Translations under genes and position numbers: made by a program
In this document: positions 1-64,000 of the stretch, one piece after another
Layout of the letters: each line of letters begins with the position of its first letter
Position numbering within the stretch: the stretch's first letter is position 1
The notes under the pieces: model-generated
Seen by the model: the letters and a program-made list of their open reading frames with translations, nothing else
What the model was told of the DNA's origin: nothing
The model's database searches: none
IMG/VR virus record: IMGVR_UViG_3300024348_000008
Direction: 5' to 3' (one strand)
DNA from: a virus
DNA: 64,000 bases

Positions 1-840
1 AAAGGCGGTGAATTACACAATATGCTTCTAACCGGAACTCCCGGTTTAGGTAAAACAACAGTGGCAAAAGCTTTATGTAATGAATTGTCTTTGGACTTTC
101 TTTTAATAAACGGTTCGGAAGAAAGTGGAATTGACACACTTCGAACCAAGATCAAACAGTTTGCTTCGTCGGTATCCTTACAGGGTGGTTATAAAGTAGT
201 CATCCTCGACGAAGCAGACTACCTTAATCCACAATCAACTCAACCAGCGCTTAGAGGATTTATTGAAGAATTCTCTGCTAATTGTAGATTTATTTTAACA
301 TGTAATTTTAAAAATCGTATTATTGAACCATTACATTCAAGATGTACTACAATAGAATTTAATATGACTAAAAGGGATAGTGCAGTATTATGTTCTAAGT
401 TTTTAGATCGGTGTGGATTTATTCTTGAAACTGAAAATATAACATACGATGAAGCGGTTGTCGCAGAACTTATTATGAAACATATGCCAGATTGGCGTAG
501 AGTTATTAATGAATTACAACGATATAGCTCTAGCGGTGTTATCGATAGTGGTATATTAATACAATTAAGTGATATCGCAATAAGTGATTTAATGGAGCAC
601 CTTAAACTTAAAAACTTTAAGCTTATGCGACAGTGGGTATCAGACAACATGGACAGTGAACCTGCTGCTATATATAGAAAAATATATGATCATATGTATC
701 ACCATATTGAAGTTACCTCTATCCCACAAACGGTTTTAATTTTAGCAGATTATCAATATAAGAATGCATTCGTTGCAGATCATGAATTAAATACCGTTGC
801 ATGTTTAACAGAAATAATGGCAGGAGTCAAATTTAAATGA
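1..840 (+). CDS. gp44: Sliding clamp loader large subunit (AAA+), 5'-truncated by window edge
   Basis: GTPGLGKT Walker A, ILDEAD Walker B, SRC motif; frame open to base 1; followed by gp62/regA. Confidence 0.95.
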   Translation, partial: KGGELHNMLLTGTPGLGKTTVAKALCNELSLDFLLINGSEESGIDTLRTKIKQFASSVSLQGGYKVVILDEADYLNPQSTQPALRGFIEEFSANCRFILTCNFKNRIIEPLHSRCTTIEFNMTKRDSAVLCSKFLDRCGFILETENITYDEAVVAELIMKHMPDWRRVINELQRYSSSGVIDSGILIQLSDIAISDLMEHLKLKNFKLMRQWVSDNMDSEPAAIYRKIYDHMYHHIEVTSIPQTVLILADYQYKNAFVADHELNTVACLTEIMAGVKFK

Positions 841-1082
841 CAGATAAAATAACACAAAACGTAGTAAAACAATTAGATGTTCTTGAAAAAAACATTAATG
901 AACTACAAAAAAGTCTTCAAGATGCATATAAACGTATTGGAGAATTGACTTCTGAATTATATGAAATAAAACAAAAAAATAATACTAAAAATTCTGATTT
1001 TTCTGATCTTGAAGATCTTAGAGAGTCATCATATGAAGATTGGGAATATGCATTATATTCTGATCCACCTAAATCCATATGA
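837..1082 (+). CDS. Hypothetical coiled-coil protein
   Basis: 81 aa ORF coupled to both neighbours by ATGA overlaps. Confidence 0.6.
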   Translation: MTDKITQNVVKQLDVLEKNINELQKSLQDAYKRIGELTSELYEIKQKNNTKNSDFSDLEDLRESSYEDWEYALYSDPPKSI

Positions 1083-1459
1083 ATCCGTTTGAATATTTAA
1101 AAGCAATTAACATAACAAAAAAAGATGTTATGGTTGATGATATAGCAGAAAACAATTATAATAGTTTTATTGTTAATAGATCTCTTTCATACTTTCCTGA
1201 TACTGTTTTGTTTGCTAATGAAATGAATATAAACCATCATATTGACGCGCGTCTTCAATTCGATTTTTTTATAAATATAATTAAGAAACGAAAAAGATTC
1301 TCTAAGTGGACTAAAGCTAATGAAATAGAGAATTTAGCGGTCATTAAAGAATATTATGGTTATAGCGATGAAAAAGCTAAATCTATATATAATTTATTCA
1401 GTAATGAAGAATTACTAACATTGAAAAATAGGATTTACAAAGGTGGAAGAAGAAAATAA
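1079..1459 (+). CDS. gp62: Clamp loader small subunit
   Basis: MNPFEYL..IN, NRSLSYF, EYYGYS motifs; position after gp44. Confidence 0.9.
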   Translation: MNPFEYLKAINITKKDVMVDDIAENNYNSFIVNRSLSYFPDTVLFANEMNINHHIDARLQFDFFINIIKKRKRFSKWTKANEIENLAVIKEYYGYSDEKAKSIYNLFSNEELLTLKNRIYKGGRRK

Positions 1460-1871
1460 AGAAATACACCCGTGGACTCCAAGTAATATGCTTGAAGTTA
1501 CACTTAATGAACCTGACGACTTTTTAAAGGTTCGAGAAACGCTGACTCGTATCGGAGTAGCATCAAGAAAAGAAAATAAATTATTTCAATCTTGTCATAT
1601 TTTACATAAACAAGGTAGATATTTTATTGTTCATTTTAAAGAATTGTTTCTATTAGATGGAAAACCTTCTAATTTAATAGAAAACGATATACAACGTAGA
1701 AATACAATTGCTACGTTGTTAGCTGACTGGGGATTAGTTAGTATGATTGATCCCACACAAGCGAAGGATATTGCACCATTAAGACAAATCAAGGTAATAC
1801 CGTTTAAAGATAAGTCTATATGGGAATTATGTCCTAAATATAATATAGGAAATAGTCAATCTAAAGACTAA
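1443..1871 (+). CDS. regA: Translational repressor RegA
   Basis: DDFLKVRETLTRIG and QSCHILHKQGRYFIVHFKELF signature. Confidence 0.95.
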   Translation: MEEENKEIHPWTPSNMLEVTLNEPDDFLKVRETLTRIGVASRKENKLFQSCHILHKQGRYFIVHFKELFLLDGKPSNLIENDIQRRNTIATLLADWGLVSMIDPTQAKDIAPLRQIKVIPFKDKSIWELCPKYNIGNSQSKD

Positions 1872-1876
1872 TCTTG

Positions 1877-1884
1877 TATAAATA
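1877..1884 (+). promoter_or_regulatory. T4-type late promoter (TATAAATA) for hsp20
   Basis: Exact TATAAATA in the intergenic region. Confidence 0.75.
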
Positions 1885-1889
1885 TAACC

Positions 1890-1938
1890 GGTTGTCCCAT
1901 TAGGGAGACCATATACTAATCTTGCTTTAAATAGGAGA
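1890..1938 (+). promoter_or_regulatory. ROSE-like RNA thermometer in hsp20 5'UTR
   Basis: Hairpin 1890-1910, then TCTTGCT (1920-1926) able to pair with SD AGGAGA (1933-1938) with a bulged G. Confidence 0.65.
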
Positions 1939-1945
1939 AAAAATT

Positions 1946-2410
1946 ATGACAAGAAATAATATAAAAATGCATGTACCACGTTCGCTTTTTGTAGGATTCG
2001 AACATCTGTTTGATGACTTAGAACGTATTCACGGATCTGCTAGATCTGGAGATAATTATCCCCCTCATAATATAGTTAAAATTGACGACGAAAAGTTCTT
2101 GATTGAACTTGCCGTTGCCGGTTTTGCTGAAGAGGATATAAACATAGAAGTTAAAGAAGGCATCTTAGCGATATCTGGTGAAACTTCTGATGAAGAGCGC
2201 GCTTATGTACATAAAGGAATCTCGTCACGCAAATTTGAGAAAAGCTTCCGCATCTCAGAATTTGTGGTAGTAGATGGGGCTGATCTTGTGGACGGAATAC
2301 TCGTTATTAGTTTAAGAGTAGAACTTCCCGAAGAGAAGCGACCTAGGAAGATCAACATAGGATCTACTGGGAAATCAACGAAGCAGTCACCTGAATTTAT
2401 TCAAGACTAA
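1946..2410 (+). CDS. hsp20: Small heat-shock protein (IbpA/Hsp20)
   Basis: NYPPHNI, IELAVAGF, HKGISSRKF, DGIL motifs. Confidence 0.95.
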   Translation: MTRNNIKMHVPRSLFVGFEHLFDDLERIHGSARSGDNYPPHNIVKIDDEKFLIELAVAGFAEEDINIEVKEGILAISGETSDEERAYVHKGISSRKFEKSFRISEFVVVDGADLVDGILVISLRVELPEEKRPRKINIGSTGKSTKQSPEFIQD

Positions 2411-2459
2411 ATTAGCGAAAATACTAGTAGATATTAAGTAATATTTACTGGAGTTAATC

Positions 2460-2579
2460 ATGGGCTACTATCGTAAGCACAAAAATGACATCAGATCCGC
2501 AGTTGAATTAATTACAGTACTATTTTTTACAATAGGAATAGCACCAACATTAATGCTTCTTGCGTCTTTTAGTCATTAA
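2460..2579 (+). CDS. Small membrane peptide (39 aa, not in ORF track)
   Basis: GGAG SD; MGYYRKHKND followed by one hydrophobic helix; terminator-like hairpin follows. Confidence 0.55.
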   Translation: MGYYRKHKNDIRSAVELITVLFFTIGIAPTLMLLASFSH

Positions 2580-2585
2580 TAACCT

Positions 2586-2620
2586 TTCATGGGGGGAAAT
2601 AATTTTCCCCCTATGAATTT
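2586..2620 (+). terminator. Hairpin/terminator
   Basis: ttcatggggggaaa / tttccccctatgaa inverted repeat. Confidence 0.7.
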
Positions 2621-2625
2621 AAGCA

Positions 2626-2654
2626 TGTACAAGTGATAAAAAATGTGGTATAAT
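2626..2654 (+). promoter_or_regulatory. Early promoter TGTACA-N17-TATAAT for gp43
   Basis: One of 14 copies of the motif, with extended -10 TG. Confidence 0.85.
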
Positions 2655-2687
2655 ATACCCAACGACTGATAATTATAATGGTGACTT

Positions 2688-5219
2688 TTGAAATTTTATA
2701 CTAATGTAAGCAGATATGGTAATATGCTTCTTTATCGTGGATATGATCATGGTAATGCAATTAAGAAGCGAATTAAATATAAACCAACTCTTTTTGTAAC
2801 AACTCCAAACGAATCAACGTGGACTTCCCTTGATGGTAAGGCCGTTGCACCTGTGCCTATGGATTCTATGAGAGATGCTAAAGAATGGATACACACAAAT
2901 AAACATGTCGCAGGTAGACAGATTTATGGTAATATTCGTCATCAATCTGCATTTATTCAAGATGAATTTCCTGGTGATATCAAATTCGATCGTAATGCAA
3001 TTAATGTAACATCACTTGATATTGAAGTTGCATCTGATCAAGGTTTCCCAGAACCAGACGAAGCATTACACGAAATCACAGCCATAACAATTAAAAACAA
3101 TAAAGATAATACATATTATGTGTGGGGTTGTGGAGATTATGACGTCACACGCTCTAATATGAAAACACATAGAGTAGTTTATTATAAATGTGAATCAGAA
3201 GCAGCACTCTTAGTTGATTTTATTACGCATTGGTCTTCAGACGCACATTGTCCAGATGTAATTACGGGTTGGAATTCAAGATTCTTTGATATACCATATA
3301 TTGTTAATCGTACTATTCGCGTATTAGATGATAGTTGGGCAAAGAAGTTGTCGCCATGGGGATTAGTAGATGCTCGTGATGTAACAATCATGCAGCGAAA
3401 ACAGACAGCATATGAAATTCAAGGTATTTCTCAAATGGATTATCTCGAATTATTCAAAAAGTTCGGCCATTCATATGGTCCACAAGAATCATATAAATTA
3501 GATCATATCGCAAATGTTGTTCTTGGTGAACGTAAGTTATCATATGAAGAACATAGTGGATTATTTGATTTATACAAATTTGACTATCAAAAATTCATCG
3601 ATTATAACATAAAAGACGTTGAATTAGTTGATCGTTTAGAAGATAAACTTGGTTTAATTACTCTTGCAGTAACAATGGCCTATCGTGGTGGTGTAAACTA
3701 TGGTGATACATTTGGTACAACTGCAATATGGGATTCTATTATATTTCGTAATCTTTACGATAAAAATGTTATAGTTCCCTTTGCAGAAGATAAGATTAAA
3801 TCTGCATATCCAGGAGGTTTTGTAAAAGATCCTATTGTTGGTATGCATAAAAACGTAGTTAGTTTTGACTTAAACTCTCTATATCCATCTATTATTATGC
3901 AATATAATATGTCACCAGAAACTATTATTGATGGTAATGTTTCTAGTATTGATGTCGATAAAATAATAGATGCAAAAGCAGCTGGTAGAACATTCTTAAT
4001 CGATTGTCCAGGTGAAAGCGTTGCTGCAAATGGGCAACATTTTAATATAAATAAAAAGGGTATATTACCTACTATTATTGAAGGTATGTACAATGAACGT
4101 GTAAGCATAAAACGAGCTATGCTTAACGCTCAACAAGAATTACAACAGGTAAATAAAGATGATAAACAAGAATTATATAGAATCGAAAGGGATATTGCAA
4201 TATCTGAAAACCAACAAATGGCTATTAAGTTATTACTTAACAGTCTTTATGGTGCTCTCGGTAATCGTTATTTCCGATTCTTCGATCAACGTATCGCAGA
4301 AGCAATTACTCTCACCGGACAACTTACGATTAGATGGGCCGAATTATCGCTTAATGCCTACTTACAATCTGTGCTTAAATCTAATGCCACCAAAGATTAT
4401 GTCTTGGCCATCGACACCGATTCGGTGTATGTATGCCTAGATGATTTAGTACAAGCAGTTAATCCTTCTAATCCAATTGATTTCTTAGATAAAGTATGTC
4501 AAGATAAACTTGAACCGGTTCTTAAAGAATCGTATGCAGAATTATATGATCTCCTTGGTGGTATAGAAAATAAAATGGTTATGGCCCGAGAGGTTATTGC
4601 TGATGTTGGTATATGGACTGCCAAAAAACGTTACATTCTAAATGTATTTGATAATGAAGGAGTACGATATGCATCACCTAAACTTAAGATTATGGGTATT
4701 GAAGCTATTAAATCTTCTACCCCAGCACCTTGTCGCGAAGCACTAAAACAAATATTTAAAGTTATTGTTAGTGGTAATGAGAATAAAGTACAAGAATCGA
4801 TATCACAATTTAAATCATATTTTAAATCTCTTCAACCACATGAGATTGCATTTCCTCGTGGAATAACTAAAATATCTGCATTTAAAGATAAAGAATTGAT
4901 TTATAAGAAAGGTACTCCAATTCATGTACGAGGTGGATTATTATATAATAAAGAATTACAAGACAAATCTCTAACTCAAAAATATGAACGTATACAAAAC
5001 GGTGAGAAGATTAAATTTATATATCTTCGCATCCCAAACCCAATTAAAGAAAATGTGATATCATTTCCACAATATCTTCCCGAAGAATTTGGATTACACA
5101 AATATATCAATTACGAATTGCAATTCCAAAAAACGTTTTTGGATTCAATAGATCCGATATTAGAGGCTATCGGATGGAACTCAAAGGAAATATCTACACT
5201 TGAAGATTTTTTCGCATAA
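2688..5219 (+). CDS. gp43: Family B DNA polymerase
   Basis: DIEV exonuclease, SFDLNSLYPS, KLLLNSLYG, IDTDS motifs; uninterrupted. Confidence 0.98.
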   Translation: MKFYTNVSRYGNMLLYRGYDHGNAIKKRIKYKPTLFVTTPNESTWTSLDGKAVAPVPMDSMRDAKEWIHTNKHVAGRQIYGNIRHQSAFIQDEFPGDIKFDRNAINVTSLDIEVASDQGFPEPDEALHEITAITIKNNKDNTYYVWGCGDYDVTRSNMKTHRVVYYKCESEAALLVDFITHWSSDAHCPDVITGWNSRFFDIPYIVNRTIRVLDDSWAKKLSPWGLVDARDVTIMQRKQTAYEIQGISQMDYLELFKKFGHSYGPQESYKLDHIANVVLGERKLSYEEHSGLFDLYKFDYQKFIDYNIKDVELVDRLEDKLGLITLAVTMAYRGGVNYGDTFGTTAIWDSIIFRNLYDKNVIVPFAEDKIKSAYPGGFVKDPIVGMHKNVVSFDLNSLYPSIIMQYNMSPETIIDGNVSSIDVDKIIDAKAAGRTFLIDCPGESVAANGQHFNINKKGILPTIIEGMYNERVSIKRAMLNAQQELQQVNKDDKQELYRIERDIAISENQQMAIKLLLNSLYGALGNRYFRFFDQRIAEAITLTGQLTIRWAELSLNAYLQSVLKSNATKDYVLAIDTDSVYVCLDDLVQAVNPSNPIDFLDKVCQDKLEPVLKESYAELYDLLGGIENKMVMAREVIADVGIWTAKKRYILNVFDNEGVRYASPKLKIMGIEAIKSSTPAPCREALKQIFKVIVSGNENKVQESISQFKSYFKSLQPHEIAFPRGITKISAFKDKELIYKKGTPIHVRGGLLYNKELQDKSLTQKYERIQNGEKIKFIYLRIPNPIKENVISFPQYLPEEFGLHKYINYELQFQKTFLDSIDPILEAIGWNSKEISTLEDFFA

Positions 5220-5222
5220 GCA

Positions 5223-5251
5223 TGTACAAATGCCTTAATATATGGTATAAT
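5223..5251 (+). promoter_or_regulatory. Early promoter TGTACA-N17-TATAAT
   Basis: Repeated motif. Confidence 0.85.
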
Positions 5252-5273
5252 ATACCCCTAACTGGAAAAAAAG

Positions 5274-5564
5274 ATGAAAAATATAAAATTAATTAGATTA
5301 ACAAGCGGTGAAGAAATACTCGCTACAATTATAGATGATACTGATGGAGACGTCAATTTTAAAGAACCCATTGCTTTATATGCCGTAGAAGAAGGCAAAA
5401 TGGGATTTATGCAATGGATGCCTTACACGACAGTAAAAGACGGAGTAACTATTAGCAAATCAAAAATAATGTTTATGGCCGATCCTGTTGATGATGTATT
5501 AAATCAATATAAAGAAGCAACAGGTGGAATTGTTGTACCACCAAAACAAGGACTTATAGTATAA
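5274..5564 (+). CDS. Conserved T4-like hypothetical protein (Sm-like fold likely)
   Basis: KLIRLTSGEEI N-terminus typical of this family. Confidence 0.6.
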   Translation: MKNIKLIRLTSGEEILATIIDDTDGDVNFKEPIALYAVEEGKMGFMQWMPYTTVKDGVTISKSKIMFMADPVDDVLNQYKEATGGIVVPPKQGLIV

Positions 5565-5980
5565 TGAATGATAATGATTGGGTAAAAGACATCTCTAATA
5601 TGCAATACAAGTATAAAACTAAACTTTGGATGTATGAGAATAGAAATAATCCAGAAGCTTTGGCTAAATACTTAGAATTTCGTATTAATTTTTTAAAAGA
5701 AGAATTAGATGAAACAACTACAGCAGTATTGAATAATGATGCAGAAGAAATAGTAGACGGTTTAATAGATCTATGTGTAGTAGCAATTGGAACGCTTGAT
5801 GCGTTTGGAGTTGATGCTAATGAAGCATGGAATGAAGTTCTAAAAGCTAACTTAAGTAAAGAAGTTGGAATAAAGCCAGAAAGGCCAAATCCATTAAATC
5901 TTCCAGATCTTATTAAGCCAGAAGGCTGGGTAGCTCCGTCACATAAAGGTAATCATGGAAATTTCCCTAACGATATTTGA
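5564..5980 (+). CDS. MazG-like/PRA-PH family NTP pyrophosphohydrolase
   Basis: EELDE...EIVDGLIDL acidic helices, AN.SK, KPEGW. Confidence 0.8.
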   Translation: MNDNDWVKDISNMQYKYKTKLWMYENRNNPEALAKYLEFRINFLKEELDETTTAVLNNDAEEIVDGLIDLCVVAIGTLDAFGVDANEAWNEVLKANLSKEVGIKPERPNPLNLPDLIKPEGWVAPSHKGNHGNFPNDI

Positions 5981-6875
5981 TTCAATATATGATAATAAAA
6001 CGGATAAAAGAATGGACTATCCGTCATTCGATGAATTTGAAAAGGTCCTTTATAGACTTGCCGAGTCCAATAAATACCCTACTAAGTCTGAAGCACCTCT
6101 TATTAGTCCTGCTACATATTTGCCTAATACAACTCGTGCTAATAATAATGTGGTTGCTTGGGGCGGCTTTGGTATTGTTGATGTCGATGACTATATCGGC
6201 GATATAAAAGAAATTGAATCAATATATGCAAAATATAAATACATATGCTATTCAACGGCAAGCTCTAGAGTAGAGCATCCTAAATTTAGATTAGTATTTC
6301 CTCTTACTCGATGGATAGATAAAGAAGAAATTAAACATTTTTGGTTTGCTTTAAATAAAGAAATAGGCGATATTGCAGATGCGCAAACTAAAGATTTAAG
6401 TCGCATGTATTATATTCCTAATCAATATAAAGATAGTTTTAATTTTATTTTTACACATGATGGTGATATAATGGATCCATCAGAATTAATGTCTAAACAT
6501 ACGTATATAGAACCAAATAGAGGTATGTTTGCAAAATTTCCAAAAGCAATTCAAGAAGCTATTATAAAAGATAGAAAGTCAAAATTAACAAATACAAATT
6601 TTACATGGACAGGATATTCTGATTGTCCATTTGTTAATCAAAAGAAAGTAGAAGAATATAAAAGAACAACAGAAGGTGGTTGGTATTATGGAATGTACCA
6701 AATAATGGTTTCAATTGCTGGAAATGCAACATCTCGTGGTTATCCAATAACTGCAAAAGAAATCGAATATATAATTCGCGATTTAGATAGCGAAACCGGA
6801 AATTGGTATGTAAAACGACCAATAGAAAAAGAAGCAGAACGTGCAATCGAATTTGTGTTTGCAAACAATAGGTAA
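5955..6875 (+). CDS. Putative AEP-superfamily primase (PrimPol/VirE-N-like)
   Basis: DVD, YSTAS, PKFRLVFPL, D..TKDLSRMYY motifs plus helical C-terminal domain. Confidence 0.65.
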   Translation: MEISLTIFDSIYDNKTDKRMDYPSFDEFEKVLYRLAESNKYPTKSEAPLISPATYLPNTTRANNNVVAWGGFGIVDVDDYIGDIKEIESIYAKYKYICYSTASSRVEHPKFRLVFPLTRWIDKEEIKHFWFALNKEIGDIADAQTKDLSRMYYIPNQYKDSFNFIFTHDGDIMDPSELMSKHTYIEPNRGMFAKFPKAIQEAIIKDRKSKLTNTNFTWTGYSDCPFVNQKKVEEYKRTTEGGWYYGMYQIMVSIAGNATSRGYPITAKEIEYIIRDLDSETGNWYVKRPIEKEAERAIEFVFANNR

Positions 6876-6883
6876 AGTAAAAA

Positions 6884-7390
6884 ATGAAAAAATTTAGAAC
6901 ACTTCATATATGTGTTATGTTAATAATATTTATAGGACTATTAACAATAACCCAAAAGGCTAATGCAATTGATGTAAACGATGAACTTTATTGTTTAGCT
7001 CAAAATATATATTTTGAATCAGGTAATCAACCAAAGGTTGGAAAAGTTGCAGTAGCAAATACAACTATGAATAGAGTAGCCAATTTATCATATCCAAATA
7101 CTATTTGTAAAGTAGTTTATCAAGCAAAAATGAAAGAAAACTGGAAAGGAAATTTAGTTCCAATCAGACACATGTGTCAATTCAGTTGGTATTGTGATGG
7201 TAAATCAGATATGCCTACAGATTCTGCAACATGGATGGAATCCATTGATATTGCAAGACTTACTATACAAGGAGTGTTTTTTGATGTAACTGAAGGCGCA
7301 ACACATTATCATAATCATTATGTCTATCCATATTGGGCAGAACACTTAAATGAAACAGTAGTAATTAACGATCATACCTTCTATAAATAG
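6884..7390 (+). CDS. Cell wall hydrolase (SleB/Hydrolase_2)
   Basis: CLAQNIYFES, NRV, CQFSW, GATHYH, H.FYK; N-terminal TM. Confidence 0.9.
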   Translation: MKKFRTLHICVMLIIFIGLLTITQKANAIDVNDELYCLAQNIYFESGNQPKVGKVAVANTTMNRVANLSYPNTICKVVYQAKMKENWKGNLVPIRHMCQFSWYCDGKSDMPTDSATWMESIDIARLTIQGVFFDVTEGATHYHNHYVYPYWAEHLNETVVINDHTFYK

Positions 7391-7405
7391 CATTTCTTAT
7401 AAATA
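7382..7405 (+). promoter_or_regulatory. Two tandem late promoters TATAAATA (7382-7389, 7398-7405)
   Basis: Exact matches upstream of nuclease gene. Confidence 0.65.
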
Positions 7406-7437
7406 GTACTTTAATCAGATAATCATGGGAGATTATT

Positions 7438-8004
7438 ATGTATGAGTACAGAGTAAAAATAGAACGCGTTATAGACGGAGATACGGTTGATGTGGATATC
7501 GATTTAGGTTTTGGAGTTCAATTAAATGATGAAAGAGTTAGAATAATGGGAATAGATACACCTGAAAGTAGAACTTCAGATAAAGTTGAGAAAGTATTTG
7601 GTAAAGCAGCTAAAGCTGCATTAATAGACATGTTAGGAGAAACTGCAATATTAAAAACTCAAATCAATAAAAGTGGTGAAGACATGAAGGGAAAGTTTGG
7701 AAGAATCCTTGGTGACTTTGATGTTGAACATAAAGGTGTAAAGAAGACTGTAACAGCAGCTTTAATCGAAGATGGCCACGCAGTACTGTATTATGGCGGT
7801 TCTAAAGAAGATACCCAAGCAGCACATTTAGTTAATCGTAAAAGATTAATTGATGAAGGTTTGGTTAACATGTCATATGAAGAAGCTGGAATTGTATGTT
7901 TATGCGAAGATTGTCAATGCGATCCTTGTAATTGTAATACAATTGATGTTCAAATGAACGAAGCACACGATCAATTAGAAGCAGAAGAAGTTGAAAATAT
8001 TTAA
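7438..8004 (+). CDS. Staphylococcal-nuclease-like (SNase) protein with Cys-rich tail
   Basis: VIDGDT, RIMGIDTPE, KFGRIL motifs. Confidence 0.85.
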   Translation: MYEYRVKIERVIDGDTVDVDIDLGFGVQLNDERVRIMGIDTPESRTSDKVEKVFGKAAKAALIDMLGETAILKTQINKSGEDMKGKFGRILGDFDVEHKGVKKTVTAALIEDGHAVLYYGGSKEDTQAAHLVNRKRLIDEGLVNMSYEEAGIVCLCEDCQCDPCNCNTIDVQMNEAHDQLEAEEVENI

Positions 8005-8023
8005 CAATAAGTGAAAAAAAGGG

Positions 8024-8052
8024 TGTACAAACACCTAAAACTATGGTATAAT
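8024..8052 (+). promoter_or_regulatory. Early promoter TGTACA-N17-TATAAT heading the DNA-modification operon
   Basis: Repeated motif. Confidence 0.85.
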
Positions 8053-8081
8053 ATACCTATATTAAATAATGGAAATACATA

Positions 8082-8459
8082 ATGAGAGAATCAGTTAAAG
8101 TCTTGCAAGAATGCATAGATTTACAAACTCAAAAAGCGAATGATTATCAGAATCCAAATTCTAAAGTAAAACAAGCAGATTATTACCCAAATGGTGTAAT
8201 GACTTTGCTTGATATTAATCATGCAAAAATGCTTAGAATGCAATCAGTAGTTGCAGCAATGCAACACGATCCCGAATATAAACCAAATTTTGAATCTATA
8301 GAAGATTCTGCTAAAGATATGATTAATTATTGTAGTTTTATAGTTTCTTATTGTCGAGGTAAGATGGAAGGTCAAGATCCAAATAATGATTTTTTAAATA
8401 GACCAATGATTCCACTACTCATGACTGTGGAAGAGGTATTAAATAATGATAACGATTGA
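8082..8459 (+). CDS. Nucleotide-modification-associated domain protein (Nmad1/DUF1599-like)
   Basis: K..DY and ESIEDS..D.INY motifs; next to hydroxymethylase. Confidence 0.7.
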   Translation: MRESVKVLQECIDLQTQKANDYQNPNSKVKQADYYPNGVMTLLDINHAKMLRMQSVVAAMQHDPEYKPNFESIEDSAKDMINYCSFIVSYCRGKMEGQDPNNDFLNRPMIPLLMTVEEVLNNDND

Positions 8460-9126
8460 AGCCGTAAGAAAGTATTTTAGATACCAATTAGATAATGGAA
8501 TCTATACTACTGATAGAAATGGTGGTAAAACAATGGAAATGCTCGGCGCAGCATTTTTAGCAGATGAACCATCAATATTTGGTAAACCTAATAAAGAATA
8601 TATCGATGCAGAAATAGAATGGTATATTTCACAATCAACAAATATTACTGACATTTATCCAGATGGTGATAAAGAACCACCTAAAGCGTGGCAAATGACT
8701 GCGAATGTTCATGGTGAAGTCAATTCAAATTATGGTAGACTTATTTGGGGTGATGAATATGGTAATCAAAGAGAAATGGTTTGTCAAGAATTATTAGATA
8801 ATAGAGATTCTCGTAGAGCATCGATGATTTATACTCGACCATCTATATGGAAAGAATATAATTCCCAAGGCAAAAATGATTTTATATGTACAAATTCAGT
8901 AACATATTATATTAGAAATAATAAACTCCATTGTGTAGTTCAAATGAGATCTAATGATGTAGTATTTGGTTATAAGAATGATTATGCATGGCAAAAATGG
9001 GTTTTAGAAGATATGTGCTCGTCATTAAAAGTATTAAGATATAAAGAACTAAAGGTTGGTGATATACATTGGCAAGTACAAAATTTACATGTATATGAAC
9101 AACATTTTAATTTGGTGAAAAGATGA
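8446..9126 (+). CDS. gp42: dCMP hydroxymethyltransferase (T4 gp42-like)
   Basis: NSNYG, DSRR..MIYTRPS, DFICTN, MRSNDVVFGYKNDYAWQ, LHVY; Asp at the cytosine-specificity position. Confidence 0.88.
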   Translation: MITIEAVRKYFRYQLDNGIYTTDRNGGKTMEMLGAAFLADEPSIFGKPNKEYIDAEIEWYISQSTNITDIYPDGDKEPPKAWQMTANVHGEVNSNYGRLIWGDEYGNQREMVCQELLDNRDSRRASMIYTRPSIWKEYNSQGKNDFICTNSVTYYIRNNKLHCVVQMRSNDVVFGYKNDYAWQKWVLEDMCSSLKVLRYKELKVGDIHWQVQNLHVYEQHFNLVKR

Positions 9127-9587
9127 AAACAAGTTTTAAATGGGACGAAAGATATTTACAACTAGCTAAACAAGTGGCTACTTGGAGTAAAGATCCAAGC
9201 ACACAAGTTGGTGCTGTTGCTGTCGGTGATAAAGGTCAAGTTTTATCTCAAGGATATAATGGATTTCCACGTGGAATAAAAGATAATGAGAGATATAACG
9301 ATAAAGATTTAAAATACAGATACGTAGTACATGCAGAAATGAATTGTATATACAATGCAACATTTCATGGAACTTCTTTAAATGGAGCTACGCTTTATGT
9401 ACATGGATTACCGATGTGTAATGAATGTGCAAAAGCAATAATTCAAGTAGGAATAGTAAGAGTAGTTTCTCCATATAATGGAAATACAGATGTACCAGAA
9501 AAGTGGAAAATATCTTGTGCACATACACAACTTATATTAAAAGAAGTAAATATTCCATATCAATTCATAAAGATGAATAAACAATGA
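9123..9587 (+). CDS. cd: dCMP deaminase
   Basis: SKDPSTQVGA, GYNG, HAE, CNEC zinc motifs. Confidence 0.92.
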   Translation: MKTSFKWDERYLQLAKQVATWSKDPSTQVGAVAVGDKGQVLSQGYNGFPRGIKDNERYNDKDLKYRYVVHAEMNCIYNATFHGTSLNGATLYVHGLPMCNECAKAIIQVGIVRVVSPYNGNTDVPEKWKISCAHTQLILKEVNIPYQFIKMNKQ

Positions 9588-9874
9588 CACAAAAATTTGA
9601 CAAAAAAGAATTAGAAAATTCAAAAAGAATATTTAAATCAACAACACCAAGATATACAATAGATTGGTATATTAAATGGGTTGCTTCGGCGTTTATATTA
9701 GCCGCAATGTCAATTAGAGGTGTAGAAGGATTTGTATTTTATGATGTATCTTTATCAATAATTGGAATATTTTTATGGACTATAGTTAGTGTAATGTGGA
9801 ATGATAGAGCTTTAATTATGTTGAATGCTGTAGGTCTTGCCTTTTTACTTTCTAGCTTTATAAAATTATTATGA
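9584..9874 (+). CDS. Small multi-pass membrane protein
   Basis: Three hydrophobic helices, W.DRALI.LN. Confidence 0.6.
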   Translation: MTQKFDKKELENSKRIFKSTTPRYTIDWYIKWVASAFILAAMSIRGVEGFVFYDVSLSIIGIFLWTIVSVMWNDRALIMLNAVGLAFLLSSFIKLL

Positions 9875-11028
9875 TAAAAACTCGATATTATGATGATTTT
9901 ATAAGATACTTTTATTTAGCAAAAGATCAACAAGAAAAATGCAATGTTCCAAATTTTATGCCACATCTAAAAAGTGGTATGAACGATGATCTAATGGAAA
10001 ACGTTGAACTCTACGATGTTGTAGAACGTAAGTATGCAGGATTTTCTCAAATCATTAATGATTGCTTTTATGGTTGGACAGATCAACACCCATATTGGTC
10101 CCGTATGCAAGCAGGAAAAGCTACTTCGCAAAGAGAATTAGTAGCTAATAATTGGACAGGAAAAAAATTCGATTTAGACACATGGTTGTTTTTGTTTATA
10201 TTGCACAGAGTTACAGGAAGTGCAATTAATTACGCAACTAAACCTTCTGGTTATCATAATACAATATTATTTAAGTTTCATTTAGCAGAAAATATAGACG
10301 ACATGAAGAAGATTATAAAAGCTGAAGGTAAAATGGGTAAACCGTTTTATACATCAGTTGGTTATCAATTTCCTGCATTTCCAAAACCTACAAAAGAATA
10401 TAAAAAAGGCGGAGATTATTTTCTTTGTGAATATGTACCTAAACTTGCATACGAATTAGCAAGATTTTTAGAAACCCATGGAAGAAAAGATTTAAGAGAA
10501 ATCGGTGATTTTATGTTAAATTGGAATGTTGAAAACGGATTACGAAGATATGTATTTCAATATGCAGCAGTTGTTGCAGATATTGCCGATTGGTTTCCAG
10601 GATTTGTGAATCGTGAAAGCGCATTTTATTATGGTACAAATGCAGTAGAATGTATTTCATATCTCGGTGAAAATAATAATAAATTAAAGAAAGAAGAGTT
10701 TTTAGATGAAGTAATGATGCAAATATATGAAGATACAGGAAGTGTTCCATATAACGCAGAAGACGTATGTTGTGATTATATACGATGGGTTGAGAATTAT
10801 GTTCGACCTGGTGCAGATTATTCTCATCTCGATTATGATCAGATTTGGTCAAGTAGTTATATTAAAGATCATCCGAGAGGAAGACAAAAAGCAATGTTAG
10901 ATTTAGGATTAGTAGAAACATTTAATGGAATGACTGCTCACCCTTCGGATCTGAAAGTTTTAAATGATAATAATATTGGTATTGAAGAATATCAAGCAAT
11001 GGTGAAATCATATGGCTCTGTTTCCTAA
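9871..11028 (+). CDS. Putative amino acid:DNA transferase-like (aGPT-Pplase/HhH-like) protein 1
   Basis: C-terminal ADIADW...YYGTNAVECI...AEDVCCDY resembles the family's G..A...E..LCE pattern; operon context. Confidence 0.5.
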   Translation: MIKTRYYDDFIRYFYLAKDQQEKCNVPNFMPHLKSGMNDDLMENVELYDVVERKYAGFSQIINDCFYGWTDQHPYWSRMQAGKATSQRELVANNWTGKKFDLDTWLFLFILHRVTGSAINYATKPSGYHNTILFKFHLAENIDDMKKIIKAEGKMGKPFYTSVGYQFPAFPKPTKEYKKGGDYFLCEYVPKLAYELARFLETHGRKDLREIGDFMLNWNVENGLRRYVFQYAAVVADIADWFPGFVNRESAFYYGTNAVECISYLGENNNKLKKEEFLDEVMMQIYEDTGSVPYNAEDVCCDYIRWVENYVRPGADYSHLDYDQIWSSSYIKDHPRGRQKAMLDLGLVETFNGMTAHPSDLKVLNDNNIGIEEYQAMVKSYGSVS

Positions 11029-11977
11029 CGAACATAATATAATATATCCAAACACATCTGAGGTTCCTATGAAGAAAGGTAAACCTACAGATACGTGGAT
11101 GCAAGAATATACACTTGATGAACGAAAATCAAAGTTCTTTGAGTTTTGTGAAAAGTTTGATCAAAGAAAGGATGATCTACTTAGAGATGATTTTCAAATA
11201 TTTTCACATAGACTACATTGGGATGAACACCCATATGTAGAATTTTTACAGAATGAAGGAAGTAAAATAAAGTTAAGAAATTTCGAAAAGATTTGGTATA
11301 CAATTGTTTTCTCGTTTTCAAATGAACATTGGGGAACATTTAAGGCAGTATATACCGGTGGCCAAAGCGGTCTAAAAACGCGCTTTGAAAAACATAGACA
11401 TGCAAGATCTGATTTATTTCAAATATATTATCCAAAAGGAACAAAAGTTGCTCAATGGTTAATCGATGCACCTCTTAAATGTGCACACAAAATGCATAAA
11501 GTTTTAGACGAAAGACAAAAACCATGGACTATGATGGAACTTGCAAAAACGTTTGAAGCATATTTTAAAGAAGAAGGTTTTAGATCTCCATTGTACCCAT
11601 GTAAGAATTTCGCAAGATACATGGCTATGACATGGCCACATCAAGTTGATCCTGAATCTGTATTATTTGGAGGAACAGGTCATTTTGATGGAATGCAACA
11701 AATATTTGGTGGTAAAAACCTAAACGGTAAAGTGAAATATGATATCGTAGATGGTAAATTTATACCTCAAAATGAAGCAGCAGAATTATGGATGGAGCAA
11801 ATGCAAGAATTGGTTGAAGATCCTAGAAATCCTATGACAAAACAAAAATTATTAAATATCGAAGATAAAACATGTTTCTTTTATAAGCATATGGCCATAT
11901 CCCATGGAGCCAAAAGACCAACAAAGAGAATTCCACGAGATTGGATTTTCCCTAAGGAGTTTAAGCTTGAGTCATAA
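11012..11977 (+). CDS. Putative amino acid:DNA transferase-like protein 2
   Basis: GGTGHFDGMQQIF...NIEDKTCFFYK, same pattern as the preceding gene. Confidence 0.5.
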   Translation: MALFPNEHNIIYPNTSEVPMKKGKPTDTWMQEYTLDERKSKFFEFCEKFDQRKDDLLRDDFQIFSHRLHWDEHPYVEFLQNEGSKIKLRNFEKIWYTIVFSFSNEHWGTFKAVYTGGQSGLKTRFEKHRHARSDLFQIYYPKGTKVAQWLIDAPLKCAHKMHKVLDERQKPWTMMELAKTFEAYFKEEGFRSPLYPCKNFARYMAMTWPHQVDPESVLFGGTGHFDGMQQIFGGKNLNGKVKYDIVDGKFIPQNEAAELWMEQMQELVEDPRNPMTKQKLLNIEDKTCFFYKHMAISHGAKRPTKRIPRDWIFPKEFKLES

Positions 11978-12842
11978 TAAACACATTGAAGATGGGTTTA
12001 ATAAAGATCGTGGCATGATGTTACCAAATCAAGCTATTGAGTATTATATGGATTTAGCAAATGGTTGGGAAGATCCAAATCCACCAATCGTTGAAACAAT
12101 TCATGAAGGTATTCGAGTAGTACGAGATGATTTAATAACAGGTTCAAAACAAAGAGCTGCAGATTTATTAATGTCAACAATCAAAGAAGATACAGTTGCT
12201 TATGTACAACCAAGAACTGGTCTAGCTGGAGTTTGTATCTTGCAAGCAGCTAAAAGGTATAATAAGAAAGTACGTTTATATATGCCTTCTAGCAAGAGAA
12301 TATCACACCATCAAGCGTGTTGTATTGAACAAGGAGCTGAAATAAGCTTCCATCGCATAGCTGCAATGCCAAATCTTAACAAAATCGCTGCCGAGGACGC
12401 CAAAAAGAATGGATTTTACTTTATTCCTCTTGGTTTGAAGCACAAATTAGTCACTGCAGGCTTCGTAAAGATAGCGCGCTCCCTCGTGCACCCAACAGAA
12501 GTTTATACAGTTATATCAACGGGAGTTCTCTCTCGTGCACTCCAGATCGCTTGGCCCATGGCAAAATTTACTGCGGTTGCAGTTGCAAGAAATATGAAAG
12601 CAGGTGAGAGTGGTAGAGCAGAATTAATTAGTGCACCAGAACCATTCACAAAAAATATTAAAAAAGAAGAAATGCCACCATTTCCAAGTATAGGAACATA
12701 TGATGCAAAAGCATGGAGATATATACCTAAGAATACTGGAAGAAATATCTTATTTTGGAATGTTGGTTCTGAACCGATATTACAAGATGAAACATTATAT
12801 AACACAGTTGATAGCTACAGAGATTGGGATAAAAATTTATGA
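11967..12842 (+). CDS. PLP-dependent enzyme (fold type II)
   Basis: RDDL..GSK.R Schiff-base lysine, STGVL, YDAKAW, LFWNVG; probable TTG start after TAAGGAG (track starts at 11904). Confidence 0.8.
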   Translation: MSHNKHIEDGFNKDRGMMLPNQAIEYYMDLANGWEDPNPPIVETIHEGIRVVRDDLITGSKQRAADLLMSTIKEDTVAYVQPRTGLAGVCILQAAKRYNKKVRLYMPSSKRISHHQACCIEQGAEISFHRIAAMPNLNKIAAEDAKKNGFYFIPLGLKHKLVTAGFVKIARSLVHPTEVYTVISTGVLSRALQIAWPMAKFTAVAVARNMKAGESGRAELISAPEPFTKNIKKEEMPPFPSIGTYDAKAWRYIPKNTGRNILFWNVGSEPILQDETLYNTVDSYRDWDKNL

Positions 12843-13792
12843 TTACAGGAACATTTAATAAAATTCCTAAAAAACGTAATAGTCATGGATATGGATGGGC
12901 CAGAACTTGGGCAGAGAATTTGGATTGTGAAATTAATTATGATGGTGATCCTACAGATTTATTATATTTAGATCATGGTGTTAATTTCGGAGGATCTCTA
13001 AACTTATTTGCTGGATTTAATGAAGATTTAAAGAAAAGAATAGATAACTTTTTAAAAGCTAACGTTGTATATTCTTTAGATATTGATATGCCAGATTATG
13101 GAGCAATGTTAAAGAAAAGAAAAGACGTAAAAGATAAAGAATGGTGTGATATAATTTCAGACAAATGCGCACAAGCTATACCATTAAAATCAACAGATTT
13201 ATTAGAATTGAACTGGTTAACTATAGGCGATTCTCATACTGCAGCATATGCACGACCAAATTCAATGGTTATTAAAACAGATGGATTAACACTAAACGGA
13301 CAAATTAATAGTAATTTTGAATATATTCAATCTCATATCAAAGAATGTAACCCAAAGGGTATAACTATGGTATTTGGTAATATCGATATAAGACATCATA
13401 TATGTAGACTTAATATCGATCCAACAGAAATGCTTACCAAATGGAGAAACTTTGGATTATTGTTAGAACATAAAGGAATATCTGTTGAATATTCTACTCC
13501 ATGGCCAATTGAACATGAAGATCGAAAATTACCAAAAACTGGATATTATAAAAATCAACCATTTTGGGGAACAAGAGATGAAAGAATATCAGCATTAAAT
13601 CAATGGATTTTAATAATGGATACATTAGGAATGAAAAGAATTAAATATCCAGATGATTGGTTTTTGTTAAACGGTGAACGTTATGCTAAAGAAAAAATGG
13701 AAAATACATCGTCTGTACACCTCTCACCTGAGATGTACAGAAGAAAAAATTGGGGAAATAACCATGTACAATTGTCTCAATTTATGGTATAA
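12839..13792 (+). CDS. Protein with C-terminal SGNH/GDSL-like domain
   Basis: IGDSH, GNID.RHH, SVHLSP motifs. Confidence 0.55.
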   Translation: MITGTFNKIPKKRNSHGYGWARTWAENLDCEINYDGDPTDLLYLDHGVNFGGSLNLFAGFNEDLKKRIDNFLKANVVYSLDIDMPDYGAMLKKRKDVKDKEWCDIISDKCAQAIPLKSTDLLELNWLTIGDSHTAAYARPNSMVIKTDGLTLNGQINSNFEYIQSHIKECNPKGITMVFGNIDIRHHICRLNIDPTEMLTKWRNFGLLLEHKGISVEYSTPWPIEHEDRKLPKTGYYKNQPFWGTRDERISALNQWILIMDTLGMKRIKYPDDWFLLNGERYAKEKMENTSSVHLSPEMYRRKNWGNNHVQLSQFMV

Positions 13793-13809
13793 TATACCCT
13801 ATATAAATA
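13765..13809 (+). promoter_or_regulatory. Early promoter (13765-13793) plus late promoter TATAAATA (13802-13809) for bS21/uvsX
   Basis: Both consensus motifs in tandem. Confidence 0.8.
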
Positions 13810-13825
13810 ATAATACTGGAGAAAC

Positions 13826-14083
13826 ATGCCCTCAATAGATTTAAGACCTAGGAAAAACAAAAATCCTAAGGATAAAAGACAACCTAAACCAATGCCATTT
13901 GACGTTGCACTACGCAAATTTAAAAAAGCCGTCGAACGCGCTGGAATTATTCAAGAAGTAAAACGTAGAGAATTCTATGAAAAACCTACGGCTAAACGAA
14001 AACGTAAAAAAGCAGAAGCTGTAGCTCGAACCCGAAGGCAGCATGCTGCAAATGAATTAAAACCTAGAAACCACTGGAGGTAA
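13826..14083 (+). CDS. rpsU: Ribosomal protein bS21
   Basis: [11 protein letters not shown]...[18 protein letters not shown]. Confidence 0.95.
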
Positions 14084-14086
14084 ATA

Positions 14087-15157
14087 ATGGGAATAATGGA
14101 TAAATTGAAAAAGAACTCTAAAATTAAGACAACAGAGGTTTTGTCTAATTCGGTTTTTTTTAAAGAACAAGACGTAGTAGTAACAGACGTTCCAATGATA
14201 AATGTTGCTTTAGCTGGTGATATAGATGGAGGACTAACATCTGGTTTAACAGTTTTAGCTGGTCCATCAAAACACTTTAAAACTTCTTTTGCTTTGCTTA
14301 TGGCATCTGCATATTTGAAAGAGCATCCTGATTCAGTATTGTTGTTTTATGATTCTGAATTTGGATCTCCTCAACAATACTTCGAATCTTTTGGTATAGA
14401 TACTGATAGAGTATTACATACTCCTATAACAGATGTAGAGCAATTAAAATTTGATTTAGTTAGTCAGCTAGATAATATTGAAAGAGGCGATAAACTAATA
14501 ATAGTTATTGACTCTATTGGTAATTTAGCTTCTAAGAAAGAATTAGAAGATGCGCTAAATGAAAAAGGTGTAGCAGATATGTCAAGAGCTAAGGCTCTTA
14601 AAGGGTTGTTTAGAATGACAACGCCATATTTAACTATGAAAAACATTCCGTTATTAGCAGTTAATCATACGTATCAAGAAATTGGATTGTTTCCTAAAGC
14701 AATCGTTTCAGGTGGTACTGGTATTTACTATTCAGCGGATAATATTTGGATAATCGGTCGCCAACAAAATAAACAAGGTACCGAAATAAAAGGTTACAAT
14801 TTTGTAATCAATGTGGAGAAATCAAGGTTTGTTAAAGAAAAATCTAAAGTTCCTATCGCCGTTTCTTGGGAAGGTGGGATTGAATGTTATAGTGGTCTTT
14901 TGGACGTTGCTCTTGCTGGTAATTACGTTGCTAAGCCTAGTAATGGTTGGTATTGTAGGGTTGATCGTGAATCTGGAGAATTGGTGTACCCAAAGGTTCG
15001 CGAAAAAGATACACTTAAAGAAGAATTTTGGACACCCATATTTGAAGGAACAGATTTCAAAAAATTCATCAAGGGTCATTACCAAATTGGACATAAACCA
15101 TTATTGGAAGTTGAAGTAACTGGATTGGAATCTTCTAATGAGGAAGAAGATGAATAA
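14087..15157 (+). CDS. uvsX: RecA-like recombinase UvsX
   Basis: AGPSKHFKT, YDSEFG, VIDSIGNLASKKE. Confidence 0.97.
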   Translation: MGIMDKLKKNSKIKTTEVLSNSVFFKEQDVVVTDVPMINVALAGDIDGGLTSGLTVLAGPSKHFKTSFALLMASAYLKEHPDSVLLFYDSEFGSPQQYFESFGIDTDRVLHTPITDVEQLKFDLVSQLDNIERGDKLIIVIDSIGNLASKKELEDALNEKGVADMSRAKALKGLFRMTTPYLTMKNIPLLAVNHTYQEIGLFPKAIVSGGTGIYYSADNIWIIGRQQNKQGTEIKGYNFVINVEKSRFVKEKSKVPIAVSWEGGIECYSGLLDVALAGNYVAKPSNGWYCRVDRESGELVYPKVREKDTLKEEFWTPIFEGTDFKKFIKGHYQIGHKPLLEVEVTGLESSNEEEDE

Positions 15158-15494
15158 TTTAACCTATAAAGATTATGTATTAATAGAAAATCCAAATGAA
15201 GATTTTTATGGAATAGAATTAAAAACTGGAAAGTGGCAAGGAGTAAGATACATATATGGTAAGGTTTCTATTAAAGAGTCACCAGAACTAGATACTGCTA
15301 CTATGAGTTTTTCATATACAATTACTGATAGTACAGAAAAATATGAAGAAGCAGAATTAATTGGAGATATTAATTTTAAAAATCATTTAGGTGATATTTT
15401 AAATCATTGTATTCAAGATTCATTAGATAATAAGAAGGCAGAAATTGGACATATCAACACAAATCCCGACACACGTACTAAGTCATCTAATTAA
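15150..15494 (+). CDS. gp40-like head vertex assembly chaperone
   Basis: Position between uvsX and gp41; YGKV and LGDIL motifs. Confidence 0.55.
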   Translation: MNNLTYKDYVLIENPNEDFYGIELKTGKWQGVRYIYGKVSIKESPELDTATMSFSYTITDSTEKYEEAELIGDINFKNHLGDILNHCIQDSLDNKKAEIGHINTNPDTRTKSSN

Positions 15495-16839
15495 TGATGA
15501 AGAGTATTGCCGTAAAGTAATACCATATCTTAAAAAGGAATACTTTGAAGGAAGTCATAAATTAATATTCGATTTAATTGTAACATTTGTTACAACTCAT
15601 AATAAAATACCATCAGGAAAAGTATTAGAATTAGAACTAAGAAAGGTTGATGCACCAGAAGATGTGTTAAATCAAGCTAATCAACTTATTCATGAATGTA
15701 AGGAAAAATCAGATATCGATCATGAGTACATTATACGAGAAAGCGAAAAATGGTGTCAAGAAAAAGCTGTCTATAATGCGATCATGGAATCAATATCAAT
15801 TATCGACGGAAAGTCTAACGACGAGAGAGGTGAAGGAGTTATTCCTGAAATACTCACTAATGCTCTTGGTGTGTCTTTTGATCCTAATATTGGACACGAT
15901 TATATAGATAATTCTGACGATAGATATGAATTTTATAATAAAGTCGAAAGTAGAATTCCATTTGATTTAGATTACTTTAATAAAATTACAAAAGATGGTT
16001 TACCAAATAAAACATTAAATATTTGCTTAGCTGGTACCGGTGTCGGTAAATCATTGTTTATGTGTCATTGTGCATCTGCAAATATAGATCAAGGTAAAAA
16101 TGTATTATATATTACAATGGAAATGGCAGAAGAACGTATTGCAGAAAGAATAGATGCAAATCTTATGAACTTTCCAATCGAACAATTAGAAAATATGCCA
16201 AAAAATGTTTTTGATCAAAAGATTTCAAAGATTGCACATGGACATATTGGCAAATTAATTGTAAAAGAATATCCAACAGGTGCAGCTCATACTGGACATT
16301 TTAGAGCTTTACTTAATGAATTAAAGCTTAAAAAGAATTTTAAACCAGATATTGTGTATATAGATTATTTAAATATTTGTGCGTCAAGTCGCATCAGAGG
16401 GTTAGGTGGAAGTATAAATACCTATTCATATATCAAAGCAATAGCTGAAGAGCTACGTGGTTTGGCGGTTGAATTTAATGTCCCTATTGTTAGTGCAACG
16501 CAAACAACTAGGTCTGGTTTTAGTAATACTGACGTGGGCCTAGAGGACACTTCGGAATCTTTTGGTTTACCGGCTACGGCTGATTTAATGTTTGCTCTAA
16601 TTTCAACAGAGGAACTTGAAGGATTAGGTCAATTAATGGTAAAACAATTGAAAAATCGTTATAATGATCCTACTAAATACAAGAGATTTGTAATTGGTGT
16701 GGATAGATCGAGAATGAAACTTTATGACGTAGAGGAGTCGGCCCAATCTGATATCATGTCTGACATGACACCAGATACGGGTCCGATTAATACATTCGGT
16801 GATAGAGATAGTAAAGACTTCACCGAATTCAAAATATAG
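15445..16839 (+). CDS. gp41: Replicative DnaB-like helicase
   Basis: AGTGVGKS, EMAEERIAERIDAN, SESFGLPATAD. Confidence 0.97.
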   Translation: MDISTQIPTHVLSHLINDEEYCRKVIPYLKKEYFEGSHKLIFDLIVTFVTTHNKIPSGKVLELELRKVDAPEDVLNQANQLIHECKEKSDIDHEYIIRESEKWCQEKAVYNAIMESISIIDGKSNDERGEGVIPEILTNALGVSFDPNIGHDYIDNSDDRYEFYNKVESRIPFDLDYFNKITKDGLPNKTLNICLAGTGVGKSLFMCHCASANIDQGKNVLYITMEMAEERIAERIDANLMNFPIEQLENMPKNVFDQKISKIAHGHIGKLIVKEYPTGAAHTGHFRALLNELKLKKNFKPDIVYIDYLNICASSRIRGLGGSINTYSYIKAIAEELRGLAVEFNVPIVSATQTTRSGFSNTDVGLEDTSESFGLPATADLMFALISTEELEGLGQLMVKQLKNRYNDPTKYKRFVIGVDRSRMKLYDVEESAQSDIMSDMTPDTGPINTFGDRDSKDFTEFKI

Positions 16840-16850
16840 AGGAGAAATCT

Positions 16851-17036
16851 ATGAAAATATTTACAAAAGCCAAAGATTGGCTAGTGGCAAGAATGCCTGA
16901 AAGAACATCGCACGATGGCGTATTACTTATTGTAATATGTGGATCAGTGATACTTTTTGGTGGTCTAGCCAAACTACTCGCGTGGGTAGGACTTGTATGG
17001 GGTATATACACCCTTGTCAGAGGAGAAGCTAAATGA
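16851..17036 (+). CDS. Small membrane protein
   Basis: GAGGAG SD; two hydrophobic helices. Confidence 0.65.
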   Translation: MKIFTKAKDWLVARMPERTSHDGVLLIVICGSVILFGGLAKLLAWVGLVWGIYTLVRGEAK

Positions 17037-17665
17037 TAAGTACTATAAGAATGGCGCTTTTAAGTGCACTACTAATATTACCTTCATTTGCAGTACAAGC
17101 TGACACTTCAGGTTCGATATCTCTTGCTTCGGATTATTTCTGGAGAGGAGTATCACAAAACGCTGGTAATCCTGCGCTACAAGCAGGATTAGCCTGGAAT
17201 CATGGTTCTGGAGTTTATGCTAGCGCATGGACAAGTCAGGTGGATTTTGGAGATGATGCGAATATTCAATATGATTTGGTGGCTGGATATAATTTAGCCG
17301 TAACAAATGATATGACAATAGGCGCAGGTATTCTACAAAGAAACTTTGATGCTGGATATGACGACGTTGAAGAATTGTTTGTTGATGCAGTATGGAAAAA
17401 TACTAATATGACATATTATGTAAATTCTGATAATAGAAAATCAACATACTTTGAATTAAGTCAAGGATTACCATTTATTACTTTTATTGATACTAAAATT
17501 GGATATGGTTCAATGAAAGAAACTGGTACAAATTCACGATTTGTATCATTAAATTTATCAAAAAACATATCTGACAGTGTAACTGTTGGTTTAATGGTTC
17601 TTGATGGGGTAAGACATGGTGATATGCTGGATTCAGCAGCAATAACATTTGCATATAACTTCTAA
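17033..17665 (+). CDS. TorF/Gcw_chp-like outer-membrane beta-barrel protein
   Basis: Signal peptide, SDYFWRGVSQ..PALQ.G, W.S.VDF, C-terminal YNF. Confidence 0.8.
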   Translation: MISTIRMALLSALLILPSFAVQADTSGSISLASDYFWRGVSQNAGNPALQAGLAWNHGSGVYASAWTSQVDFGDDANIQYDLVAGYNLAVTNDMTIGAGILQRNFDAGYDDVEELFVDAVWKNTNMTYYVNSDNRKSTYFELSQGLPFITFIDTKIGYGSMKETGTNSRFVSLNLSKNISDSVTVGLMVLDGVRHGDMLDSAAITFAYNF

Positions 17666-17699
17666 ATAGATTTATTCATCATTAATAAGGAATGATTGA

Positions 17700-18359
17700 T
17701 TGAACGTTAAACTTATATCATATTCGCAACCAACTGAAGAATTTCAACTAGAAGGAGATTTACTTCAGTTGGTTGCTTTTTGCGCAAGAGTCTCAAATCC
17801 TAAAGGTCAGGTTAATATTAAAACCGCCGAGAAACTTGTTAAATATTTAATTAAAAATAAACACTGGTCACCACTTGAAATGGTTAGTGTTTGCTTAGAG
17901 ATCGAAACAACTCGAGATATTGCTAGACAATTATTAAGACATCGATCTTTCTCTTTTCAAGAATACTCTCAAAGATATGCCGACGTCTCAGAATTGGGAG
18001 TTGCATTTACTACGCGAGAAGCTAGAATGCAAGACACAAAAAATAGACAAAATTCAATACCAGTTAAACATGATGAATCAATTAATTATATTTGGGAATC
18101 ATATCAAGAAGTAATTATTGAACGTTGTAAGAAAGCTTATGCTTGGGCACTAGAAGCAGGTATAGCAAAAGAACAAGCTAGAGCTGTTTTACCAGAAGGT
18201 TTAACAATGAGTAAAATGTATGTTAATGGAACTTTAAGATCGTGGATCCATTACGTAGAATTAAGATCTGCACATGGAACACAACAAGAACATATGGAAA
18301 TAGCAAAAGCTGTCGGTGATGTAATCTATAAAATCTTCCCCCTAGACGACATTATTTAG
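17700..18359 (+). CDS. thyX: Flavin-dependent thymidylate synthase
   Basis: HWSPLE, RHRSFSFQEYSQRY, EQARAVLP. Confidence 0.95.
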   Translation: MNVKLISYSQPTEEFQLEGDLLQLVAFCARVSNPKGQVNIKTAEKLVKYLIKNKHWSPLEMVSVCLEIETTRDIARQLLRHRSFSFQEYSQRYADVSELGVAFTTREARMQDTKNRQNSIPVKHDESINYIWESYQEVIIERCKKAYAWALEAGIAKEQARAVLPEGLTMSKMYVNGTLRSWIHYVELRSAHGTQQEHMEIAKAVGDVIYKIFPLDDII

Positions 18360-18405
18360 CATCTAATCAGATGCCCAAGCATCAGTTAGGCATCTGATTA
18401 GATGC
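18359..18405. repeat. Perfect 17-bp inverted repeat with self-complementary arms
   Basis: gcatctaatcagatgcc-N13-ggcatctgattagatgc. Confidence 0.9.
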
Positions 18406-18479
18406 ACTATTTAGTCCATAAAAGTGTTGTTTGTATGCATTTAAATGTACATATAAATGAAAAAAAATGAAAAAAAGCA

Positions 18480-18550
18480 TGTACAAATGCCCTAAAGTGT
18501 GGTATAATATACCTATATTAAAAAATAAAACACTGTAAGGAGTGAGTATG
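18480..18550 (+). promoter_or_regulatory. Early promoter cassette A (TGTACA-N17-TATAAT, leader, GTAAGGAGTG SD)
   Basis: Closely similar to cassettes at 50981, 51636 and 52916. Confidence 0.9.
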
Positions 18551-18940
18551 AAAGAAACAAAAATATTAGAAAAAGCAGTAAACCAGTTGCTTAAGACACT
18601 AAAACGTGAAAGTGATAAAAACTTTCCTGACTTAGCTAAGTATACTAATTTTACTGCAGAATCTGGTAGAAAATTTATTAAAATTATTGAGCAAGATACG
18701 TTCAATGGTGAAATTAGTCAAAGAGTTTGGGGATTTATTAATATTTCTGAATTTACAAAAGAAAGAAAAATGGCATCTACAACAAAAGTTGTTACTTTCA
18801 AAGAAGGAGATGTTTTAATGGCTAATGGATGGAGAGCACCAGCTCTTAATGCACCTCGAGGTAATATATTAGATGGCTATAATATTACAAAAGTTAATAG
18901 ATATGGTCCTTCTTATATAAGTTCAAACCGAACTTTATAA
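18548..18940 (+). CDS. Early hypothetical protein (family common in T4-like phages)
   Basis: GRKFIKI, VWGFI, GD.L.A.GW.APA motifs. Confidence 0.7.
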   Translation: MKETKILEKAVNQLLKTLKRESDKNFPDLAKYTNFTAESGRKFIKIIEQDTFNGEISQRVWGFINISEFTKERKMASTTKVVTFKEGDVLMANGWRAPALNAPRGNILDGYNITKVNRYGPSYISSNRTL

Positions 18941-19041
18941 GAAACAACGTCACTTGGAGGACGTATGAAAGCTCTAAGTGGTTACGTCAGAACGTATACG
19001 GGGGAGTTGTGAACCCCCAAAATTTTTATAAAGGATTAATT

Positions 19042-19230
19042 ATGAAACATTATCCAAATAGGTTAGCAAAAACCTATACGGCAGTTGAAACATTTCATTC
19101 TGAAAGAGAAAGAAGTGATAGAATAGAAGAACTAAAAGCATCGGATAAAGATATTAAAATTAAAACAAAAGTTGCATTTGATATTCAAGATGCATATTTA
19201 TTGGAGTATACGATATGTATGAGACCTTAA
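19042..19230 (+). CDS. Hypothetical protein
   Basis: AAGGA SD, ATG at 19042. Confidence 0.55.
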   Translation: MKHYPNRLAKTYTAVETFHSERERSDRIEELKASDKDIKIKTKVAFDIQDAYLLEYTICMRP

Positions 19231-19403
19231 TATTAGGTATAGTAGCATGTTGTGCCGGTTGTGCATATACAAGTTACAAAATAGGATTAAGAGAAGGCGC
19301 AGAAAATATGTTAAATCTTTTGCAACAACAAAAAATAATAGCATATACTAATAAAGGAAATATTAAACCAAATCCGTTTTTCGTTTCTGATGAAGAAGAT
19401 TGA
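19215..19403 (+). CDS. Small membrane-anchored protein
   Basis: GGAG SD; N-terminal hydrophobic helix. Confidence 0.55.
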   Translation: MYETLILGIVACCAGCAYTSYKIGLREGAENMLNLLQQQKIIAYTNKGNIKPNPFFVSDEED

Positions 19404-19415
19404 AAAAGATTTTAG

Positions 19416-19423
19416 TATAAATA
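19416..19423 (+). promoter_or_regulatory. Late promoter TATAAATA
   Basis: Exact intergenic match heading a long late block. Confidence 0.8.
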
Positions 19424-19444
19424 GATATAACAAAGGAACTTTAT

Positions 19445-20818
19445 ATGCTATTATTTAAAAGCTTTAAATCAGATATAATTCAGGAAGCAGTAAAGCTAAC
19501 TCCTGCACAATTGGATAAACCCAATTCAATAACGGGTGAAGATCGTCTTGATATTCTAAAGAGATTAATTCAAGACAATAAACCTTTAGAATTAGTTAAA
19601 GGTGGTACATTTCTTGTTACTGAAATAGATGATGCTTTAGCTCAAATCGAAATATTTAAAAAATTAAAAAAAGCTTTTCCATTACACGGTAATGGTAAAA
19701 CTATTAGTTCTTCAGATCTTGCAAAAGGTTCAGTATTTGGAGGCGGAGGAGGTTCCGGTGGAGGAACACTTAATACTAAAATTACTGAATCACATCAATG
19801 TGTATTATGTCAAGCAATGTTAGATCATGGTATACAATCAGAAGAATTCTTTTTGAATCCAGATATTCTTAAAGCAGCATATAAACTTGTAGATGTTGAT
19901 GCAACATTAGATGAAATTTTATCTGTTGAAGATGGCTGGTTTCATTCATCATATGAATCATCAATGCTTCTTATTAAGCAAGGTTATATAAATAAATCAC
20001 ATAAATTCCATAGAAATAGTAAAGATATGAATTTAATATATGCTCTTAAAAATGTGGCATATAAAAATTCAGATCAAAAGGCAGTTAAAGATGATAAATG
20101 GAATCCTGGAGATATATGGGCGATTGATAAATCAATTAGTATTAATAAAACCCTAAATCCTGAAAACATAATGACTTATAATAAAGCATTATTACAAAAT
20201 TTTGTTGATCGAAAAGTAGTTGGAATCTCTCTAAAACTTGTTAAGAAAAAAGCTAAATCAAAAGAATATAATATTAAACTACCACCAGACACAGACGATC
20301 ATAAGATTAAATCTATTATATTTCAAGGTGAAAAGCGTGGTACGTTCTGGAGTAACAAAGGTGCTACTGTTGAATTTGATAGCGGTAAAATTTCTTTTCG
20401 ATCTGGATCTGCTGGGGGTGCTATTAAAGGAGAAATTGTACTTAAAACTGCAAGAGGTGGTGGTGCAGGATATGGTATAATGCTAGATGCTATTCAACAA
20501 GTTTTTAGAAAAAAAATTCCAGACAATAAAGTCGTAAATAAAATAGCTAAGAATATTACTAAAAAAGACAAAAAAGCAATAAATGAATTCTTTAAAATGT
20601 ATAGTCATTTCTATAAAAATGAATCATACGAAGATTTTGCAAAAGAAATTGCAAAGAAAGATGTTTATTGGATTGGATCTAAATTAGCGTGTTTGTTTGT
20701 ATTATATAATGTAGATTTAAATACCGGTCCAAAAGCAAATAGATGGATTACAAAAATAGTTAACTATGCTGGATCAAAATCAGAAGATTCTAGTGTATAT
20801 GTAAAGGTATATCAATAG
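19445..20818 (+). CDS. Putative PD-(D/E)XK-fold protein with capsid-targeting-like N-terminus
   Basis: TKITES, WNPGDIW...GISLK; FKS..IQEA leader. Confidence 0.5.
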   Translation: MLLFKSFKSDIIQEAVKLTPAQLDKPNSITGEDRLDILKRLIQDNKPLELVKGGTFLVTEIDDALAQIEIFKKLKKAFPLHGNGKTISSSDLAKGSVFGGGGGSGGGTLNTKITESHQCVLCQAMLDHGIQSEEFFLNPDILKAAYKLVDVDATLDEILSVEDGWFHSSYESSMLLIKQGYINKSHKFHRNSKDMNLIYALKNVAYKNSDQKAVKDDKWNPGDIWAIDKSISINKTLNPENIMTYNKALLQNFVDRKVVGISLKLVKKKAKSKEYNIKLPPDTDDHKIKSIIFQGEKRGTFWSNKGATVEFDSGKISFRSGSAGGAIKGEIVLKTARGGGAGYGIMLDAIQQVFRKKIPDNKVVNKIAKNITKKDKKAINEFFKMYSHFYKNESYEDFAKEIAKKDVYWIGSKLACLFVLYNVDLNTGPKANRWITKIVNYAGSKSEDSSVYVKVYQ

Positions 20819-20819
20819 T

Positions 20820-22058
20820 ATGAAATCATTTAAACAAAATTTACACGAGGCCGCTGGAAAAAATACTCATATGACTCACATTGAGGATTTAGTTCTAGAC
20901 GGTGGAGTCAAGGGGGCACGCCAAGCTATTCTCGCGTTAAGGTCGCTCAGAGATATGCTATCCGGGAACACCGCAACAGGCGTTGATGTGACGGTAAAAT
21001 GGGACGGTGCCCCCGCCGTTTTTGCAGGAGAAGATCCATCTGATGGTAAATTCTTTGTTGCTAAAAAGGGTATTTTTGCAAAATCACCAAAAATATATAA
21101 AAGTCATGAAGATATTAAAGCAGATACTAGCGGAGATCTTCAAGGTAAATTAATTAAAGCATATGATAATCTAAAAAATCTTGGAATTAAAGAAGTAATT
21201 CAAGGCGATTTTATGTTTGAAAAAAAGGACTTAAAAAGAGAAAAAATAAATGGAATCAAACATGTTGTATTTCATCCAAATACAATTGCCTATGCTATTC
21301 CAGAAACAGATCCTCTTGCTAAAACTATTTTAAATGCAGAAATTGGAATTGTTTGGCATACATCATATAGAGGTATAGCCTTTGAAACAATGCAAGCAGA
21401 ATTCGGAAGAGACATTACATCAAAATTAAAACCAACAAAGAAGGTTTGGATGGTAGATGCTAAACTTCCCCATACTGAAGGAGCTGTTATGACAGCAGCT
21501 CAAACTAAAAAAGTTACAGAAAAACTAATACTAGCAGGCCAAATCTTTAAAAAAATAAAAAGTAGTACATTAAAAGAGCTTGAATCAAATAAAGAATTAA
21601 ACCTTGTAATGAACATTTGGAATAATAGAAAGGTTAGAGAAGGCCAAAGAATTAAAGATACCACTAAACATGCAACAGGTTTAGTAATGTTTGTAAAAGA
21701 TAGATATCAAAAAGAGATTGATAAAGTTTCTAGACCAACATCAAAACAAGCAAAAGCAGATAAAAGAGATGAATTATTACAATTTTTTAGTAAACAAAAT
21801 CTAAAAAACTTAGCATTAGTATATGATTTACAAAATTATATCACAGATGCGAAGTTAATTATTATAAATAAACTAAACAGTTTGAGTTCTATTGGAACTT
21901 TTGTAAAAACTAAATCCGGATTTAGAGTAACCAACCCCGAAGGTTTTGTTGCTATAGATCGTATGGAAGGTGGAGCCGTTAAGCTTGTTAATAGATTAGA
22001 ATTTTCTACTAACAATTTTAGCAAAGATATTATAAAAGGTTGGGATAATCCCAACTAA
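20820..22058 (+). CDS. DUF6267-like protein with ligase-type nucleotidyltransferase motifs
   Basis: HIED, KWDG (motif I), QGDF, EGFV (IV), VKL (V); MKSFKQNLHEA leader. Confidence 0.65.
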   Translation: MKSFKQNLHEAAGKNTHMTHIEDLVLDGGVKGARQAILALRSLRDMLSGNTATGVDVTVKWDGAPAVFAGEDPSDGKFFVAKKGIFAKSPKIYKSHEDIKADTSGDLQGKLIKAYDNLKNLGIKEVIQGDFMFEKKDLKREKINGIKHVVFHPNTIAYAIPETDPLAKTILNAEIGIVWHTSYRGIAFETMQAEFGRDITSKLKPTKKVWMVDAKLPHTEGAVMTAAQTKKVTEKLILAGQIFKKIKSSTLKELESNKELNLVMNIWNNRKVREGQRIKDTTKHATGLVMFVKDRYQKEIDKVSRPTSKQAKADKRDELLQFFSKQNLKNLALVYDLQNYITDAKLIIINKLNSLSSIGTFVKTKSGFRVTNPEGFVAIDRMEGGAVKLVNRLEFSTNNFSKDIIKGWDNPN

Positions 22059-22079
22059 TATGGAAATAAACCGAGGATT

Positions 22080-23351
22080 ATGATTAAGTCATTCAGTCAA
22101 TATATTGTTGAGGCAGACAATAAAGCAATTACGTTTGTATTTGGGAGGTTCAATCCACCCACTAACGGACATGAAGTATTGTTTAATAAGTTAAAGGCCG
22201 TTTCTAAGGGTTCATATAGGATTTATTCTTCTAAGAGTGAAGATCCAAAAAAGAATCCATTATCATTCAAAGATAAAGTAAAATTCTTACGTAAAATGTT
22301 TCCAAAGCATGCTCGTTCTATCATGGCAGATAAGAATGTAAGAACTGCAATGGATATATGTGTATTATTATATGATCAAGGATATACAGAAGTATCAATG
22401 GTTGTAGGTTCAGATCGTTTACAAGAATTTGACAAATTACTCAATAAATATAATAATGTTAAATCTAGACATGGTTATTATAATTTCGAAAACGGTATTA
22501 GTGTAATATCTGCAGGAGAAAGAGATCCTGATGCAGATGATGCAAGTGGTATGTCAGCGTCAAAAATGAGAGCTGCGGCCGCAGGAAACGATTTCGATCT
22601 ATTCTCTAAAGGTTTACCTAAAACATATAAAGATGGAACATCATTATTTAATGCGGTTCGTAAAGGTTTAGGACTTAAAGAAACATATAACCATTATAAA
22701 AAAATTAAGCTTGATTCAGTATCAGATCTTAGAGAATCTTATATTGAAGGAAATTTGTTTCATGAAGGACAAAAGGTTATATTAAAAGAAACAAAAGAGT
22801 TTGGAACGATTAAAATGTTAGGTTCTAATTATGTTTCAGTAGTAATTAATAAAGGCGAAAAACCTAAAAGATATTGGTTAGAAGACGTTTCTATAGTAGA
22901 AGAACATGGAGGCGGTGATATTGGAACACCAGATCTTATAAATAGATATCAGAAGGACACTCCTGGTGAAAATAAAGGTTGGAAAACGTTTTTGGCTTTT
23001 GCAACAGAAGAAGAATTCAAAAGAAAAAATTTAAAACCGGATTGGTTCATGACAAAAAGCTTTGCTGAAATAAGAACTGGATTAAAAGAAGGTACTATGG
23101 AAACTGGTATTTTTTCTGATAATAAAGATGAAGCTGAAAAGATGGCTGCCGAATTAGTTATGTTCATGAGAAAAAATAAAGATGTGAAAGTTGGAGATGA
23201 AGCTTCACAAGCTTATGCAGATGGAATAACTAAATATATATATGACGATAAATTGTTAGATGCATTAGATGCAGAAACTGGAAAAACGGGCGAAGACTGT
23301 AATAGTATAGTTGCAGCTAGACTTAAAGAATTGGGAGTTAAAATACACTAA
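22080..23351 (+). CDS. Cytidyltransferase-like (HIGH-class) nucleotidyltransferase
   Basis: FGRFNPPTNGH, VVGSDR, MSASKMR; MIKSFSQYIVEA leader. Confidence 0.85.
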   Translation: MIKSFSQYIVEADNKAITFVFGRFNPPTNGHEVLFNKLKAVSKGSYRIYSSKSEDPKKNPLSFKDKVKFLRKMFPKHARSIMADKNVRTAMDICVLLYDQGYTEVSMVVGSDRLQEFDKLLNKYNNVKSRHGYYNFENGISVISAGERDPDADDASGMSASKMRAAAAGNDFDLFSKGLPKTYKDGTSLFNAVRKGLGLKETYNHYKKIKLDSVSDLRESYIEGNLFHEGQKVILKETKEFGTIKMLGSNYVSVVINKGEKPKRYWLEDVSIVEEHGGGDIGTPDLINRYQKDTPGENKGWKTFLAFATEEEFKRKNLKPDWFMTKSFAEIRTGLKEGTMETGIFSDNKDEAEKMAAELVMFMRKNKDVKVGDEASQAYADGITKYIYDDKLLDALDAETGKTGEDCNSIVAARLKELGVKIH

Positions 23352-23677
23352 TATGAAAAAATTTAAAGAAATAAAAGAAATGTGTGAAGTGTTATTGAGC
23401 GAAAAGGCAAGTCAGGCTATGTTTGTTGTTGTACAAGGATCGAAGTATAAGGTTTTAGGTCAATTTAAAGACAAACGAAAAGCAATAGATTTAATGAAAA
23501 AGAATCCAAAGTCTAAGATTGTTCAAATCGGTAAATTTGCTACAGTTGATGGTAAACCAGTTGATATTAAAGTCGGTGATGAAATGTCTTACACAAGATT
23601 TAAAATGTCTACTAAGATCAAAGAAGAAGCGAATAAAAACATAAAGAGAACTAATATGAAAAAATTTAAAGAAATAA
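23347..23677 (+). repeat. 28-nt direct repeat (23347-23374 and 23650-23677)
   Basis: actaatatgaaaaaatttaaagaaataa, two identical copies. Confidence 0.9.
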
Positions 23678-23901
23678 GAGAAAATGTTGATGAAGGATTG
23701 GGTAATTCAACCCCAAATGTTAAGAAAAAAACCGGCATTGGTACTGATGGTACAGTATTTAATATTCCAGGTAAAAAACCTGGGTCTGTATTCCATGTTA
23801 AACCAAGACTTGATGGAAATACTTTAAAATTTGGAACAGTCAATAATTTTGGCGATATTAAAGTAATGACTATTAAAGAATTAGAAAAGGTATTAAGATA
23901 A
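23353..23901 (+). CDS. Putative internal head protein with duplicated leader
   Basis: MKKFKEIKE and internal MKKFKEIRE. Confidence 0.6.
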   Translation: MKKFKEIKEMCEVLLSEKASQAMFVVVQGSKYKVLGQFKDKRKAIDLMKKNPKSKIVQIGKFATVDGKPVDIKVGDEMSYTRFKMSTKIKEEANKNIKRTNMKKFKEIRENVDEGLGNSTPNVKKKTGIGTDGTVFNIPGKKPGSVFHVKPRLDGNTLKFGTVNNFGDIKVMTIKELEKVLR

Positions 23902-24206
23902 TGAAAGGTTTTAAAGATTTTTATAGCACAAAAGAAATTACAATTTCTATTACTCCTGTTATAGCAGCAGATTTAAGTTCTTCTTTGGTTGAAAAGAAAT
24001 TAACAATAGATATAGATTGGATTGGTAATAATAAAGAAACCAAAGACACTGAAAAGAAATTCAAAATAAAAATAAAAGCAAACCAAAGACAAGGTACAGC
24101 AGATGTAACTGGTGATAATAAGCAAATATTAAAAATGCTTACAGATCCAGATGTATATGGTTGGGATAAAGCCGATGTTTTAGATGTTTGGCCGGAGCTA
24201 AAATAA
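23901..24206 (+). CDS. Hypothetical, putative internal head protein
   Basis: MKGFKDF leader; TAATG coupling. Confidence 0.55.
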   Translation: MKGFKDFYSTKEITISITPVIAADLSSSLVEKKLTIDIDWIGNNKETKDTEKKFKIKIKANQRQGTADVTGDNKQILKMLTDPDVYGWDKADVLDVWPELK

Positions 24207-24436
24207 TGAAAACATTTAAAGAAATGCGAAACGAAGATGCTTTTGATAAATCAAAAGGTGCATTCATAGGTAACATTGAAAAGTCAGTTAAACAGATCGA
24301 GCTTTGGATTAAACAAATCGAAAAAATGGATAAACAAGGCGAAAATGCTGGTCAAATGAAAAAAGATGTATCAATATTAAAAAAAGATTTAGAAAAATTT
24401 AAGATGAGATTGTCAAAGTTGGCCGTATTAATTTAA
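24206..24436 (+). CDS. Hypothetical, putative internal head protein
   Basis: MKTFKEMRNE leader; TAATG coupling. Confidence 0.55.
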   Translation: MKTFKEMRNEDAFDKSKGAFIGNIEKSVKQIELWIKQIEKMDKQGENAGQMKKDVSILKKDLEKFKMRLSKLAVLI

Positions 24437-24446
24437 GGAATAAACT

Positions 24447-25139
24447 ATGAAAACATTAAAACAAATAAGAGAATTTAAGCACAGCATGACATTTTATGAT
24501 GTTAAATCTGCTGAGGCCGCAGAAAAAAAATTAAAAACATTTAAGCTTAAAGGCAATAGTAGCTCTAAAGGTGGAAAATATAAAATCGACGTTGTAGGCA
24601 AATTTAGTGATATTGAAAAGTGGTTGGATAGTCTTCCTGAAAATAAAGAAGATAAGAGTGAAGCTTTAAAAAATGTATATACCGTTTCTGTTCTTTTCAG
24701 AGACGAGAAAAAAGCTAAAGCATTTAGTAAAGATAGGAATCTTCTTAAACTTGCAAAAGTTACAGGAATCGAAAAAACTCAACTGAGATTTAATAAAATT
24801 GGTTGGACTGTAGATTTAGAATCTGAAAATAATAATATTGCTCAAAATCCTATTAATAAAAAGATAGAAGCAATTAAAGCTAAATATGAAACAGATGTAA
24901 AAGAAGCATCAGTAGCTGATGATGATCAAAAAGCAGCTGCAAAACTTAATAGCGATTTAAGCTTAATAATTTATGAGATAGATAAAGCAATGTCTATAAT
25001 TGATAAGAATTTATCTTCATTTGGATCTCCTGGTTTAAAATCCGCATTTACTCAAGCTATCAAATCTGGTTTAAGAAAAACAGGAACCTTTGATATAAAA
25101 ACTGCTAATAATATATTAAAGGGTTATTACAAAAGATAA
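24447..25139 (+). CDS. Hypothetical, putative internal head protein
   Basis: MKTLKQIRE leader; AAGGA SD. Confidence 0.55.
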   Translation: MKTLKQIREFKHSMTFYDVKSAEAAEKKLKTFKLKGNSSSKGGKYKIDVVGKFSDIEKWLDSLPENKEDKSEALKNVYTVSVLFRDEKKAKAFSKDRNLLKLAKVTGIEKTQLRFNKIGWTVDLESENNNIAQNPINKKIEAIKAKYETDVKEASVADDDQKAAAKLNSDLSLIIYEIDKAMSIIDKNLSSFGSPGLKSAFTQAIKSGLRKTGTFDIKTANNILKGYYKR

Positions 25140-25573
25140 TGTCAAAAAATAAAATAGTTAAAGATTTTGTTTCGAAATGGAAATATAGAACTGATAAAGA
25201 ACAATATGGTGCTGCAGATTCTTGGAAAATTATCTATAGTACTAATGCATCAGGTAAGTATGTTGGAGATTGTGAAGATTTTTCATTATCAATTTTATGG
25301 AGACTTAAAGGTGAAAGTCATCTAAAATTTTGGTGGTCACTTATAACAAGAGAAGCCGGAATATGTTTAGTTGGACCAAGTAAGTGGAAAGTATCACATG
25401 CGGTTTTAAGATACCAAGGTGAATACGTTGATAATTGGACTAGAAAGTTTGGTCCTAAAACTGAGATTGAAAAAAACCATACATTCCATATATGGTTTGG
25501 ATATGGTTGGGCATATCAAGTTGCGCTTAAAATGATATTAAGCAAAATTGTGAGAACAATTAAAGGAACATAA
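25139..25573 (+). CDS. Transglutaminase-like cysteine protease (BTLCP/LapG-like)
   Basis: GDCEDF, HAVL, DN triad pattern. Confidence 0.7.
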   Translation: MSKNKIVKDFVSKWKYRTDKEQYGAADSWKIIYSTNASGKYVGDCEDFSLSILWRLKGESHLKFWWSLITREAGICLVGPSKWKVSHAVLRYQGEYVDNWTRKFGPKTEIEKNHTFHIWFGYGWAYQVALKMILSKIVRTIKGT

Positions 25574-25818
25574 TGTATACATTTAAACAATATACTTTAG
25601 ATGAAAGTTTAGATGAAGCTCCATTAGTAATGCATGATATGGATATAGTAGATACTTTATTAAAAAAAATAAGAGATGATATATCTAAAGATAGACAAAA
25701 AAAGCAAGGTGAAAAGAACTGGCCGGTTCTTCAACAATTAGCTAAAATTGCTGGATATGGGATTACTAAAAAGGGCCAAGCTAAAAATAAAACATTTAGA
25801 TACGATCTAAAAAAATGA
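25573..25818 (+). CDS. Hypothetical, putative internal head protein
   Basis: MYTFKQYTLDE leader. Confidence 0.55.
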   Translation: MYTFKQYTLDESLDEAPLVMHDMDIVDTLLKKIRDDISKDRQKKQGEKNWPVLQQLAKIAGYGITKKGQAKNKTFRYDLKK

Positions 25819-25857
25819 TATAAGTACAAGGGGGCACAAGCTCTAATGGAAAATTAA

Positions 25858-26196
25858 ATGGTTACTAAACAACAACGAGGTATGTCTCCCGAAGACATCG
25901 AACAAGTTAAGAGAGAACATATGAATCAATCTGATAGATTAGATAGAATTGAAGAAAAAATTGATAAGATGTCTGAGGCTATCATTAGTATTGCTCGTGC
26001 CGAAGAAAAAATTATGACACTTACATCATATAGTAAGCAAAATGCAGAAACTGTACAAACTTTATTAAGAAGATTAGAAAGATTAGAGGGAACAGTAAAC
26101 GCAAATGCGGCCGTTGTGAAAATTATTAACAAAATGTTTTGGATTGTAATAGCAGCAGCTGCTGCTAGTATTTCCGGACTAGTATTAATGCAATAA
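25858..26196 (+). CDS. Coiled-coil protein with C-terminal TM (XhlA/holin-like)
   Basis: RLDRIEEKIDK coil plus terminal hydrophobic helix. Confidence 0.55.
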   Translation: MVTKQQRGMSPEDIEQVKREHMNQSDRLDRIEEKIDKMSEAIISIARAEEKIMTLTSYSKQNAETVQTLLRRLERLEGTVNANAAVVKIINKMFWIVIAAAAASISGLVLMQ

Positions 26197-26209
26197 ATAG
26201 GAGAAAATT

Positions 26210-26929
26210 ATGAAATTGCAAGATAAAGAAACTCTAAACGTTGCACAAGCAGTGAAAGACGTATTAGAAGGTAAAAAGCCTGCAGTTGAAGAGATGAAAT
26301 ATCCACATACGATGTATCATCCTGAAACTGGCGAAGAAGAAACTGCTACCAATGAAGAAGAGCACAAAGCTTTATCTGCCAAAGGTTATACTCATGAGAA
26401 AAAAGAATCTCCTGAAGAACCTAAAGCTAAAGGTGAAAAAGACTTTAAAGATAAGCATGTGGTTAAGAAAACTGGTGTTGATACTAAAGGTGTTGTAACA
26501 AAAGAAAGTGTAGAAGACGATGAAGAAGTCGCTGATCCATTGCCTGAAATTACTCCTCCGGGTACAGCAGTAGATACTGAAATTTTTGAAGCTAAGTTTT
26601 CACCAGCCTTAATAAAGAAAGCAATTGCAATTGCTAATTCAAAAAAATATAAAGATTATTATAGTGGAGCCTACAGAGCAATTGAAAAATTAAAGAAAGG
26701 TTTAGAAGATGACCCTCAAGTATTAGCTGCATTAAAAGCAGCCAATGAAGGTGTCGAAAAAGATGTCAAGAAAGAAGAATCTGATAAGCAAAAGAAATAT
26801 CAGGCATTTTTTCAAAAAGCACTTAAGAAGTTTGGTGTAGATTCTCCTGCTGAATTAGAAGGCGATAAGAAGAAAGAATTCTTTGATTATGTTGATAAAA
26901 ATTACGAAGCAGATAACGAAGAAGATTAA
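26210..26929 (+). CDS. Highly charged hypothetical (possible prohead core-associated) protein
   Basis: AGGAG SD; E/K-rich. Confidence 0.55.
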   Translation: MKLQDKETLNVAQAVKDVLEGKKPAVEEMKYPHTMYHPETGEEETATNEEEHKALSAKGYTHEKKESPEEPKAKGEKDFKDKHVVKKTGVDTKGVVTKESVEDDEEVADPLPEITPPGTAVDTEIFEAKFSPALIKKAIAIANSKKYKDYYSGAYRAIEKLKKGLEDDPQVLAALKAANEGVEKDVKKEESDKQKKYQAFFQKALKKFGVDSPAELEGDKKKEFFDYVDKNYEADNEED

Positions 26930-26988
26930 AATAATGTAAATATCTTATATAAGTAGTACTGTAACTACTAATAATATATAGGAATATA

Positions 26989-27357
26989 ATGAAACTTTTT
27001 GATAAACTGACTTTAAGAAATTTTGAAATGTATGCGGCTCAGCATTATAATAATCCTGAAGCTACAGATATCGAAGAATTTAAAGAAGATTTAAGTCGTT
27101 TTAAATATTTAAAGCGGCTTTTAAAACGATATGAAATGCAAGGCGATTTACAAGAACGATTAATTCTTAATCATTTAATTGTAATATATAATGTTTTTGG
27201 TATAGAAGCTGCAGATAGGATGGTTTGGTTTAAAATTAATAAAGAACATTATGGATATATTAAACCATTTTTAATATTTCTTTCTTTTTTAAAGGAAACA
27301 GATAAGACTGAAATCCAAATGGACGATAATATTATAGCAAAGTTAAGAAACATATGA
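26989..27357 (+). CDS. Conserved T4-like hypothetical protein
   Basis: Y.NP, EF.EDL.RFKYLKRL, ERLILNH. Confidence 0.75.
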   Translation: MKLFDKLTLRNFEMYAAQHYNNPEATDIEEFKEDLSRFKYLKRLLKRYEMQGDLQERLILNHLIVIYNVFGIEAADRMVWFKINKEHYGYIKPFLIFLSFLKETDKTEIQMDDNIIAKLRNI

Positions 27358-27971
27358 TACAAGAACAGGTAAAATATACAGATATTAGAGAAGGCCTCTT
27401 AAGTCGTGCTGGTGATACAGTTTATGCTTTTAGGTTTGTTCGCTTGCTTGTACAAAAGTGGGAAAAAACAGAAGCTTTTAAATTGGGTATTATTGATAAA
27501 AATGGTAAAAAAATAAAAAAACCTACATTACCAGCAGAAAAAGCCGCTTATACTTATTTTCATAGATTAGTCTATAATATTAAAAGATTAATAGGAAAAA
27601 TTCCATTTGGTAAATCTGCTTTAGCTTCATGGGCAACTGCATTATTTTTATTAAAAGAACAAACTGGATTAACTGATGCAGAAATAGAAAAAGCCTTTGA
27701 AGGAATTCTTGATTTTGATTCAACAGAATTAAAGGAATCTACTGAAACGTGGATTCAATCAGATGGAAATTTAAATCCAGGAAAATACATATTAACTCAA
27801 GACATTATGTCACCATCAACGGCAGATTTTATTGGACTAAAAGGAACAACAGTATTAGCAGAAGATTTTCTAAAACCTTTTGGATTTATATTTGAAACTC
27901 CAATATATTTAGTAAAACATGAGTTAACAAAACATAATTTATATATATCTATTGGAGACATAAAAAGATGA
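27354..27971 (+). CDS. Conserved T4-like hypothetical protein
   Basis: AFKLGIIDKNG, YFHRLV.NIKRL. Confidence 0.7.
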   Translation: MIQEQVKYTDIREGLLSRAGDTVYAFRFVRLLVQKWEKTEAFKLGIIDKNGKKIKKPTLPAEKAAYTYFHRLVYNIKRLIGKIPFGKSALASWATALFLLKEQTGLTDAEIEKAFEGILDFDSTELKESTETWIQSDGNLNPGKYILTQDIMSPSTADFIGLKGTTVLAEDFLKPFGFIFETPIYLVKHELTKHNLYISIGDIKR

Positions 27972-28210
27972 AATTAGAAACGTTTAAAAAGTGGGAATTA
28001 GCTGCCCATTGCCAAGAGGATGCAGCTGCAAATTCAGTATCATCTGGTGGAGTTTCTATGCCAGCTGACGCAGTACACGACAAAAAGAAAAAAAGAGCCA
28101 CACCTCAATATGATGGTAGAACAAAACTAGGAAGAAAATTTGTTGAAAGAATGAATTCTAGAAGAGCAGCTAGAGAAGCAAAGAAAGAAGCAGCTAAACT
28201 ACAACAATAA
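27968..28210 (+). CDS. Hypothetical protein
   Basis: GGAG SD; DGRTK motif. Confidence 0.6.
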   Translation: MKLETFKKWELAAHCQEDAAANSVSSGGVSMPADAVHDKKKKRATPQYDGRTKLGRKFVERMNSRRAAREAKKEAAKLQQ

Positions 28211-28479
28211 TGAAACGGTTTTTTGTTAGTATTAAAAATCTTTTAGTAAGATTTTGGTTATGGATTCTAAGTTGGTTTGAAACGCATCAATATCTTTACG
28301 TATCACATAATCAATATAATAGTGAAGGTGAAGTAATAGATGTATTAGAAAGAAAATTCAAAGTGCGAAAATTCTATAAATGCACACAAAAACATATGAA
28401 ATTTAAAACTATGGATGGAAATATAGTAGTTCTTAAAACTGCAACACCCATGGATTATATGACGGAGACAATAGACTAA
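28210..28479 (+). CDS. Hypothetical protein
   Basis: Coupled ORF. Confidence 0.55.
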   Translation: MKRFFVSIKNLLVRFWLWILSWFETHQYLYVSHNQYNSEGEVIDVLERKFKVRKFYKCTQKHMKFKTMDGNIVVLKTATPMDYMTETID

Positions 28480-28694
28480 TGATAGAAAAAATAATAGCCG
28501 AAAATCTAGGTATAAATCAAGATTCAATTAAAGATATATCCGATTTTAAGAAAGATCTTGGAGCAGATTCATTAAATTTAGTAGAAGTAGTAATGGCCAT
28601 AGAAGAAGAGTTTGATATAGAAATTCCTGATGAAGACGTTGAAACTATTTTTACTGTAGGTGAACTAAAACAGTATATTGAGGATAATTCATAA
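28479..28694 (+). CDS. acpP: Acyl carrier protein
   Basis: DLGADSL phosphopantetheine serine, EEEFDIEIPDE. Confidence 0.93.
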   Translation: MIEKIIAENLGINQDSIKDISDFKKDLGADSLNLVEVVMAIEEEFDIEIPDEDVETIFTVGELKQYIEDNS

Positions 28695-29089
28695 TGCAAC
28701 AAATATTGATAGGAATTATTATAGTTCTAGGACTTGGAGGATATTTTTTATATGATCAAAATATTACTCTTAAAGCAAATAATGCTAAATTAGAAATTGC
28801 AATTGCTCAACAAGAAGAAACAATTGTAGTTATGAAAGAAAGTTATGAGAAACAAGGTGCTTCCTTAAATAAAATGGTAAGTAGAAATGCTCAGATTGAA
28901 GCTGAGATGAATGGTTATCTGGATATATTTAGGAGACATAATTTAAATAAATTAGCAATCGCTAAACCAGGCATGATTGAAACAAGGGCCAATGATCAAA
29001 CACGGGCCGTATTTGAGAGTATAGAAAATGACAGTAAAGAACTCGATTCGCTGGATGATCCCAGCACTGATATTAACCCTAATAACTAG
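28694..29089 (+). CDS. Putative inner-membrane spanin (Rz-like)
   Basis: N-terminal TM plus coiled coil, AKPG.IE; overlaps a lipoprotein gene. Confidence 0.7.
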   Translation: MQQILIGIIIVLGLGGYFLYDQNITLKANNAKLEIAIAQQEETIVVMKESYEKQGASLNKMVSRNAQIEAEMNGYLDIFRRHNLNKLAIAKPGMIETRANDQTRAVFESIENDSKELDSLDDPSTDINPNN

Positions 29090-29585
29090 TGGTTGTTCCT
29101 TAATGGGAACTAAGGAGATCAAAGTATCTTCTAAACCAATTGTAATTGATATAATTCAACCAACAATGCCTAGAACTATTGATTTAAAAGAACCAATGTG
29201 GCATGTGGTATCAACTGCAAAAATAGCTAATCCTTGTATTAAAGATGAAGAAGGTAAAAGACCTAAAATAGATCATCCTGAGGGTAAGCTAAGTGATAAA
29301 GGTAAAGTTATTAGAGTATGCAAGTTAGGAAAAGAAAATAACTGGCCAGAAGGTTACACATATTTAGATAAATTCTTAGATGATGTAAAGAAAAAGAACA
29401 ATGGTGATATAGTATTTTTTGCTATATCTGTTGAGGATTATGAATTAATGACTTATAATATGCAAGAATTGCGTAGATATATACGCGAAGTGCAAGAGGT
29501 CGTAATTTATTATAGAAATGTAACAATAAAGACTCCTAATGGTAATAAGCCGGGAATAGGAGCTGAAGTAGAGGTGAACAAATAA
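29028..29585 (+). CDS. Putative outer-membrane spanin lipoprotein (Rz1-like)
   Basis: Lipobox ITSGC; DYE.M..N..ELRRYI. Confidence 0.65.
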   Translation: MTVKNSIRWMIPALILTLITSGCSLMGTKEIKVSSKPIVIDIIQPTMPRTIDLKEPMWHVVSTAKIANPCIKDEEGKRPKIDHPEGKLSDKGKVIRVCKLGKENNWPEGYTYLDKFLDDVKKKNNGDIVFFAISVEDYELMTYNMQELRRYIREVQEVVIYYRNVTIKTPNGNKPGIGAEVEVNK

Positions 29586-30343
29586 TGGCATCAACAAGAA
29601 TGATAGAAGATAGAACTCAAATAGGAAGAGCATTAATAGCAGCAAAATTATCTGCACACGCATATCGTCCTGCAAAATCAGCAGTGGCAGCATGTAAAAA
29701 AATGGGATTCCCATGGGCAAGTTTAATTTCTAAAGGTGGAGCAGAAGTATTAATAGCAAAAGATCGTAATGATCTTTGGTTTGCATTTAGAGGAACAGAA
29801 CCATCAAAACTTAATGATGTAACTGCTGATCTTAAATTAATTAAAAACTCTGCAATGGCTGGTGGAAAAGTACATTCAGGATTTCAAGATGAAGTAAATG
29901 ACCTTTGGATGGATATTCTTAAAGAGCTTGAACACAATTCTAATTTAAAAATACAAAAAGATGTTTATATGTGTGGTCACTCTCTTGGAGCTGCAATGGC
30001 AACGATCGCTGCTACTAGACATCAACCAGTCGAATTATTCACGTTTGGATCTCCAAGAGTTGGAGGACCAAAATTTATAAAAAATATCAAATGTCCGCAT
30101 TTAAGATTTCAAAACAATAATGATATTGTAACAAGAATCCCACCAGCATGGTTAGGATTTAGGCATCATGGAAATATGATTTACTTTAATCGTTTTGGAG
30201 ATCGACAATTAAAACCAACCTGGAAAGATCTATTTTTCGGAATTGCTAATTCTTGGAAAAAGTTTAAATTCTTTGATGGAATAGTAGATCATGGAATGCC
30301 CAATTACGTAAAAGCTATTACTAAATTATCAAAAGTAAAATAA
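29585..30343 (+). CDS. Class 3 lipase
   Basis: AFRGT, VHSGF, GHSLG, TFGSPRVG, DIV..IPP, DH. Confidence 0.92.
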   Translation: MASTRMIEDRTQIGRALIAAKLSAHAYRPAKSAVAACKKMGFPWASLISKGGAEVLIAKDRNDLWFAFRGTEPSKLNDVTADLKLIKNSAMAGGKVHSGFQDEVNDLWMDILKELEHNSNLKIQKDVYMCGHSLGAAMATIAATRHQPVELFTFGSPRVGGPKFIKNIKCPHLRFQNNNDIVTRIPPAWLGFRHHGNMIYFNRFGDRQLKPTWKDLFFGIANSWKKFKFFDGIVDHGMPNYVKAITKLSKVK

Positions 30344-30347
30344 AGCA

Positions 30348-30376
30348 TGTACAAACATACTAAAATATGGTATAAT
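30348..30376 (+). promoter_or_regulatory. Early promoter TGTACA-N17-TATAAT
   Basis: Repeated motif. Confidence 0.85.
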
Positions 30377-30405
30377 ATCCCTATAACAAAAATAAGGAAT
30401 GGGTA

Positions 30406-30699
30406 ATGTATTGGTTAACTATATTAACACTTAAATCTATATTATCATCGGTGATTGGAAGTTCATTTTATAATTGGTTTCAAGATACTAAATTAGGTAT
30501 ATGGTTTCAAAAAAAAGTAGATCTATTTATGGACCATTTTGCTGAAAAATATGATTTAGAATTAGCAAAAACAGAGTCAAAATTTAGAAAACAATATCCA
30601 ATTCAAGCAGACAGATTAGATGCTTTAGAAGAAGATTTTGGAGTAATATGGGAATTACATACAAAAGAAATTGTAAAACACCTAGATAAAAAGAAATAA
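30406..30699 (+). CDS. Hypothetical protein
   Basis: ORF between two early promoters. Confidence 0.6.
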   Translation: MYWLTILTLKSILSSVIGSSFYNWFQDTKLGIWFQKKVDLFMDHFAEKYDLELAKTESKFRKQYPIQADRLDALEEDFGVIWELHTKEIVKHLDKKK

Positions 30700-30703
30700 A
30701 GCA

Positions 30704-30732
30704 TGTACAATATATCACATGTGTGGTATAAT
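30704..30732 (+). promoter_or_regulatory. Early promoter for nrdA
   Basis: TGTACA-N17-TATAAT. Confidence 0.85.
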
Positions 30733-30760
30733 ATGATTTATATAATGATTGGAATATAAT

Positions 30761-33064
30761 ATGCAAATAAATGTCACAAAAAGAGATGGCACTTTACAAG
30801 AATTTGATCTTGATAAAATACACAAAGTTTTAGAATGGGCAACTGACGGTTTAACCGGAGTTTCTATATCAGAAATAGAACTTAAGGCTAATATCCAACT
30901 TTTTGACAAAATTCACGCATACGATATGCATGAATTATTAATTAAATCTGCATCAGAATTGATTACAGAATATACTCCAAATTATCAATTTGTAGCAGCC
31001 AGACTTATTAATTATAAACTAAGAAAGGAAGTTTATGGCGGTTATGAACCATGTTGTTTAGAAGATTTAATTAAAAAAAATATTGAAAATAATATATATG
31101 ATGATCAAATTCTTCTTAGATATTCTGCAGAAGAATTAAAAATTGCAAATGGCTATATTAAGCATGATAGAGATTTTACTTTTACTTATGCTGGAATGGA
31201 ACAATTTAGAGGAAAATATTTAGTACAAGATCGTTCAACTAAAACAACATATGAAACTCCACAAATGCTATATATGATGATAGCATTAACTTTATTCGAA
31301 AAATCTAATATAGAAAAAAACGGTAAAGTTGACTGGGCTCGTATGAAATGGGTTAAAGATTTTTATGATGCAATATCTCAATTTTATATATCACTACCAA
31401 CGCCAATTATGGCTGGTGTCCGGACGCCTACTAGACAATTCAGTAGTTGTGTCCTTATTGAATCCGGCGATAGTCTCGATTCTATTAACGCAACTTCAAC
31501 ATCTATTGTTAAATATATAAGCAAAAAGGCTGGTATTGGAATAGGTGCAGGCTCTATTAGAGCATTAGGCGCAAGAATAGGAGATGGTTCAGTAGTTCAT
31601 ACTGGCTTAATTCCATTCTTAAAATATTTCCAAGCTGCAGTCAAATCTTGTTCACAAGGTGGAGTAAGAGGTGGAGCAGCAACAGTATATCTTCCAATTT
31701 GGCATTATGAATTCGAAGATTTAGTAGTATTAAAGAACAATAAAGGAGTTGATGAAACTCGTGTAAGACATATGGATTATGCATTTCAATTTAATAAATT
31801 GATGTATGAACGTTTATTGTCAGATGGAGTAATTACCTTTTTTGATCCTAATGATGTACCAGACTTATATGAAGCATTCTATTCAGATCAAAAGAAATTT
31901 AAAGAATTATATGAAAAATATGAAAGAGCATATTCAATAAGAAAAAGATCTCTTCCTGCTCTTGAAGTATTTCAATCTTTCTTAACAGAAAGAAAAGATA
32001 CCGGTAGAATTTATCTTATGAATGTTGATCATGCAAATAAGCATGGAGCATTTAATCCAGATGAAGCACCAATTAGAATGAGTAATTTATGTTGTGAAAT
32101 TGATTTACCAACTAATCCATTAGAATCATATGATGATCCAAATGGAGAAATCTCATTATGTACATTAAGTGCTATTAATTGGGGACTCATTAATGATCCT
32201 AAAGATTTCGAAAAATACTGTACCCTTGCAGTAAGAGCACTAGACAATTTATTACAATATCAAAATTATCCTGTAAAAGCTGCATATCATGCAACAATGA
32301 ATAGACGACCTTTAGGCGTTGGTATTATTAATCTAGCATATTTCCTTGCTAAGCGAGGATTGAAATATGATGAATCCGCATTTGAAATAATAGATGAATA
32401 CGCAGAAGCATGGTCATATTATTTAATTAAAGCTTCGGCCGATTTAGCCGAAGAAAAAGCACCATGTACTAAAAATAATGAAACAAAATATGCAAGTGGG
32501 ATACTTCCAATTGATACATATAAGAGTGCAGTAGATAAATTAGTGAAACCCAAAGAACGTATGCCATGGGACAAATTAAGAACTCAACTTAAAGAACATG
32601 GTATTCGTAACTCAACACTTATGGCATTAATGCCTGCAGAAACATCTGCACAAATTAGTAATAGTACAAATGGTATAGAACCTCCTAGAGCTTTAGTATC
32701 ATATAAACAATCGAAAGATGGTGTAATGGCCCAAGTTGTTCCTGGTATAGTACAACTAAAAAATAAATATGATCTCTTGTGGGACCAAAAAAGTCCTGAT
32801 GGATATTTAAAAATCTGTGCTATATTACAAAAATATATTGATCAAGGCATTAGCGTCAATACGTCATATAATCCAGAACATTATGAAGATAATAAATTAC
32901 CTATGTCAATAATGATAGGTGATATATTAACTGCATATAAATTTGGAATTAAACAATTATATTACTTTAACACATATGATGGTGCCGGAGAACATGCAGA
33001 AGAACTTCCAGAATTGGAACAAACCCTTAACGAAGACGAAGATTGCGAGAGTTGTATTATATGA
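30761..33064 (+). CDS. nrdA: Class Ia ribonucleotide reductase alpha subunit
   Basis: ATP cone (VTKRDG), QFSSCVL, SNLCCEI, LYY, C-terminal CESC. Confidence 0.98.
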   Translation: MQINVTKRDGTLQEFDLDKIHKVLEWATDGLTGVSISEIELKANIQLFDKIHAYDMHELLIKSASELITEYTPNYQFVAARLINYKLRKEVYGGYEPCCLEDLIKKNIENNIYDDQILLRYSAEELKIANGYIKHDRDFTFTYAGMEQFRGKYLVQDRSTKTTYETPQMLYMMIALTLFEKSNIEKNGKVDWARMKWVKDFYDAISQFYISLPTPIMAGVRTPTRQFSSCVLIESGDSLDSINATSTSIVKYISKKAGIGIGAGSIRALGARIGDGSVVHTGLIPFLKYFQAAVKSCSQGGVRGGAATVYLPIWHYEFEDLVVLKNNKGVDETRVRHMDYAFQFNKLMYERLLSDGVITFFDPNDVPDLYEAFYSDQKKFKELYEKYERAYSIRKRSLPALEVFQSFLTERKDTGRIYLMNVDHANKHGAFNPDEAPIRMSNLCCEIDLPTNPLESYDDPNGEISLCTLSAINWGLINDPKDFEKYCTLAVRALDNLLQYQNYPVKAAYHATMNRRPLGVGIINLAYFLAKRGLKYDESAFEIIDEYAEAWSYYLIKASADLAEEKAPCTKNNETKYASGILPIDTYKSAVDKLVKPKERMPWDKLRTQLKEHGIRNSTLMALMPAETSAQISNSTNGIEPPRALVSYKQSKDGVMAQVVPGIVQLKNKYDLLWDQKSPDGYLKICAILQKYIDQGISVNTSYNPEHYEDNKLPMSIMIGDILTAYKFGIKQLYYFNTYDGAGEHAEELPELEQTLNEDEDCESCII

Positions 33065-34131
33065 TACTAAAAAAGAATAAAAAATCACACTTAGAAAAAC
33101 AAATGTTTCTTGATGAAGCAGTAGACCTACAACGATTTGACGTTTTAAAATATCCAGCTATCGATAAAATATCAGACAAACAGCTTGGTTTCTTTTGGAG
33201 ACCTGAAGAAGTTGATGTATCTAAAGACAAAAAAGATTTTGATGAATTAACAGAACACGAACAACACATTTTCACTAGCAATCTTAAAAGACAAATTTTA
33301 TTAGACTCTGTTCAAGGTAGAGCACCCAATTTGGCATTCTTACCAATCGCTTCATTACCAGAGATTGAAAATTGGATTGAAACATGGTCGTTTATTGAAA
33401 CAATACATTCTAAAAGTTATACACACATTATAAGAAATATATATCCAAATCCTTCAGAAGTATTTGATACTATATTGGATATTAAACCAATTTTAGATTG
33501 TGGTAAAGACATTGCAAGATATTATGAAAATCTTATGATAGAAAATGCAAAAACTACAACTAAGTTGAATCATAAAAAAGCATTATGGATGGCAATGTTA
33601 AGTGCTAATGCACTCGAAGGTATTAGATTTTATGTTTCATTTGCGTGTTCATGGGCATTTGCAGAACTTAAAAAAATGGAAGGTAATGCAAAAATAATTA
33701 AATTTATTGCAAGAGATGAAAATACTCATCTTGCAGCAACAACTATTATTATTAAAAGTTTGTTAAAAGAAGATCCAGATTATGTAAAAATTGCAAAAGA
33801 AATGGAAACAGAATCGGTTGAACTTTATATAGATGTAATAGAACAAGAAAAAGAATGGGCTAAATACTTATTTAAAGATGGTTCTATGATTGGTTTAAAC
33901 GAAAAGCTTTTAGCAGATTACGTAGAATGGATTGGATGTAAACGAATGAGAGCAATAGGAATGTCTTGTCCATATCATGTACAACAACAAAATCCTCTTC
34001 CATGGACAGAAAAATGGATTAGTGGAAGTAATGTTCAAGTTGCTCCACAAGAAACAGAAATTACTTCATATATAACTGGTGGAGTAAAACAAGATGTTGA
34101 TAAAGAGACCTTATCAAAATTTACGCTTTAA
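33061..34131 (+). CDS. nrdB: Ribonucleotide reductase beta subunit
   Basis: FFWRPEE, LDSVQGR, ETIHS.SY, LEGIRFY, RDENTH. Confidence 0.97.
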   Translation: MILKKNKKSHLEKQMFLDEAVDLQRFDVLKYPAIDKISDKQLGFFWRPEEVDVSKDKKDFDELTEHEQHIFTSNLKRQILLDSVQGRAPNLAFLPIASLPEIENWIETWSFIETIHSKSYTHIIRNIYPNPSEVFDTILDIKPILDCGKDIARYYENLMIENAKTTTKLNHKKALWMAMLSANALEGIRFYVSFACSWAFAELKKMEGNAKIIKFIARDENTHLAATTIIIKSLLKEDPDYVKIAKEMETESVELYIDVIEQEKEWAKYLFKDGSMIGLNEKLLADYVEWIGCKRMRAIGMSCPYHVQQQNPLPWTEKWISGSNVQVAPQETEITSYITGGVKQDVDKETLSKFTL

Positions 34132-34139
34132 GGAATAAT

Positions 34140-34394
34140 ATGCATATAGAAATTTATTCAAAAGAACAATGCATGTATTGCAATATGGCAGTAAAAAAGG
34201 CCGAATCTATGTCCTTAAATACAACATCATTTGGAGAAAAAGTAGAATCTAATATAACATATAAAAAATATATGTTGAATGAAGATTTTAATAGAGAAGA
34301 GCTCTTGAAGTTGTTTCCTAATGCAAGAACATTTCCTCAAATATTAATCAACGGTCAACATATTGGCGGTTGGCAAGAATTTAAGGATGTATAA
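34140..34394 (+). CDS. nrdC: Glutaredoxin
   Basis: CMYC, TFPQI, IGG. Confidence 0.9.
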   Translation: MHIEIYSKEQCMYCNMAVKKAESMSLNTTSFGEKVESNITYKKYMLNEDFNREELLKLFPNARTFPQILINGQHIGGWQEFKDV

Positions 34395-34583
34395 ATGGCT
34401 CTCAAATCATTAGATTGTGCATTTTGTTACAATAAAACAGAAATAGAATATGAAGTTGATGAAGACGGTGAACTAAAAGATCCTACATTTTGTCCTTTTT
34501 GTGGAATAAAAGAAGATGAACTGGATAATATATATGATCAACATTACCCGATATTAGAAGAATTGGACAACATAGAAGAATAA
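34395..34583 (+). CDS. Small zinc-ribbon protein
   Basis: CAFC...CPFCG. Confidence 0.7.
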   Translation: MALKSLDCAFCYNKTEIEYEVDEDGELKDPTFCPFCGIKEDELDNIYDQHYPILEELDNIEE

Positions 34584-34589
34584 ATACCT

Positions 34590-34597
34590 TATAAATA
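34590..34597 (+). promoter_or_regulatory. Late promoter TATAAATA (near-leaderless transcript)
   Basis: Exact match ending 6 nt before ATG. Confidence 0.7.
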
Positions 34598-34602
34598 GGT
34601 AT

Positions 34603-35034
34603 ATGAATTGGATATATAAAGGTAAAGAATGGCAACCACCGACAGAAGGCTTTACGCCAGAAGAAATGTATGGTTTTGTTTATCAGATAACGAACAAACA
34701 GAATCAAAAGAAATACATTGGAAAAAAGTTCTTTTGGAAACAAAAAACATTACCGATAACGAAGAAAAGAAAGCGAAGAAAAAGGTTAAAGGTTGAATCA
34801 GATTGGAGAGAATATTATGGATCATCTAAACACCTTTCGGAAGATGTGGAGAAAATGGGCCATAAGAATTTCCATCGCGAGATTATATTATTCTGCAAGA
34901 CTAAGGGTGAATGTGCTTATATGGAAACAAAAATACAATTTGAAAGAGCAGTATTATTATCCGACGATTATTATAACGGTATTGTTAATTGTCGGATTGG
35001 TTCAAATTCTGTAAAACATTTAAAGGAGGCATAA
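34603..35034 (+). CDS. GIY-YIG family endonuclease
   Basis: GFVY...YIGKK, YYGS, YYN. Confidence 0.85.
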   Translation: MNWIYKGKEWQPPTEGFTPEEMYGFVYQITNKQNQKKYIGKKFFWKQKTLPITKKRKRRKRLKVESDWREYYGSSKHLSEDVEKMGHKNFHREIILFCKTKGECAYMETKIQFERAVLLSDDYYNGIVNCRIGSNSVKHLKEA

Positions 35035-35220
35035 ATGAGCCGTAAAAAAGTTAAACCTAATTATATAGATATGAGAATAGAACAACTTAAAGAAGAATTA
35101 TCTAAACCTAATACAACTCATGATAAGAATTGGTACAACAGACTTATTCAAGAATTAGATTGGGTTCGACAAATGCAAGATGATAAAAAAGCAACACATA
35201 ATTGTTATATGGAAGCATAA
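35035..35220 (+). CDS. Hypothetical protein
   Basis: AGGAGG SD. Confidence 0.6.
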   Translation: MSRKKVKPNYIDMRIEQLKEELSKPNTTHDKNWYNRLIQELDWVRQMQDDKKATHNCYMEA

Positions 35221-35226
35221 TAAATA

Positions 35227-35255
35227 TGTACAAACATATCAAACTGTGGTATAAT
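35227..35255 (+). promoter_or_regulatory. Early promoter (near-leaderless)
   Basis: TGTACA-N17-TATAAT, ATG at 35263. Confidence 0.8.
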
Positions 35256-35262
35256 AGAACCT

Positions 35263-35655
35263 ATGAATAAACATGTAAAAAATAATGTTATTAAATTTCC
35301 AAATAGGATGGCCGAAACTATCGGTGAAAGAGTTTTGGAAAGTATGGACAAACAAGAAGAATGTGCCCACCTTGGGCGTTTATGTGTTGATATTATAACA
35401 AAAACAATTAGGAATGAACCTACTGAATTAATGTCAGATTTAGATTTTAATGATATTAAATCTGATGAGTATAAAGATATGTTTGTAATATTAAATCTTC
35501 TTGTATCTATGTTTCTTAGAAAATCTGATATTAATCATATATTACAAAAAGATCTAAATAACGTTTATTATAAATTATTATCTATTGATTTTGCTTCTAA
35601 AAATGATATAGATTGGGAAGAACAGGAAAAGGATGATTTACCTCCGATTAGTTAA
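35263..35655 (+). CDS. Hypothetical protein
   Basis: NVIKFP N-terminal motif. Confidence 0.6.
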   Translation: MNKHVKNNVIKFPNRMAETIGERVLESMDKQEECAHLGRLCVDIITKTIRNEPTELMSDLDFNDIKSDEYKDMFVILNLLVSMFLRKSDINHILQKDLNNVYYKLLSIDFASKNDIDWEEQEKDDLPPIS

Positions 35656-35827
35656 TAAACTAATTATTACATTATTACTTACTGGTTGTACAACGACGAA
35701 TCGACAACCTTCACCTTGTCCAAAATCACATACATTAATGTGTGAAATAAGAGGTTCACGTGAAGATTGTTGGTGTCAAGATACTACACAAATGAAAAAA
35801 TATATAGGTGAAATATATGGGAGATAA
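35633..35827 (+). CDS. Small Cys-rich lipoprotein
   Basis: Lipobox LLLTGC plus 4 Cys. Confidence 0.6.
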   Translation: MIYLRLVNKLIITLLLTGCTTTNRQPSPCPKSHTLMCEIRGSREDCWCQDTTQMKKYIGEIYGR

Positions 35828-35830
35828 AAG

Positions 35831-36712
35831 ATGATTTTACTTGACTATAGTCAAATTGCATTGAGCAATATTATTATTCAAAAGAACAATATACTATCAA
35901 AAGAAGGTCTTGTTGATGTTAAACACTTAATAAGACATATGATACTTAATAGTATTCGTATGTATAATAAAAAATACAGAGAAGAATATGGCCAAATGGT
36001 CATATGTGTAGATGGTTTTAATACTTGGAGAAAAGAATATTTCCCACAATATAAACAACACCGGAAAAAGAATAGACAAGAATCTGATTTAGATTGGAGC
36101 TTTATTTTTGAAAGCTTGAACGAAATTAGACAAGATCTACAAGAAAATTTTCCATATAAAGTAATTCATATTGAAGGTTGTGAAGCCGATGATGTTATAG
36201 GTGCACTTACAATAGAAACTCAAGAGTTTGGTAAGAATGAACCAATAATGATTATATCATCAGACAAAGATTTTATACAATTGCAGAGGTATAAGAACGT
36301 AAAACAATTCTCTCCAATTCAAAAGAAAGCAGTGACAGATAAGAATCCACGTAAATACTTATTTAATCATATAATGCGCGGAGATGCTGGTGATGGTATA
36401 CCTAATATTTTATCAGGAGATAATACCTTTGTTGAAGGAATTAGACAATCTCCTATGACTACAAAGAAACTTGAACATTTTCTGCACAATGCAGATAAAT
36501 TAAGCGAAGTTATGACCTCAGAGGAATATCGTAATTTCCAAAGAAATAAAAATTTAATAGATTTACACGCAATACCAAAAGTACACTATAAAACTATTAT
36601 AGATAATTATGATAATCAAAAAATAGCAATGCGTATGAAAGTATTGAATTATTTAATTAAAAATAGATGTAATAACTTGATTGAGTCGGTGGAGGAATTT
36701 TACAATGGCTAG
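35831..36712 (+). CDS. rnh: T4 RNase H (5'-3' exonuclease)
   Basis: LLDYSQ, WRK..FP.YK, EADD, SSDKDF.QL, GDAGDGIPN. Confidence 0.95.
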   Translation: MILLDYSQIALSNIIIQKNNILSKEGLVDVKHLIRHMILNSIRMYNKKYREEYGQMVICVDGFNTWRKEYFPQYKQHRKKNRQESDLDWSFIFESLNEIRQDLQENFPYKVIHIEGCEADDVIGALTIETQEFGKNEPIMIISSDKDFIQLQRYKNVKQFSPIQKKAVTDKNPRKYLFNHIMRGDAGDGIPNILSGDNTFVEGIRQSPMTTKKLEHFLHNADKLSEVMTSEEYRNFQRNKNLIDLHAIPKVHYKTIIDNYDNQKIAMRMKVLNYLIKNRCNNLIESVEEFYNG

Positions 36713-37199
36713 AAAAAAAATGATATCTGAAATACTTGAGGAAGCTTCAAAGCAAGAATCTCAAGTAGCAAGAGGACAATATCTCAAAGATAACTATTCG
36801 GTTGCTTTGATAACCGTATTAAAGGGTGGATTTGATGACACCGTTCAATGGAATTTACCTGAAGGTGATCCTCCATATAGAAAGGACGATGCTCCGAAAG
36901 GATTTGAACCATCTAATTTATATAAGAAAACAAAATTATTTAAACATTTTGTAGTTGGCTCAGCCACAGGAAATACAATGAGCGCTATAAAACGTGAAAA
37001 ACTGTTCATCGATGTGCTAGAATCTTTACATGTAGATGAAGCGAATCTAGTACTCGCAATGAAAGATAAGAAACTTACTGGAAGATATAAGGGAATAACT
37101 GTAAAGTTAGTAAGAGATGCATTTCCAGATCTTATCAAGTCGGTAGCTAAAGCTGATCCAGTTAAACAGGAAAAGGCTACTAAAACACAAACCGCTTAA
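36705..37199 (+). CDS. Conserved T4-like hypothetical protein
   Basis: LPEGDPPY, KRE.LFI..LE.LH..EA. Confidence 0.75.
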   Translation: MARKKMISEILEEASKQESQVARGQYLKDNYSVALITVLKGGFDDTVQWNLPEGDPPYRKDDAPKGFEPSNLYKKTKLFKHFVVGSATGNTMSAIKREKLFIDVLESLHVDEANLVLAMKDKKLTGRYKGITVKLVRDAFPDLIKSVAKADPVKQEKATKTQTA

Positions 37200-37277
37200 C
37201 AAAGGGGGTGATTACCTACATATATGACTGTTACATTCACTTTCATTTATTAGGAGGATTACTAACGAAAAATAGGG

Positions 37278-37311
37278 GTATCCCAGGTCTGCAGGCCTGG
37301 GAATACTTTTT
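37278..37311 (+). terminator. Rho-independent terminator
   Basis: cccaggtc/ggcctggg stem followed by T-run. Confidence 0.8.
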
Positions 37312-37321
37312 AAATTAAGCA

Positions 37322-37350
37322 TGTACAAACAGTGAAAAGTATGGTATAAT
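37322..37350 (+). promoter_or_regulatory. Early promoter TGTACA-N17-TATAAT
   Basis: Repeated motif. Confidence 0.85.
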
Positions 37351-37392
37351 ATACAGTATGAATATTTTAAATAATGATCCCGTGAGAAAATA

Positions 37393-37641
37393 ATGCCTCT
37401 ATATGATTTTGTAAATACAAAAACCGGTGAAGAATTCGAAAAACTTATAAGTATTTCTGACAAAGAAATATATCTAAAAAACAATCCGGACATTCAACAA
37501 ACCTTCACAAAAGTACCTGGAATTATCAGAGGGAAAGAAGGCGCAATGCTTAAAAAGGCAGGTGATGGATGGAAAGAAGTACAAGATAGAATAAAGTCTG
37601 GTATGCCACCAAGACTAAGAAAAAATATTAAAACAAAATGA
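37393..37641 (+). CDS. FmdB-like small protein (Cys-less)
   Basis: MPLYDF.N..TGEEFE. Confidence 0.65.
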   Translation: MPLYDFVNTKTGEEFEKLISISDKEIYLKNNPDIQQTFTKVPGIIRGKEGAMLKKAGDGWKEVQDRIKSGMPPRLRKNIKTK

Positions 37642-38303
37642 ATTTTAGACATGAAATAATAACTGACGATTATACGTTAAAACAAGTAAACAAAAGTACT
37701 GGAAGAGTTTACGTTGATGATGAAATGAATGAATATCCAAGCATAACATCTGTATTATCGATATTAAGCGAAGAAGCCATTCAAAGGTGGAGAAATAAGG
37801 TTGGTGAAGAAGAAGCAAACCGAATTTCATCAAAAGCTGCAGCTAGAGGAACAAAAGTACACGATTTAATAGAAAGTTATATATTAAATAAAGAAGTAGA
37901 AAATTCTAATCTACTTGCATATTCTAATTTTAAAGACATTAAATCTGTAATAGATAATAGTTTATCAAAAGTATATGCAACAGAAAAAAGATTATATTCT
38001 AAACACTTAGGTGTTGCTGGGACAGTAGATTGTGTCGGTATATGGAACAATAAGAACAGTATCATTGATTGGAAAACTTCCAAAAAATGGAAAAAGAAAG
38101 AATGGGTTACAAACTATTTCATGCAAGCAGCAGGTTATGCTATTATGTGGGAAGAACGAACAGGAATTCCTATAACACAATTGGTAATTTGCATTGCGGG
38201 TGATGAAGGGCCACAAATATTCGTAGAACATCGCGATGATTGGGCAAAACAACTGATTGATACAATCAATGAATATAAAAGAAGAAAATTTTTTAGGAGA
38301 TAA
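37638..38303 (+). CDS. PD-(D/E)XK exonuclease
   Basis: YPSIT, RGT.VH, GTVDC, IDWKTS, Q..GYA. Confidence 0.9.
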   Translation: MNFRHEIITDDYTLKQVNKSTGRVYVDDEMNEYPSITSVLSILSEEAIQRWRNKVGEEEANRISSKAAARGTKVHDLIESYILNKEVENSNLLAYSNFKDIKSVIDNSLSKVYATEKRLYSKHLGVAGTVDCVGIWNNKNSIIDWKTSKKWKKKEWVTNYFMQAAGYAIMWEERTGIPITQLVICIAGDEGPQIFVEHRDDWAKQLIDTINEYKRRKFFRR

Positions 38304-38304
38304 A

Positions 38305-38523
38305 ATGAGAGAAATATTATTAAATGCATTAAAATCACATTATATAGGTGCTATAGAAAAGGCAAAGGCTAATATTGAAATATATTTAGCAAATCCAGCC
38401 GGTATAGGAGATCATCCTGATATCGTTGCTGCAGCATCTGAAGAAATAACAAAATTGTCTGAAGCACACGATTCTTTACAAATGATTGATACATATTTTA
38501 CAAACAAAACGCCCCGTATATAA
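38305..38523 (+). CDS. Conserved hypothetical protein
   Basis: AN.EIYL.NP.GIGDH. Confidence 0.7.
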   Translation: MREILLNALKSHYIGAIEKAKANIEIYLANPAGIGDHPDIVAAASEEITKLSEAHDSLQMIDTYFTNKTPRI

Positions 38524-38526
38524 ATA
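38519..38526 (+). promoter_or_regulatory. Late promoter TATAAATA
   Basis: Exact match before 38532. Confidence 0.7.
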
Positions 38527-38531
38527 GGAGT

Positions 38532-39143
38532 ATGAAAAAAGAACTCATAACGTATATTATCGAAGCGGCCGCAGGAAAGGGTCTAACTATTTTTGATATT
38601 GATGAAACTCTTTTTCATACTAAAGCAAAAATAGATGTATTACATAACGGTAAGAAGATTAAATCGTTAAATAACATACAATTTAATACATATAAATTAC
38701 GAAAGGGTGAGACATTTGACTTTGGTCAATTTAAGTCTGCAGAGATTTTTAATAAAACAGCCACACCTATTGGCAAAATGATTGCTAAAGCAAAAATGAT
38801 AATAAAAAATGCAACGAAGAAAGGTTCTAAAGTAATCGTTGTTACAGCAAGAGGTGATATGGATGATAGAGACTTATTCATAAAAACTTTCGAAGCACAA
38901 GGAATTGACATGAGCAATGTTTATGTCGAAAGAGCCGGAAATATCGGATTAGATAGTTCTGCAAAAAACAAAGAAGTAGTATTTAGAAAATATCTAGATA
39001 CTGGATTATATAAAAGAATAAGATTGTTTGATGATGCAATGGAAAATCTATTAGCTTTAACATCATTAAAGAACGAATATCCTGATATTACTTTTGAAGC
39101 CTATAGAGTAAATAAAAATGGATCAATAAGTACGGTGAAATAA
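38532..39143 (+). CDS. HAD-superfamily hydrolase with capsid-targeting-like leader
   Basis: FDIDETL, VTAR, K, FDD; YIIEA leader. Confidence 0.8.
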   Translation: MKKELITYIIEAAAGKGLTIFDIDETLFHTKAKIDVLHNGKKIKSLNNIQFNTYKLRKGETFDFGQFKSAEIFNKTATPIGKMIAKAKMIIKNATKKGSKVIVVTARGDMDDRDLFIKTFEAQGIDMSNVYVERAGNIGLDSSAKNKEVVFRKYLDTGLYKRIRLFDDAMENLLALTSLKNEYPDITFEAYRVNKNGSISTVK

Positions 39144-39144
39144 G

Positions 39145-39351
39145 ATGCCAACAAAAATAAAACCTTCGGTAAAAACTAGAAAACGTGGCGAAACAAAAGA
39201 CACAATAACACATTATTATATTAAAAACATTTCTCAAGATGAATTATTTGATACATTAAATAATGATAGAACTTTTCCTAAAAGGAAACAAAAAATTCGT
39301 AATGAATTAGCGCGAAGAGGCGTTACTATTATACAGAAAGTGATTGAATGA
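39145..39351 (+). CDS. Basic hypothetical protein
   Basis: KIRNELARRG. Confidence 0.6.
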   Translation: MPTKIKPSVKTRKRGETKDTITHYYIKNISQDELFDTLNNDRTFPKRKQKIRNELARRGVTIIQKVIE

Positions 39352-39690
39352 GTGATAAATTTTAAAAATTCAAATTATAGACCATTACCATACGGATTAA
39401 CACTTAAACCAAGTAAAAAACACGGATTAGGCCTATTTGCAACTACCGATACTTTAGAGGCAGGAAAACGTCTTGGAATTACCCACGTATTATATAATGC
39501 AATATATGATCATGTACATATTACTTGGATAAGAACACCTCTAGGTGGATTTATAAATCATTCTGAAAACCCAAATTGTGTTATTTTAAATACTTTAAAT
39601 GATGAACGTGAATTATTTACAATAAGACCAATTATGGATGGAGAAGAACTTACAGTATATTATACTTTGGAAGAATATTATGACGAGTAA
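39352..39690 (+). CDS. SET-domain protein
   Basis: HGLGLFA, FINHSENPN, GEELTVYY. Confidence 0.88.
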   Translation: MINFKNSNYRPLPYGLTLKPSKKHGLGLFATTDTLEAGKRLGITHVLYNAIYDHVHITWIRTPLGGFINHSENPNCVILNTLNDERELFTIRPIMDGEELTVYYTLEEYYDE

Positions 39691-39841
39691 AAATGACATT
39701 ACTGGAGACAGTATAAAAACAAAACATAATAACAAAAAATATCGTGACAATTTTGATTTAGTATTTAATAAAAAAGCTGCTAAAATAAAAAGAGCCGAAT
39801 CAATAAAAAGAAAGAAAAATGAAAATAACAAAGTCTTATAG
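39680..39841 (+). CDS. Small basic hypothetical protein
   Basis: NDITGDSIKT, Y.DNFD..F. Confidence 0.55.
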   Translation: MTSKNDITGDSIKTKHNNKKYRDNFDLVFNKKAAKIKRAESIKRKKNENNKVL

Positions 39842-39843
39842 AG

Positions 39844-39851
39844 TATAAATA
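39844..39851 (+). promoter_or_regulatory. Late promoter TATAAATA
   Basis: Exact match before 39857. Confidence 0.75.
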
Positions 39852-39856
39852 GTATT

Positions 39857-41278
39857 ATGTTTGATTTTACTAATTACATAACAGAAGCCAAAGAAGATGG
39901 CCAAAAACTGTCAGTTATAATCTTAGCTAATTCTTTAGATGAAGGATCAGCAGCAAAGGTTATGGCTGATGTGTGTTCATTTAATGATATATCGTGCAAT
40001 TTGATTGATATCGATAAAGCATATTTAGGTGATGCAGATATTGAATTAAGAAAGGTTGATATACGTAATATTGACGGCGAAGGTAAAAAGCTTACTTGTA
40101 ATATAGATTCCACAATTGTATTTACAAGAGCCGGAGCAATTGCAACTCAAGTTGGTCAAGCCTTAATATCTACGCTTCAAACCGTTGGATTCTTTATGGT
40201 AAATGATCTTGAATCTATGATATTATGTGATAATAAAATGGCAACTACAATTGCTATGAATAGATCAAACGTAAAAACTCCACGAACAGTTATATTAAAT
40301 AATGAAGAAAGTATAGAATATGCACACAATCAAATTGGTAGTAAATTTCCGGTTATTGTAAAAACATTAACAGGAACACAAGGTATTGGTGTTACTAAAG
40401 TCGATTCAATGAGCTCATTAATTTCTGTATGTCAATCATTATGGAAATTTGAAGCACAATTATTAATGCAAGAATTTTTAAATATAGATTATGATATTAG
40501 AACTCTTGTAGTAGACGGAAAAATACTTGGATCGACAAAACGAATTACTGAAAAAGGTTCAGAGTTTAGGTCAAATATTCATCAAGGTGCAAATACTGTA
40601 CCATATGTTTTAAAAGATAAAGAAATAAAAACAATTACTGCTGCAGCAAGGGTAAGTAGCGGTTATTATGTAGGCGTTGATCATTGTATTATCGATGGTG
40701 AAATTTATATACTTGAAATTAATGGAAGCCCCGGAATCGGATCAAATTATAATGCATATGATTTAGTTACTCAAGAATCTTTAGGTAAAAAATCAGATAA
40801 TAAGGTTTTTGATCACTTTTTAAAATATATACTAGACGAAAATAATAGAACAAAATTCATGAGAATAGAATCTGGTTATATAGAAACTATTATTTTAGAA
40901 GGTTTGGAAAATGATCCAATAAGAGCTAAGCTTGATACTGGTAATGGAACAAGCGCATCGATGTTAATGGTTGATGATTTAAAAATAAAAGATAAAACGG
41001 TGTTTTGGAAAAAGAATGGTAAGAAATTTGAATCTAAACTTTTAGGTATATCAAGAGCTAAACATATGGAAACTGTTGATGAAAGACCTATCATTGAACA
41101 TAATATAATATTTAATAATAGACCTTATTTAATACATTTAGGGCTATCACTTAAAAACACGGCATCAGAAATGTTGTGTAATAGAGATTTAATAACACTT
41201 TTTGGTGTAGCAATAAATCCAATGAAAAGGTTTGCATTAACACCATACACGGCAAGAAATGACAAAAATGATCTTTAA
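39857..41278 (+). CDS. RimK-like ATP-grasp ligase fused to a retropepsin-like (RimB-type) protease
   Basis: GTQGIGV, QEF, DIR, FRSNIHQG, GVD, LEINGSPG; C-terminal AKLDTGN. Confidence 0.88.
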   Translation: MFDFTNYITEAKEDGQKLSVIILANSLDEGSAAKVMADVCSFNDISCNLIDIDKAYLGDADIELRKVDIRNIDGEGKKLTCNIDSTIVFTRAGAIATQVGQALISTLQTVGFFMVNDLESMILCDNKMATTIAMNRSNVKTPRTVILNNEESIEYAHNQIGSKFPVIVKTLTGTQGIGVTKVDSMSSLISVCQSLWKFEAQLLMQEFLNIDYDIRTLVVDGKILGSTKRITEKGSEFRSNIHQGANTVPYVLKDKEIKTITAAARVSSGYYVGVDHCIIDGEIYILEINGSPGIGSNYNAYDLVTQESLGKKSDNKVFDHFLKYILDENNRTKFMRIESGYIETIILEGLENDPIRAKLDTGNGTSASMLMVDDLKIKDKTVFWKKNGKKFESKLLGISRAKHMETVDERPIIEHNIIFNNRPYLIHLGLSLKNTASEMLCNRDLITLFGVAINPMKRFALTPYTARNDKNDL

Positions 41279-41408
41279 ATTGACTATGCCAAAAAAGCAT
41301 GAAATTAAGGTAAGGAAAATAATTCCTATATCTAGTCGTACTCGTGTGGAAAAAGATAAAACTAAAGCCATACCACGTCGTGCCAAATATAAAAATATAG
41401 AGGAATAG
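41268..41408 (+). CDS. Small basic peptide (46 aa, not in ORF track)
   Basis: MIFKLTMPKK...RTRVEKDKTKAIPRRAKYKNIEE fills the gap between genes. Confidence 0.5.
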   Translation: MIFKLTMPKKHEIKVRKIIPISSRTRVEKDKTKAIPRRAKYKNIEE

Positions 41409-41410
41409 AC

Positions 41411-41680
41411 ATGTCAGAAATAGACAATTTAGATTTTGATTTTGGATTTACAGCAGTCGATGAAAACGAACTAGAAGCAGTACAATCTATAAACAAAACG
41501 GCCACAACTGTTACAACAGAATTAGCTGCAGCTGAGGCCAAACTGGGCAAGTTATATAATGCAATATTACCATTGCTATCTAACTTAAAGAAAAATCCTG
41601 AAAAGGAGTATATTCTCTGGCCAAATCGTACAGAGAAGATAGAACAATTTGAAGATGTTATTGCTAACATTATAAAGTAA
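41411..41680 (+). CDS. Conserved T4-like hypothetical protein
   Basis: DFGFTAVDE, NPEKEYI.WPNR. Confidence 0.75.
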   Translation: MSEIDNLDFDFGFTAVDENELEAVQSINKTATTVTTELAAAEAKLGKLYNAILPLLSNLKKNPEKEYILWPNRTEKIEQFEDVIANIIK

Positions 41681-41691
41681 AGGACAAATAA

Positions 41692-42132
41692 ATGAATATT
41701 AATGAATTACGTGAAACGCTAAAAATAGATGAAGGGCAAATAAATGAAATCTATAACGATCATCTCGGCTATGCTACTTTTGGCATCGGTCATTTGGTTA
41801 TTGATGGTGATCAAGAAAAAGGTCAACCGGTGGGCACTGAAGTTACCGAAGAACGCGTTTATGAAGTTTTTGAGAAGGATGTACAAACGGTAATTGCCGA
41901 TTGTGAAAAACTACATGAAGGATGGGATACTTATCCTGAAGAAGTTCAACAAGTAATCGCAAACATGATGTTTAATATGGGTTATACTCGGCTTTCAAAA
42001 TTTAAAAAACACAATGCAGCGCTTCAATGCGGTGATTGGAAAACAGCAGCTATCGAAGGAAGAGATTCTAGATGGCATTTACAAGTTACAAATAGAGCAG
42101 AAAGGCTAATGTCTAGGCTTGAAAATGTATAA
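41692..42132 (+). CDS. T4-type lysozyme (GH24)
   Basis: DEG..Y.DHLGY.T.GIGHL, M.FNMG, SRW..Q...RA. Confidence 0.92.
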   Translation: MNINELRETLKIDEGQINEIYNDHLGYATFGIGHLVIDGDQEKGQPVGTEVTEERVYEVFEKDVQTVIADCEKLHEGWDTYPEEVQQVIANMMFNMGYTRLSKFKKHNAALQCGDWKTAAIEGRDSRWHLQVTNRAERLMSRLENV

Positions 42133-42135
42133 ATA
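42128..42135 (+). promoter_or_regulatory. Late promoter TATAAATA
   Basis: Exact match. Confidence 0.7.
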
Positions 42136-42156
42136 GTTATTTAAGAGGAAACTAAA

Positions 42157-42408
42157 ATGTCAGTAACAAGATTAAATGGTTCAGAAGGTAATTTAGCCTC
42201 TGCATCAAATGTGGGATTTGCTAAACTAGTAAGAGTATTAAACAATAAAACTACAGTCCAAGTGATTACTCAAAAAAACGCAGGTGGAACTACACTTGCA
42301 ACAGTAACTTTAGCAGCTGGTGAAGTTGTACATATAGCTAAAGACGGTACAGATACTTTAACAGGAGCTGCTACATCACTAGCTGTTTCTGTGTCATACG
42401 CTAACTAG
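42157..42408 (+). CDS. Small beta-rich late protein (possible virion protein)
   Basis: A/T/G/V-rich; late promoter; GAGG SD. Confidence 0.6.
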   Translation: MSVTRLNGSEGNLASASNVGFAKLVRVLNNKTTVQVITQKNAGGTTLATVTLAAGEVVHIAKDGTDTLTGAATSLAVSVSYAN

Positions 42409-42419
42409 TATGATTTATA

Positions 42420-42857
42420 ATGGCCTACTCGCAAAAAGTAATAGACAGATTTAATAATGTCTTAAATTCTCCGGAGAAATTCTCTGTAGGCCGATTTGAC
42501 CCTAAACAATCCAATGTAGCAACCGGAATGGCCGGTGCACCAGCGTGCGGAGATGTCATGCAGCTACAACTGAAATTGAATGACGACGATAAAATAGTCG
42601 ATGTTAAATTTAAAACATATGGATGTGGTTCAGCTATCGCATCTTCTTCATTATTTGTTGATATGCTTATGGGTAAAACCATAGAAGAAGCTAAACTTGT
42701 AAAAGACAAGGATATTGCAGAGCAATTAGAGCTACCATCTATCAAAATTCATTGTTCTGTATTAGCCGAAGATTCAATTCGAATGGCAATAGAAGATTGG
42801 GAAAATAAAAAAGCCCATCGCCAGCACAATGGAGAGTCTTATGATAGAATTAACTGA
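42420..42857 (+). CDS. iscU: Fe-S cluster scaffold IscU
   Basis: APACGDVM, GCGSAIASSS, KIHCSVLAED. Confidence 0.95.
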   Translation: MAYSQKVIDRFNNVLNSPEKFSVGRFDPKQSNVATGMAGAPACGDVMQLQLKLNDDDKIVDVKFKTYGCGSAIASSSLFVDMLMGKTIEEAKLVKDKDIAEQLELPSIKIHCSVLAEDSIRMAIEDWENKKAHRQHNGESYDRIN

Positions 42858-43158
42858 TAAAGCAATTGATCAATTTACTAAAAAGACCCAAGATCAAGGA
42901 AACGATACTATACGTATAGGATATTATTCTGCCGGTTGTAACGGTTTTAAATATATGCTTGATTATGCTGACACAGTTCATACTGATGATCATGTAATTG
43001 ATTATGGTAATTTTCTTATAGTAGTTGAAACTGGTCAATTACACAACTTTTCTGGATTAACCTTAGATTATGTTTCAGAAGGTCTTAATTCACAATTTGT
43101 ATTTCTAAACCCCAATGAATCCACGTCCTGTGGATGCGGAGAATCAGTCTCATTTTAA
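42841..43158 (+). CDS. iscA: A-type Fe-S carrier IscA/HesB
   Basis: GCNG, F.NPN..SCGCGES. Confidence 0.92.
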   Translation: MIELTDKAIDQFTKKTQDQGNDTIRIGYYSAGCNGFKYMLDYADTVHTDDHVIDYGNFLIVVETGQLHNFSGLTLDYVSEGLNSQFVFLNPNESTSCGCGESVSF

Positions 43159-43178
43159 GCATCTAAGATCTCTATTAG

Positions 43179-43186
43179 TATAAATA
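43179..43186 (+). promoter_or_regulatory. Late promoter TATAAATA heading the curli-cyclase operon
   Basis: Exact match ending 6 nt before ATG 43192. Confidence 0.8.
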
Positions 43187-43191
43187 GTCCT

Positions 43192-43485
43192 ATGGAAATG
43201 TTTGAACTAATAATGGAGGTGGGTGCACCCGTAGCCGGATCCTTGGTTATGGGTTATTTCATCTTTTTAATTTTAAAGCAAATCTTAGGTGGTCTTGTTG
43301 ATTCAATTGCTACTCTAACTATGTTCTGTAAGAGCCTAGAAACAAGAGTAACTACTATGAATAATGAGATGATTAAGATAGACTTACTGGTGAGTAGTGC
43401 ATTAGACCTTACACCTCCTGTAGACAGAGTAGCAAGAGCGTCAAACTTTGTTGAGGATGGTAAAATAGATGCACGGAGGGATTAA
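43192..43485 (+). CDS. Membrane-anchored coiled-coil protein 1
   Basis: G.P....MGYFI TM followed by coil. Confidence 0.7.
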   Translation: MEMFELIMEVGAPVAGSLVMGYFIFLILKQILGGLVDSIATLTMFCKSLETRVTTMNNEMIKIDLLVSSALDLTPPVDRVARASNFVEDGKIDARRD

Positions 43486-43805
43486 TGGAAGAAATTGCTA
43501 TAAGTAATGATCCTACAATAGTCACTCTTATTAATGATTATGGATTTCCAATTGTTCTTGCAGTTGGAATGGGGTATTTTATATATTATGTATGGCAATT
43601 TATATCAAATGAATTAGAACCTCAAATAGAAAAGATGCATTTTCAATTAATTAGGTTAATTGATCAGGTCCGAATGCTTGATCAAGATATGATAAGATTA
43701 CAACAAAAAGTAAATGTTGTACTTGAATATAGAGAGAGACAACAATTCATCGAGGATCTCGAAGAAAAGAAAGCTCTTATGGAGAAGAAAGAAAATGAAG
43801 AATAG
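43485..43805 (+). CDS. Membrane-anchored coiled-coil protein 2 (paralog of previous)
   Basis: GFP....MGYFI TM followed by coil. Confidence 0.7.
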   Translation: MEEIAISNDPTIVTLINDYGFPIVLAVGMGYFIYYVWQFISNELEPQIEKMHFQLIRLIDQVRMLDQDMIRLQQKVNVVLEYRERQQFIEDLEEKKALMEKKENEE

Positions 43806-44337
43806 AATTTTAAATTATATTAATTGTACAATAGTAATATTGTTTTTTAGTACTGCAGTATTAGGAGACGAATTAGTACATAAATTTAAAAGTCCAAGTT
43901 TTAATGGAGTAGGTACATCATCTCATTATTTAACAATTGAAAATCAAGAGTTTTCACGAAGAGAAGCTATAGCAGATGATATAGAATCTGCATTAAAACA
44001 GGCACAACGTGATGAAGAAAATACTACTTTGGCCAAATTTATGCGTAATCTTGAAAGTAGAATATATGCACAATTGAGCAAACAATTAGTAGAAAAGCTT
44101 TTCGAAGCTTGTTCACCTGAAGCAGTAGCAGCAGGAACATGTACAGAAACCACATTTGGTAGTTTTGTATTAGAAGGAAATACAATTACATATCAAAAAA
44201 CAGTTTGTGATTCAACAATATGGGCTTGTACAACTGGAGATCAAGTTATTGTTATGACAATAGTAGCAGAAGATGGCACTGAAACAACAATTGTAATACC
44301 AATTGGCGCTGGAACTGCCGGATCTGGCGACGGTTAA
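43795..44337 (+). CDS. csgF: Curli assembly protein CsgF-like
   Basis: Signal peptide then ELVHKFKSPSFNG; F..NLESRIYAQLS; directly before csgG. Confidence 0.8.
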   Translation: MKNRILNYINCTIVILFFSTAVLGDELVHKFKSPSFNGVGTSSHYLTIENQEFSRREAIADDIESALKQAQRDEENTTLAKFMRNLESRIYAQLSKQLVEKLFEACSPEAVAAGTCTETTFGSFVLEGNTITYQKTVCDSTIWACTTGDQVIVMTIVAEDGTETTIVIPIGAGTAGSGDG

Positions 44338-45305
44338 TGAAGTACTTATTTGGTATATTATTAGTTGGATTATTATCTAGCTGTGCATCATTTGTTCCTT
44401 TTGAAGGATTAGATGCAACTGGGTGTGTGAAGGGGCTAGCATGTGTTGAAGAACCTGAAATAATCAGAATTCCTACACATGATGAATTATTTGGACTACC
44501 TCCATCAGATAAAATGCCAATTGTTGCGGTTTATAAATTTAAAGATTTAACAGGACAAAGGAAACAAAAAGGAGACGTTGCGATGTTCTCTACTGCTGTT
44601 TCTCAAGGTGCAGAAACAATGCTAATAGATGCATTAAAAACTGCAGCAGATGGTAAATGGTTTAGAGTTGTAGAAAGAGTCGGTATAGATTCATTGACTC
44701 GCGAACGACAAATAGTTCGTACAACAAGAGAACAATACGGTCAAAAAGATGACACAGGTTTAGCGCCTTTGCTTTTTGCCGGAATAATTCTTGAAGGAGG
44801 TGTCATAGGATTTGACACTAACATCGAGACAGGGGGAAGGGGTGCACGATATCTCGGAATTGGTATGTCACAAGCATACAGAAGAGATGTCGTAACCGTT
44901 TCCTTACGAGCAGTGAGTACAATGACAGGAGAAATTCTGTTAAATGTACAAGCATCAAAAACAATTCTCTCTATTGCGGATGGTTTTGATGTTTTTAAAT
45001 TCGTGGACATGTCAACCCAACTTGTAGAAATGGAAGATGGAATGACGGAAAACGAATCAGTGACACGGTCGCTTCGCTCTACAATTGAAGCAGCTGTGTT
45101 GGAATTAATATACCAAGGCCACGATAAGAAGTTTTGGGTAATAAAGGATGGGCATCGTCATCCCCACGGAGCACACGGGAGAAACGATAAACATTCAATA
45201 GTATCTGATGAAGAAACTGAAGAAATTATAACCATTCCAAATGATGGAGTTATAATAGATCCAATTCCTTTACCAGATGCATTAAAAGAGGAAATAAGGG
45301 GATGA
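44337..45305 (+). CDS. csgG: Curli secretion channel CsgG
   Basis: Lipobox LLSSC, AVY.F.D.TGQ.K, FSTAV.QGA, LTRERQI.R, D.VTV.LRAV...TGE.L. Confidence 0.93.
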   Translation: MKYLFGILLVGLLSSCASFVPFEGLDATGCVKGLACVEEPEIIRIPTHDELFGLPPSDKMPIVAVYKFKDLTGQRKQKGDVAMFSTAVSQGAETMLIDALKTAADGKWFRVVERVGIDSLTRERQIVRTTREQYGQKDDTGLAPLLFAGIILEGGVIGFDTNIETGGRGARYLGIGMSQAYRRDVVTVSLRAVSTMTGEILLNVQASKTILSIADGFDVFKFVDMSTQLVEMEDGMTENESVTRSLRSTIEAAVLELIYQGHDKKFWVIKDGHRHPHGAHGRNDKHSIVSDEETEEIITIPNDGVIIDPIPLPDALKEEIRG

Positions 45306-46036
45306 GAATAGTAAAAAATAAAACTTTAATACTAACAATGCTTTTATTGCTACCTACTACTGTGTTTGCTGGAGCTAACGATAATAAAATATTATTAGAC
45401 CAGGCAGGTGATACACTTAGATTATACATAGACCAAATTGGTTATGGTAATAAGATAGGTGGAACTATTGTCAGTGGAGATGCAGCAACTGATTGGACAT
45501 TGACTGGTAATACTGTTACTATGGATATTGACATGATCGGAAATCTTAACCAAATATTTGGACCTACATTATTTGATTCTACTGATGTTGATTTATCAAT
45601 AACAGGTAGTTCTAATATATGGGACTGGAACGTAGGTTATGGTGGAAGTGCTGATAGTTCAGTATTAGATGTAGCAATTGGTGGATCTTCAAACACTTTT
45701 GATATAGATTGGGGCTATGCGGCTTCAGCTGAAAGATTGGATTTTGATTTAGACATAACCGGTGGTTCAAACGTTTGGAATATTGATATTAATGCGGATG
45801 ATGTTACTTGGAATGTTGATGTTATAGGAAGTTCAAACAGCTTCTTGACAAATCAATTAGATGGTTCTGATCATTCATTAACGATGGAGTGGATAGGAAG
45901 TAATGGAGATATTGATATTCTTCAAAGTAGTGGAACTTGTGGTGGAAGCATCGCAAATTGTTTTGGAGTAATAAATGCAGACTTTGATTCAGAAAACGCA
46001 ATTGTTGACATTAAGCAAAAAGATACTGGCGACTAG
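45302..46036 (+). CDS. Secreted curlin-like beta-repeat protein 1
   Basis: Signal peptide; repeated DQ.G..N and I.GSSN units. Confidence 0.7.
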   Translation: MRIVKNKTLILTMLLLLPTTVFAGANDNKILLDQAGDTLRLYIDQIGYGNKIGGTIVSGDAATDWTLTGNTVTMDIDMIGNLNQIFGPTLFDSTDVDLSITGSSNIWDWNVGYGGSADSSVLDVAIGGSSNTFDIDWGYAASAERLDFDLDITGGSNVWNIDINADDVTWNVDVIGSSNSFLTNQLDGSDHSLTMEWIGSNGDIDILQSSGTCGGSIANCFGVINADFDSENAIVDIKQKDTGD

Positions 46037-47135
46037 TTTACTAGTTCCTACATTATTATTTGCTGATGATATTGGTGGTATAAGTGAACATAAGGGTAGT
46101 GGTGGAATAATACGCCAAAATGGCGATACCGTACTTACTGCCCTTGATGTTTCTATACAACCTATGGATCATGTAGAAACGGCTAATGGTCGATTAAAAA
46201 TCGATTTTTTGGATTCGTCTGAAGTTAGATTAACAGAAAATACTGAAATTACAGTATACGAATATTATTATAATAAGGCCAACAATGATGGTGGCCTTAA
46301 AATGAAAATGATTAGTGGAACAGCGCGTTTTACTACTGGACGTTTAGGTTTAATACCTAAAGAAAATATAGTAATTGATACTCCCACGGCCACTGTGCAA
46401 ATTCGCGGGACGGATTTTACTACATCTATAGATGAGTTAGGCAGAAGTTTAGTAATTTTATTGCCTGAATCAGAATGTACACTTGATGGTGATTGTTCAC
46501 CATCTGGTGAAATAAGAGTAATTAACCAAGGAGGAACAGTTACTTTAACTGAAGCATATCAGGCAACAATGGTGTCAAATTTAGATACAGCACCAGCAGA
46601 ACCGGTTATACTTGAAAATATAAATTTGAATATGATTGATAATATGTTTATTGTCAATCCGCCAGCTGAAATAAATGAACAAGCGGAAAATGCAAATTCA
46701 GGAAAAGGTGGAGATAGTAATTCTATTCTTGATTTTACTGAACTAGATACAGACTATTTGGCCGAAGACTATTTGGCCGAAGATGATCTTGAATATAATG
46801 AATTAGATATGGATCTATTAGATGTAGATTTCTTACAAGATGTTTTAGTTGCTATTGAAACAATAGATATATTAAAAAGGGGAACTAGATCTGCACAAGG
46901 AACATCAGAATTTACTGGAACAAAATTAGGATATGATAAAGAAACACAATATAGTTCTATTATTGATACTGGAATGGGACAACTTTGGTTCTATAGAGAG
47001 GTTAATGCAACGATCTCAGTTAGAGTACCTATAGGATCAAACACAACATTGGAGAGTGAGAATGAAGGGAAAAGGAATGTTATTACTGTTGGTGATGGCC
47101 AGTCTGTCGTTATCATCATTAAGCAGAGCGGATAA
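45975..47135 (+). CDS. Secreted FecR-domain protein
   Basis: D.V.T..G...I.F.D.S...L.EN and TPTATV.IRGTDF; signal peptide; acidic linker. Confidence 0.85.
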   Translation: MQTLIQKTQLLTLSKKILATSLLVPTLLFADDIGGISEHKGSGGIIRQNGDTVLTALDVSIQPMDHVETANGRLKIDFLDSSEVRLTENTEITVYEYYYNKANNDGGLKMKMISGTARFTTGRLGLIPKENIVIDTPTATVQIRGTDFTTSIDELGRSLVILLPESECTLDGDCSPSGEIRVINQGGTVTLTEAYQATMVSNLDTAPAEPVILENINLNMIDNMFIVNPPAEINEQAENANSGKGGDSNSILDFTELDTDYLAEDYLAEDDLEYNELDMDLLDVDFLQDVLVAIETIDILKRGTRSAQGTSEFTGTKLGYDKETQYSSIIDTGMGQLWFYREVNATISVRVPIGSNTTLESENEGKRNVITVGDGQSVVIIIKQSG

Positions 47136-47889
47136 TACTAATAGTATAATTATAGATCAAGTCACAGGTAGTAATAACCTAGATCTTACTATAGAACAAA
47201 TAGGATATAATAATAAGATATTCTTTTCTATAGGTGATATTGATGATACTGTTATTGATATGAAACAAGAAGGTAATAATAATGAAATAGGTTGGGCTAA
47301 TGATTCCCCAAGTTGGGGATCAGGTGCAGGTTGGGGTGGAGATATTGATTTTGATGATCATAATCTTAAGCTCTGGCAGAACTGTACTCAGACTACCTGT
47401 GCTAAAAATGATATTCAATTTCATATTTCATATGGAGATGATAATAAGGTTTGGTGGGCCCAAGGATATGAAATCTCTAGTAGAACAGATACTAGTTGGG
47501 CAAAAGATACTTATGAAGGTGGTGGGCATAAAGTAACTATTGATGTACATGGAACCAGAAATGAAATAGTTGGTCAACAAAGAAATTGCTCAAATAATAA
47601 TTGTGATGGCCACACAGCACAGATATATATTTACGGAGATGATAATTCTGTCTTCGGTAAACAAAAGGCCGATAGCTCTAAAACATTTAATTTACGTATT
47701 AATAATGATGATAATACAGTAGATTATTTACAAGATGGAAATGCATCACATGTTGCTAATATTATTTTAGATGGTGCTTATGGAACAGATTTAAATCTAA
47801 CACAACATGCAGGTTCTGCGCAGTCGTATAGTTTATCACAAAACTGTCAGACTTCTAGCGGATGTAATATTACAGTTGTACAAGAATAG
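47056..47889 (+). CDS. Secreted curlin-like beta-repeat protein 2
   Basis: Signal peptide; IEQIGYNN, KQEGNNN, YGDDN, LQDGN repeats; paired Cys. Confidence 0.7.
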   Translation: MRMKGKGMLLLLVMASLSLSSLSRADNTNSIIIDQVTGSNNLDLTIEQIGYNNKIFFSIGDIDDTVIDMKQEGNNNEIGWANDSPSWGSGAGWGGDIDFDDHNLKLWQNCTQTTCAKNDIQFHISYGDDNKVWWAQGYEISSRTDTSWAKDTYEGGGHKVTIDVHGTRNEIVGQQRNCSNNNCDGHTAQIYIYGDDNSVFGKQKADSSKTFNLRINNDDNTVDYLQDGNASHVANIILDGAYGTDLNLTQHAGSAQSYSLSQNCQTSSGCNITVVQE

Positions 47890-47892
47890 GAA

Positions 47893-48018
47893 ATGATAAT
47901 AACTATGTTAAATGAACTTTGGCAATTTTGTAAAGAACATCCTTTCTGGGCAGGGACTTTTTTCTTCCTTGGCTTTTGGATAGGGTCTGCTTTTAAATAT
48001 AACCTTGCTTTAATTTGA
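47893..48018 (+). CDS. Small membrane peptide (41 aa, not in ORF track)
   Basis: ...KEHPFWAGTFFFLGFWIG...; TGATG coupling to next ORF. Confidence 0.55.
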   Translation: MIITMLNELWQFCKEHPFWAGTFFFLGFWIGSAFKYNLALI

Positions 48019-48182
48019 TGTCAAATTGGATCTTTAATAAATTAGCACCGTATGCTATAAGGTTTAGAGAATGGTCTCAAGGAAAAACTTGGGTCCAAAT
48101 ACCTTTATGGCTTTTTATATTATGGATGCTAGGGTTTGCAAATCCTTATTGGTGTGTTTATCCTGTATGCTGGATTAATTAA
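48018..48182 (+). CDS. Small Trp-rich membrane peptide (54 aa, not in ORF track)
   Basis: ...WVQIPLWLFILWMLGFANPYWCVYPVCWIN; TAATG coupling to cyclase. Confidence 0.6.
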   Translation: MSNWIFNKLAPYAIRFREWSQGKTWVQIPLWLFILWMLGFANPYWCVYPVCWIN

Positions 48183-50038
48183 TGAAATACATTACTTCCA
48201 TTTGGATGTGTATAGGCATATTATTTTTAAGTTTGTTTCTTAAAGTATACAATGTTTCATATGTTGAACAAATTCAACTTATGGGATTTGATGCTAAAAT
48301 CAAATCTCTTCCACAACAAAAATCAAAAGACGTAGTTATATACGAAATTGGCGAAGGTACATTAAAACAGTGGGGTCAATTCCCATTACCTCGTCAATAC
48401 TATGCTCAAATCATATCAAATTTAATAGATGCAAATGCAGATATCAAGGCCTTTACGATTGTTTTTCCGGAGGCAGATAGGTTTGGTGGAGATCCAGCGT
48501 TTGAATCGTGGATAAAGGACTCTGGAGTGGTTCTATCACAAAAAGCCGATCCTCGAGGACGAGATGATGTAGCACCGTATGTTGGTACGGCAATGAAAGG
48601 AAGTGGAGATCCAATGGATTTTCTTCAAGAATATGATAAAATATTAACCAATATTCCTATTATAGAAAATTATGCATGGGGAGCAGGAGTTACAAATGTT
48701 GCACCAGAGGTTGATGGTCTTGTGCGTAAATTTCCATTGGTTATACAAGTAAATGAAAAAAGATACCCTTCATTATCAGTAGAGATTATACGAGCAGAAG
48801 AACAAACAAAGGGTTATACGATTAATACTGATCCGGATCTTGGTATAGTAGATTTGTTTATACCACCAAAATTACATTCTAAAACAAATTCAGACGGAAC
48901 CGGATATATTAATTTTTCAATAGAACACGACCGATATGAGGTTGGAGTGGATGTTCTCCCTGATTTAAGTGGGAAAACAGTTCTGATTGGTGTTTCGGCT
49001 CTTGGGATTGTGCCAGAGATTCTGACTCCGTTAGGGTTAAAATTTCCCCATGAGATTCAAGCATCGGCTCTCTCAACGATCCTTTCTGGGGATTCAATAA
49101 TCCGTCCTTATTGGGCTGATTTGGTGGAAATAGGTCTAATTCTAATTGGATCTCTTTTGATTCTTTCATCTGTTTATTATTTTCCTGCGATAATCGGATT
49201 AGGCGTCTTCGCCGTTGTTGGTTCTTCTGTGATTGGTTTCTCATCTTATAATTGGACAACTTCAATGTATCTCCTTGATTGGACATTTGCTATAGTATTA
49301 TATATAATACTTTTCGCGCATGCAAGTTTTAACAATTTTTGGATTCAATTTAAACTAAGACAACAAATTAAAGGTCAGTTCGGAACGTATCTATCACCTG
49401 ATATGGTGAATATATTGATTAAAGATCCAAGTTTAATGAAGCTTGGAGGTGATAGAAAAGAAATGACATTCTTATTTATGGATATATGTGGTTTTACGCC
49501 AATATCAGAACATTATAAGAATAACGATGATCCTGAAGGATTAGTAGAATTAGTCAATGAATTCCTTGATGCAATGACAAAAATCATTCTCAAAAATGGG
49601 GGAACAATTGACAAGTACATGGGGGACTGCATAATGGCATTTTGGAATGCACCTTTACCCTGTAAAAATCACGCTGAAATGGCAGTTAAATCAGCAATAG
49701 AAATAGAAGAAAAAACAAATGAACTCAAAATGGTCTACGAAAGACGAGGTCTTCCTGATATTAATGTTGGTACTGGCGTTAACACCGGGGATTGTATTGT
49801 TGGTAACATGGGTAGTGAATCCAGATTTGACTATTCGGTTATTGGAGATGCAGTCAACCTTGCAGCTCGATTGGAAGCTACGGCCGCTAGAAATGAGTAT
49901 ATAGATTATAAAACAATATATTCATCTTACACAATGAAGAAACTCCCGGAAGGGTATGTATCTCATGAGATTGGTAAGATTAAAGTAAAAGGCAAAGAAG
50001 AGCTAATTACAATATACTCCCCAACAGCTAAAAAATAA
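48182..50038 (+). CDS. CHASE2-domain class III adenylate cyclase
   Basis: GQFPLPR, DGLVR, VLIG.SA (CHASE2); three TMs; FMDICGFT, DKYMGD, FDYSVIGDAVNLAARLE (Lys/Asp ATP-specifying residues). Confidence 0.95.
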   Translation: MKYITSIWMCIGILFLSLFLKVYNVSYVEQIQLMGFDAKIKSLPQQKSKDVVIYEIGEGTLKQWGQFPLPRQYYAQIISNLIDANADIKAFTIVFPEADRFGGDPAFESWIKDSGVVLSQKADPRGRDDVAPYVGTAMKGSGDPMDFLQEYDKILTNIPIIENYAWGAGVTNVAPEVDGLVRKFPLVIQVNEKRYPSLSVEIIRAEEQTKGYTINTDPDLGIVDLFIPPKLHSKTNSDGTGYINFSIEHDRYEVGVDVLPDLSGKTVLIGVSALGIVPEILTPLGLKFPHEIQASALSTILSGDSIIRPYWADLVEIGLILIGSLLILSSVYYFPAIIGLGVFAVVGSSVIGFSSYNWTTSMYLLDWTFAIVLYIILFAHASFNNFWIQFKLRQQIKGQFGTYLSPDMVNILIKDPSLMKLGGDRKEMTFLFMDICGFTPISEHYKNNDDPEGLVELVNEFLDAMTKIILKNGGTIDKYMGDCIMAFWNAPLPCKNHAEMAVKSAIEIEEKTNELKMVYERRGLPDINVGTGVNTGDCIVGNMGSESRFDYSVIGDAVNLAARLEATAARNEYIDYKTIYSSYTMKKLPEGYVSHEIGKIKVKGKEELITIYSPTAKK

Positions 50039-50060
50039 CAATGAACCCCTGCTTGGATTC

Positions 50061-50135
50061 TTATATGAGCGGGTGTGCGTTTTAAAACAAGTTCGAAGGT
50101 ACTTGCTAAGAACTATACACACCAGGCTCTTATAA
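50061..50135. other. Long imperfect intergenic hairpin
   Basis: Nested gagc/gctc, ggtgtg/cacacc, caagt/acttg pairings. Confidence 0.5.
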
Positions 50136-50177
50136 TAAAAAAATATATACATATAAGTAAATAATCTAAGAAAAACA

Positions 50178-50205
50178 TGTACATTCCCGGTCAGTATGGT
50201 ATAAT
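50178..50205 (+). promoter_or_regulatory. Early promoter TGTACA-N16-TATAAT
   Basis: Variant with a 16-nt spacer. Confidence 0.75.
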
Positions 50206-50238
50206 AGCTCTATTAAATAATTAAATAAGGCAAAAATT

Positions 50239-50328
50239 ATGAATGAAGAGAACTGGACCATAGAGCTAGACGGCGAAGACTTTACCTTCCTAACACAGGA
50301 AGAGTATGACGCGGAGGTGGCAAAATGA
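50239..50328 (+). CDS. Tiny acidic early peptide (29 aa, not in ORF track)
   Basis: TAAGG SD; ATGA overlap with next gene. Confidence 0.5.
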   Translation: MNEENWTIELDGEDFTFLTQEEYDAEVAK

Positions 50329-50567
50329 TATTTAACCACAAACGTATGGTAAACGGAATAACTTGTACTCATATAGCTACAGGACAATTTATAGAAATTC
50401 CTCTTGATTATAAAGAAATGCAACTCGCATTAGATAATTCTAATACTTTGCTTGATTCATGGGCATTATTACTCGATATGCTTAAAGAAAGATTAGATAT
50501 AATTATAATGGGTAATTACGATTTAGAGACAATTACCGTTAACGGCAAAACAAGACCATTACATTGA
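50325..50567 (+). CDS. Early hypothetical protein
   Basis: GGAGGT SD; HIATG motif shared with 51987-52166. Confidence 0.6.
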   Translation: MIFNHKRMVNGITCTHIATGQFIEIPLDYKEMQLALDNSNTLLDSWALLLDMLKERLDIIIMGNYDLETITVNGKTRPLH

Positions 50568-50926
50568 TTTTTAGTATAAAGGGTAGACATAAGAACTCAG
50601 CCGCGGTTGAGGAATATGTACAAAACTTATGTCGTGAGCTCAAGATATCACATCTCAAAAAAGCAGAATTTAGTATCAGGTTTGTAACAAAATGTGATAC
50701 AGGTGCTTTAGGTTTGTGTTGGGATGATACTGAAGAGATTGAAGTAGAAATTTCAAGAACATATGAAGGAGAACCTTTAACGTTCTTCGAACAAATGCAA
50801 ACAATATCACATGAAATGGTACATGTAAAGCAATTTTTAAGAAAACAATATCCAAGTGAGCGCGAAGCTAAGAACCTTGAGTTTAAACTGTATGGAAAGT
50901 GCTTTCCGTGGAATTTAGTCAGATAG
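50564..50926 (+). CDS. HEXXH metallopeptidase-like protein
   Basis: ISHEMVHVKQF, EREA. Confidence 0.75.
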   Translation: MIFSIKGRHKNSAAVEEYVQNLCRELKISHLKKAEFSIRFVTKCDTGALGLCWDDTEEIEVEISRTYEGEPLTFFEQMQTISHEMVHVKQFLRKQYPSEREAKNLEFKLYGKCFPWNLVR

Positions 50927-50944
50927 TGTGACTAATATATCACA
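50927..50944. promoter_or_regulatory. TGTGA-N8-TCACA palindrome (CRP/FNR-family-like operator)
   Basis: TGTGACTAATATATCACA upstream of early cassette B. Confidence 0.55.
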
Positions 50945-50980
50945 GTGGTCACACAAAGTGAAAAAAAGTGAAAATAAACA

Positions 50981-51052
50981 TGTACAAACATGTAAAACTA
51001 TGGTATAATATACCTATATTAAAAAATAAAACACTGTAAGGAGTGTCTAATG
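50981..51052 (+). promoter_or_regulatory. Early promoter cassette B
   Basis: TGTACA-N17-TATAAT, A-rich UP region, GTAAGGAGTG SD. Confidence 0.9.
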
Positions 51053-51574
51053 AAAGTATCAAAAGAATTATTAAACCACATCGCGGCTGAAAATGCTAAA
51101 ACCAGAGCTTGGATTGCTGAAGATCCTAAAAATCGTTGGGCAGGACTTTATCCTGAAACCGTAAAGCATTGGGAAGATCGTGGTATCTTTACTCTTGCCC
51201 AGCTCGAAAGAGATGAGTTAATTACTCACATTTACGAAGGTCATAAGGATGCTTATGGCACGAAAGGTCGTCATTATGACTTTGACGCAATGTCTCTCGA
51301 GCAGCTTAAAGCTGAAGCTGATTCAATCAGCGTTGCAATTTCTGCAGAAAGGGAGAGAATGGAAGCTCAAGAAAGAGCTAATATTTCGAACTTCGAAAAA
51401 CAGATTGCTGATCTTGCAGAAATGGGTGCATCTCGAAAAGATGCTATTCGTTGGATGCTTGAAGCTGAAGGTCTCAAAGACGAGTATGATGTTGGTTATG
51501 TCCAATATACCTTCGGTCTTCCTTATAATTATATAACGGAAGAATTTACCTCTGCATTGAAAGAGGCTGCATAA
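51050..51574 (+). CDS. Early hypothetical protein
   Basis: Strong SD; HKDAYG.K.R motif. Confidence 0.75.
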   Translation: MKVSKELLNHIAAENAKTRAWIAEDPKNRWAGLYPETVKHWEDRGIFTLAQLERDELITHIYEGHKDAYGTKGRHYDFDAMSLEQLKAEADSISVAISAERERMEAQERANISNFEKQIADLAEMGASRKDAIRWMLEAEGLKDEYDVGYVQYTFGLPYNYITEEFTSALKEAA

Positions 51575-51635
51575 AGTATATAACCCTAGGTTATAACGTT
51601 ATGAAAAAAAAGTATAAAAAAAGTGAAAATAAACA

Positions 51636-51705
51636 TGTACAAACATGTCAAACTGTGGTATAATATACCTATATTAAAAAATAAATCATGTAAGGAGTGA
51701 TTATG
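51636..51705 (+). promoter_or_regulatory. Early promoter cassette C
   Basis: Same cassette; palindrome tataacc-cta-ggttata at 51579-51595 upstream. Confidence 0.9.
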
Positions 51706-51987
51706 AAAAAAAGTGAAATAGTAAAATTAGCAACTTTAATAGCTAAAATCGACAATAACGAAACCTTAGGTACCGTTATTAATCTTGTCAAAGACCAACA
51801 AAAAAACATAAGAGCTACAGCAAATATGCTTGTAAAAGCTTCTTTGTCTGTTGGTGATATTGTTAAAATTAACAGTAGAAAAATTACTGAAAATGGTAAA
51901 GTCATCAAAATTAACAGAACTAAAGCTGAAGTCGAAATCGACGGAAAGATTTGGAACTGTCCTTTATCAATGTTGGAGGTTATATAA
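51703..51987 (+). CDS. Early protein with SH3/KOW-like C-terminus
   Basis: LSVGDIV, G.V.KINR..A.V, W..P.S.L. Confidence 0.7.
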   Translation: MKKSEIVKLATLIAKIDNNETLGTVINLVKDQQKNIRATANMLVKASLSVGDIVKINSRKITENGKVIKINRTKAEVEIDGKIWNCPLSMLEVI

Positions 51988-52166
51988 TGTATATAGCTAG
52001 ATTAGAACATATCGCAACTGGATATCCTCATCAAGTACAAATTAGTTTTTTTGAATATCTTATGTATAAAATAATGCCAGAAACTCTTGTAAGATCTTTG
52101 GAATCTCAACTCGGAATGGAATTCGAGTTGGATTATTTCTTCGAAGGAGTTACTTATGTCAAATAA
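51987..52166 (+). CDS. Early hypothetical protein
   Basis: GGAGG SD; HIATG. Confidence 0.55.
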   Translation: MYIARLEHIATGYPHQVQISFFEYLMYKIMPETLVRSLESQLGMEFELDYFFEGVTYVK

Positions 52167-52500
52167 TATACACAATACTGAAGAAGAGCTCTTAATCGAA
52201 ATAGATAGATTAGATAATAAGTCCTTTGATATGGAATGTGTTATTAGAGATGTTAATTCTGAAACTAAGGCAATCAAATATGATGATATTCCTATGAATA
52301 TCTATATAAAAATACAATCATTAGCTGAAGCTAATGGTATTGATGAGAAAGAGCTTGAATGGAAAATCGACGAAGTTCGTGATGCTGTTAACAAGCTTGA
52401 ATCCGCTATTTATGATTTAGTTGAACCTTTCGAAGATAAGAAAAGAGATATTGATAACGAGAAAGACGAACTCGAATATGAGTTGGAGGATGTAGCATAA
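52156..52500 (+). CDS. Acidic coiled-coil early protein
   Basis: AAGGAG SD; D/E-rich. Confidence 0.6.
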   Translation: MSNNIHNTEEELLIEIDRLDNKSFDMECVIRDVNSETKAIKYDDIPMNIYIKIQSLAEANGIDEKELEWKIDEVRDAVNKLESAIYDLVEPFEDKKRDIDNEKDELEYELEDVA

Positions 52501-52751
52501 TGCGTATTTCAGAAAATTATATAACAACCTTAGATCCTCATTGTTTGTTTGCAATAGAAGAGCTTAAAAGTATTAGAAAAAGTATTAGTATTGCTAATGC
52601 TGAAACTGATACTAAATTTAGAGTTGAAGTAAAAGCTAGAGGACCTCGAAGAGTTCACGCAATTACAGATGGTTTACCACATTATGCTTATGATCAGTGG
52701 TTACCTATTCGTCACGCAGAAAGATTAGACGTATATGTTTATAGGAGATAA
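52500..52751 (+). CDS. Early hypothetical protein
   Basis: RGPR...A.R.DVYVY. Confidence 0.6.
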   Translation: MRISENYITTLDPHCLFAIEELKSIRKSISIANAETDTKFRVEVKARGPRRVHAITDGLPHYAYDQWLPIRHAERLDVYVYRR

Positions 52752-52762
52752 TTAACGTACTA

Positions 52763-52906
52763 ATGAAAACAATGAAAAAAAATTCAGAAGTTAAAAGAGT
52801 TAAAGAAAATTTAACTCAAAAAATGAAATCAGAAGGTTGGGAATATTGTCCTAAGTCTGAATGGAAAAAAACTGTGACTAAAATATCACAGAATGAAAAA
52901 AAATGA
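52763..52906 (+). CDS. Small basic protein (47 aa, not in ORF track)
   Basis: AGGAG upstream; GWEYCPKSEWK. Confidence 0.5.
   Translation: MKTMKKNSEVKRVKENLTQKMKSEGWEYCPKSEWKKTVTKISQNEKK
52873..52890. promoter_or_regulatory. TGTGA-N8-TCACA palindrome, second copy
   Basis: TGTGACTAAAATATCACA upstream of cassette D. Confidence 0.55.
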
Positions 52907-52915
52907 AAATAAACA

Positions 52916-52982
52916 TGTACAAACGTGTTAAAATAGGGTATAATATCCCTATGTTAAATAAATCATGTAAGGAGTGAGTATG
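52916..52982 (+). promoter_or_regulatory. Early promoter cassette D
   Basis: TGTACA-N17-TATAAT with GTAAGGAGTG SD. Confidence 0.88.
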
Positions 52983-53291
52983 AAAAAAAATATTAAAATA
53001 GATAGATTAGCATTAATCAAACAATCTGCTGAACGTATAGCAGCTAAACGAGCTGAAGAAGCGTCATTTCAAGAATCTATTCGTAGATTAGATGAACGTA
53101 AAGCAGCAATTAAAGCTCATCAAAAATTAACGAAAACCGTTAAAAAGGCAGGTACTCAAGCACCTTCGAGTCTTGAATGTAATGAACCTAGAAACATGTA
53201 TTATAGTGATAAAGATACTGCTAAGTTTCTAGAAGGTTCTAGTATCATGGATGCATATAATGCAAATAAATTCATCGATGATTGGAATTAA
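52980..53291 (+). CDS. Early hypothetical protein
   Basis: Strong SD. Confidence 0.65.
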   Translation: MKKNIKIDRLALIKQSAERIAAKRAEEASFQESIRRLDERKAAIKAHQKLTKTVKKAGTQAPSSLECNEPRNMYYSDKDTAKFLEGSSIMDAYNANKFIDDWN

Positions 53292-53292
53292 A

Positions 53293-53469
53293 ATGGAAGG
53301 TTTAAATTTAGTAACCGACATACTAGAAAAAATAGTCGGACAATTAGATTCAATAGAATCACGTTTAGATCAAATCGATTCAAATGTTGATAGCGCCAAA
53401 TCAGATATTAATTCACTTACAAGTGATGTATCAGATGTTAGAACAACAGTTGAATATTTAGAGAGATAA
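53293..53469 (+). CDS. Small coiled-coil protein
   Basis: Heptad pattern. Confidence 0.55.
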   Translation: MEGLNLVTDILEKIVGQLDSIESRLDQIDSNVDSAKSDINSLTSDVSDVRTTVEYLER

Positions 53470-53471
53470 TA

Positions 53472-53906
53472 ATGAAAATTATATTTGATGTAGATGGAAC
53501 TCTTATGGATATAGAACATAGGCGACACCATCTACAAAATGGTAATAACGATTGGGAAGCATTTAACAATGCAATGGAGCATGATGTTCCAAACTTTCCA
53601 ATTATGCATATTGCATTTGACATGTCTAGACAAGGTCATGAGATTGTTGTGTGTTCTGCAAGAAATGAAAGACACAGAGAAATCACTGAAAAACAAATCA
53701 GAGATTGTGGTGTAAAGTTTGGTCATTGTTTCCTAAGGGAAGATGATGATTTTAGACCTGATGAGGTATTCAAGAAAGATGTTCTTGATGCTCTTATCGC
53801 TCAAGATTGGAAACCTGATCTTGTATTTGACGATCGTAATAGTGTTGTTGACATGTGGAGACGAAATGGTCTTGTATGTGTTCAAGTTGCAGAAGGAGAT
53901 TTTTAA
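53472..53906 (+). CDS. PseT-like HAD 3'-phosphatase domain (stand-alone)
   Basis: FDVDGTL, SAR, D.RPD..K, VFDDR..VV.MWR..G, QVA.GDF. Confidence 0.88.
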   Translation: MKIIFDVDGTLMDIEHRRHHLQNGNNDWEAFNNAMEHDVPNFPIMHIAFDMSRQGHEIVVCSARNERHREITEKQIRDCGVKFGHCFLREDDDFRPDEVFKKDVLDALIAQDWKPDLVFDDRNSVVDMWRRNGLVCVQVAEGDF

Positions 53907-54133
53907 TGGAACTATTAGCAGTTGCAATATTTGTCATGGCATCTATAGGAGTATTTACAGGATCTTACTTAGTATACCGAGACAAACAAATTGAATGGGA
54001 AAAAAGGAATAAGAAATGAAAGAAGAAGAAATATTTCTTAAGAGAGCTCGAGCATTAATAACTGCTGGAAAGAGAGCTAAAAATGTAGAATTTAAAAATT
54101 TGTGGTTCAATAAGCTTAAAGAATTAATGTATA

Positions 54134-54433
54134 ATGAGCAAAGAAGAATCTCAGGAGAAGATGATAGTGGGACAATACACTGAAATTGTAGATCGGAGAA
54201 GAAAAATGATTAAAGCAGAAAAATGGGCAAAAGGAATTAAAACATTCCATGCTCATAGTCTAGATTCAATGTACTACGACCATGGTCGTAAAGATGGAAG
54301 TGTAATAGATATTGAATATAATAGTGGTTTAATTGAAAGGACAATTAAAGCTACTGGAGAAAAAGTATACTTTGGTACTAAATTAGAAGGAACAGAATTA
54401 CTTAGAATATGGGAAAGACGAAATATTTCCTAG
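54134..54433 (+). CDS. Hypothetical protein
   Basis: ORF in early block; start uncertain. Confidence 0.55.
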   Translation: MSKEESQEKMIVGQYTEIVDRRRKMIKAEKWAKGIKTFHAHSLDSMYYDHGRKDGSVIDIEYNSGLIERTIKATGEKVYFGTKLEGTELLRIWERRNIS

Positions 54434-54438
54434 GCTTT

Positions 54439-54512
54439 GGCCGGTACGATGGACCTTTCGCGCAATATCGTGCGGACACTCCTTACGAACCATCGTATCG
54501 GCCATCTTTTTA
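54439..54512 (+). ncRNA. Candidate structured RNA/terminator with anti-SD loop
   Basis: 14-bp stem ggccggtacgatgg/ccatcgtatcggcc, inner cgca/tgcg hairpin, unpaired GACACTCCTTAC, T-run after stem. Confidence 0.55.
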
Positions 54513-54522
54513 ATATGATAAT

Positions 54523-54966
54523 ATGATATATAAACAAACAAAAGTCACTTCAGAATTTATTAAACACAGAGATAAGCTAGCATTAGATTTATCTGGTGAG
54601 AATACAACCTTTAGAGCAGATTTTGAGTGGCCAGAATGGTATCTTGGTAAGGTAATTCCTAAAGAATCTTTACATGAAAGGTTTTATGGTTATTCATATG
54701 ATACAACCCACCCTAGTTATGGAAAATGCGAATTTAAATATCTTGCAAAAACTGGTAAAGTACATATAGGTTTATTTACGCAGAGACAACAATTTGATAG
54801 TTTTATATTTTGGAATTGGGAGAAAAAATTCGGTGAATTATCAGAAGGAGATCTCATAGATTTTGAACTGATTGATGTGGTCCCTAGGAAGTTTGTATTA
54901 CCTCTAATAGAGTATACAACATTTAATTATAATAAACATGTACAAACACTTAAAACTGTGGTATAA
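54523..54966 (+). CDS. Hypothetical protein
   Basis: 147 aa; YD...EFK could be nuclease-like. Confidence 0.55.
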   Translation: MIYKQTKVTSEFIKHRDKLALDLSGENTTFRADFEWPEWYLGKVIPKESLHERFYGYSYDTTHPSYGKCEFKYLAKTGKVHIGLFTQRQQFDSFIFWNWEKKFGELSEGDLIDFELIDVVPRKFVLPLIEYTTFNYNKHVQTLKTVV

Positions 54967-54967
54967 T
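54939..54967 (+). promoter_or_regulatory. Early promoter TGTACA-N17-TATAAT
   Basis: Repeated motif. Confidence 0.85.
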
Positions 54968-54984
54968 ATACTCAAGGATTAATA

Positions 54985-56130
54985 ATGGCAACTGCTACAG
55001 AAAAGAAAAGAATTAAAATGCGAGGTAACCGTAAGAGTATCGAAGATATTCATATGGGACCAGAGCCAAGTTATAATGAAAATAGTTCAATGACTTCATC
55101 GGATTGGATTCGAGGAGCAAATTGGTATAATTATTTTTGGAGTGCAAAGGATTTTCAAAAATGCATATTAACATATGTAGAAGAATTAGGATATACTAAA
55201 GAAGAAACAAATTCCCTCAAAAAACTAACAGATTGGGAACTTGGATCTAGAATTAAAACTATTATTAAGCTTACTGAAAGAGGTTTTGTCCATAAGCCCG
55301 AACAATTAGAAGCCGTTAATGAAGAAATTAAACTTAAAATCGATTTAGCAAAAACTCGAGTTGCAGAAATTAAAGACGCAAAAGCTTCTGCAAAACCCGT
55401 TATAACAATTCAACAAAGAATGAAACAAAAAATGTATAGCACAATTTATGAAGATTGGGATTTCGTTGTTGATGGTTGGATTGCTGGAGAATTTAATAGA
55501 ACTATAGATACGTATGCATTATTTAAACAATACGATTTAAAAGGTGCAACTATAACAATGTTTGGAGATGTTGTTAGAGGCGAATATGATGTTGTATCAG
55601 ACGCAGTCAATAAAACATGCGATCAAGCAGTTGAAGGTTATAGTCATATTACAACAGCGAATTTAAAGAAAATGATGAAAACTATGGAAGGTATATTCGC
55701 AGATCTTGATAGATTAAAAAATGCAGCAAAAGCTGCTCGTATTCCAAGAGCAAAAAAACCTAAGGCTTCTGATGCTCAAATTATAAAACTTAATTATTGT
55801 AATTCAGATATTACATCAAAATTACATTCTATTAATCCAGTGATGATTCCAGGAGCATCTCGTTTATATGTTTATAATATTAAAACGCGAAAGTATACAA
55901 TGTATACATCAGATAGCACATCTGGATTTGAAGTTAGAGGTTCAACTCTATATAATTGGGATGAAAATAGTAAGATTACAACATTAAGGAAACCTGATGA
56001 AGTGTTACCATTAATTTTAAATAAAACTGCATTCCAGTTAGACAAATTATGGAAAACCTTTACCACTAAAATAAACAAACCAAACGGTCGAATTAACAAA
56101 GACTGTATATTATTAAGAGTAGAAAGATGA
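54985..56130 (+). CDS. Conserved T4-like hypothetical protein
   Basis: NWYNY, SINP..I.GA..L.VYN.K.RK, TLRKP, NGRIN...ILL. Confidence 0.75.
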   Translation: MATATEKKRIKMRGNRKSIEDIHMGPEPSYNENSSMTSSDWIRGANWYNYFWSAKDFQKCILTYVEELGYTKEETNSLKKLTDWELGSRIKTIIKLTERGFVHKPEQLEAVNEEIKLKIDLAKTRVAEIKDAKASAKPVITIQQRMKQKMYSTIYEDWDFVVDGWIAGEFNRTIDTYALFKQYDLKGATITMFGDVVRGEYDVVSDAVNKTCDQAVEGYSHITTANLKKMMKTMEGIFADLDRLKNAAKAARIPRAKKPKASDAQIIKLNYCNSDITSKLHSINPVMIPGASRLYVYNIKTRKYTMYTSDSTSGFEVRGSTLYNWDENSKITTLRKPDEVLPLILNKTAFQLDKLWKTFTTKINKPNGRINKDCILLRVER

Positions 56131-56384
56131 ACAAAAAAACAGCAATAGATCCATTAGAACATAAAATTATGACTAAGAAACGGTTTAATGTTGCTGTAGA
56201 AATGTTTGTCAATAATCATAATATGTCATATCTAGATGCTATGACACATGTAATTGAAAGTAGAGGAATGGATTATTCTAACATTAAAAAGTTATTATCT
56301 CCATCTCTAAAAGCAAAACTCGAAGCAGAAGCTATCGAAAATAATTTAGTAAAATTAAAAAGAGGAAACAAACTACCAATATAA
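56127..56384 (+). CDS. gp33: Late transcription coactivator
   Basis: SYLDA, LK.KLEAEA...N, KLPI; precedes gp59 and gp32. Confidence 0.88.
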   Translation: MNKKTAIDPLEHKIMTKKRFNVAVEMFVNNHNMSYLDAMTHVIESRGMDYSNIKKLLSPSLKAKLEAEAIENNLVKLKRGNKLPI

Positions 56385-56977
56385 TGGATCCTTTTGACTC
56401 TTATAAACTTTATAATTCTTTAAAACTCCATTTTGAGAATGATTCGTATGACGCATTTAAATATAACTTTAAATCAAATGTTACACCTAATTCATTCTTT
56501 AAAAGGAAAGACAAGTTTTTCTTTGCCAAGGTTGCAAAAAACCATGGTAAGGAATTAAAAATGTATTTTGTATCAAACTTTATAAATGATGTTCCATACA
56601 TCGGTGATATGATTAATGATGAAGGCGAAAAGAACTTTATGAATATGAAAAAAATTCATGAAAGTCTCTCAAGAACCTTTGAAAATGATATAAATACTAT
56701 TGCTGATTTGATCGATGGAGGCGAAACCTTTAATTCATTTTTTGAAAGCAAGGATAGTCAACATCCTCGAATCATCAAGATGTGGTTGGAAGAAGATATT
56801 ACACTGGAAACAGTATGTATTCTAAATGCCATATTAGGGTTTGTAGTTCGTGAATCTAAAAATATTAGTGAGACCATTATGTGGCCGAATATAGTATTAA
56901 AGATCACGAAATACACCCCCTTCATTAACTTTGACCACGATAAGTCTGTCAATATAATGAGAAAAATTATACTATGA
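56384..56977 (+). CDS. gp59: Helicase loader
   Basis: LKLHF...YD.FKY, F.KRKD.FFF, I.LET, KY.PF. Confidence 0.92.
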   Translation: MDPFDSYKLYNSLKLHFENDSYDAFKYNFKSNVTPNSFFKRKDKFFFAKVAKNHGKELKMYFVSNFINDVPYIGDMINDEGEKNFMNMKKIHESLSRTFENDINTIADLIDGGETFNSFFESKDSQHPRIIKMWLEEDITLETVCILNAILGFVVRESKNISETIMWPNIVLKITKYTPFINFDHDKSVNIMRKIIL

Positions 56978-57042
56978 ATATGAGTGAAATACTACAGAAA
57001 AGGTTAAGACCTTAATACAATGCAATACAACGGAGAAATAAT

Positions 57043-57933
57043 ATGTCTTTTGCAAACTTAAAGAGCTCGCGAAGCTCGTCTATCGACAAACTCGTACAAG
57101 CAGCGGAAGCTGTTTCATCAAAAGCAGAAACCAAATCCTACGCGGATGATCGTTTCTGGAAACCAACTCAAGATAAAGCCGGTAATGGTTACGCAGTAAT
57201 CAGATTTTTACCTGCGAAAGAAGGTGAGGATTTACCTTGGGTTCGATATTGGGACCATGGCTTTAAAGGCCCGAATGGTTTATGGTATATCGAAAACTCG
57301 CTAACTTCTATCAATCAGCCTGATCCTGTTTCAGAAATGAATTCAGAATTATGGAATACTGGTCGAGATGAAGATAAGCAAACAGCTCGTGAGAGAAAAC
57401 GTAGGTTACATCATGTATCTAATATTATGGTTGTTTCAGATTCTGCTAATCCACAGAATGAAGGAAAAGTTTTTCTTTATAAATTTGGTAAGAAGATCTT
57501 TGACAAAGTGATGGATATTATGCAACCTCAATTCGCTGACGAACAACCTATAAATCCTTTTGATTTTTGGGAAGGTGCTGATTTCAGAATTAAAATTCGC
57601 AAAGTAGAAGGTTGGACTAATTACGATAAGTCTGATTTTGCTACAACATCTGCCGTCTGTGATGGTGATGATGCGAGACTTGAAGAGCTTTATGGAAAAC
57701 TCCATTCGCTTAACGAGTTTACTGATGCTGCCAATTACAAAACTTATGATGAGCTTAAAGCTAAAATGAATAGAGTACTTGGTATCACCGCTGGAGTTAG
57801 TATGGAAGCTACTGAAATGCCTTCTGCGCCTGCAGTCACAACAAATTTTGTTGAGTCTCCGGCTATTGAATCTGCCAGTGCAGGAGAAGAAGATACGTTA
57901 AGTTACTTCGCGAAACTCGCACAAGATAGTTAA
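57043..57933 (+). CDS. gp32: Single-stranded DNA-binding protein
   Basis: DDRFWKP, GNGYAVIRFLP, WYIENS, FGKKIFDK, acidic tail. Confidence 0.97.
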   Translation: MSFANLKSSRSSSIDKLVQAAEAVSSKAETKSYADDRFWKPTQDKAGNGYAVIRFLPAKEGEDLPWVRYWDHGFKGPNGLWYIENSLTSINQPDPVSEMNSELWNTGRDEDKQTARERKRRLHHVSNIMVVSDSANPQNEGKVFLYKFGKKIFDKVMDIMQPQFADEQPINPFDFWEGADFRIKIRKVEGWTNYDKSDFATTSAVCDGDDARLEELYGKLHSLNEFTDAANYKTYDELKAKMNRVLGITAGVSMEATEMPSAPAVTTNFVESPAIESASAGEEDTLSYFAKLAQDS

Positions 57934-57961
57934 ACAGAAAAAAAACTTTTAGTTTTTTACG

Positions 57962-57987
57962 AGGCCGCGGGAAGCGGCCTTTTTTTT
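57962..57987 (+). terminator. Rho-independent terminator
   Basis: aggccgc-gggaa-gcggcct followed by T-run, at a convergent junction. Confidence 0.88.
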
Positions 57988-59857
57988 ATCTATTAGAAGG
58001 ATTAAATGTACCAATCATAGAACGTGCTGGCCCTTGTTTGCCACCAGTTGTAACAATATTAGTAGTTTGAGAGTTAGCATTGTTGGTAGTAATAGCCATA
58101 TTAGCTTGAGTAACTGCATCATTTACAAGCCCCTGGGATCTATCATCTGCTAGCTTCTCTTGTAGTGCTAGTAAATCAACCTCATTCTTTGCTCTTTTCA
58201 GATCTGCAGCATGCTGCATATTCATAGGTTTTATCACGTCATCAATTTCACTTAATCCAAATTGATCCTGATAATCCTTAATGACTGCATCTTCATCTAT
58301 AACTTTAGGTTTTGCTGCCTTTTTAAGCGCGGCTTCTTCATTCATTGAATCGATAAGATCCTGTTCAGGATCTAGCATCGGGCCAATATTAACACCACTT
58401 GGTACACCATCTAGCATTTTCCCAAAGTTTGCATTTTTAAGATCGTTATCAATTTGATGCTTTTCTTCTTCTACTAGTGCCGCTTTCATTGCATCATTTT
58501 CAATCTTCTTTTGTTGTGCTGCAGCTTTAAATTTTACTGCATTATCTACTGCTAATCGATCTATTGCAATGTCTGGCATATCGAAACCTAACCACGATGC
58601 AAACCTTCCTACAAGACCAGCAATTTTATTATATAGATCTATAAACAGATTGCCTAATTTGCCTAGACCGTCTTTTAAGTATGCAACTCCTAACCATATA
58701 ACATCCCATACACTCTCAAATCCAAGACTATCTCTTAATTTTGTCAGAGTATAACCAATCAATCCAATTACTGCAGCAATAGCTACCGCAATCGCAATAG
58801 GAATTGCAAATGGAGCTAAAAATCCTATTAGGCCGGTTAGCATGGATGAAAATACACCACCAGTTGCGACAGCGGCCAATCTTATTCCCGCACTTAATGC
58901 TTTTATTCCTTTACCAAATTTGACTGCAAAGGAAGCTAAACTTGAAACACGTCTAAATGCACCAGCAAATACCCCTATTATTGTTCCACCAAAGTAAAGT
59001 ACAATACCTGCAATAATTGCTCCAACAGTACCCATATGACCATCGAGTTTTTCCATCCCGGGTTCCCAACCCTCGGTAAATATTGTTGTAATTCCGTCAA
59101 TAATATCACGAACCTTTTCAAGTGCAATTGTCATACCGGCCATTAATTCTTCAGGTTCAAAGAACAACATTGCAATTGTACCAAGAGCCGCTAAAATTCC
59201 TCCACCGACCATCATTCCATCTCGGAATTTATCAAAACTAGTACCGAAGTTGTCTATACCATCGGCCATCCTATTCATAATATTTTTTGAAGCTTCTGCT
59301 TCTTCTTGTTTTTCTCTTCGCTCTTCTTCGTCTCCAGAAGCAGATTTAAGTTCTTCCATTCTGCCTTCTAAAACCCGCCGTTCTAACGGATTTAAATCTG
59401 GATTTTTTAATCCAGAAGATACAGATTTAAATTCTGTTAATAAAGCCTTTTGTGTTTCATTATCTTCCTCAGTATTAAAGATAGATCCCATTCCTTTGAT
59501 TTGTTTTTCTAAATCTTTTTCTTCAATACCTTTTTTAGTTTCATCTTTAGCCGCGGCAAATTGTTTGGCCAGACCAGCCGAAACAGAGAGTTCAACTTCT
59601 TTTTTTACATAATCATCACCGGCCTCTTTTCGATCTTCTTCAAGCTGTTTACGTTTTTCTTGAGCAACCTTTTCTTGTGAGATCTCATATTCTTTATTAA
59701 TTTCTGCTTGAGTGTCTTTATTAGTGCTACTCCAACGTTTCTCATCTTTTTTACGTTGCTTTTCTGCCGCTTTTGCACCATCCTTTTTAGCCTTTATTCC
59801 ATCGGCTATGGCAGCTTTTTCTGCAGCAATTAATTGTTCTGGTGTGAGATCGGCCAT
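57986..59857 (-). CDS. Tape-measure/baseplate-hub (gp29-like) protein
   Basis: Long helical, with hydrophobic G/A-rich segments; downstream of gp26/gp51. Confidence 0.6.
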   Translation of the reverse strand: MADLTPEQLIAAEKAAIADGIKAKKDGAKAAEKQRKKDEKRWSSTNKDTQAEINKEYEISQEKVAQEKRKQLEEDRKEAGDDYVKKEVELSVSAGLAKQFAAAKDETKKGIEEKDLEKQIKGMGSIFNTEEDNETQKALLTEFKSVSSGLKNPDLNPLERRVLEGRMEELKSASGDEEERREKQEEAEASKNIMNRMADGIDNFGTSFDKFRDGMMVGGGILAALGTIAMLFFEPEELMAGMTIALEKVRDIIDGITTIFTEGWEPGMEKLDGHMGTVGAIIAGIVLYFGGTIIGVFAGAFRRVSSLASFAVKFGKGIKALSAGIRLAAVATGGVFSSMLTGLIGFLAPFAIPIAIAVAIAAVIGLIGYTLTKLRDSLGFESVWDVIWLGVAYLKDGLGKLGNLFIDLYNKIAGLVGRFASWLGFDMPDIAIDRLAVDNAVKFKAAAQQKKIENDAMKAALVEEEKHQIDNDLKNANFGKMLDGVPSGVNIGPMLDPEQDLIDSMNEEAALKKAAKPKVIDEDAVIKDYQDQFGLSEIDDVIKPMNMQHAADLKRAKNEVDLLALQEKLADDRSQGLVNDAVTQANMAITTNNANSQTTNIVTTGGKQGPARSMIGTFNPSNR

Positions 59858-59867
59858 GAGTTATTTC

Positions 59868-60296
59868 CTATTTTTTACCTGAAAAGGCTTGAGCTCCGAA
59901 GAACGCTGCAACAATACCTGCAACTGCTACAAAATATGTAGGAGCCATAGATCCTAATGTTTTTTGGGCTTCACTTAGTCCTGCTAAACTGGCAACAACT
60001 ACCGCAGCAGGATATAGTAACATACCTAAGAGAGCAAACCATGCCATCTTTCTTTGTGCATCTCTCATTGCATCTGCATCTTCTAGTTCTTTTCTTTTAA
60101 ACTCTAAGTGCATTTTATTTTCCATTTGAGATATATGTCCATCGCCGTTTATATCTGCATCTTCCATACCTTCGACTGTTTTAAAACCTCGAGTATCATA
60201 TGCTGCTCCTTCACCCTTTGGGGGTGCAGCACCAGCCTTAAGTGCATCATATTCAGCACGACTCATACTTACTTCTGCTTTTTCATCTGTTGCCAT
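59868..60296 (-). CDS. Membrane protein with EF-hand-like loop and two TMs
   Basis: DINGDGHISQME; QR.MAW; two C-terminal hydrophobic helices. Confidence 0.7.
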   Translation of the reverse strand: MATDEKAEVSMSRAEYDALKAGAAPPKGEGAAYDTRGFKTVEGMEDADINGDGHISQMENKMHLEFKRKELEDADAMRDAQRKMAWFALLGMLLYPAAVVVASLAGLSEAQKTLGSMAPTYFVAVAGIVAAFFGAQAFSGKK

Positions 60297-60298
60297 TA

Positions 60299-60442
60299 TT
60301 ATTTCCTTTGTTTAGCGTTTTCTTTCGAAACTCTTTCGTTTTCTTCTTTAATCCATTGCGTTAAAAGAGATACATAAATTTCTCTCTCCCAAGGTAGCAT
60401 CATATCTAACTCAGCCAAATTATAATTATGATGCTGCATCAT
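60299..60442 (-). CDS. gp51: Baseplate hub assembly protein (possibly the frameshift extension of gp26)
   Basis: MMQHH.Y.L.EL..MLPWEREIY..LL; frame stays open upstream to the gp26 end. Confidence 0.85.
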   Translation of the reverse strand: MMQHHNYNLAELDMMLPWEREIYVSLLTQWIKEENERVSKENAKQRK

Positions 60443-60489
60443 CGCGAAATTAGTCTTATAATGATTTACAAGATTATCATGAGAGAGGC

Positions 60490-61203
60490 TTATGTAAAAA
60501 AACTTTGGAGTCCTTTTAGTTCTACCTTTGTTTCATGATTACATTTTGTACATTTAAAATTAACATTTGTTTCTACAGTTGGCATACTACCTAAAAAATT
60601 TGACATTTTTGCAAATTGTCCAGCATTTAAACTATCAATAAAAGCAAGCATATCCGCTTTAGTTTCGTTTATAGTACTATGTATTTGTTCATCTTCAAAA
60701 ATATTAACAATCAACTTAGTGAACATATCAGTTGCACCTTCCATTGATGTTAACTGTTTATGAGTCATTCCTTGTAAATCTGAAACAGTCGGCCATCGCA
60801 TTTCTACTGAAACATTATCAGTTAAACTTATTGGGTTTTCAATTTTAGGTGACACCGGTACAGGTATTTTAGTAATATCAACCGAAAAATTATTTTCATG
60901 TTTACACGTTTCAAGTTCACATGGAAGTTTTAAATCAATTATTTCTCCAGAAGCCTTTGATCTTAATTGCATAAAAAGATATTCTATATCAAACATAGCT
61001 AATTTACTAACATTGATATCATCTATAATACACTCTTGTATTACTTGAGCTACTGCTCTTAAAATTTGGCTTTGATCTTTTGTTTCAAGTGCCATCATTA
61101 GTATCTTTTCTTCTTTTACAAGATACGGTCTATATTCAACTTCTTTACCTGATGACGGAATTGTCGTTAGGTATCTGGAAGTATTCAGTTTTGGTAATGC
61201 CAT
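60490..61203 (-). CDS. gp26: Baseplate hub subunit/chaperone
   Basis: MALPKL, YRPYLVKEEKIL, FDIEYLF.QLRSK..GE, GLQSFF. Confidence 0.92.
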   Translation of the reverse strand: MALPKLNTSRYLTTIPSSGKEVEYRPYLVKEEKILMMALETKDQSQILRAVAQVIQECIIDDINVSKLAMFDIEYLFMQLRSKASGEIIDLKLPCELETCKHENNFSVDITKIPVPVSPKIENPISLTDNVSVEMRWPTVSDLQGMTHKQLTSMEGATDMFTKLIVNIFEDEQIHSTINETKADMLAFIDSLNAGQFAKMSNFLGSMPTVETNVNFKCTKCNHETKVELKGLQSFFT

Positions 61204-61223
61204 AATATTTTATTCTCCGATTA

Positions 61224-61883
61224 TTATGATGAAATTAAGTCTAATGTATTTGTAATCTGTGGAAGCACAGAATCCTTTATTGACATTAAACTGTCAAGTG
61301 ATGCGTCAAGTTCCATATATCTATCATATGCGAAATTAACACTCATTTCTTGGATACTAGTATCTTCACTAGTATCCAAATCTATAGCCGACATGTCTAA
61401 TGGGTATGCATTTTCAAGTGTCACCCCAAAGACCGGCAAATTCTTTTGATTTAATTGTATAATTTGTATATCTGTACAATAATCTTTTTTATATCCAACT
61501 TTATATCCATCGGCATCAACTACACAACCAAGCCAATCTGCAAAATATCTACGGGCAAATCCGTCATTTGTTAAATAAAAACTCATTGCAACATCTCCAT
61601 CAATAAAATCATATGGAATTTTCATTGATTGTTTACCAATTTGTTTATCTGTGGTTGATATATTTCTACCAGGAATATTTACAGATTTGGCCAATAATGT
61701 TATATCTCGTGGATCATTAAATATATTACCAATTCCACCACCAGATAATAATGTACCAAGTAATACAGATGGGTCTGTATTAATAAGAGATACTTTAGGA
61801 GCAGTCATTAAAATTAGAAATCTATTAGTAGGAGCAATTCCGCCCTTCTTACTGAGCATAGCTTTCATTGTGTCTATATTCAT
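61224..61883 (-). CDS. Baseplate tail-tube initiator (gp54/gp19-like fold)
   Basis: GG.A..NRF, V.IPG, L.NAYP, V.F.Y. Confidence 0.75.
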   Translation of the reverse strand: MNIDTMKAMLSKKGGIAPTNRFLILMTAPKVSLINTDPSVLLGTLLSGGGIGNIFNDPRDITLLAKSVNIPGRNISTTDKQIGKQSMKIPYDFIDGDVAMSFYLTNDGFARRYFADWLGCVVDADGYKVGYKKDYCTDIQIIQLNQKNLPVFGVTLENAYPLDMSAIDLDTSEDTSIQEMSVNFAYDRYMELDASLDSLMSIKDSVLPQITNTLDLISS

Positions 61884-62515
61884 TAATTTACTCCGCTTGC
61901 ATATGTTTTGCGTGAATAACGCCAAACTGTTTCTTTAGAAACTTTCTTAAATTGTTCTGTTGGTAAGAATATTGCTATTTCCCAATCAGTCATTGGTACT
62001 CTTACAAGATTTGTTTTAACATGAGGCATTAAATAATGTTTCCAACATGGTTCAAAATACCTAAATCTTTTTGCAGACATCAATAAATTTTTAGTAGCTT
62101 TACTTCTTAATCTTTTTAAACGCGTTGTATCATCCATTTTTTTAGTAGGTGATAACTTCATTAATTCATCTAAAAATTTGGCTCTTATGACCGGTGATAA
62201 GTAATGAAGATTTAATCCATAGAATCCACCAGGTGCTTCACCTACCACAATTGTTAAAGGAAATCTATCATAATATGGTAGTGTTGCTTTATGTTTTGGA
62301 TTATAAAAATACATATACATGCTACCAATTGCAGTAGGTTTACCTAATTCTGCAACTGTGGCCTTATCTAATGCATCATCTTTTAAAACTCTTTGTGGTG
62401 ATACTTTACCAAGTTTTGCAACATTTCTCCTGAACCATTTTTTTGCATCATCAGTACGCAATTGTACTTGCGATCGAGATGCTCCTGCTTGTAGTGTATC
62501 GAATAAACTTGCCAT
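61883..62515 (-). CDS. gp2: DNA end protector
   Basis: Y.PKHK.TLPYYDRFPL, GLNLHYL, K.YL..HV. Confidence 0.92.
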   Translation of the reverse strand: MASLFDTLQAGASRSQVQLRTDDAKKWFRRNVAKLGKVSPQRVLKDDALDKATVAELGKPTAIGSMYMYFYNPKHKATLPYYDRFPLTIVVGEAPGGFYGLNLHYLSPVIRAKFLDELMKLSPTKKMDDTTRLKRLRSKATKNLLMSAKRFRYFEPCWKHYLMPHVKTNLVRVPMTDWEIAIFLPTEQFKKVSKETVWRYSRKTYASGVN

Positions 62516-62520
62516 AGATC

Positions 62521-62528
62521 TATTTATA
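62521..62528 (-). promoter_or_regulatory. Late promoter TATAAATA (minus strand)
   Basis: TATTTATA just upstream of gp2. Confidence 0.75.
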
Positions 62529-62975
62529 TCAACCCTTCAGTAGTTTGATACCTAAATTCTTTAAAGTTTCTTCTGTCCATATCTGAAATTTCCATTCTTT
62601 TTGTTCTGCAAATTTCTGAGCAGCTTTCCACTTATTTGTATTTGTAATATATGTTGTAACTTCTTTAACATATTTCTTTGTTTTTCTAGAAGGTTTCTTA
62701 GGTGGGATAGTTTGTTTCTTTGGTTTAATTTCAACTAAAAATACTTCATCGTTTTCCATTACAATAAGTAGATCAACAAAATATCGATGTAATCTTCCAT
62801 CTACTGTAGACATATAAGGAATTACGATCTCTTCTGAATTCCAACCACGTACTTGTGGATTAGATTCACACCATTTGAAAGCCTGCCGTTCCCATAAAGA
62901 TCTATATACAACTGTTTTGGGATCTCCAATGTACTTTGATTTGTTTTTTATTGTGTATTTGCCTTTGTAACTCAT
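62529..62975 (-). CDS. gp4: Head completion nuclease
   Basis: YRSLWER, W.SEE..IPY, HRYFVD, EIKP..QT. Confidence 0.93.
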   Translation of the reverse strand: MSYKGKYTIKNKSKYIGDPKTVVYRSLWERQAFKWCESNPQVRGWNSEEIVIPYMSTVDGRLHRYFVDLLIVMENDEVFLVEIKPKKQTIPPKKPSRKTKKYVKEVTTYITNTNKWKAAQKFAEQKEWKFQIWTEETLKNLGIKLLKG

Positions 62976-63016
62976 ATAAATAGTACCATACGTTAAATAA
63001 TATAATTCTATTTATA
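62975..63016. promoter_or_regulatory. Crossed late promoters: + strand 62975-62982 and - strand 63009-63016
   Basis: TATAAATA on each strand between divergent gp4 and gp48. Confidence 0.7.
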
Positions 63017-63037
63017 TAAGTAAAATAGGTACTAAAT

Positions 63038-63901
63038 ATGGCAAAATCACCAATTCTTACATATCCACACACATTACGTGCTGATGCTGAAGCCGGAACT
63101 CAACCCTTTATGAGTTTCCAGTTAAAACAGCAAAACCAAGCCGAACTTGGAGATATGATATTTCTTTATCTCCCAGCTAATTTATCATCTTCAGATGGAG
63201 CATCATATACTGGTGCAGAGTTAGGTGCAGGAAGACAAGTTAAAGCAGTTCGCGATGAAGGTAAAGGCAAAGCAGTTTCAACAAAAGAAGATCTTGCTGC
63301 TGTTATGTTATCTAAATTTAAATTAGGAGGAGAGGCCATGGCAGCCGTTGCAGTAGAAGCTTCAATCAAATCTGGAATAGCTCTTAATCCATTTACAAAT
63401 ATGACCTTTGAATCAATGTCACCAAGAACTTGGTCCTTTGAATTTAAAATGATATCAGAATCTGCAGAAGAGGCTGAATCAATTAGAAATATCGAGAATT
63501 TCTTTCGAAAGAATATGTATCCAGAAAAAGCAGGGGCTCTGTCTTTAAAATATCCTCCACAAGTTCGAACACAATTTTGGGATGGAGAATCAGAATCACG
63601 ATTCTTACCTATGATTATGGATTCTTATATACAAACTTTAGACGTTACGTGGAATGAATCTAATCAAATGTTTCATGCTGATGGTGCACCAATAGAAACA
63701 ACAATGACACTTTCTTTAGCAGAAAATAGATCTCTTACTCGCGGAGATCTTTATGGTAATGATTTAGAATATAATAGAGGTGGAAGAGATAATATGGCAT
63801 CAGATATAGACGATAAGACAACGGTCGAATCTTTAGGCAAAACTAACAGTACTCCTCTGCCACATGATCAAGGCAATCAGCCGATTGCTGGTGGAGGTTA
63901 A
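63038..63901 (+). CDS. gp48: Baseplate tail-tube cap
   Basis: LYLP, NP....F....R..SF.F, E...I..I...F...MYP, G.P....L...E. Confidence 0.85.
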   Translation: MAKSPILTYPHTLRADAEAGTQPFMSFQLKQQNQAELGDMIFLYLPANLSSSDGASYTGAELGAGRQVKAVRDEGKGKAVSTKEDLAAVMLSKFKLGGEAMAAVAVEASIKSGIALNPFTNMTFESMSPRTWSFEFKMISESAEEAESIRNIENFFRKNMYPEKAGALSLKYPPQVRTQFWDGESESRFLPMIMDSYIQTLDVTWNESNQMFHADGAPIETTMTLSLAENRSLTRGDLYGNDLEYNRGGRDNMASDIDDKTTVESLGKTNSTPLPHDQGNQPIAGGG

Positions 63902-63906
63902 GGCTA

Positions 63907-64000
63907 ATGTCATTTTTTAAACTATTTCCATCAACACAATATGATTTTAATCGCGATGGGGTGCTTCAAAACGTTATAGACATTTATAGATCTGTAAGGC
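63907..64000 (+). CDS. gp53: Baseplate wedge subunit, 3'-truncated
   Basis: MSFFKLFPSTQYD start; follows gp48. Confidence 0.7.
   Translation, partial: MSFFKLFPSTQYDFNRDGVLQNVIDIYRSVR

Follow-up and report, generated by a model that had tools for sequence, protein, structure and literature searches.

Which base does this locus modify, and by what chemistry? In an uncultured T4-like aquatic phage, eight + strand genes, each overlapping the next, span positions 8082-13792 between gp43 and uvsX (Table 1; positions are those of the window, that is, the whole 64,000-nt stretch analysed). The first-pass annotation had described this layout, which is borne out, and had read it as hmU-type chemistry acting on cytosine. 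That reading is consistent with sequence, fold and neighbourhood, but it left the absence of a kinase unaddressed. We give a probability of roughly 0.6 to the following reading: the cassette directs a post-replicative hypermodification of 5-hydroxymethylcytosine (hmC) with an amino acid or amine, ORF8 replacing the kinase.

Table 1. Position, strand and basis of the features discussed
Feature	Position	Strand	Basis
MazG-like pyrophosphohydrolase (outside cassette)	5564-5980	+	PF01503, phrog_671, phrog_12019
Promoter-like site TGTACA-17-TATAAT, TG before -10 (extended -10)	8024-8052	+	Motif; 77-nt gap ahead of operon
o1	8082-8459	+	125 aa; phrog_1485, phrog_18404 matches
dCMP hydroxymethylase (T4 gp42 orthologue)	8446-9126	+	PDB 1b49, PF00303
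dCMP deaminase	9123-9587	+	PF00383, phrog_174
DUF6552 membrane protein	9584-9874	+	PF20189
ORF5, aGPT-Pplase/AADT superfamily	9871-11028	+	385 aa; predicted fold, NAEDVCCD motif
ORF6, ORF5 paralogue, AADT-like	11012-11977	+	321 aa; predicted fold, NIEDKTC motif
PLP enzyme, M6 gp52 / ViI gp226 family	listed 11904-12842, probable 11967-12842	+	phrog_7093
ORF8, two-domain, BGT-type N-terminal domain	12839-13792	+	hhalign
ThyX (outside cassette)	17700-18359	+	PF02511 1.9e-41

Organization and recurrence of the cassette

That a single promoter drives these genes, as had been claimed, gains from the location of the promoter-like site in the only intergenic gap of the region; a site of the same type precedes the bS21 gene (13765-13793). 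Such sites are, however, no commoner than chance (36 in the region versus 38.5 in shuffled sequence), so that the argument for this promoter is only positional.

The cassette recurs across 89 related viral loci in many gene orders, for example MazG-HMase-dCD-ORF8-ORF6-PLP-ORF5. Among the 31 well-flanked loci, ORF8 is found with ORF5 in 30; the PLP enzyme is present in 27 and the hydroxymethylase in 25, the latter being absent within 6.5 kb in the other six. Neither the window nor the 89 loci yielded a P-loop 5-hmU-type DNA kinase (5-HMUDK), which every thymidine pathway known so far requires. This kinase and a glycosylase-like gene are the only genes common to four thymidine-hypermodifying phages compared previously (PMC5889632). 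Our literature search found no paper describing such a kinase-less hmC hypermodification cassette.

Hydroxymethylase and nucleotide-pool genes

By homology, the second gene encodes a true T4 gp42-type dCMP hydroxymethylase, predicted to make 5-hm-dCMP. Its product matches T4 gp42 (PDB 1b49) at E = 3.5e-66 over residues 2-224, and PF00303 at 4.7e-14. FGYKNDYAWQ aligns with T4 FGFRNDYAWQ, with Asp179 retained, as is the catalytic Cys of T4 FMCTN. Both the gp42-like assignment and the dCMP-selecting Asp pointed out earlier are upheld, and linked hydroxymethylases in related loci likewise have Asn-Asp at the selecting position (51/51).

The calls made for three further genes also hold. The dCMP deaminase (PF00383, 7.7e-22; phrog_174, 2e-44) would supply dUMP for ThyX, the role of the T4 cd gene, and ThyX is the ordinary source of dTMP. 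The membrane protein, with three hydrophobic segments, belongs to DUF6552 (PF20189, 1.3e-17); it matches NCBIfam SemiSWEET_2 at 0.003, below cut-off, and is possibly a SemiSWEET-like solute channel. Its gene is present in only 4 of the 31 well-flanked loci.

The first gene, o1, had been called Nmad1-like, which we could not confirm: a Pfam search gave no match, and its PHROG matches were limited to phrog_1485 (1.4e-11) and phrog_18404 (5e-11, at profile positions 168-250). The MazG-like protein of the window matches phrog_18404 at positions 47-139, and no similarity was found between the two proteins themselves. In other phages the counterpart of o1 is fused to a MazG-like pyrophosphatase, and in 19 of the 31 loci o1 is conserved immediately upstream of the hydroxymethylase gene. 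The MazG-like protein (PF01503, 2e-11) is a candidate dCTPase clearing dCTP; its gene is within 6.5 kb of the cassette in 25/31 loci and adjoins the hydroxymethylase in L093-L099.

The transferase-like pair

ORF5, which has 942 metagenomic homologues, and ORF6 are, judging from their profiles, distant paralogues (hhalign A1 versus A3, E = 6e-5 over 211 columns). Neither reached the Pfam AADT (amino acid:DNA transferase), aGPT-Pplase or HMUDK_hel models, and profile comparison with thymidine AADTs was not significant; the case for AADT membership is thus built on the predicted folds together with a short motif. The AF2 models (pLDDT 79.7 for ORF5, 94.2 for ORF6) predict an AADT/HhH-glycosylase fold for both proteins. 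With VIA, the top match of ORF6 is the PaMx11 glycine:DNA transferase gp46/PUGT (8z2m_A; Z 10.2, rmsd 4.3, 222 residues), the second match having Z 7.0. For ORF5 the same structure is again the top match, but at Z 7.7 it is tied with HhH glycosylases, a level that VIA describes as common for helical proteins. In BFVD, ORF5 has as its top match an entry named 'Amino acid:DNA transferase domain-containing protein' (E = 3e-33 at 61% identity) and ORF6 finds an AADT-named orthologue (E = 4e-29); both models match AADT-named as well as HMUDK_hel-named viral models.

The catalytic pair of PUGT is Glu243/Cys247 (PMC11472151), and its Glu-x3-Cys spacing is present in both proteins. In ORF5 it lies in the invariant NAEDVCCD (Glu297, Asp298, Cys301; 86/86 homologues), and in ORF6 in NIEDKTC (Glu284, Asp285, Cys288; 56/56 homologues); ORF6 also carries YPCKN (Lys198). 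No HhH glycosylase is known to have a Cys nucleophile. Paralogy, fold and motif together uphold the transferase assignments, which had been made by eye. The suggestion that the two proteins act as a heterodimer is weakened, at least for an obligate one, since ORF6 is dispensable (present in 19 of 31 well-flanked loci) and the constant pair is ORF5 with ORF8, ORF5 being the constant transferase-like member.

Which base is modified?

A first alternative is that hmU, not hmC, is modified: the deaminase would turn hm-dCMP into hm-dUMP, and hmU would replace part of T. The genes for the deaminase and the hydroxymethylase share 4 nt and occur together in 21/31 loci, and all characterised AADT and gp52-type enzymes act on thymidine derivatives (PMC8989533). 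In T4, however, gene 42 likewise has a dCMP deaminase as its partner, ten of the 31 loci have no deaminase near the cassette, and ThyX already supplies dTMP. An Asp-type hydroxymethylase, MazG and deaminase co-occur on cytosine-modified MetaGPA contigs (PMC8670742), and ORF8 bears the N-terminal domain of an hmC-acting enzyme (see below). The transferase-like proteins also differ from thymidine enzymes at a residue that helps to hold the metal on thymine O4: Glu-Thr-x-x-Cys is invariant in eight diverse thymidine AADTs, and all ORF5 and ORF6 homologues have Glu-Asp-x-x-Cys. By analogy, an Asp beside the catalytic Glu would recognise cytosine by its N4 amino group, in place of O4 of thymine. 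We regard modification of hmU as quite improbable.

PLP enzyme

The assignment of a PLP enzyme is upheld, and by sequence it belongs to the M6 gp52 / ViI gp226 family, decarboxylases of amino acid-nucleobase conjugates in DNA. It matches phrog_7093 at 6e-34, a profile that gp52 itself, a characterised DNA decarboxylase (PMC8989533), matches at 2e-159. In alignment A6 its Schiff-base Lys82 falls on gp52 K36, and the two proteins have PFP..YD.KAW..WN[VI]G in common; the lysine is retained in 67/67 homologues. The match to Pfam PALP (6e-5) is under the curated cut-off. The true start is probably not 11904 but TTG 11967, preceded by an AAGGAG site at 11955-11960.

ORF8, a proposed replacement for the kinase

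Residues 1-97 of ORF8 align with residues 1-114 of T4 beta-glucosyltransferase (BGT; hhalign A4 versus A5, probability 90.4%, E = 1.4e-6), which points to homology of the N-terminal ~100 aa with that domain of BGT. The map position is also that of T4 b-gt, between gene 42 and uvsX. The family member sequences match PF09198 weakly in 7 of 27 cases, and the position of BGT catalytic Asp100 is not invariant. On comparison, the C-terminal halves proved unrelated, and ORF8 is without the UDP-glucose-binding half. The statement that no glycosyltransferase is recognisable thus stands for the sugar-nucleotide half and fails for the N-terminal domain. The C-terminal domain of ORF8 has the invariants GDSH, G(N/S)IDIRHH, RKLPKTG and MEKPxSVH; the label 'SGNH-like' is unconfirmed, resting on motifs, with Lipase_GDSL matched by 0/27 members. 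We propose that ORF8 activates or derivatises DNA-borne hmC and is most likely the replacement for the absent 5-HMUDK.

Could ORF8 suffice? As a BGT descendant it might add a sugar, acyl or other final mark to hmC by itself, the HhH proteins and the PLP enzyme serving in glycosylase-like repair or exclusion, anti-defence or donor metabolism, with no linear pathway. Its BGT-like domain and its place at the b-gt locus suit this, as do three loci with ORF5 and ORF8 only, lacking ORF6 and the PLP enzyme (L031, L033, L046), a sugar-nucleotide epimerase in one cassette (L026) and a cytidylyltransferase-like gene in two (L007, L057); the fold score of ORF5, moreover, fails to separate AADT from glycosylases. 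Against it, the half of BGT that binds the nucleotide sugar is missing, the Glu-x3-Cys motif is kept throughout both transferase-like families, and the family of the PLP enzyme is known solely from DNA hypermodification. ORF5 is also a nearly constant companion of ORF8, and its like is fused to an ORF8-like domain in Aeromonas phage 31. We consider this scenario unlikely.

Homologues of ORF8 occur in 43 cultured phages, the main group being the T4-like Aeromonas phages 44RR (44RR2.8t), 31 and 25, which have genes 42 and 56 and lack a glucosyltransferase (PMC2993671). There the homologue (25-33% identity) is fused to an HMUDK_hel-like helical domain, as in ORF233c of phage 31, an arrangement that mirrors the joining of kinase and helical domain listed for SP10 5-HMUDK, and a solute transporter adjoins the ORF233c-type gene. 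Unlike these fusions, the cassette described here has separate genes. A tblastn search of the three phages gave no homologue of ORF5, ORF6 or the PLP enzyme, and no report on their DNA modification was found in the literature.

Comparison with known systems

The thymidine systems compared (ViI, M6, PaMx11, PhiW-14, SP10 and SH-Ab 15599) use a dUMP hydroxymethylase, the 5-HMUDK kinase, a clade-2 aGPT-Pplase/AADT and a PLP decarboxylase (gp52/gp226). The cassette shares with them a hydroxymethylase of the TS family, which supplies a hydroxymethylpyrimidine for incorporation into DNA, as well as the Glu-x3-Cys motif and a PLP enzyme in the phrog of M6 gp52. As in ViI, the HhH-fold transferase-like proteins form a paralogous pair. 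A radical-SAM enzyme is missing, again as in ViI, and this points to attachment through the side chain with decarboxylation afterwards. In contrast, the present hydroxymethylase is dCMP-specific (Asp), ORF8 is found in lieu of a P-loop 5-HMUDK, and ORF5 and ORF6 lie outside the Pfam models, with Glu-Asp instead of Glu-Thr.

T4 glucosylates hmC with gene 42, gene 56 and alpha- and beta-glucosyltransferases. The cassette resembles it in its orthologous gene 42, its position between gene 42 and uvsX-40-41, its pool-shaping pyrophosphatase and deaminase, and the b-gt N-terminal domain of ORF8; it differs in lacking the UDP-glucose-binding domain and an alpha-gt, and in its additional AADT-like and PLP enzymes. 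Non-sugar decoration of hmC is also seen in the 5-hydroxymethylcytosine carbamoyltransferase cassettes of MetaGPA, where an Asp-type TS homologue, PRA-PH/MazG and dCMP deaminase likewise co-occur in metagenomes; there, however, the decorating enzyme is a TobZ-type carbamoyltransferase, acting in one step to a known product (PMC8670742).

Proposed pathway

In the pathway that we favour, the gp42-type enzyme would first make hm-dCMP, a step well supported by homology, while the MazG-like pyrophosphatase and the deaminase would shape nucleotide pools in T4 fashion, ThyX would continue dTMP synthesis, and the phage polymerase would insert hmC into DNA. The BGT-type domain of ORF8 may then bind DNA and flip hmC out, and its Ser/His/Arg-rich C-terminal domain may, through acylation or some other group transfer, make the hydroxymethyl group easier to displace, doing for hmC what the P-loop kinase does for hmU. 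On the strength of fold and motif, ORF5, and ORF6 where present, would act as amino acid:DNA transferases: the conserved Cys would attack C6 of the pyrimidine, loss of the leaving group would create an exocyclic methylene, to which an amino acid or amine would add. Finally, as its family membership suggests, the PLP enzyme would remove the carboxyl group of the attached amino acid, leaving an amine. Decarboxylation needs a free alpha-amino group, as in ViI, so that attachment through the side chain, for example a serine oxygen, is probable. The DUF6552 protein may import the substrate.

The modification could instead be built on free hm-dCMP or hm-dCTP before replication and incorporated ready-made. 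The MetaGPA carbamoyltransferase accepts 5hmdCTP besides DNA (PMC8670742), and the operon looks early, within a replication/nucleotide-metabolism module. But the predicted fold of ORF5 and ORF6 is that of DNA glycosylases, and the enzyme nearest to it was crystallised on dsDNA; the BGT domain homologous to that of ORF8 acts on DNA, and the substrates of gp52 and gp226 are DNA polymers (PMC8989533), all of which makes such a route highly unlikely.

With modification after replication, our simplest guess for the final base is 5-(aminoalkoxy)methyl- or 5-(aminoalkyl)aminomethyl-cytosine. The DNA of this phage probably bears a decorated cytosine so far undescribed, in which the hmC of T4 is combined with amino-acid enzymes of the thymine type.

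The most far-reaching interpretation of the data, to which we give a probability of roughly 0.4, is that widespread aquatic T4-like phages convert C into an undescribed amino-acid-derived, 5-substituted cytosine. Hydroxymethylcytosine (hmC) in DNA would be activated without a kinase by a protein that fuses an acceptor domain derived from T4 beta-glucosyltransferase (BGT) to a Ser/His domain, and transferases that act through a Cys, adapted to cytosine instead of thymine by a Thr to Asp change, would install the side chain. The first-pass annotation had proposed hmU-type chemistry acting on hmC; the core of this proposal is supported by sequence, predicted fold and gene neighbourhood, and its details have been corrected. 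We infer the mechanism on good grounds, its weakest links being the role of ORF8, the identity of the nucleophile and that of the final base.

Organization and genomic setting of the cassette

The gene content listed at first pass is real, eight successive ORFs of the + strand being found with overlaps of 4 to 17 nt. The sole intergenic gap precedes them, with a TGTACA-17-TATAAT site and its extended -10; in the cassette region, sites of this type are not enriched over shuffled sequence. A second promoter-like site, TGTACA-17-TG-TATAAT, lies within the 3' end of ORF8, ahead of the phage bS21 gene (PF01165, 6.6e-18).

The window, from a T4-like phage, has a G+C content of about 31%. Upstream of the cassette are found gp44, RegA, Hsp20, gp43 polymerase and a MazG-like pyrophosphatase, then an ORF without Pfam match, a cell-wall hydrolase and, just before the cassette, an SNase-like nuclease whose tail is rich in Cys. 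Downstream are bS21, UvsX, a small ORF, gp41 helicase and ThyX, and further on NrdAB, RNase H, gp59, gp32 and baseplate genes. The order in T4 is 42, b-gt, segA, uvsX, 40, 41, and the cassette occupies exactly the T4 slot between 42 and uvsX.

Elsewhere in the window, a block of higher G+C (0.34-0.37) carries cargo unusual for a T4-like phage, namely CsgF-like and CsgG-like curli secretion genes, a FecR-domain protein and a CHASE2-adenylate/guanylate cyclase. The phage also encodes a Gcw_chp family protein, a class-3 lipase and, far from the cassette, a RimK-like ATP-grasp ligase (PF08443, 3.7e-28), which could ligate amino acids to a protein or some other acceptor.

Positions of the cassette genes and of other features in the window and in related viral loci (L-numbers)
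Feature	Position	Strand	Length
ORF without Pfam match	5955-6875		306 aa
SNase-like nuclease	7438-8004
TGTACA-17-TATAAT site	8024-8052
Whole cassette	8082-13792	+
o1	8082-8459	+
Hydroxymethylase	8446-9126	+	226 aa
dCMP deaminase	9123-9587	+
DUF6552 membrane protein	9584-9874	+
ORF5, putative transferase	9871-11028	+	385 aa
ORF6, putative transferase	11012-11977	+	321 aa
PLP enzyme	11967-12842	+	291 aa
ORF8	12839-13792	+
Second promoter-like site and bS21 gene	13765-14083
Gcw_chp family protein	17033-17665
Class-3 lipase	29585-30343
RimK-like ligase	39857-41278		473 aa
Higher G+C block	43714-50038
UDG-like protein	L015:1365-1778		137 aa
Occasional cassette extras	L007:7601-8014, L057:6899-7315, L026:5583-6341, L056:3655-4002
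Symporter gene and ORF233c fusion, phage 31	L082:7399-11379

The neighbourhood was compared in 31 IMG/VR loci in which ORF5 is flanked on both sides by 4.5 kb or more, a gene being counted if it lay within 6.5 kb. ORF8 is present in 30 of them, the PLP enzyme in 27, the hydroxymethylase and MazG in 25 each, the deaminase in 21, ORF6 in 19 and DUF6552 in 4. Gene order is variable: PLP and ORF8 are swapped in some loci, and loci L093-L099 read (o1)-MazG-hydroxymethylase-deaminase-ORF8-ORF6-PLP-ORF5. In L015 and 12 other loci, a UDG-like protein (GQCPS ... HPSPRN) replaces DUF6552 immediately upstream of ORF5. Other cassettes carry a gene for a TagD-like cytidylyltransferase (LHAGH), for an NAD-dependent sugar epimerase/dehydratase or for a glycine-cleavage H protein (GcvH), which could be a clue to the donor or nucleophile used there.

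A predicted dCMP hydroxymethylase

The hydroxymethylase aligns over its full length (residues 2-224) with T4 gp42 (PDB 1b49, E 3.5e-66; PF00303, 4.7e-14), while thymidylate synthases reach just 1e-5 to 1e-8. Its FICTN pairs with FMCTN of T4, which keeps the catalytic Cys, and its KNDYAWQ aligns to RNDYAWQ, so that T4 Asp179 is retained. Enzymes acting on dUMP have Asn at this position; Asn-Asp is found there in 51 of 51 homologues of the hydroxymethylase (89 IMG/VR loci). Judged from these alignments, the protein is a T4 gp42-type dCMP hydroxymethylase, predicted to convert dCMP to hm-dCMP. It is directly followed by the dCMP deaminase (PF00383, 7.7e-22) and then by the DUF6552 protein (1.3e-17).

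The first gene, o1, had been called Nmad1-like. This is unconfirmed, since a Pfam search with o1 returned no family and the protein matches instead the C-terminal part of phrog_18404, the N-terminal part of which is matched by the MazG-like protein of the window. That o1 is a MazG paralogue was also considered, and dropped because BLASTP shows no similarity between them.

Two putative amino acid:DNA transferases

ORF5 and ORF6 have no match in Pfam (E <=0.1), PHROGs or NCBIfam, and 31 members of the ORF6 family have none in Pfam at E <=10. Neither protein is matched by the HMM of the amino acid:DNA transferase (AADT), or clade-2 aGPT-Pplase, family (PF18724 ADDT; M6 gp51, ViI gp247, PaMx11 gp46). 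Distant relatives do match HMUDK_hel and ADDT, always below threshold. A tblastn search of 50,697 cultured phage genomes gave no match to either; metagenomic homologues number in the hundreds for each, the longest contigs with them reaching about 170 kb (ORF5) and 193 kb (ORF6).

The transferase call, made by eye at first pass, was checked through predicted folds. With the AF2 model of ORF6 (pLDDT 94.2), Foldseek found nothing in the PDB at E <=0.001, PUGT (PaMx11 gp46) and HhH glycosylases appearing only at E 1-3. VIA-align against 48,161 chains ranked PUGT (8z2m_A) first, with Z 10.2 and rmsd 4.3 over 222 residues, ahead of HhH glycosylases and DUF2419 (Z <=7.0). PUGT is a crystallised 5-PmdU glycinyltransferase (PMC11472151). 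Among the viral models of BFVD, the best match of ORF6 is an orthologue named 'Amino acid:DNA transferase domain-containing' (E 4e-29), and next come '5-hmdU DNA kinase helical domain' proteins of PhiW-14, phiRSL1 and SP10 and 'Pplase1' proteins. The ORF5 model (pLDDT 79.7) has similar viral matches; support for its fold is weaker, because glycosylases score as well as PUGT does (Z 7.7). ORF6, and more weakly ORF5, would then adopt an HhH DNA-glycosylase-like fold closest to that of the solved AADT.

UniProt gives two ORF5/ORF6 orthologues, the BFVD match of ORF6 among them, the name 'Amino acid:DNA transferase domain-containing', and in a protein language-model atlas both proteins, independently, adjoin clusters carrying HMUDK_hel and ADDT. 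ORF5 and ORF6 are distant paralogues. Similarity between them is insignificant by BLASTP, but when profiles are compared, with the ORF6 side built from diverse sequences, they match at E 6e-5 across 211 columns, with the ESxxxxGT and (N)xEDxxC motifs aligned. Comparison of the ORF5 and ORF6 profiles by hhalign is not significant with M6 gp51 alone, nor with eight thymidine AADTs together (E 0.03-0.09), and HMM profiles of ORF5, ORF6 and ORF8 found nothing meaningful among PDB sequences.

In PUGT, Cys247 attacks C6, Glu243 and Thr244 hold a metal contacting thymine O4, and Trp146 and Lys150 bind glycine (PMC11472151). The corresponding motif reads QEVETVLCKWKSH in M6 gp51, NIEDKTCFFYKH in ORF6 and NAEDVCCDYIRW in ORF5, the Glu-x3-Cys spacing being common to the three. 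Across 89 IMG/VR loci, Glu-Asp-x-x-Cys is present in all ORF5 homologues (86/86; E297/C301) and all ORF6 homologues (56/56; E284/C288). From the motif and its position on the C-terminal helix, this Glu and Cys probably correspond to Glu243 and Cys247 of PUGT. In the eight thymidine AADTs, a diverse set (M6, PaMx11, RHph_I65, Pam3, PhiW-14 gp109, P26218, MossRose and SH-Ab 15599), Glu-Thr-x-x-Cys is invariant, whereas ORF5 and ORF6 lack that Thr. The residue that faces base position 4 is Asp instead of Thr, a parallel to the Asn-to-Asp switch within the TS family; we read this substitution as a likely adaptation to cytosine. More remote members of the ORF6 group (P0278-P0295) have Glu-Ala or Glu-Ser in place of Glu-Asp, and IMG/VR yielded no relative. 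An invariant Lys of ORF6 (YPCKN) is replaced by Ala in ORF5.

A putative decarboxylase

The PLP enzyme probably starts at TTG 11967, preceded by AAGGAG, which gives it the size of its homologues. It matches phrog_7093 over residues 64-288 (6e-34), the archetype of which is M6 gp52 (2e-159), an enzyme known to decarboxylate C-alpha-glycinylthymidine in DNA (PMC8989533). In our alignment, Lys82 falls on the Schiff-base lysine K36 of gp52, and both share a C-terminal block, PFP..YD.KAW..WN[VI]G; the Schiff-base Lys is present in 67 of 67 homologues. On this sequence evidence, the protein belongs to the M6 gp52/ViI gp226 family and is a putative decarboxylase of a base-attached amino acid in DNA. 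A phmmer search of the PDB with it found nothing. Its nearest relatives in cultured phages share 33-35% identity with it and are parts of genes whose annotation is DNA modification methylase, in Erythrobacter phage vB_EliS_R6L (gp1; L083) and phages ZS04 and Mae-JY30, which suggests a methyltransferase-PLP fusion.

ORF8 and a proposed activation step

Phages with thymidine AADTs also encode a P-loop 5-hmdU DNA kinase (5-HMUDK) acting upstream of the AADT step, whereas none was found in the window, where the ORFs scanned matched no kinase family. That a P-loop kinase is hidden in the cassette was considered, and dropped because no Walker A motif occurs in the window cassette or, in loci L002-L081, in those cassette ORFs that have no assignment. 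A kinase or a glycosyltransferase may still be encoded by the phage outside the window. We propose that ORF8 would stand in for the kinase.

The ORF8 family has no Pfam domain, 7 of 27 members giving weak matches to PF09198 (T4 BGT) below the gathering score. By hhalign, the ORF8 profile matches a profile of seven BGTs with a probability of 90.4% (E 1.4e-6, 105 columns); the match covers residues 1-97 of ORF8 and 1-114 of BGT, pairing GGSLNLFGG with NSSINFFGG and SLDID with YLFTD. The N-terminal domain of ORF8 is, by this profile match, a homologue of the BGT N-terminal domain. The C-terminal halves show no similarity (probability <1%), and the possibility that ORF8 is a full GT-B enzyme was dropped because these halves are unrelated. 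Arg191, Arg195, Arg269 and Glu272, invariant in the BGT alignment, are residues that we take to bind UDP-glucose in the C-terminal domain of BGT, a domain that ORF8 lacks.

The invariants of the ORF8 C-terminal part are GDSH, IDxRHH, RKLPKTG and ME..SVH, and would suit a Ser/His enzyme in which several side chains bind phosphate or carboxylate. Set against SGNH blocks I (GDS), III (GxND) and V (DxxH), the family has an invariant GDSH, a G(N/S)ID in which Asn is not invariant, and SVH in place of DxxH; no Lipase_GDSL or SGNH HMM matches any of the 27 members at E <=1.

Homologues of ORF8 occur in 43 cultured phages, chiefly the Aeromonas T4-like phages 44RR2.8t, 31 and 25. It is precisely these Aeromonas phages that have genes 42 and 56 and lack a glucosyltransferase (Petrov et al. 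2010, PMC2993671). In phage 31, the homologue is part of ORF233c (795 aa), of which it makes up the N-terminal third. The C-terminus of ORF233c matches Pfam HMUDK_hel weakly (E 0.0036), this match being the one support for an HMUDK_hel-like domain there, and the ORF5 and ORF6 profiles do not match ORF233c significantly by hhalign. The SP10 protein matched in BFVD through its helical fold is a 637-aa protein named 5-hmdU DNA kinase in UniProt, and its implied kinase-helical fusion parallels the ORF8-like/HMUDK_hel-like fusion of phage 31. It is mainly on this parallel that the proposed role of ORF8 is based. Directly upstream of the fusion gene lies a sodium:solute symporter gene, ORF234c (PF00474, 7e-53); this gene in phage 31 and DUF6552 in the window suggest phage-driven uptake of a substrate that is used to modify DNA.

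Significance

To our knowledge, the known decorations of hmC are sugars and a carbamoyl group. The characterised AADT/PLP-type hypermodifications that we found in the literature are all on thymine, and full-text searches returned no paper tying aGPT-Pplase/AADT enzymes to a dCMP hydroxymethylase. MetaGPA reported the same context of Asp-TS, MazG and deaminase around a different hmC-decorating enzyme (PMC8670742).

If this reading is true, a cytosine version would extend the natural DNA bases by a new class, made through a new activation route for the hydroxymethyl group on DNA, and the enzymes, specific for hmC in duplex DNA, would have potential use in hmC mapping and DNA labelling. The Thr/Asp switch beside the catalytic Glu predicts discrimination between C and T by the transferases, which is directly testable. 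ORF5 has 942 homologues at E <=0.001, and its cassette family comprises at least 428 confirmed IMG/VR stretches, so that a sizeable share of the DNA of aquatic T4-like phages may carry an altered base, one that restriction, CRISPR and sequencing chemistries may handle differently.

Follow-up and report, generated by a model that had tools for sequence, protein, structure and literature searches.

A late curli-type cassette with a FecR-fold protein and a CHASE2 adenylate cyclase in an uncultured marine T4-like phage

The window (the whole stretch of 64,000 nucleotides that was analysed) comes from an uncultured marine T4-like phage. On its + strand lies a block that begins with the motif TATAAATA at 43179 and continues through ten abutting or overlapping open reading frames (ORFs): two single-pass membrane proteins (TM1 and TM2), CsgF, CsgG, a first curlin-like protein, a FecR-fold protein, a second curlin-like protein, two small ORFs and a CHASE2 cyclase (Table 1). 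A preliminary description had set out a single promoter motif followed by ten ORFs, and motif, ORFs, strand and coordinates are all borne out. A T4-type lysozyme gene is located 1 kb upstream. With this cassette the window adds a further copy of the T8SS (curli) region known from marine phages of the pelagiphage type. Curli genes joined to FecR and a cyclase had been reported before: for pelagiphage podo- and myoviruses, Wittmers et al. (2022, PMC9599517) gave the arrangement 'HK'-CsgF-CsgG-CsgA/B-FecR-CsgA/B-adenylate cyclase, together with its co-occurrence and detection in metatranscripts.

Table 1. Features of the cassette in the window and positions of two published reference copies.
Feature	Position	Strand	Details
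T4-type late-promoter motif TATAAATA	43179..43186	+	exact match; ends 5 nt before first ATG
TM1, single-pass membrane protein, 97 aa	43192..43485	+	TM2 paralogue; phrog_18771, E 1.7e-22
TM2, single-pass membrane protein, 106 aa	43485..43805	+	phrog_18771, E 7.2e-28
CsgF homologue, 180 aa from ATG at 43795	43795..44337	+	PF10614, E 1.8e-8; phrog_35372, E 1e-37
CsgG outer-membrane lipoprotein channel, 322 aa	44337..45305	+	PF03783, E 1.1e-48; lipobox LSSC
Curlin-like repeat protein 1, 244 aa	45302..46036	+	signal peptide, Q-x-G-x-x-N repeats; family matches curlins
Secreted FecR-fold protein, 386 aa	45975..47135	+	PF04773, E 1.3e-11
Curlin-like repeat protein 2, 277 aa from GTG	47056..47889	+	signal peptide; same family as repeat protein 1
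Hydrophobic ORF, 41 aa	47893..48018	+	non-conserved part of block
Hydrophobic ORF, 55 aa	48015..48182	+	sporadic
CHASE2-sensor class III (IIIb-like) adenylate cyclase, 618 aa	48182..50038	+	PF05226, E 3.8e-31; Guanylate_cyc PF00211, E 2.2e-19
Reference copy, HTVC008M (KC465899)	7181-13807		
Reference copy, Melnitz (MZ577097)	50118-56876		

The motif at 43179 is the sole copy between 42136 and 56688. By itself, going by its count in the window (22 copies against 17 ± 4 expected, not above chance), it is weak evidence of a promoter. It gains support from recurrence: in 36 of 47 related phage loci the cassette's first gene is preceded by the motif at a distance of at most 60 nt, although the flanking sequence has diverged. 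With one conserved late-promoter motif and overlapping junctions, the cyclase appears to stand behind the same promoter as the csg genes, as had been proposed, and the cassette is probably a single, co-transcribed and inherited late unit.

TM1, for which there is no Pfam match, occurs at every phage cassette locus whose upstream DNA reaches far enough, remains linked in rearranged cassettes (loci L176, L177 and L283) and corresponds by position to the 'HK' of Wittmers et al. The AlphaFold model of TM2 is one helix (residues 10-105, pLDDT 87.7). Its family has a median length of 95 aa and, among GenBank phage records, is found only in HTVC008M and Melnitz; the C-terminal side is richer in K+R in 83% of 247 members, and the orientation is probably N-out/C-in. 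The label 'HK' (histidine kinase) is unsupported for TM1 and TM2: these are single helices of ∼95 aa with no HATPase_c or HisKA match, and the TM2 family has no conserved His. The only leads from TM2 are weak ones to holin families (phrog_4898, E 0.006; a Holin_BhlA-type cluster, score 0.84), below any reliable threshold.

The CsgF ORF opens at 43714; its product carries a signal peptide and, N-terminally, the motif FKSPSFNG. CsgG is 49% identical to its counterpart in the bacterial cassette of locus L084. Neither curlin-like protein has a Pfam match of its own; 26 of the 98 homologues in the family alignment (A5) match Curlin_rpt (PF07012), and the family profile matches the solved structures 8C50 (E 2.9e-9) and CsgA 8ENQ (E 4.2e-5). 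Curlin-like 1 is found in every cassette, bacterial ones included. Curlin-like 2 is the variable member, missing in one phage subgroup and in a bacterial (Henriciella) cassette; at loci L056-L074, which are without it, FecR abuts the cyclase. The two small hydrophobic ORFs, initially counted as TM peptides belonging to the block, turn out to be non-conserved: the 41-aa ORF has no homologue in any locus fetched, the 55-aa ORF occurs elsewhere in three loci (at the same place in L003 and L008, between TM1 and TM2 in L170), and in only 13 of 139 loci is the start of the cyclase abutted by a small hydrophobic ORF of any kind. Those found just before the cyclase are heterogeneous among loci.

The FecR-fold protein comprises a signal peptide, an N-terminal PupR/FecR-like beta domain, a disordered acidic LD-rich linker and a small C-terminal beta domain (pLDDT 78.6 overall, above 90 in the domains). 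The description of this protein as secreted and FecR-like agrees with the predicted model, which has the fold of periplasmic cell-surface-signalling domains: it aligns to that of PupR (6OVM) with Z 15.3 and an rmsd of 2.5 Å over 135 residues, to BDI_1681 with Z 13.2 and to the cell-surface anchoring domain of MpIBP (5IX9) with Z 11.2. Together with a Foldseek search, these alignments liken the modelled protein to domains of the periplasm that dock to outer-membrane proteins. It has a signal peptide only, and the cassette encodes no anti-sigma domain, sigma factor or TonB-dependent transducer.

The cyclase consists of one TM segment, a periplasmic CHASE2 domain, a hydrophobic stretch that, read by eye from the sequence, resembles some three further TM segments, and a cytoplasmic catalytic domain. 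The solved structures closest to it are adenylate cyclases, P. aeruginosa CyaB (3R5G, E 6e-33) among them. The catalytic motifs had been called intact, and the invariant residues (D434, D482, K478, S552, N559 and R563) are indeed all kept, which predicts a catalytically intact enzyme. The window copy is 41% identical to the cyclase of HTVC008M and 32% identical to that of Melnitz. In a tree with 39 other bacterial CHASE2 cyclases, those of the cassettes, phage and bacterial, form one separate clade (SH-aLRT 100).

Eight core genes travel together: TM1, TM2, CsgF, CsgG, curlin-like 1, the FecR-fold protein, usually curlin-like 2, and the CHASE2 cyclase. All eight products are predicted to be exported or membrane-bound. 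Over some 130 viral contigs, co-inheritance held both ways. When the survey was seeded with the cyclase, every viral contig whose flanks were long enough had a colinear cassette; when seeded with CsgG, the cyclase was present in 60 of 79 loci, and only two of the loci that offered more than 5.5 kb of space were without it. The expected co-conservation of the cyclase with csgF, csgG and fecR thus holds from either seed, and in rearranged versions all parts stay linked. In some myovirus loci up to 4 kb of unrelated genes are inserted between curlin-like 2 and the cyclase, so the coupling may be loose.

The cassette also occurs in bacteria. CsgF, CsgG, curlin, FecR and a CHASE2 cyclase were found together in three genomes: two Caulobacteraceae MAGs (CANGEH01 and CANGCO01) and one Henriciella MAG (CBFICP01). 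These cassettes are chromosomal, with housekeeping flanks, and both their CsgG and their cyclase group with the same phage set (L283-L287). They contradict the statement that the cassette genes are absent from bacterial T8SS operons (Wittmers et al. 2022, PMC9599517). They are rare: when 301 genomes of the order were screened, one had a full-length FecR-like protein, and at some 65 further bacterial loci, most of them from alphaproteobacteria, neither FecR nor the cyclase lies within 8 kb of CsgG.

A reader for the predicted cAMP was sought among phages and likely hosts. No cNMP-binding domain (PF00027) was found in five cassette phage records (HTVC008M, Melnitz and three related contigs of 126-139 kb), and only 3 of 81 genomes of Pelagibacteraceae, the likely host group, have one; the signal would therefore have no known reader in this family. 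Output through CRP-like regulators, as first envisaged, thus has no visible receptor. Three of these 81 genomes have class III cyclase domains, which in at least two cases belong to mis-binned phage contigs. Speculatively, the phage-specific coiled-coil proteins TM1 and TM2, the sole cassette-linked candidates, might provide the output.

The explanation we favour, with middling confidence, is a co-inherited late T8SS unit in which FecR and CHASE2 convert the state of the envelope or channel into cAMP. Late in infection the lipoprotein CsgG and CsgF would build an outer-membrane channel in a host without one (the phages encoding the T8SS are lytic, and their host group is reported to be without a T8SS; PMC9599517). 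The curlin-like proteins would leave through this channel and form a surface fibre or cap. By analogy with bacterial FecR-CHASE2 clusters, the periplasmic FecR-fold protein and periplasmic CHASE2 would act as a sensor pair, passing the state of the envelope or secretion channel to the cytoplasm as cAMP. A trans-envelope cAMP pathway had been proposed at the outset: its sensor half is plausible from the FecR fold and the CHASE2 pairing, whereas its output is without a visible receptor. The roles suggested for the block, in lysis timing and superinfection sensing, gain no support from any of these findings.

It is possible, though unlikely, that two independent auxiliary modules merely sit side by side: a curli fibre serving aggregation, 'sibling capture' or exclusion of other phages, and a FecR/CHASE2 cyclase reprogramming or poisoning host physiology. 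Podovirus versions often have neither cyclase nor second curlin (PMC9599517), curlin-like 2 is dispensable in a myovirus subgroup, the insertions noted above separate it from the cyclase at some loci, and bacterial FecR-CHASE2 pairs occur without any CsgG. Yet the modules are interleaved (curlin-FecR-curlin-cyclase) rather than simply adjacent; the single cyclase clade, the joined form in three bacteria whose CsgG and cyclase group with one phage set, and the near-constant presence of the cyclase at CsgG-seeded loci with room all argue against independence. We consider the reading of Wittmers et al. (2022, PMC9599517) decidedly improbable. Drawing on iron sensing by FecR and on the way cAMP and CsgD govern curli in Gammaproteobacteria, they took the cyclase, FecR and 'histidine kinase' for regulators by which the phage T8SS is turned on. 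In its favour, the genes sit together and are inherited together, and in E. coli curli are known to be under cAMP control (cited in PMC9599517), but all the genes stand behind one late-promoter motif, so they would be made together with no one controlling the transcription of the others. Further, no CsgD or cNMP-binding protein was seen in the cassette or phages, the 'HK' is not recognizable as a kinase, and FecR comes with neither an anti-sigma domain nor a sigma factor or transducer in the cassette.

The lysis device of Buchholz (2022), in which CsgG/CsgF form a gated pore, a pinholin or secretin timing lysis, has at best a slim chance of being correct, also when extended to holin-like TM1/TM2 and cAMP as a timer. 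The nearby lysozyme gene, the holin leads of TM2 and the late expression suggested by the promoter motif agree with it. However, the proposal assumed no curlin genes and two are present, the holin leads are unreliable, the bacterial cassettes combine pore, curlin, FecR and cyclase but have neither TM1/TM2 nor lysis genes, and no clumping or lysis phenotype is linked to cassette genes. Most improbable of all is that the product is not a cAMP signal but another nucleotide or an ATP drain, for example against host cyclic-nucleotide defence. The scarcity of cAMP receptors fits this, as does a Pycsar-type PycTM gene following the cyclase in one bacterial cassette; against it, both the Lys + Ser/Thr specificity pair and the best matches point to class IIIb adenylate cyclases, PycTM was not found in the five phage records, and the Henriciella cassette has none.

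Beyond the published region, the present work adds two-way co-inheritance, a single cyclase clade, three bacterial cassettes, the lack of support for the 'HK' label and the scarcity of cNMP-binding domains. Among known systems, Fec and Pup signalling (FecA-FecR-FecI; PupB-PupR-PupI) offers a match in predicted periplasmic fold and the logic proposed for the phage, from outer-membrane protein through periplasmic domain to cytoplasmic output; in the phage there is no transmembrane anti-sigma part, ECF sigma factor or TonB-dependent transducer, and the output would be the cyclase. With E. coli curli (csgBAC-csgDEFG) the phage has in common the CsgG lipoprotein channel, CsgF and subunits with Q-x-G-x-x-N curlin repeats, whereas CsgE, CsgC and CsgD were not seen.

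FecR adjoining a CHASE2 cyclase is a recurrent, known bacterial pairing that favours the sensor half of the proposed pathway (PMC9239204; PMC5498481). The Campylobacterota cluster includes a phosphodiesterase and a TPR protein (PMC9239204), a Thalassospira locus (L092) reads TPR-FecR-cyclase, and in S. meliloti the FecR-domain gene smc02177 is a Clr target in the cyaD1/D2/K-dependent pathway (PMC5498481). These clusters and the phage cassette are alike in encoding a secreted FecR-domain protein beside a CHASE2 class III cyclase; unlike the phage, they are devoid of CsgG, CsgF and curlin. The S. meliloti signal is read by Clr, a cAMP regulator, whereas Clr, phosphodiesterase and TPR protein were not seen in the phage. 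The Caulobacteraceae and Henriciella cassettes have the five-gene core in common with the phage, in identical order, but are without TM1/TM2 and have a GC content of 51-58% against 32-37% in the window. Finally, apart from two extra non-conserved small ORFs before the cyclase, the window copy has the same genes in the same order as the pelagiphage T8SS of HTVC008M and Melnitz, with nothing essential different.

The cassette in the window matches the gene order of the viral type VIII secretion (T8SS, curli) region published for pelagiphages, and we conclude that it is one more copy of that known region. Wittmers et al. described the region as comprising one or two histidine kinases, CsgF, CsgG, CsgA/B and FecR, often with a second CsgA/B and an adenylate cyclase (PMC9599517). 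They found it in HTVC023P-type podoviruses and in pelagimyoviruses, reported global distribution and metatranscript detection, and recovered trees pointing to alphaproteobacterial origins (PMC9599517). The CHASE2 domain was not named in that work and FecR was read as an iron regulator (PMC9599517). Two other papers on curli in phages omit the cyclase, and we had considered the link between cyclase and FecR to be unpublished; because it is described in PMC9599517, the joining of curli genes, FecR and cyclase must be regarded as already known. We found no later functional study of the region in the literature searched.

In the window the cassette runs in the order TM1, TM2, CsgF, CsgG, curlin-like 1, FecR-fold protein, curlin-like 2, two small ORFs and CHASE2 cyclase. 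The ten plus-strand ORFs abut or overlap, just as the preliminary description had stated in proposing a late operon. The T4-type late-promoter motif TATAAATA has its sole copy between 42136 and 56688 at the head of this block; the total for the window (22 against 17 ± 4 expected) is not above chance. Among 47 related phage loci, 36 carry the motif no more than 60 nt 5′ of the first cassette gene. Since it is kept there despite diverged flanking sequence, there is good evidence for reading TATAAATA 5′ of TM1 as a putative T4-type late promoter. No terminator-like site was found on the plus strand just 3′ of the cyclase. Every conserved cassette gene falls into a PHROGs phage family of unknown function.

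Positions in the window of the cassette, its late-promoter motif, two features within it and the genes upstream
Feature	Position	Strand	Remark
RimK-like ATP-grasp protein	39857-41278		upstream of cassette
T4-type lysozyme	41692-42132		upstream of cassette, 1 kb
NifU-like Fe-S cluster assembly gene	42420-42857		upstream of cassette
IscA/HesB-like Fe-S cluster assembly gene	42829-43158		directly upstream of cassette
T4-type late-promoter motif TATAAATA	43179-43186	+	5 nt 5′ of first ATG
Cassette, ten ORFs	43179-50038	+	abutting or overlapping
Acidic linker of FecR-like protein	46700-46900		mature residues about 214-280
55-aa hydrophobic ORF	48015-48182		

The secretion components are readily recognised. 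CsgG (PF03783, E 1.1e-48) has the lipobox LSSC expected of a CsgG-family outer-membrane lipoprotein, and CsgF (PF10614, E 1.8e-8) exceeds the curated cut-off for this accessory protein; predicted signal peptides start CsgF, both repeat proteins and the FecR-like protein. The two repeat proteins of the window have no direct Pfam match. They belong to one family in which the pattern Q-x-G-x-x-N is nearly invariant and in which 26 of 98 members match Curlin_rpt (PF07012), no other family being recurrent; the family profile matches the solved structures of a curlin homologue (8C50, E 2.9e-9) and of CsgA fibrils from E. coli (8ENQ, E 4.2e-5). By these profile matches the repeat proteins are divergent curlins, that is, predicted secreted curlin-repeat subunits, and the statements in the two curli-phage papers that these phages lack csgA and csgB therefore fail. 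Wittmers et al. likewise recognised CsgA/B-like genes in these phages (PMC9599517). CsgG and CsgF would together form a channel in the outer membrane of the infected cell, through which the curlins would be exported to the cell surface, where they may form fibres.

The last protein of the cassette (618 aa) carries a CHASE2 domain (PF05226, E 3.8e-31, residues 22–327) and, C-terminal to it, a class III cyclase domain (PF00211, E 2.2e-19). Hydrophobic segments, counted by eye from the sequence, flank CHASE2 in the layout of CHASE2 sensor proteins, in which an extracytoplasmic CHASE2 domain has one N-terminal TM before it and a cluster of TMs behind it. The intact catalytic motifs claimed for this protein are borne out, with all key residues kept: the metal-binding aspartates D434 and D482, the substrate lysine K478 and the transition-state residues N559 and R563, together with S552, which takes the position of the class IIIb threonine in an alignment to P. 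aeruginosa CyaB (3R5G). These six residues are invariant in 11 diverse copies whose overall identity is only 44–60%. The best solved relatives are adenylate cyclases, CyaB among them, and the protein is best described as a predicted class III (IIIb-like) adenylate cyclase with a complete set of catalytic residues.

For the FecR-like protein (PF04773, E 1.3e-11) a structure model made with 120 homologues has a pLDDT of 78.6, rising above 90 in both domains. Its N-terminal domain scores highest against PupR, whose periplasmic cell-surface-signalling domain aligns over 135 residues (Z 15.3, rmsd 2.5 Å). A Bacteroidales anti-sigma factor (BDI_1681, Z 13.2) comes second and the adhesin MpIBP, through its cell-surface anchoring domain, third (5IX9, Z 11.2), after which scores drop to Z 5.2. 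We take all three matched domains to be periplasmic and to dock to outer-membrane proteins. The C-terminal domain returned weak Ig-like matches only (Z about 3.5–3.7), too low to be informative. Between the folded domains lies a conserved acidic linker, predicted to be disordered and rich in LD-x-DFL-type motifs; its conservation suggests a binding function. The phage protein has its periplasmic FecR domain and fold in common with Fec/Pup-type regulators. These, however, have a cytoplasmic anti-sigma domain and a transmembrane segment, whereas in the phage protein a cleavable-type signal peptide leads directly into the FecR domain. Lacking the transmembrane anti-sigma part, it is therefore not a Fec-type regulator; neither an ECF sigma factor nor a TonB-dependent transducer is encoded within the cassette.

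TM1 and TM2, the genes in the position of the published histidine kinases, are paralogues (both phrog_18771) that match nothing in Pfam even at E 0.1. Median length across the family is 95 aa, histidine never exceeds 35% in any alignment column, and the predicted structure of TM2 is one long helix, which the positive-inside rule suggests would be cytoplasmic. With no HisKA/DHp hairpin, conserved histidine or HATPase_c domain, the histidine kinase label (PMC9599517) is probably wrong. A search of 50,697 GenBank phage records located TM2 in HTVC008M and the Melnitz phages alone, and in the ESM Atlas it is found in viral hypothetical clusters only. The two small TM peptides that had been counted as members of the block do not hold up as such: a small hydrophobic ORF stands at the pre-cyclase position in only 13 of 139 loci, and these ORFs are mutually unrelated. 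The 55-aa hydrophobic ORF of the window has a counterpart of 75% identity in another phage cassette (L170:6410-6574), there between TM1 and TM2; this small ORF thus seems able to change its place in the cassette.

Gene-neighbourhood comparison, seeded with the cyclase and with CsgG, keeps the cyclase together with csgF, csgG and fecR, confirming their co-conservation. With the cyclase as seed, IMG/VR yielded at least 599 cyclase-bearing contigs, 80 of which were kept for comparison of gene order; every kept contig with enough upstream DNA has the order TM1–TM2–CsgF–CsgG–curlin–FecR–(curlin)–cyclase, the second curlin being missing in one phage subgroup. With CsgG as seed the cyclase was found in 60 of 79 further viral loci; of the loci without it in the available DNA, no more than two offered over 5.5 kb of room. 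Rearranged cassettes keep all parts linked, including those with TM1/TM2 after the cyclase on the opposite strand. Among the GenBank phage records CsgG is confined to HTVC008M, the Melnitz phages and one unannotated Salmonella phage record of 1.5 kb; HTVC008M and Melnitz share the gene order of the window.

Some phage loci (L300, L304, L305, L306 and L344) have an insert of ∼4 kb between the second curlin and the cyclase, three of them on contigs of 217–340 kb. The insert in L300 holds a ferredoxin-reductase-like FAD/NAD-binding gene, and several ORFs of 400–500 aa in such pre-cyclase inserts have no Pfam match; no phosphodiesterase was found in the ten inserted ORFs scanned. Full phage cassettes also occur on contigs, some of 121–142 kb, binned in MAGs labelled Sphingobacteriales, Saprospirales, Synechococcus, Planctomycetaceae, Pelagibacter, Legionellales and others (L163–L178). 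These look like mis-binned phage DNA, which could mislead assignment of host or taxon. Apparent close bacterial relatives of the FecR-like protein were discarded: 16 of the 19 ‘genome’ matches carry the cassette, mostly on phage-like contigs in MAGs of many phyla.

Bacterial counterparts are rare. The series CsgF–CsgG–curlin–FecR–CHASE2 cyclase was found in two Caulobacteraceae MAGs and in one Henriciella MAG, the latter on a 397-kb contig amid ordinary metabolic genes; this runs counter to the published statement that bacterial T8SS operons lack these genes. A full-length FecR-like protein is present in only one of 301 genomes of that order, and neither FecR nor a cyclase lies within 8 kb of CsgG in about 65 further bacterial loci, the majority of them alphaproteobacterial. 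The cyclase tree and the CsgG tree both place the bacterial copies with one and the same set of phages (L283–L287; support 81–98), from which we conclude that the cassette moved as a unit. In a tree of 78 cyclases every cassette copy falls into a single clade, from which the 39 other bacterial CHASE2 cyclases are excluded (SH-aLRT 100). For CsgG a single clade of all cassette copies was rejected (p-AU 0.0135), but the ‘no cassette’ group included short contigs ending before the FecR and cyclase positions, which makes this test uninformative. In one Caulobacteraceae MAG the cassette cyclase is followed, after 440 bp, by a gene for PycTM (L084:11491-12081; PF18967, E 8.8e-25), a Pycsar effector family. 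Five phage records searched at E up to 1 yielded no PycTM, nor did the Henriciella cassette; a PycTM adjoining the cyclase is confined to the Caulobacteraceae MAG, and in the phage records searched the cassette shows no Pycsar-type pairing of cyclase and effector.

A FecR-domain protein adjoining a CHASE2 cyclase is a recurrent bacterial pairing, seen in Thalassospira (TPR–FecR–cyclase) and other alphaproteobacteria. A Campylobacterota FecR/CHASE2 cluster adds a phosphodiesterase and a TPR protein (PMC9239204), and SMc02177, a FecR-domain protein of S. meliloti, is among the targets of Clr, its expression depending on cyaD1/D2/K (PMC5498481). The closest non-cassette bacterial cyclases have varied neighbours, an ABC exporter in 19 of 64 loci and FecR in 5 of 64. 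In these loci (L086–L162, e.g., L094:6520-8682 and L143:3694-8892) the CHASE2 cyclase often has a divergently oriented ABC exporter beside it, and HlyD or OEP genes accompany the pair in a number of cases; the gene immediately upstream of the cyclase in L143 encodes a 1733-aa protein that combines BapA_N, FecR and RTX repeats. What recurs here resembles a grouping of a secretion system, a FecR-domain protein and a CHASE2 cyclase.

The preliminary description had read the cassette as a candidate trans-envelope cAMP signalling system, with output through CRP-like regulators, that could adjust lysis timing or host metabolism. This reading is supported in part: intact cyclase, periplasmic FecR-fold protein and inheritance as a unit speak for the trans-envelope part. 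Output through CRP-like regulators finds no support in the likely host group: cNMP-binding domains were found in only 3 of 81 Pelagibacteraceae genomes searched, many of them incomplete. On the phage side none was found in HTVC008M, Melnitz and three related contigs of 126–139 kb. Class III cyclase domains were found in three of the same 81 genomes, at least two of these being phage contigs binned into MAGs. As to lysis timing, nothing was found beyond the nearby lysozyme gene and sub-threshold holin leads for TM2. An example of a linked receptor is shown by two SAR86 contigs (L156, single-cell; L129, MAG), in which a cNMP-binding protein lies 1–2 kb downstream of a CHASE2 cyclase.

The interleaved order curlin–FecR–curlin–cyclase, the single cyclase clade and the bacterial cassettes lead us to favour one coupled system over two neighbouring modules. 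In such a system the FecR-fold protein and the CHASE2 domain would act as a periplasmic sensor pair, converting an envelope or secretion cue into cAMP. Because most of the likely host group has nothing recognisable as a cAMP reader, the central question becomes where the cyclase signal leads. Our additions, among them a CHASE2 sensor paired with FecR as in bacteria and the joined cassette in a few bacteria, sharpen the question of function rather than newly open one; what remains of interest is the missing reader, together with the rare bacterial cassettes, through which function might be tested. The cassette accounts for ∼0.1% of assembled viral proteins by the published estimate (PMC9599517). 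Few auxiliary gene blocks of marine phages are as widespread, and it brings a predicted outer-membrane secretion system and a cyclase to abundant ocean bacteria otherwise without them.

One specific circuit can be outlined, though we think it improbable as a whole: the FecR-fold protein would dock under CsgG and report secretion or fibre load to the CHASE2 cyclase, and the cAMP would be read by the TM1/TM2 coiled-coils, not by a CRP-type regulator, setting a late-infection decision such as lysis timing or phage exclusion. If true, a virus would be bringing a whole, self-sufficient second-messenger circuit to hosts of a group in which hardly any genes for cAMP signalling turned up. The docking envisaged under CsgG would resemble that of PupR on its transducer, or of an adhesin retention domain at its pore.

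Follow-up and report, generated by a model that had tools for sequence, protein, structure and literature searches.

Genomic context of the element

The window analysed here is a 64,000-nucleotide stretch of viral DNA (IMG/VR record IMGVR_UViG_3300024348_000008). It belongs to an AT-rich (~31% GC) T4-like phage that encodes gp59 at 56384-56977 and gp32 at 57043-57933. The closest deposited gp32 is that of Phage C48C1, with 56% identity, followed by those of the cyanomyoviruses.

Early promoters are repeated throughout the window: at least 13 near-identical sites, composed of CATGTACAAA, a 17-nt spacer and TGGTATAATAT, are found between 2626 and 54967 (for example at 18480, 50981, 51636, 52916 and 54939). 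Four promoters run into the same leader, which ends in GUAAGGAGUG and is separated from the ATG by 3-4 nt (Table 1). The remaining genes have short Shine-Dalgarno (SD) sequences (AGGA, GGAG or GAGG) or none, the latter amounting to about a third of the genes by a crude count, and the canonical GGAGGTG occurs only once, at the 50325 gene. Within the window, the long GGAG-UG leader is therefore special.

T4-like phages carry promoter-stem-loop (PeSL) cassettes, and the four leaders follow the PeSL layout of an AT-rich upstream region, -35 and -10 boxes, an SD and a start codon (PMC2839356, PMC4122927). They are copies of one ~90-nt promoter-leader cassette of the PeSL type, which accounts for their identity, and thus the agreement among the four leaders is not independent evidence. 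A near-perfect 20-bp hairpin (18359-18405) sits directly 5' of the 18480 promoter, the classic PeSL position, and has no sequence kinship with the element described below.

The phage also encodes a ribosomal protein bS21 (13826-14083; Pfam Ribosomal_S21, 6.6e-18) behind the early promoter at 13765, which is relevant to any model that touches the anti-SD region of the ribosome. Another gene, at 53472-53906 in the same early unit as the element, encodes the HAD-type phosphatase domain of a polynucleotide kinase-phosphatase (PF25109, 4.6e-32) and lacks the kinase part. In T4, polynucleotide kinase assists the breakdown of early mRNAs cut by RegB (PMC3014915).

The element lies on the + strand between a 99-aa ORF and a 147-aa ORF, in the transcription unit headed by cassette D. 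The 147-aa protein has no Pfam or PHROG match, and its AF2 model (pLDDT 69) has no PDB match in Foldseek at E <= 0.001.

Table 1 Positions of the element, its neighbouring ORFs and the early leaders in the window
Feature	Position	Strand	Description
Distant fourth leader	18535-18544	+	10-nt complement; 130-aa gene at 18548-18940
174-aa early gene leader	51036-51047	+	12-nt exact complement GUAAGGAGUGUC; gene at 51050-51574; promoter at 50981-51009
94-aa early gene leader	51690-51699	+	10-nt complement; promoter at 51636-51664
Cassette D leader	52967-52976	+	10-nt complement; heads the transcription unit containing the element; promoter at 52916-52944
Upstream 99-aa ORF	54134-54433	+	TAG stop at 54431-54433, 4 nt before the outer stem
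P1 5' arm (outer stem)	54438-54452	+	pairs with 54490-54504; 15 bp, one G-U pair
5' spacer	54453-54456	+	4 nt, between P1 5' arm and P2
P2 inner hairpin	54457-54476	+	arms 54457-63 and 54470-76; 7 bp; loop AAUAUC
Single-stranded anti-SD strand CACUCCUUACGAA	54477-54489	+	13 nt; left open by P1 and P2
Invariant core CACUCCUUA	54477-54485	+	9 nt, inside the anti-SD strand
P1 3' arm	54490-54504	+	second half of the 15-bp outer stem
U-rich tract UCUUUUUAAU	54505-54514	+	terminator-like; T-run within it at 54507-54511
Mini-ORF ATG ATA ATA TGA	54515-54526	+	three codons; begins at the gene-start position of relatives; stop overlaps the real ATG (ATGA)
147-aa ORF	54523-54966	+	no SD and no promoter of its own; next promoter at 54939
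Next early promoter	54939-54967	+	inside the 3' end of the 147-aa ORF; drives the 381-aa gene

The element folds into two helices that leave a strand open

The + strand RNA of 54430-54520 has a predicted fold energy of -34.3 kcal/mol, compared with -19.3 +/- 2.8 kcal/mol in shuffled sequences (z -5.3). The folded element spans 54438-54504 and consists of a 15-bp outer stem (P1) and a 7-bp inner hairpin (P2). A previous reading made from the sequence alone had described a 14-bp hairpin with an open loop. The stem holds, at 15 bp, whereas the interior is not one open loop: the 37 nt enclosed by P1 contain P2, a second conserved hairpin, together with a conserved 13-nt strand.

In the fold model, the 10-nt core of this strand, CACUCCUUAC, is unpaired with probabilities of 0.57-0.99, and opening it costs 0.5 kcal/mol. 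The same reading had taken 12 nt (54475-86) to be unpaired. The 10-nt core is indeed open, but G54475 and A54476 are mostly engaged in weak pairs of P2, with unpaired probabilities of 0.05 and 0.19, respectively.

The GC-rich P1 is directly followed by UCUUUUUAAU, and this arrangement of stem and U-tract is the layout of an intrinsic terminator. The element does not have the short loop (about 3-8 nt) of a simple terminator hairpin, and a consensus terminator scan gave no call. Its U-tract is weaker than that of the clear terminator at 57961-57981, and relatives of the element have U-tracts that are less U-rich than that of the window, with flanks judged by eye. The terminator at 57961-57981, located after gp32 at the switch to minus-strand genes, is of the textbook kind, with an 8-bp GC stem and T8, and provides an internal reference for a plain terminator of this phage.

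The element represents an RNA family of marine phages

Relatives were fetched through metagenome homologues of the downstream 147-aa ORF, giving 11 IMG/VR loci and 12 JGI loci. The element is present 5' of the 147-aa homologue in every lineage except one. Seven distinct variants, from marine viral and metagenome contigs, were obtained: the window, L001/L130, L005, L006/L133, L008/L137, L010/L011 and L136. Each variant, folded singly, gives P1, P2 and the open strand.

In the alignment of the seven variants, compensatory changes are found in 11 of the 14 aligned P1 pairs and in four of the five P2 pairs, and 15 pairs show double changes. Paired cells make up 97% of the alignment at these positions, against 70% in shuffles, and sliding the partner columns by 1-3 lowers the value to 32-42%. 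The G-U pairs are compatible with the + strand alone, which identifies it as the folded strand.

The stems have little sequence in common among the variants and the flanking proteins are 55-78% identical, yet the core CACUCCUUA is identical in all seven. In the relatives, the strand reads CACUCCUUAUC, and the bases 5' of its CAC differ among variants (GA, AA or GG). The P2 stem of the relatives has 5-6 bp, and six variants share the P2 loop GCAAY. In L010, an additional hairpin is inserted 3' of the conserved strand.

A covariance model (R1) finds one copy per contig and none elsewhere in the window. Pattern scans of IMG/VR gave mostly chance matches, of which the covariance model retained the known clade alone. 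When the deposited phages of INPHARED were searched with blastn, nothing was found for the flanking region or for the element. Rfam 15 gave no match at the gathering threshold for the whole window, and for the element only chance-level matches (best 19.5 bits versus a gathering score of 44; lowest E-value 0.19).

Several known classes can be set aside. A described RNA family, be it a riboswitch or an r-protein leader, does not fit the Rfam result, and ARAGORN finds no cloverleaf in the window that would indicate a tRNA, tmRNA or tRNA-like structure. A PeSL stem-loop is not compatible with an element that is single-copy in the 64 kb and on each related contig, far larger than PeSL stems and conserved in its interior, and after which the next promoter stands 435 nt downstream instead of following directly. 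A mobile inverted-repeat element is likewise rejected, as there is a single copy whose arms covary rather than conserve sequence. On the minus strand, GTAAGGAGTGTC could be read as the SD of a TTG-started mini-peptide, but the peptides are not conserved by eye and the G-U pairs fit the + strand alone.

Together, these comparisons provide good support for a conserved structured RNA of ~70 nt with one strand under strong purifying selection. As far as structure and conservation are concerned, its assignment to a previously undescribed RNA family is solid.

The open strand is complementary to the leaders of early genes

The 12 nt at 54475-54486 (GACACTCCTTAC) are the exact reverse complement of GTAAGGAGTGTC at 51036-51047, in agreement with the sequence-only reading. 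That reading had also matched a 10-nt core to all four cassette leaders, and this match is confirmed: the 64-kb window has four + strand copies of the 10-mer GTAAGGAGTG, at 18535, 51036, 51690 and 52967, and a single minus-strand copy at 54477-54486. The mean in shuffled sequences is 0.05 matches, and five matches were reached in 0 of 100 shuffles. Four early-promoter leaders thus carry GUAAGGAGUG, to which the 10-nt core of the element is reverse complementary, and at 51036 the complementarity extends to 12 nt.

The same relation holds beyond the window. The motif AAGGAGUG is found in 15 distinct leaders across five lineages, within the pattern (G/A)(U/A)AAGGAGUG. Relatives with enough upstream sequence have two or three consecutive early cassettes and then the element 1-2 kb past the last of them, and relatives preserve the order in which the element comes after three leader cassettes. 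In a duplex scan of each locus, the leaders rank near the top of the predicted partners of the strand in each of the five lineages with upstream sequence, and in three of these they occupy the first three places.

Pairing energies were estimated from duplex and opening energies, because RNAcofold cannot place intermolecular pairs within an enclosed loop and gave no complex. In the window, the best predicted target is the leader at 51036 (-23.4 kcal/mol). The perfect-match duplexes have energies of -14.5 to -19.1 kcal/mol, which leaves a net -10 to -12.5 kcal/mol after opening costs, compared with -9 to -12 kcal/mol for the leader with the 16S tail motif. Net pairing of the strand with the leaders is therefore predicted to be better than pairing of the leaders with the 16S tail.

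The leader reads GGAG-UG and the loop CA-CUCC, where the canonical pair would be GGAGGUG and CACCUCC, so that the same one-base deletion is present on both sides. This shared departure is suggestive and speaks for a strand fitted to the leader of the phage rather than copied from the rRNA. An exact anti-SD copy, of the type found in P6 of OLE RNA, is rejected because CACUCCUUA is one C short.

The loop and the leaders had been expected to covary across relatives. What the comparison shows is co-conservation, in seven element variants and 15 leaders: the 9-nt core never varies on either side and no compensatory change is seen. A possible counter-example is L005, which keeps a perfect element, yet its cassette-D leader is AAAAAGAGUAUAUUAUG and lacks the motif; the other leaders of L005 lie beyond the contig. 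It also counts against a role in masking the leaders that any anti-SD-like strand matches any strong SD to some degree.

A further match was noted in the relatives L130, L006, L008, L011, L005 and L137. Here the 381-aa gene, which follows the element at a distance of about 500 nt, has the leader sequence GAUAAGGA, complementary over 8 nt to the 3' half of the loop, UCCUUAUC. The window departs from this on both sides, with UUAC in the strand and CUCAAGGA in the 381-aa-gene leader (54971-54984). The GAUAAGGA/UCCUUAUC match may point to an additional target, or it may be fortuitous.

The element and the leader motif are present and absent together

The element and the leader motif co-occur in this small clade of uncultured marine T4-like phages, and both are absent from every outgroup examined. 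Neither was found in the whole genomes of HTVC008M and C48C1, in which the element was searched for with the covariance model R1. Searching with the 174-aa cassette gene brought up three lineages at a greater distance; their leaders differ, and the element is missing within 7 kb.

The same is seen within the clade. L132 has no element, and its three leaders have weak SDs and lack the motif. L005 and L132 form a mosaic, nearly identical over the first ~1.1 kb and then visibly more diverged. Comparison of L131 (1330-1360) and L132 (3630-3660) with L005 (1842-1940) shows the element as a clean presence or absence of ~87 nt between a stop and the next start. In L131 and L132, where it is missing, the two genes of the junction overlap by ATGA.

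The element occupies a conserved junction between two genes

The sequence-only reading had placed the element at the likely 3' end of the cassette D transcript, before a T-run. The T-run is there, but just downstream starts an ORF with neither promoter nor SD. The element is thus intercistronic rather than just the end of a transcript. As the 147-aa ORF has no promoter of its own, at least some read-through of the element is required, which places it within at least a part of the mRNAs.

The layout of this junction is conserved, while the identity of the gene upstream varies between lineages. In the relatives, 3-7 nt separate the upstream stop from P1; the exception is L006, with 45 nt by script, where the stop may not be the true one. 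On the other side, an ATG without an SD stands 9-13 nt after P1 in every variant, before either the 147-aa gene or an unrelated 54-58-aa ORF. In the window, ATG codons begin 10 to 18 nt past the stem.

The 54-58-aa ORF, which contains the motif DKRWQDNSDGWVK, lies between the element and the 147-aa gene in L006 (5479-5655) and L010 (2393-2560). Like the 147-aa gene, it begins without an SD, about 9 nt past the hairpin. In L137 (630-640), the ATGA that closes a mini-ORF ATG ATA TGA contains the true start of the 147-aa gene, as is the case for the mini-ORF of the window. Such mini-ORFs of two or three codons before the 147-aa gene may serve re-initiation, or may have arisen by chance, the sequence being AT-rich.

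Two simple junction mechanisms were rejected. No SD is present within the flanks of any variant, which speaks against sequestration of a nearby SD in cis. Stop read-through, a frameshift or a hop of the gene-60 type would not fit L001, where an in-frame stop follows at once, although by eye the frame of the window stays open through the element; neither a take-off/landing codon pair nor a slippery site is conserved.

The conserved order of stop, 3-7 nt, hairpin, 9-13 nt and ATG hints at a local role at the junction, beyond any masking of the leaders. One such role would be that of a local intercistronic device: a partial intrinsic terminator, an attenuator, or a stability or processing hairpin between cassette D and the 147-aa gene, with the strand serving as a site for a nuclease or an RNA-binding protein. 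All variants have a stable GC-rich stem followed by a U-rich tract, and the ORF downstream has no promoter. In most variants, a ribosome terminating at the stop 3-7 nt before P1 would melt the base of the stem, which fits translation-coupled read-through. P1, the asymmetric internal loop and P2 may also resemble the RNase III sites of T7, and L005 retains the element although its D leader is without the motif. Against this, terminators and stabiliser hairpins need no invariant strand of 9-11 nt, and the U-tract is just moderate in several variants. A local device would also leave unexplained the exact complement of a special leader and the joint phyletic distribution. We consider it unlikely that the element is a device of this kind.

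The position of the ATG suggests another local role, in translation initiation of the following ORF. The base of the hairpin lies about 10 nt 5' of an SD-less AUG, where an SD/anti-SD helix would normally be, and the element could join stop and start for re-initiation or for stand-by loading of 30S subunits on the U-rich spacer. The distance to the ATG is kept whichever ORF follows, none of these starts has an SD, and the mini-ORF of the window sits at this very place, ending in ATGA on the real start. The ATGA overlap in L131 and L132 further indicates that the junction is normally coupled in translation. The same two loci show, on the other hand, that the gene works without the element; short spacers and the absence of an SD are common in this compact AT-rich genome, and an anti-SD-like strand cannot pair with the anti-SD of the ribosome itself. 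We know of no precedent for such a module, and regard it as quite unlikely.

The likeness to the 3' end of 16S rRNA is limited

The succession of a hairpin, 2-4 nt and CACUCCUUA resembles, in our reading, helix 45 of 16S rRNA with its tail. The element might thus be a decoy of the 16S rRNA 3' end that binds a protein of the ribosomal platform, either alone or as a duplex with a leader, and retunes ribosomes between the early and late phases. One candidate protein would be the bS21 encoded by the phage (Pfam match given above). OLE RNA offers a parallel, being a non-ribosomal RNA with an anti-SD-like sequence and an SD/anti-SD mimic that binds bS21 (PMC12054373). The two RNAs differ in that the CCUCCU of OLE P6 is exact and forms pairs in cis with an SD-like strand, whereas the strand of the element is unpaired, one C short and would pair in trans.

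Most details argue against a decoy. The strand is not an anti-SD copy, as it has CUCC and not CCUCC and matches the phage leader instead of the rRNA. The bases 5' of CAC vary, the P2 loop GCAAY is not that of helix 45, and the bS21 gene lies 40 kb from the element. A 16-mer scan of GTDB for a natural 16S tail with CAC-UCCUU stayed at chance level, with one of 120 matches at a 16S end. We therefore judge a decoy of this kind to be very unlikely.

A proposed model for the shut-off of early translation

We propose a model in which an extended anti-SD strand, presented by a terminator-like scaffold, base-pairs with the leaders of early genes, shutting off their translation. It is the reading that we tentatively favour on sequence grounds, with considerable reserve. 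It starts from what the comparison shows: a fold supported by covariation, a strand that is invariant and accessible, exact complementarity and a joint phyletic distribution.

According to this model, the structured RNA would be made as part of early transcripts. The covarying helices P1 and P2 would hold a pyrimidine strand of 10-13 nt open, as an extended anti-SD matched exactly to the long SD UAAGGAGUG. Its targets would be the three consecutive cassettes just upstream and the fourth cassette 36 kb away. The RNA could accumulate as a terminator-protected 3' fragment or as a stable decay intermediate. Pairing of the strand with the leaders could take place in trans, or in cis within a read-through transcript that includes the leaders as well as the element; it would cover the SD and thus block binding of the 30S subunit. 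The early genes with the strongest translation would thereby be shut off, as a form of feedback or as a timer. Accumulation of the RNA, pairing in vivo and repression are what we infer from these features. The stoichiometry is unfavourable for action in trans, unless the hairpin RNA outlives the mRNAs.

It is tempting to go further and to speculate about an early-translation switch made of RNA only. One terminator-embedded anti-SD RNA would have co-evolved with a private, non-canonical super-SD (UAAGGAG-UG). The super-SD would first let immediate-early mRNAs monopolise the few ribosomes of the host, and the RNA would then free ribosomes for later genes that have weak SDs or are leaderless; the leader-element duplex might also engage the phage bS21 as an SD/anti-SD mimic. 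We regard this extended version as rather improbable.

Discussion

Structured phage RNAs that mask the ribosome-binding sites of phage genes are known from the c4 antisense RNA of P1/P7 (RF01695) and the sar RNA of P22, which lie in an operon array with their targets. The element shares with c4 and sar an exposed strand complementary to the ribosome-binding region of early or regulatory phage genes. It has no sequence or structure match to c4, and RF01695 is not among its weak Rfam matches. In addition, c4 uses two loops and acts on targets downstream of itself, whereas the element has one strand and three to four repeated leader copies upstream. The host and phage group also differ from those of c4 and sar, as the element comes from a marine T4-like myovirus.

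A second group of known regulators comprises DicF, other sRNAs derived from prophages or 3' UTRs and sRNAs with C-rich loops (RsaE/RoxS, RNAIII), in which a pyrimidine-rich seed on a hairpin or terminator pairs with the SDs of several mRNAs. DicF shares with the element an intercistronic position, in its case within a phage operon. The predicted targets of the element are repeated leaders of the phage itself and not host genes, and its seed is an exact match of 9-12 nt instead of a short C-run.

T4 RegB has the same logical role as the proposed mechanism: soon after infection, it functionally inactivates early mRNAs with GGAG in their SD (PMC3014915). RegB does so as a protein, a nuclease cleaving GG|AG, whereas the element would act as an RNA that masks the site. 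The element is thus a new RNA family with a proposed mechanism of a known kind in a new setting, the marine T4-like phages. The carriers are probably pelagimyophage-like.

Whatever its mechanism, a compact RNA of ~70 nt with a 10-nt seed is suited to in vitro and reporter tests without the uncultured host. If the pairing is real, the element would be, as far as could be found, the first RNA regulator described in open-ocean T4-like phages. It would be an RNA answer to over-efficient early messages, a problem that T4 solves with the RegB protein. It would also mean that the phage has evolved a private SD/anti-SD pair beside that of the ribosome itself, which bears on how phages equipped with bS21 and further ribosome-directed genes take over translation where the host has very few ribosomes.
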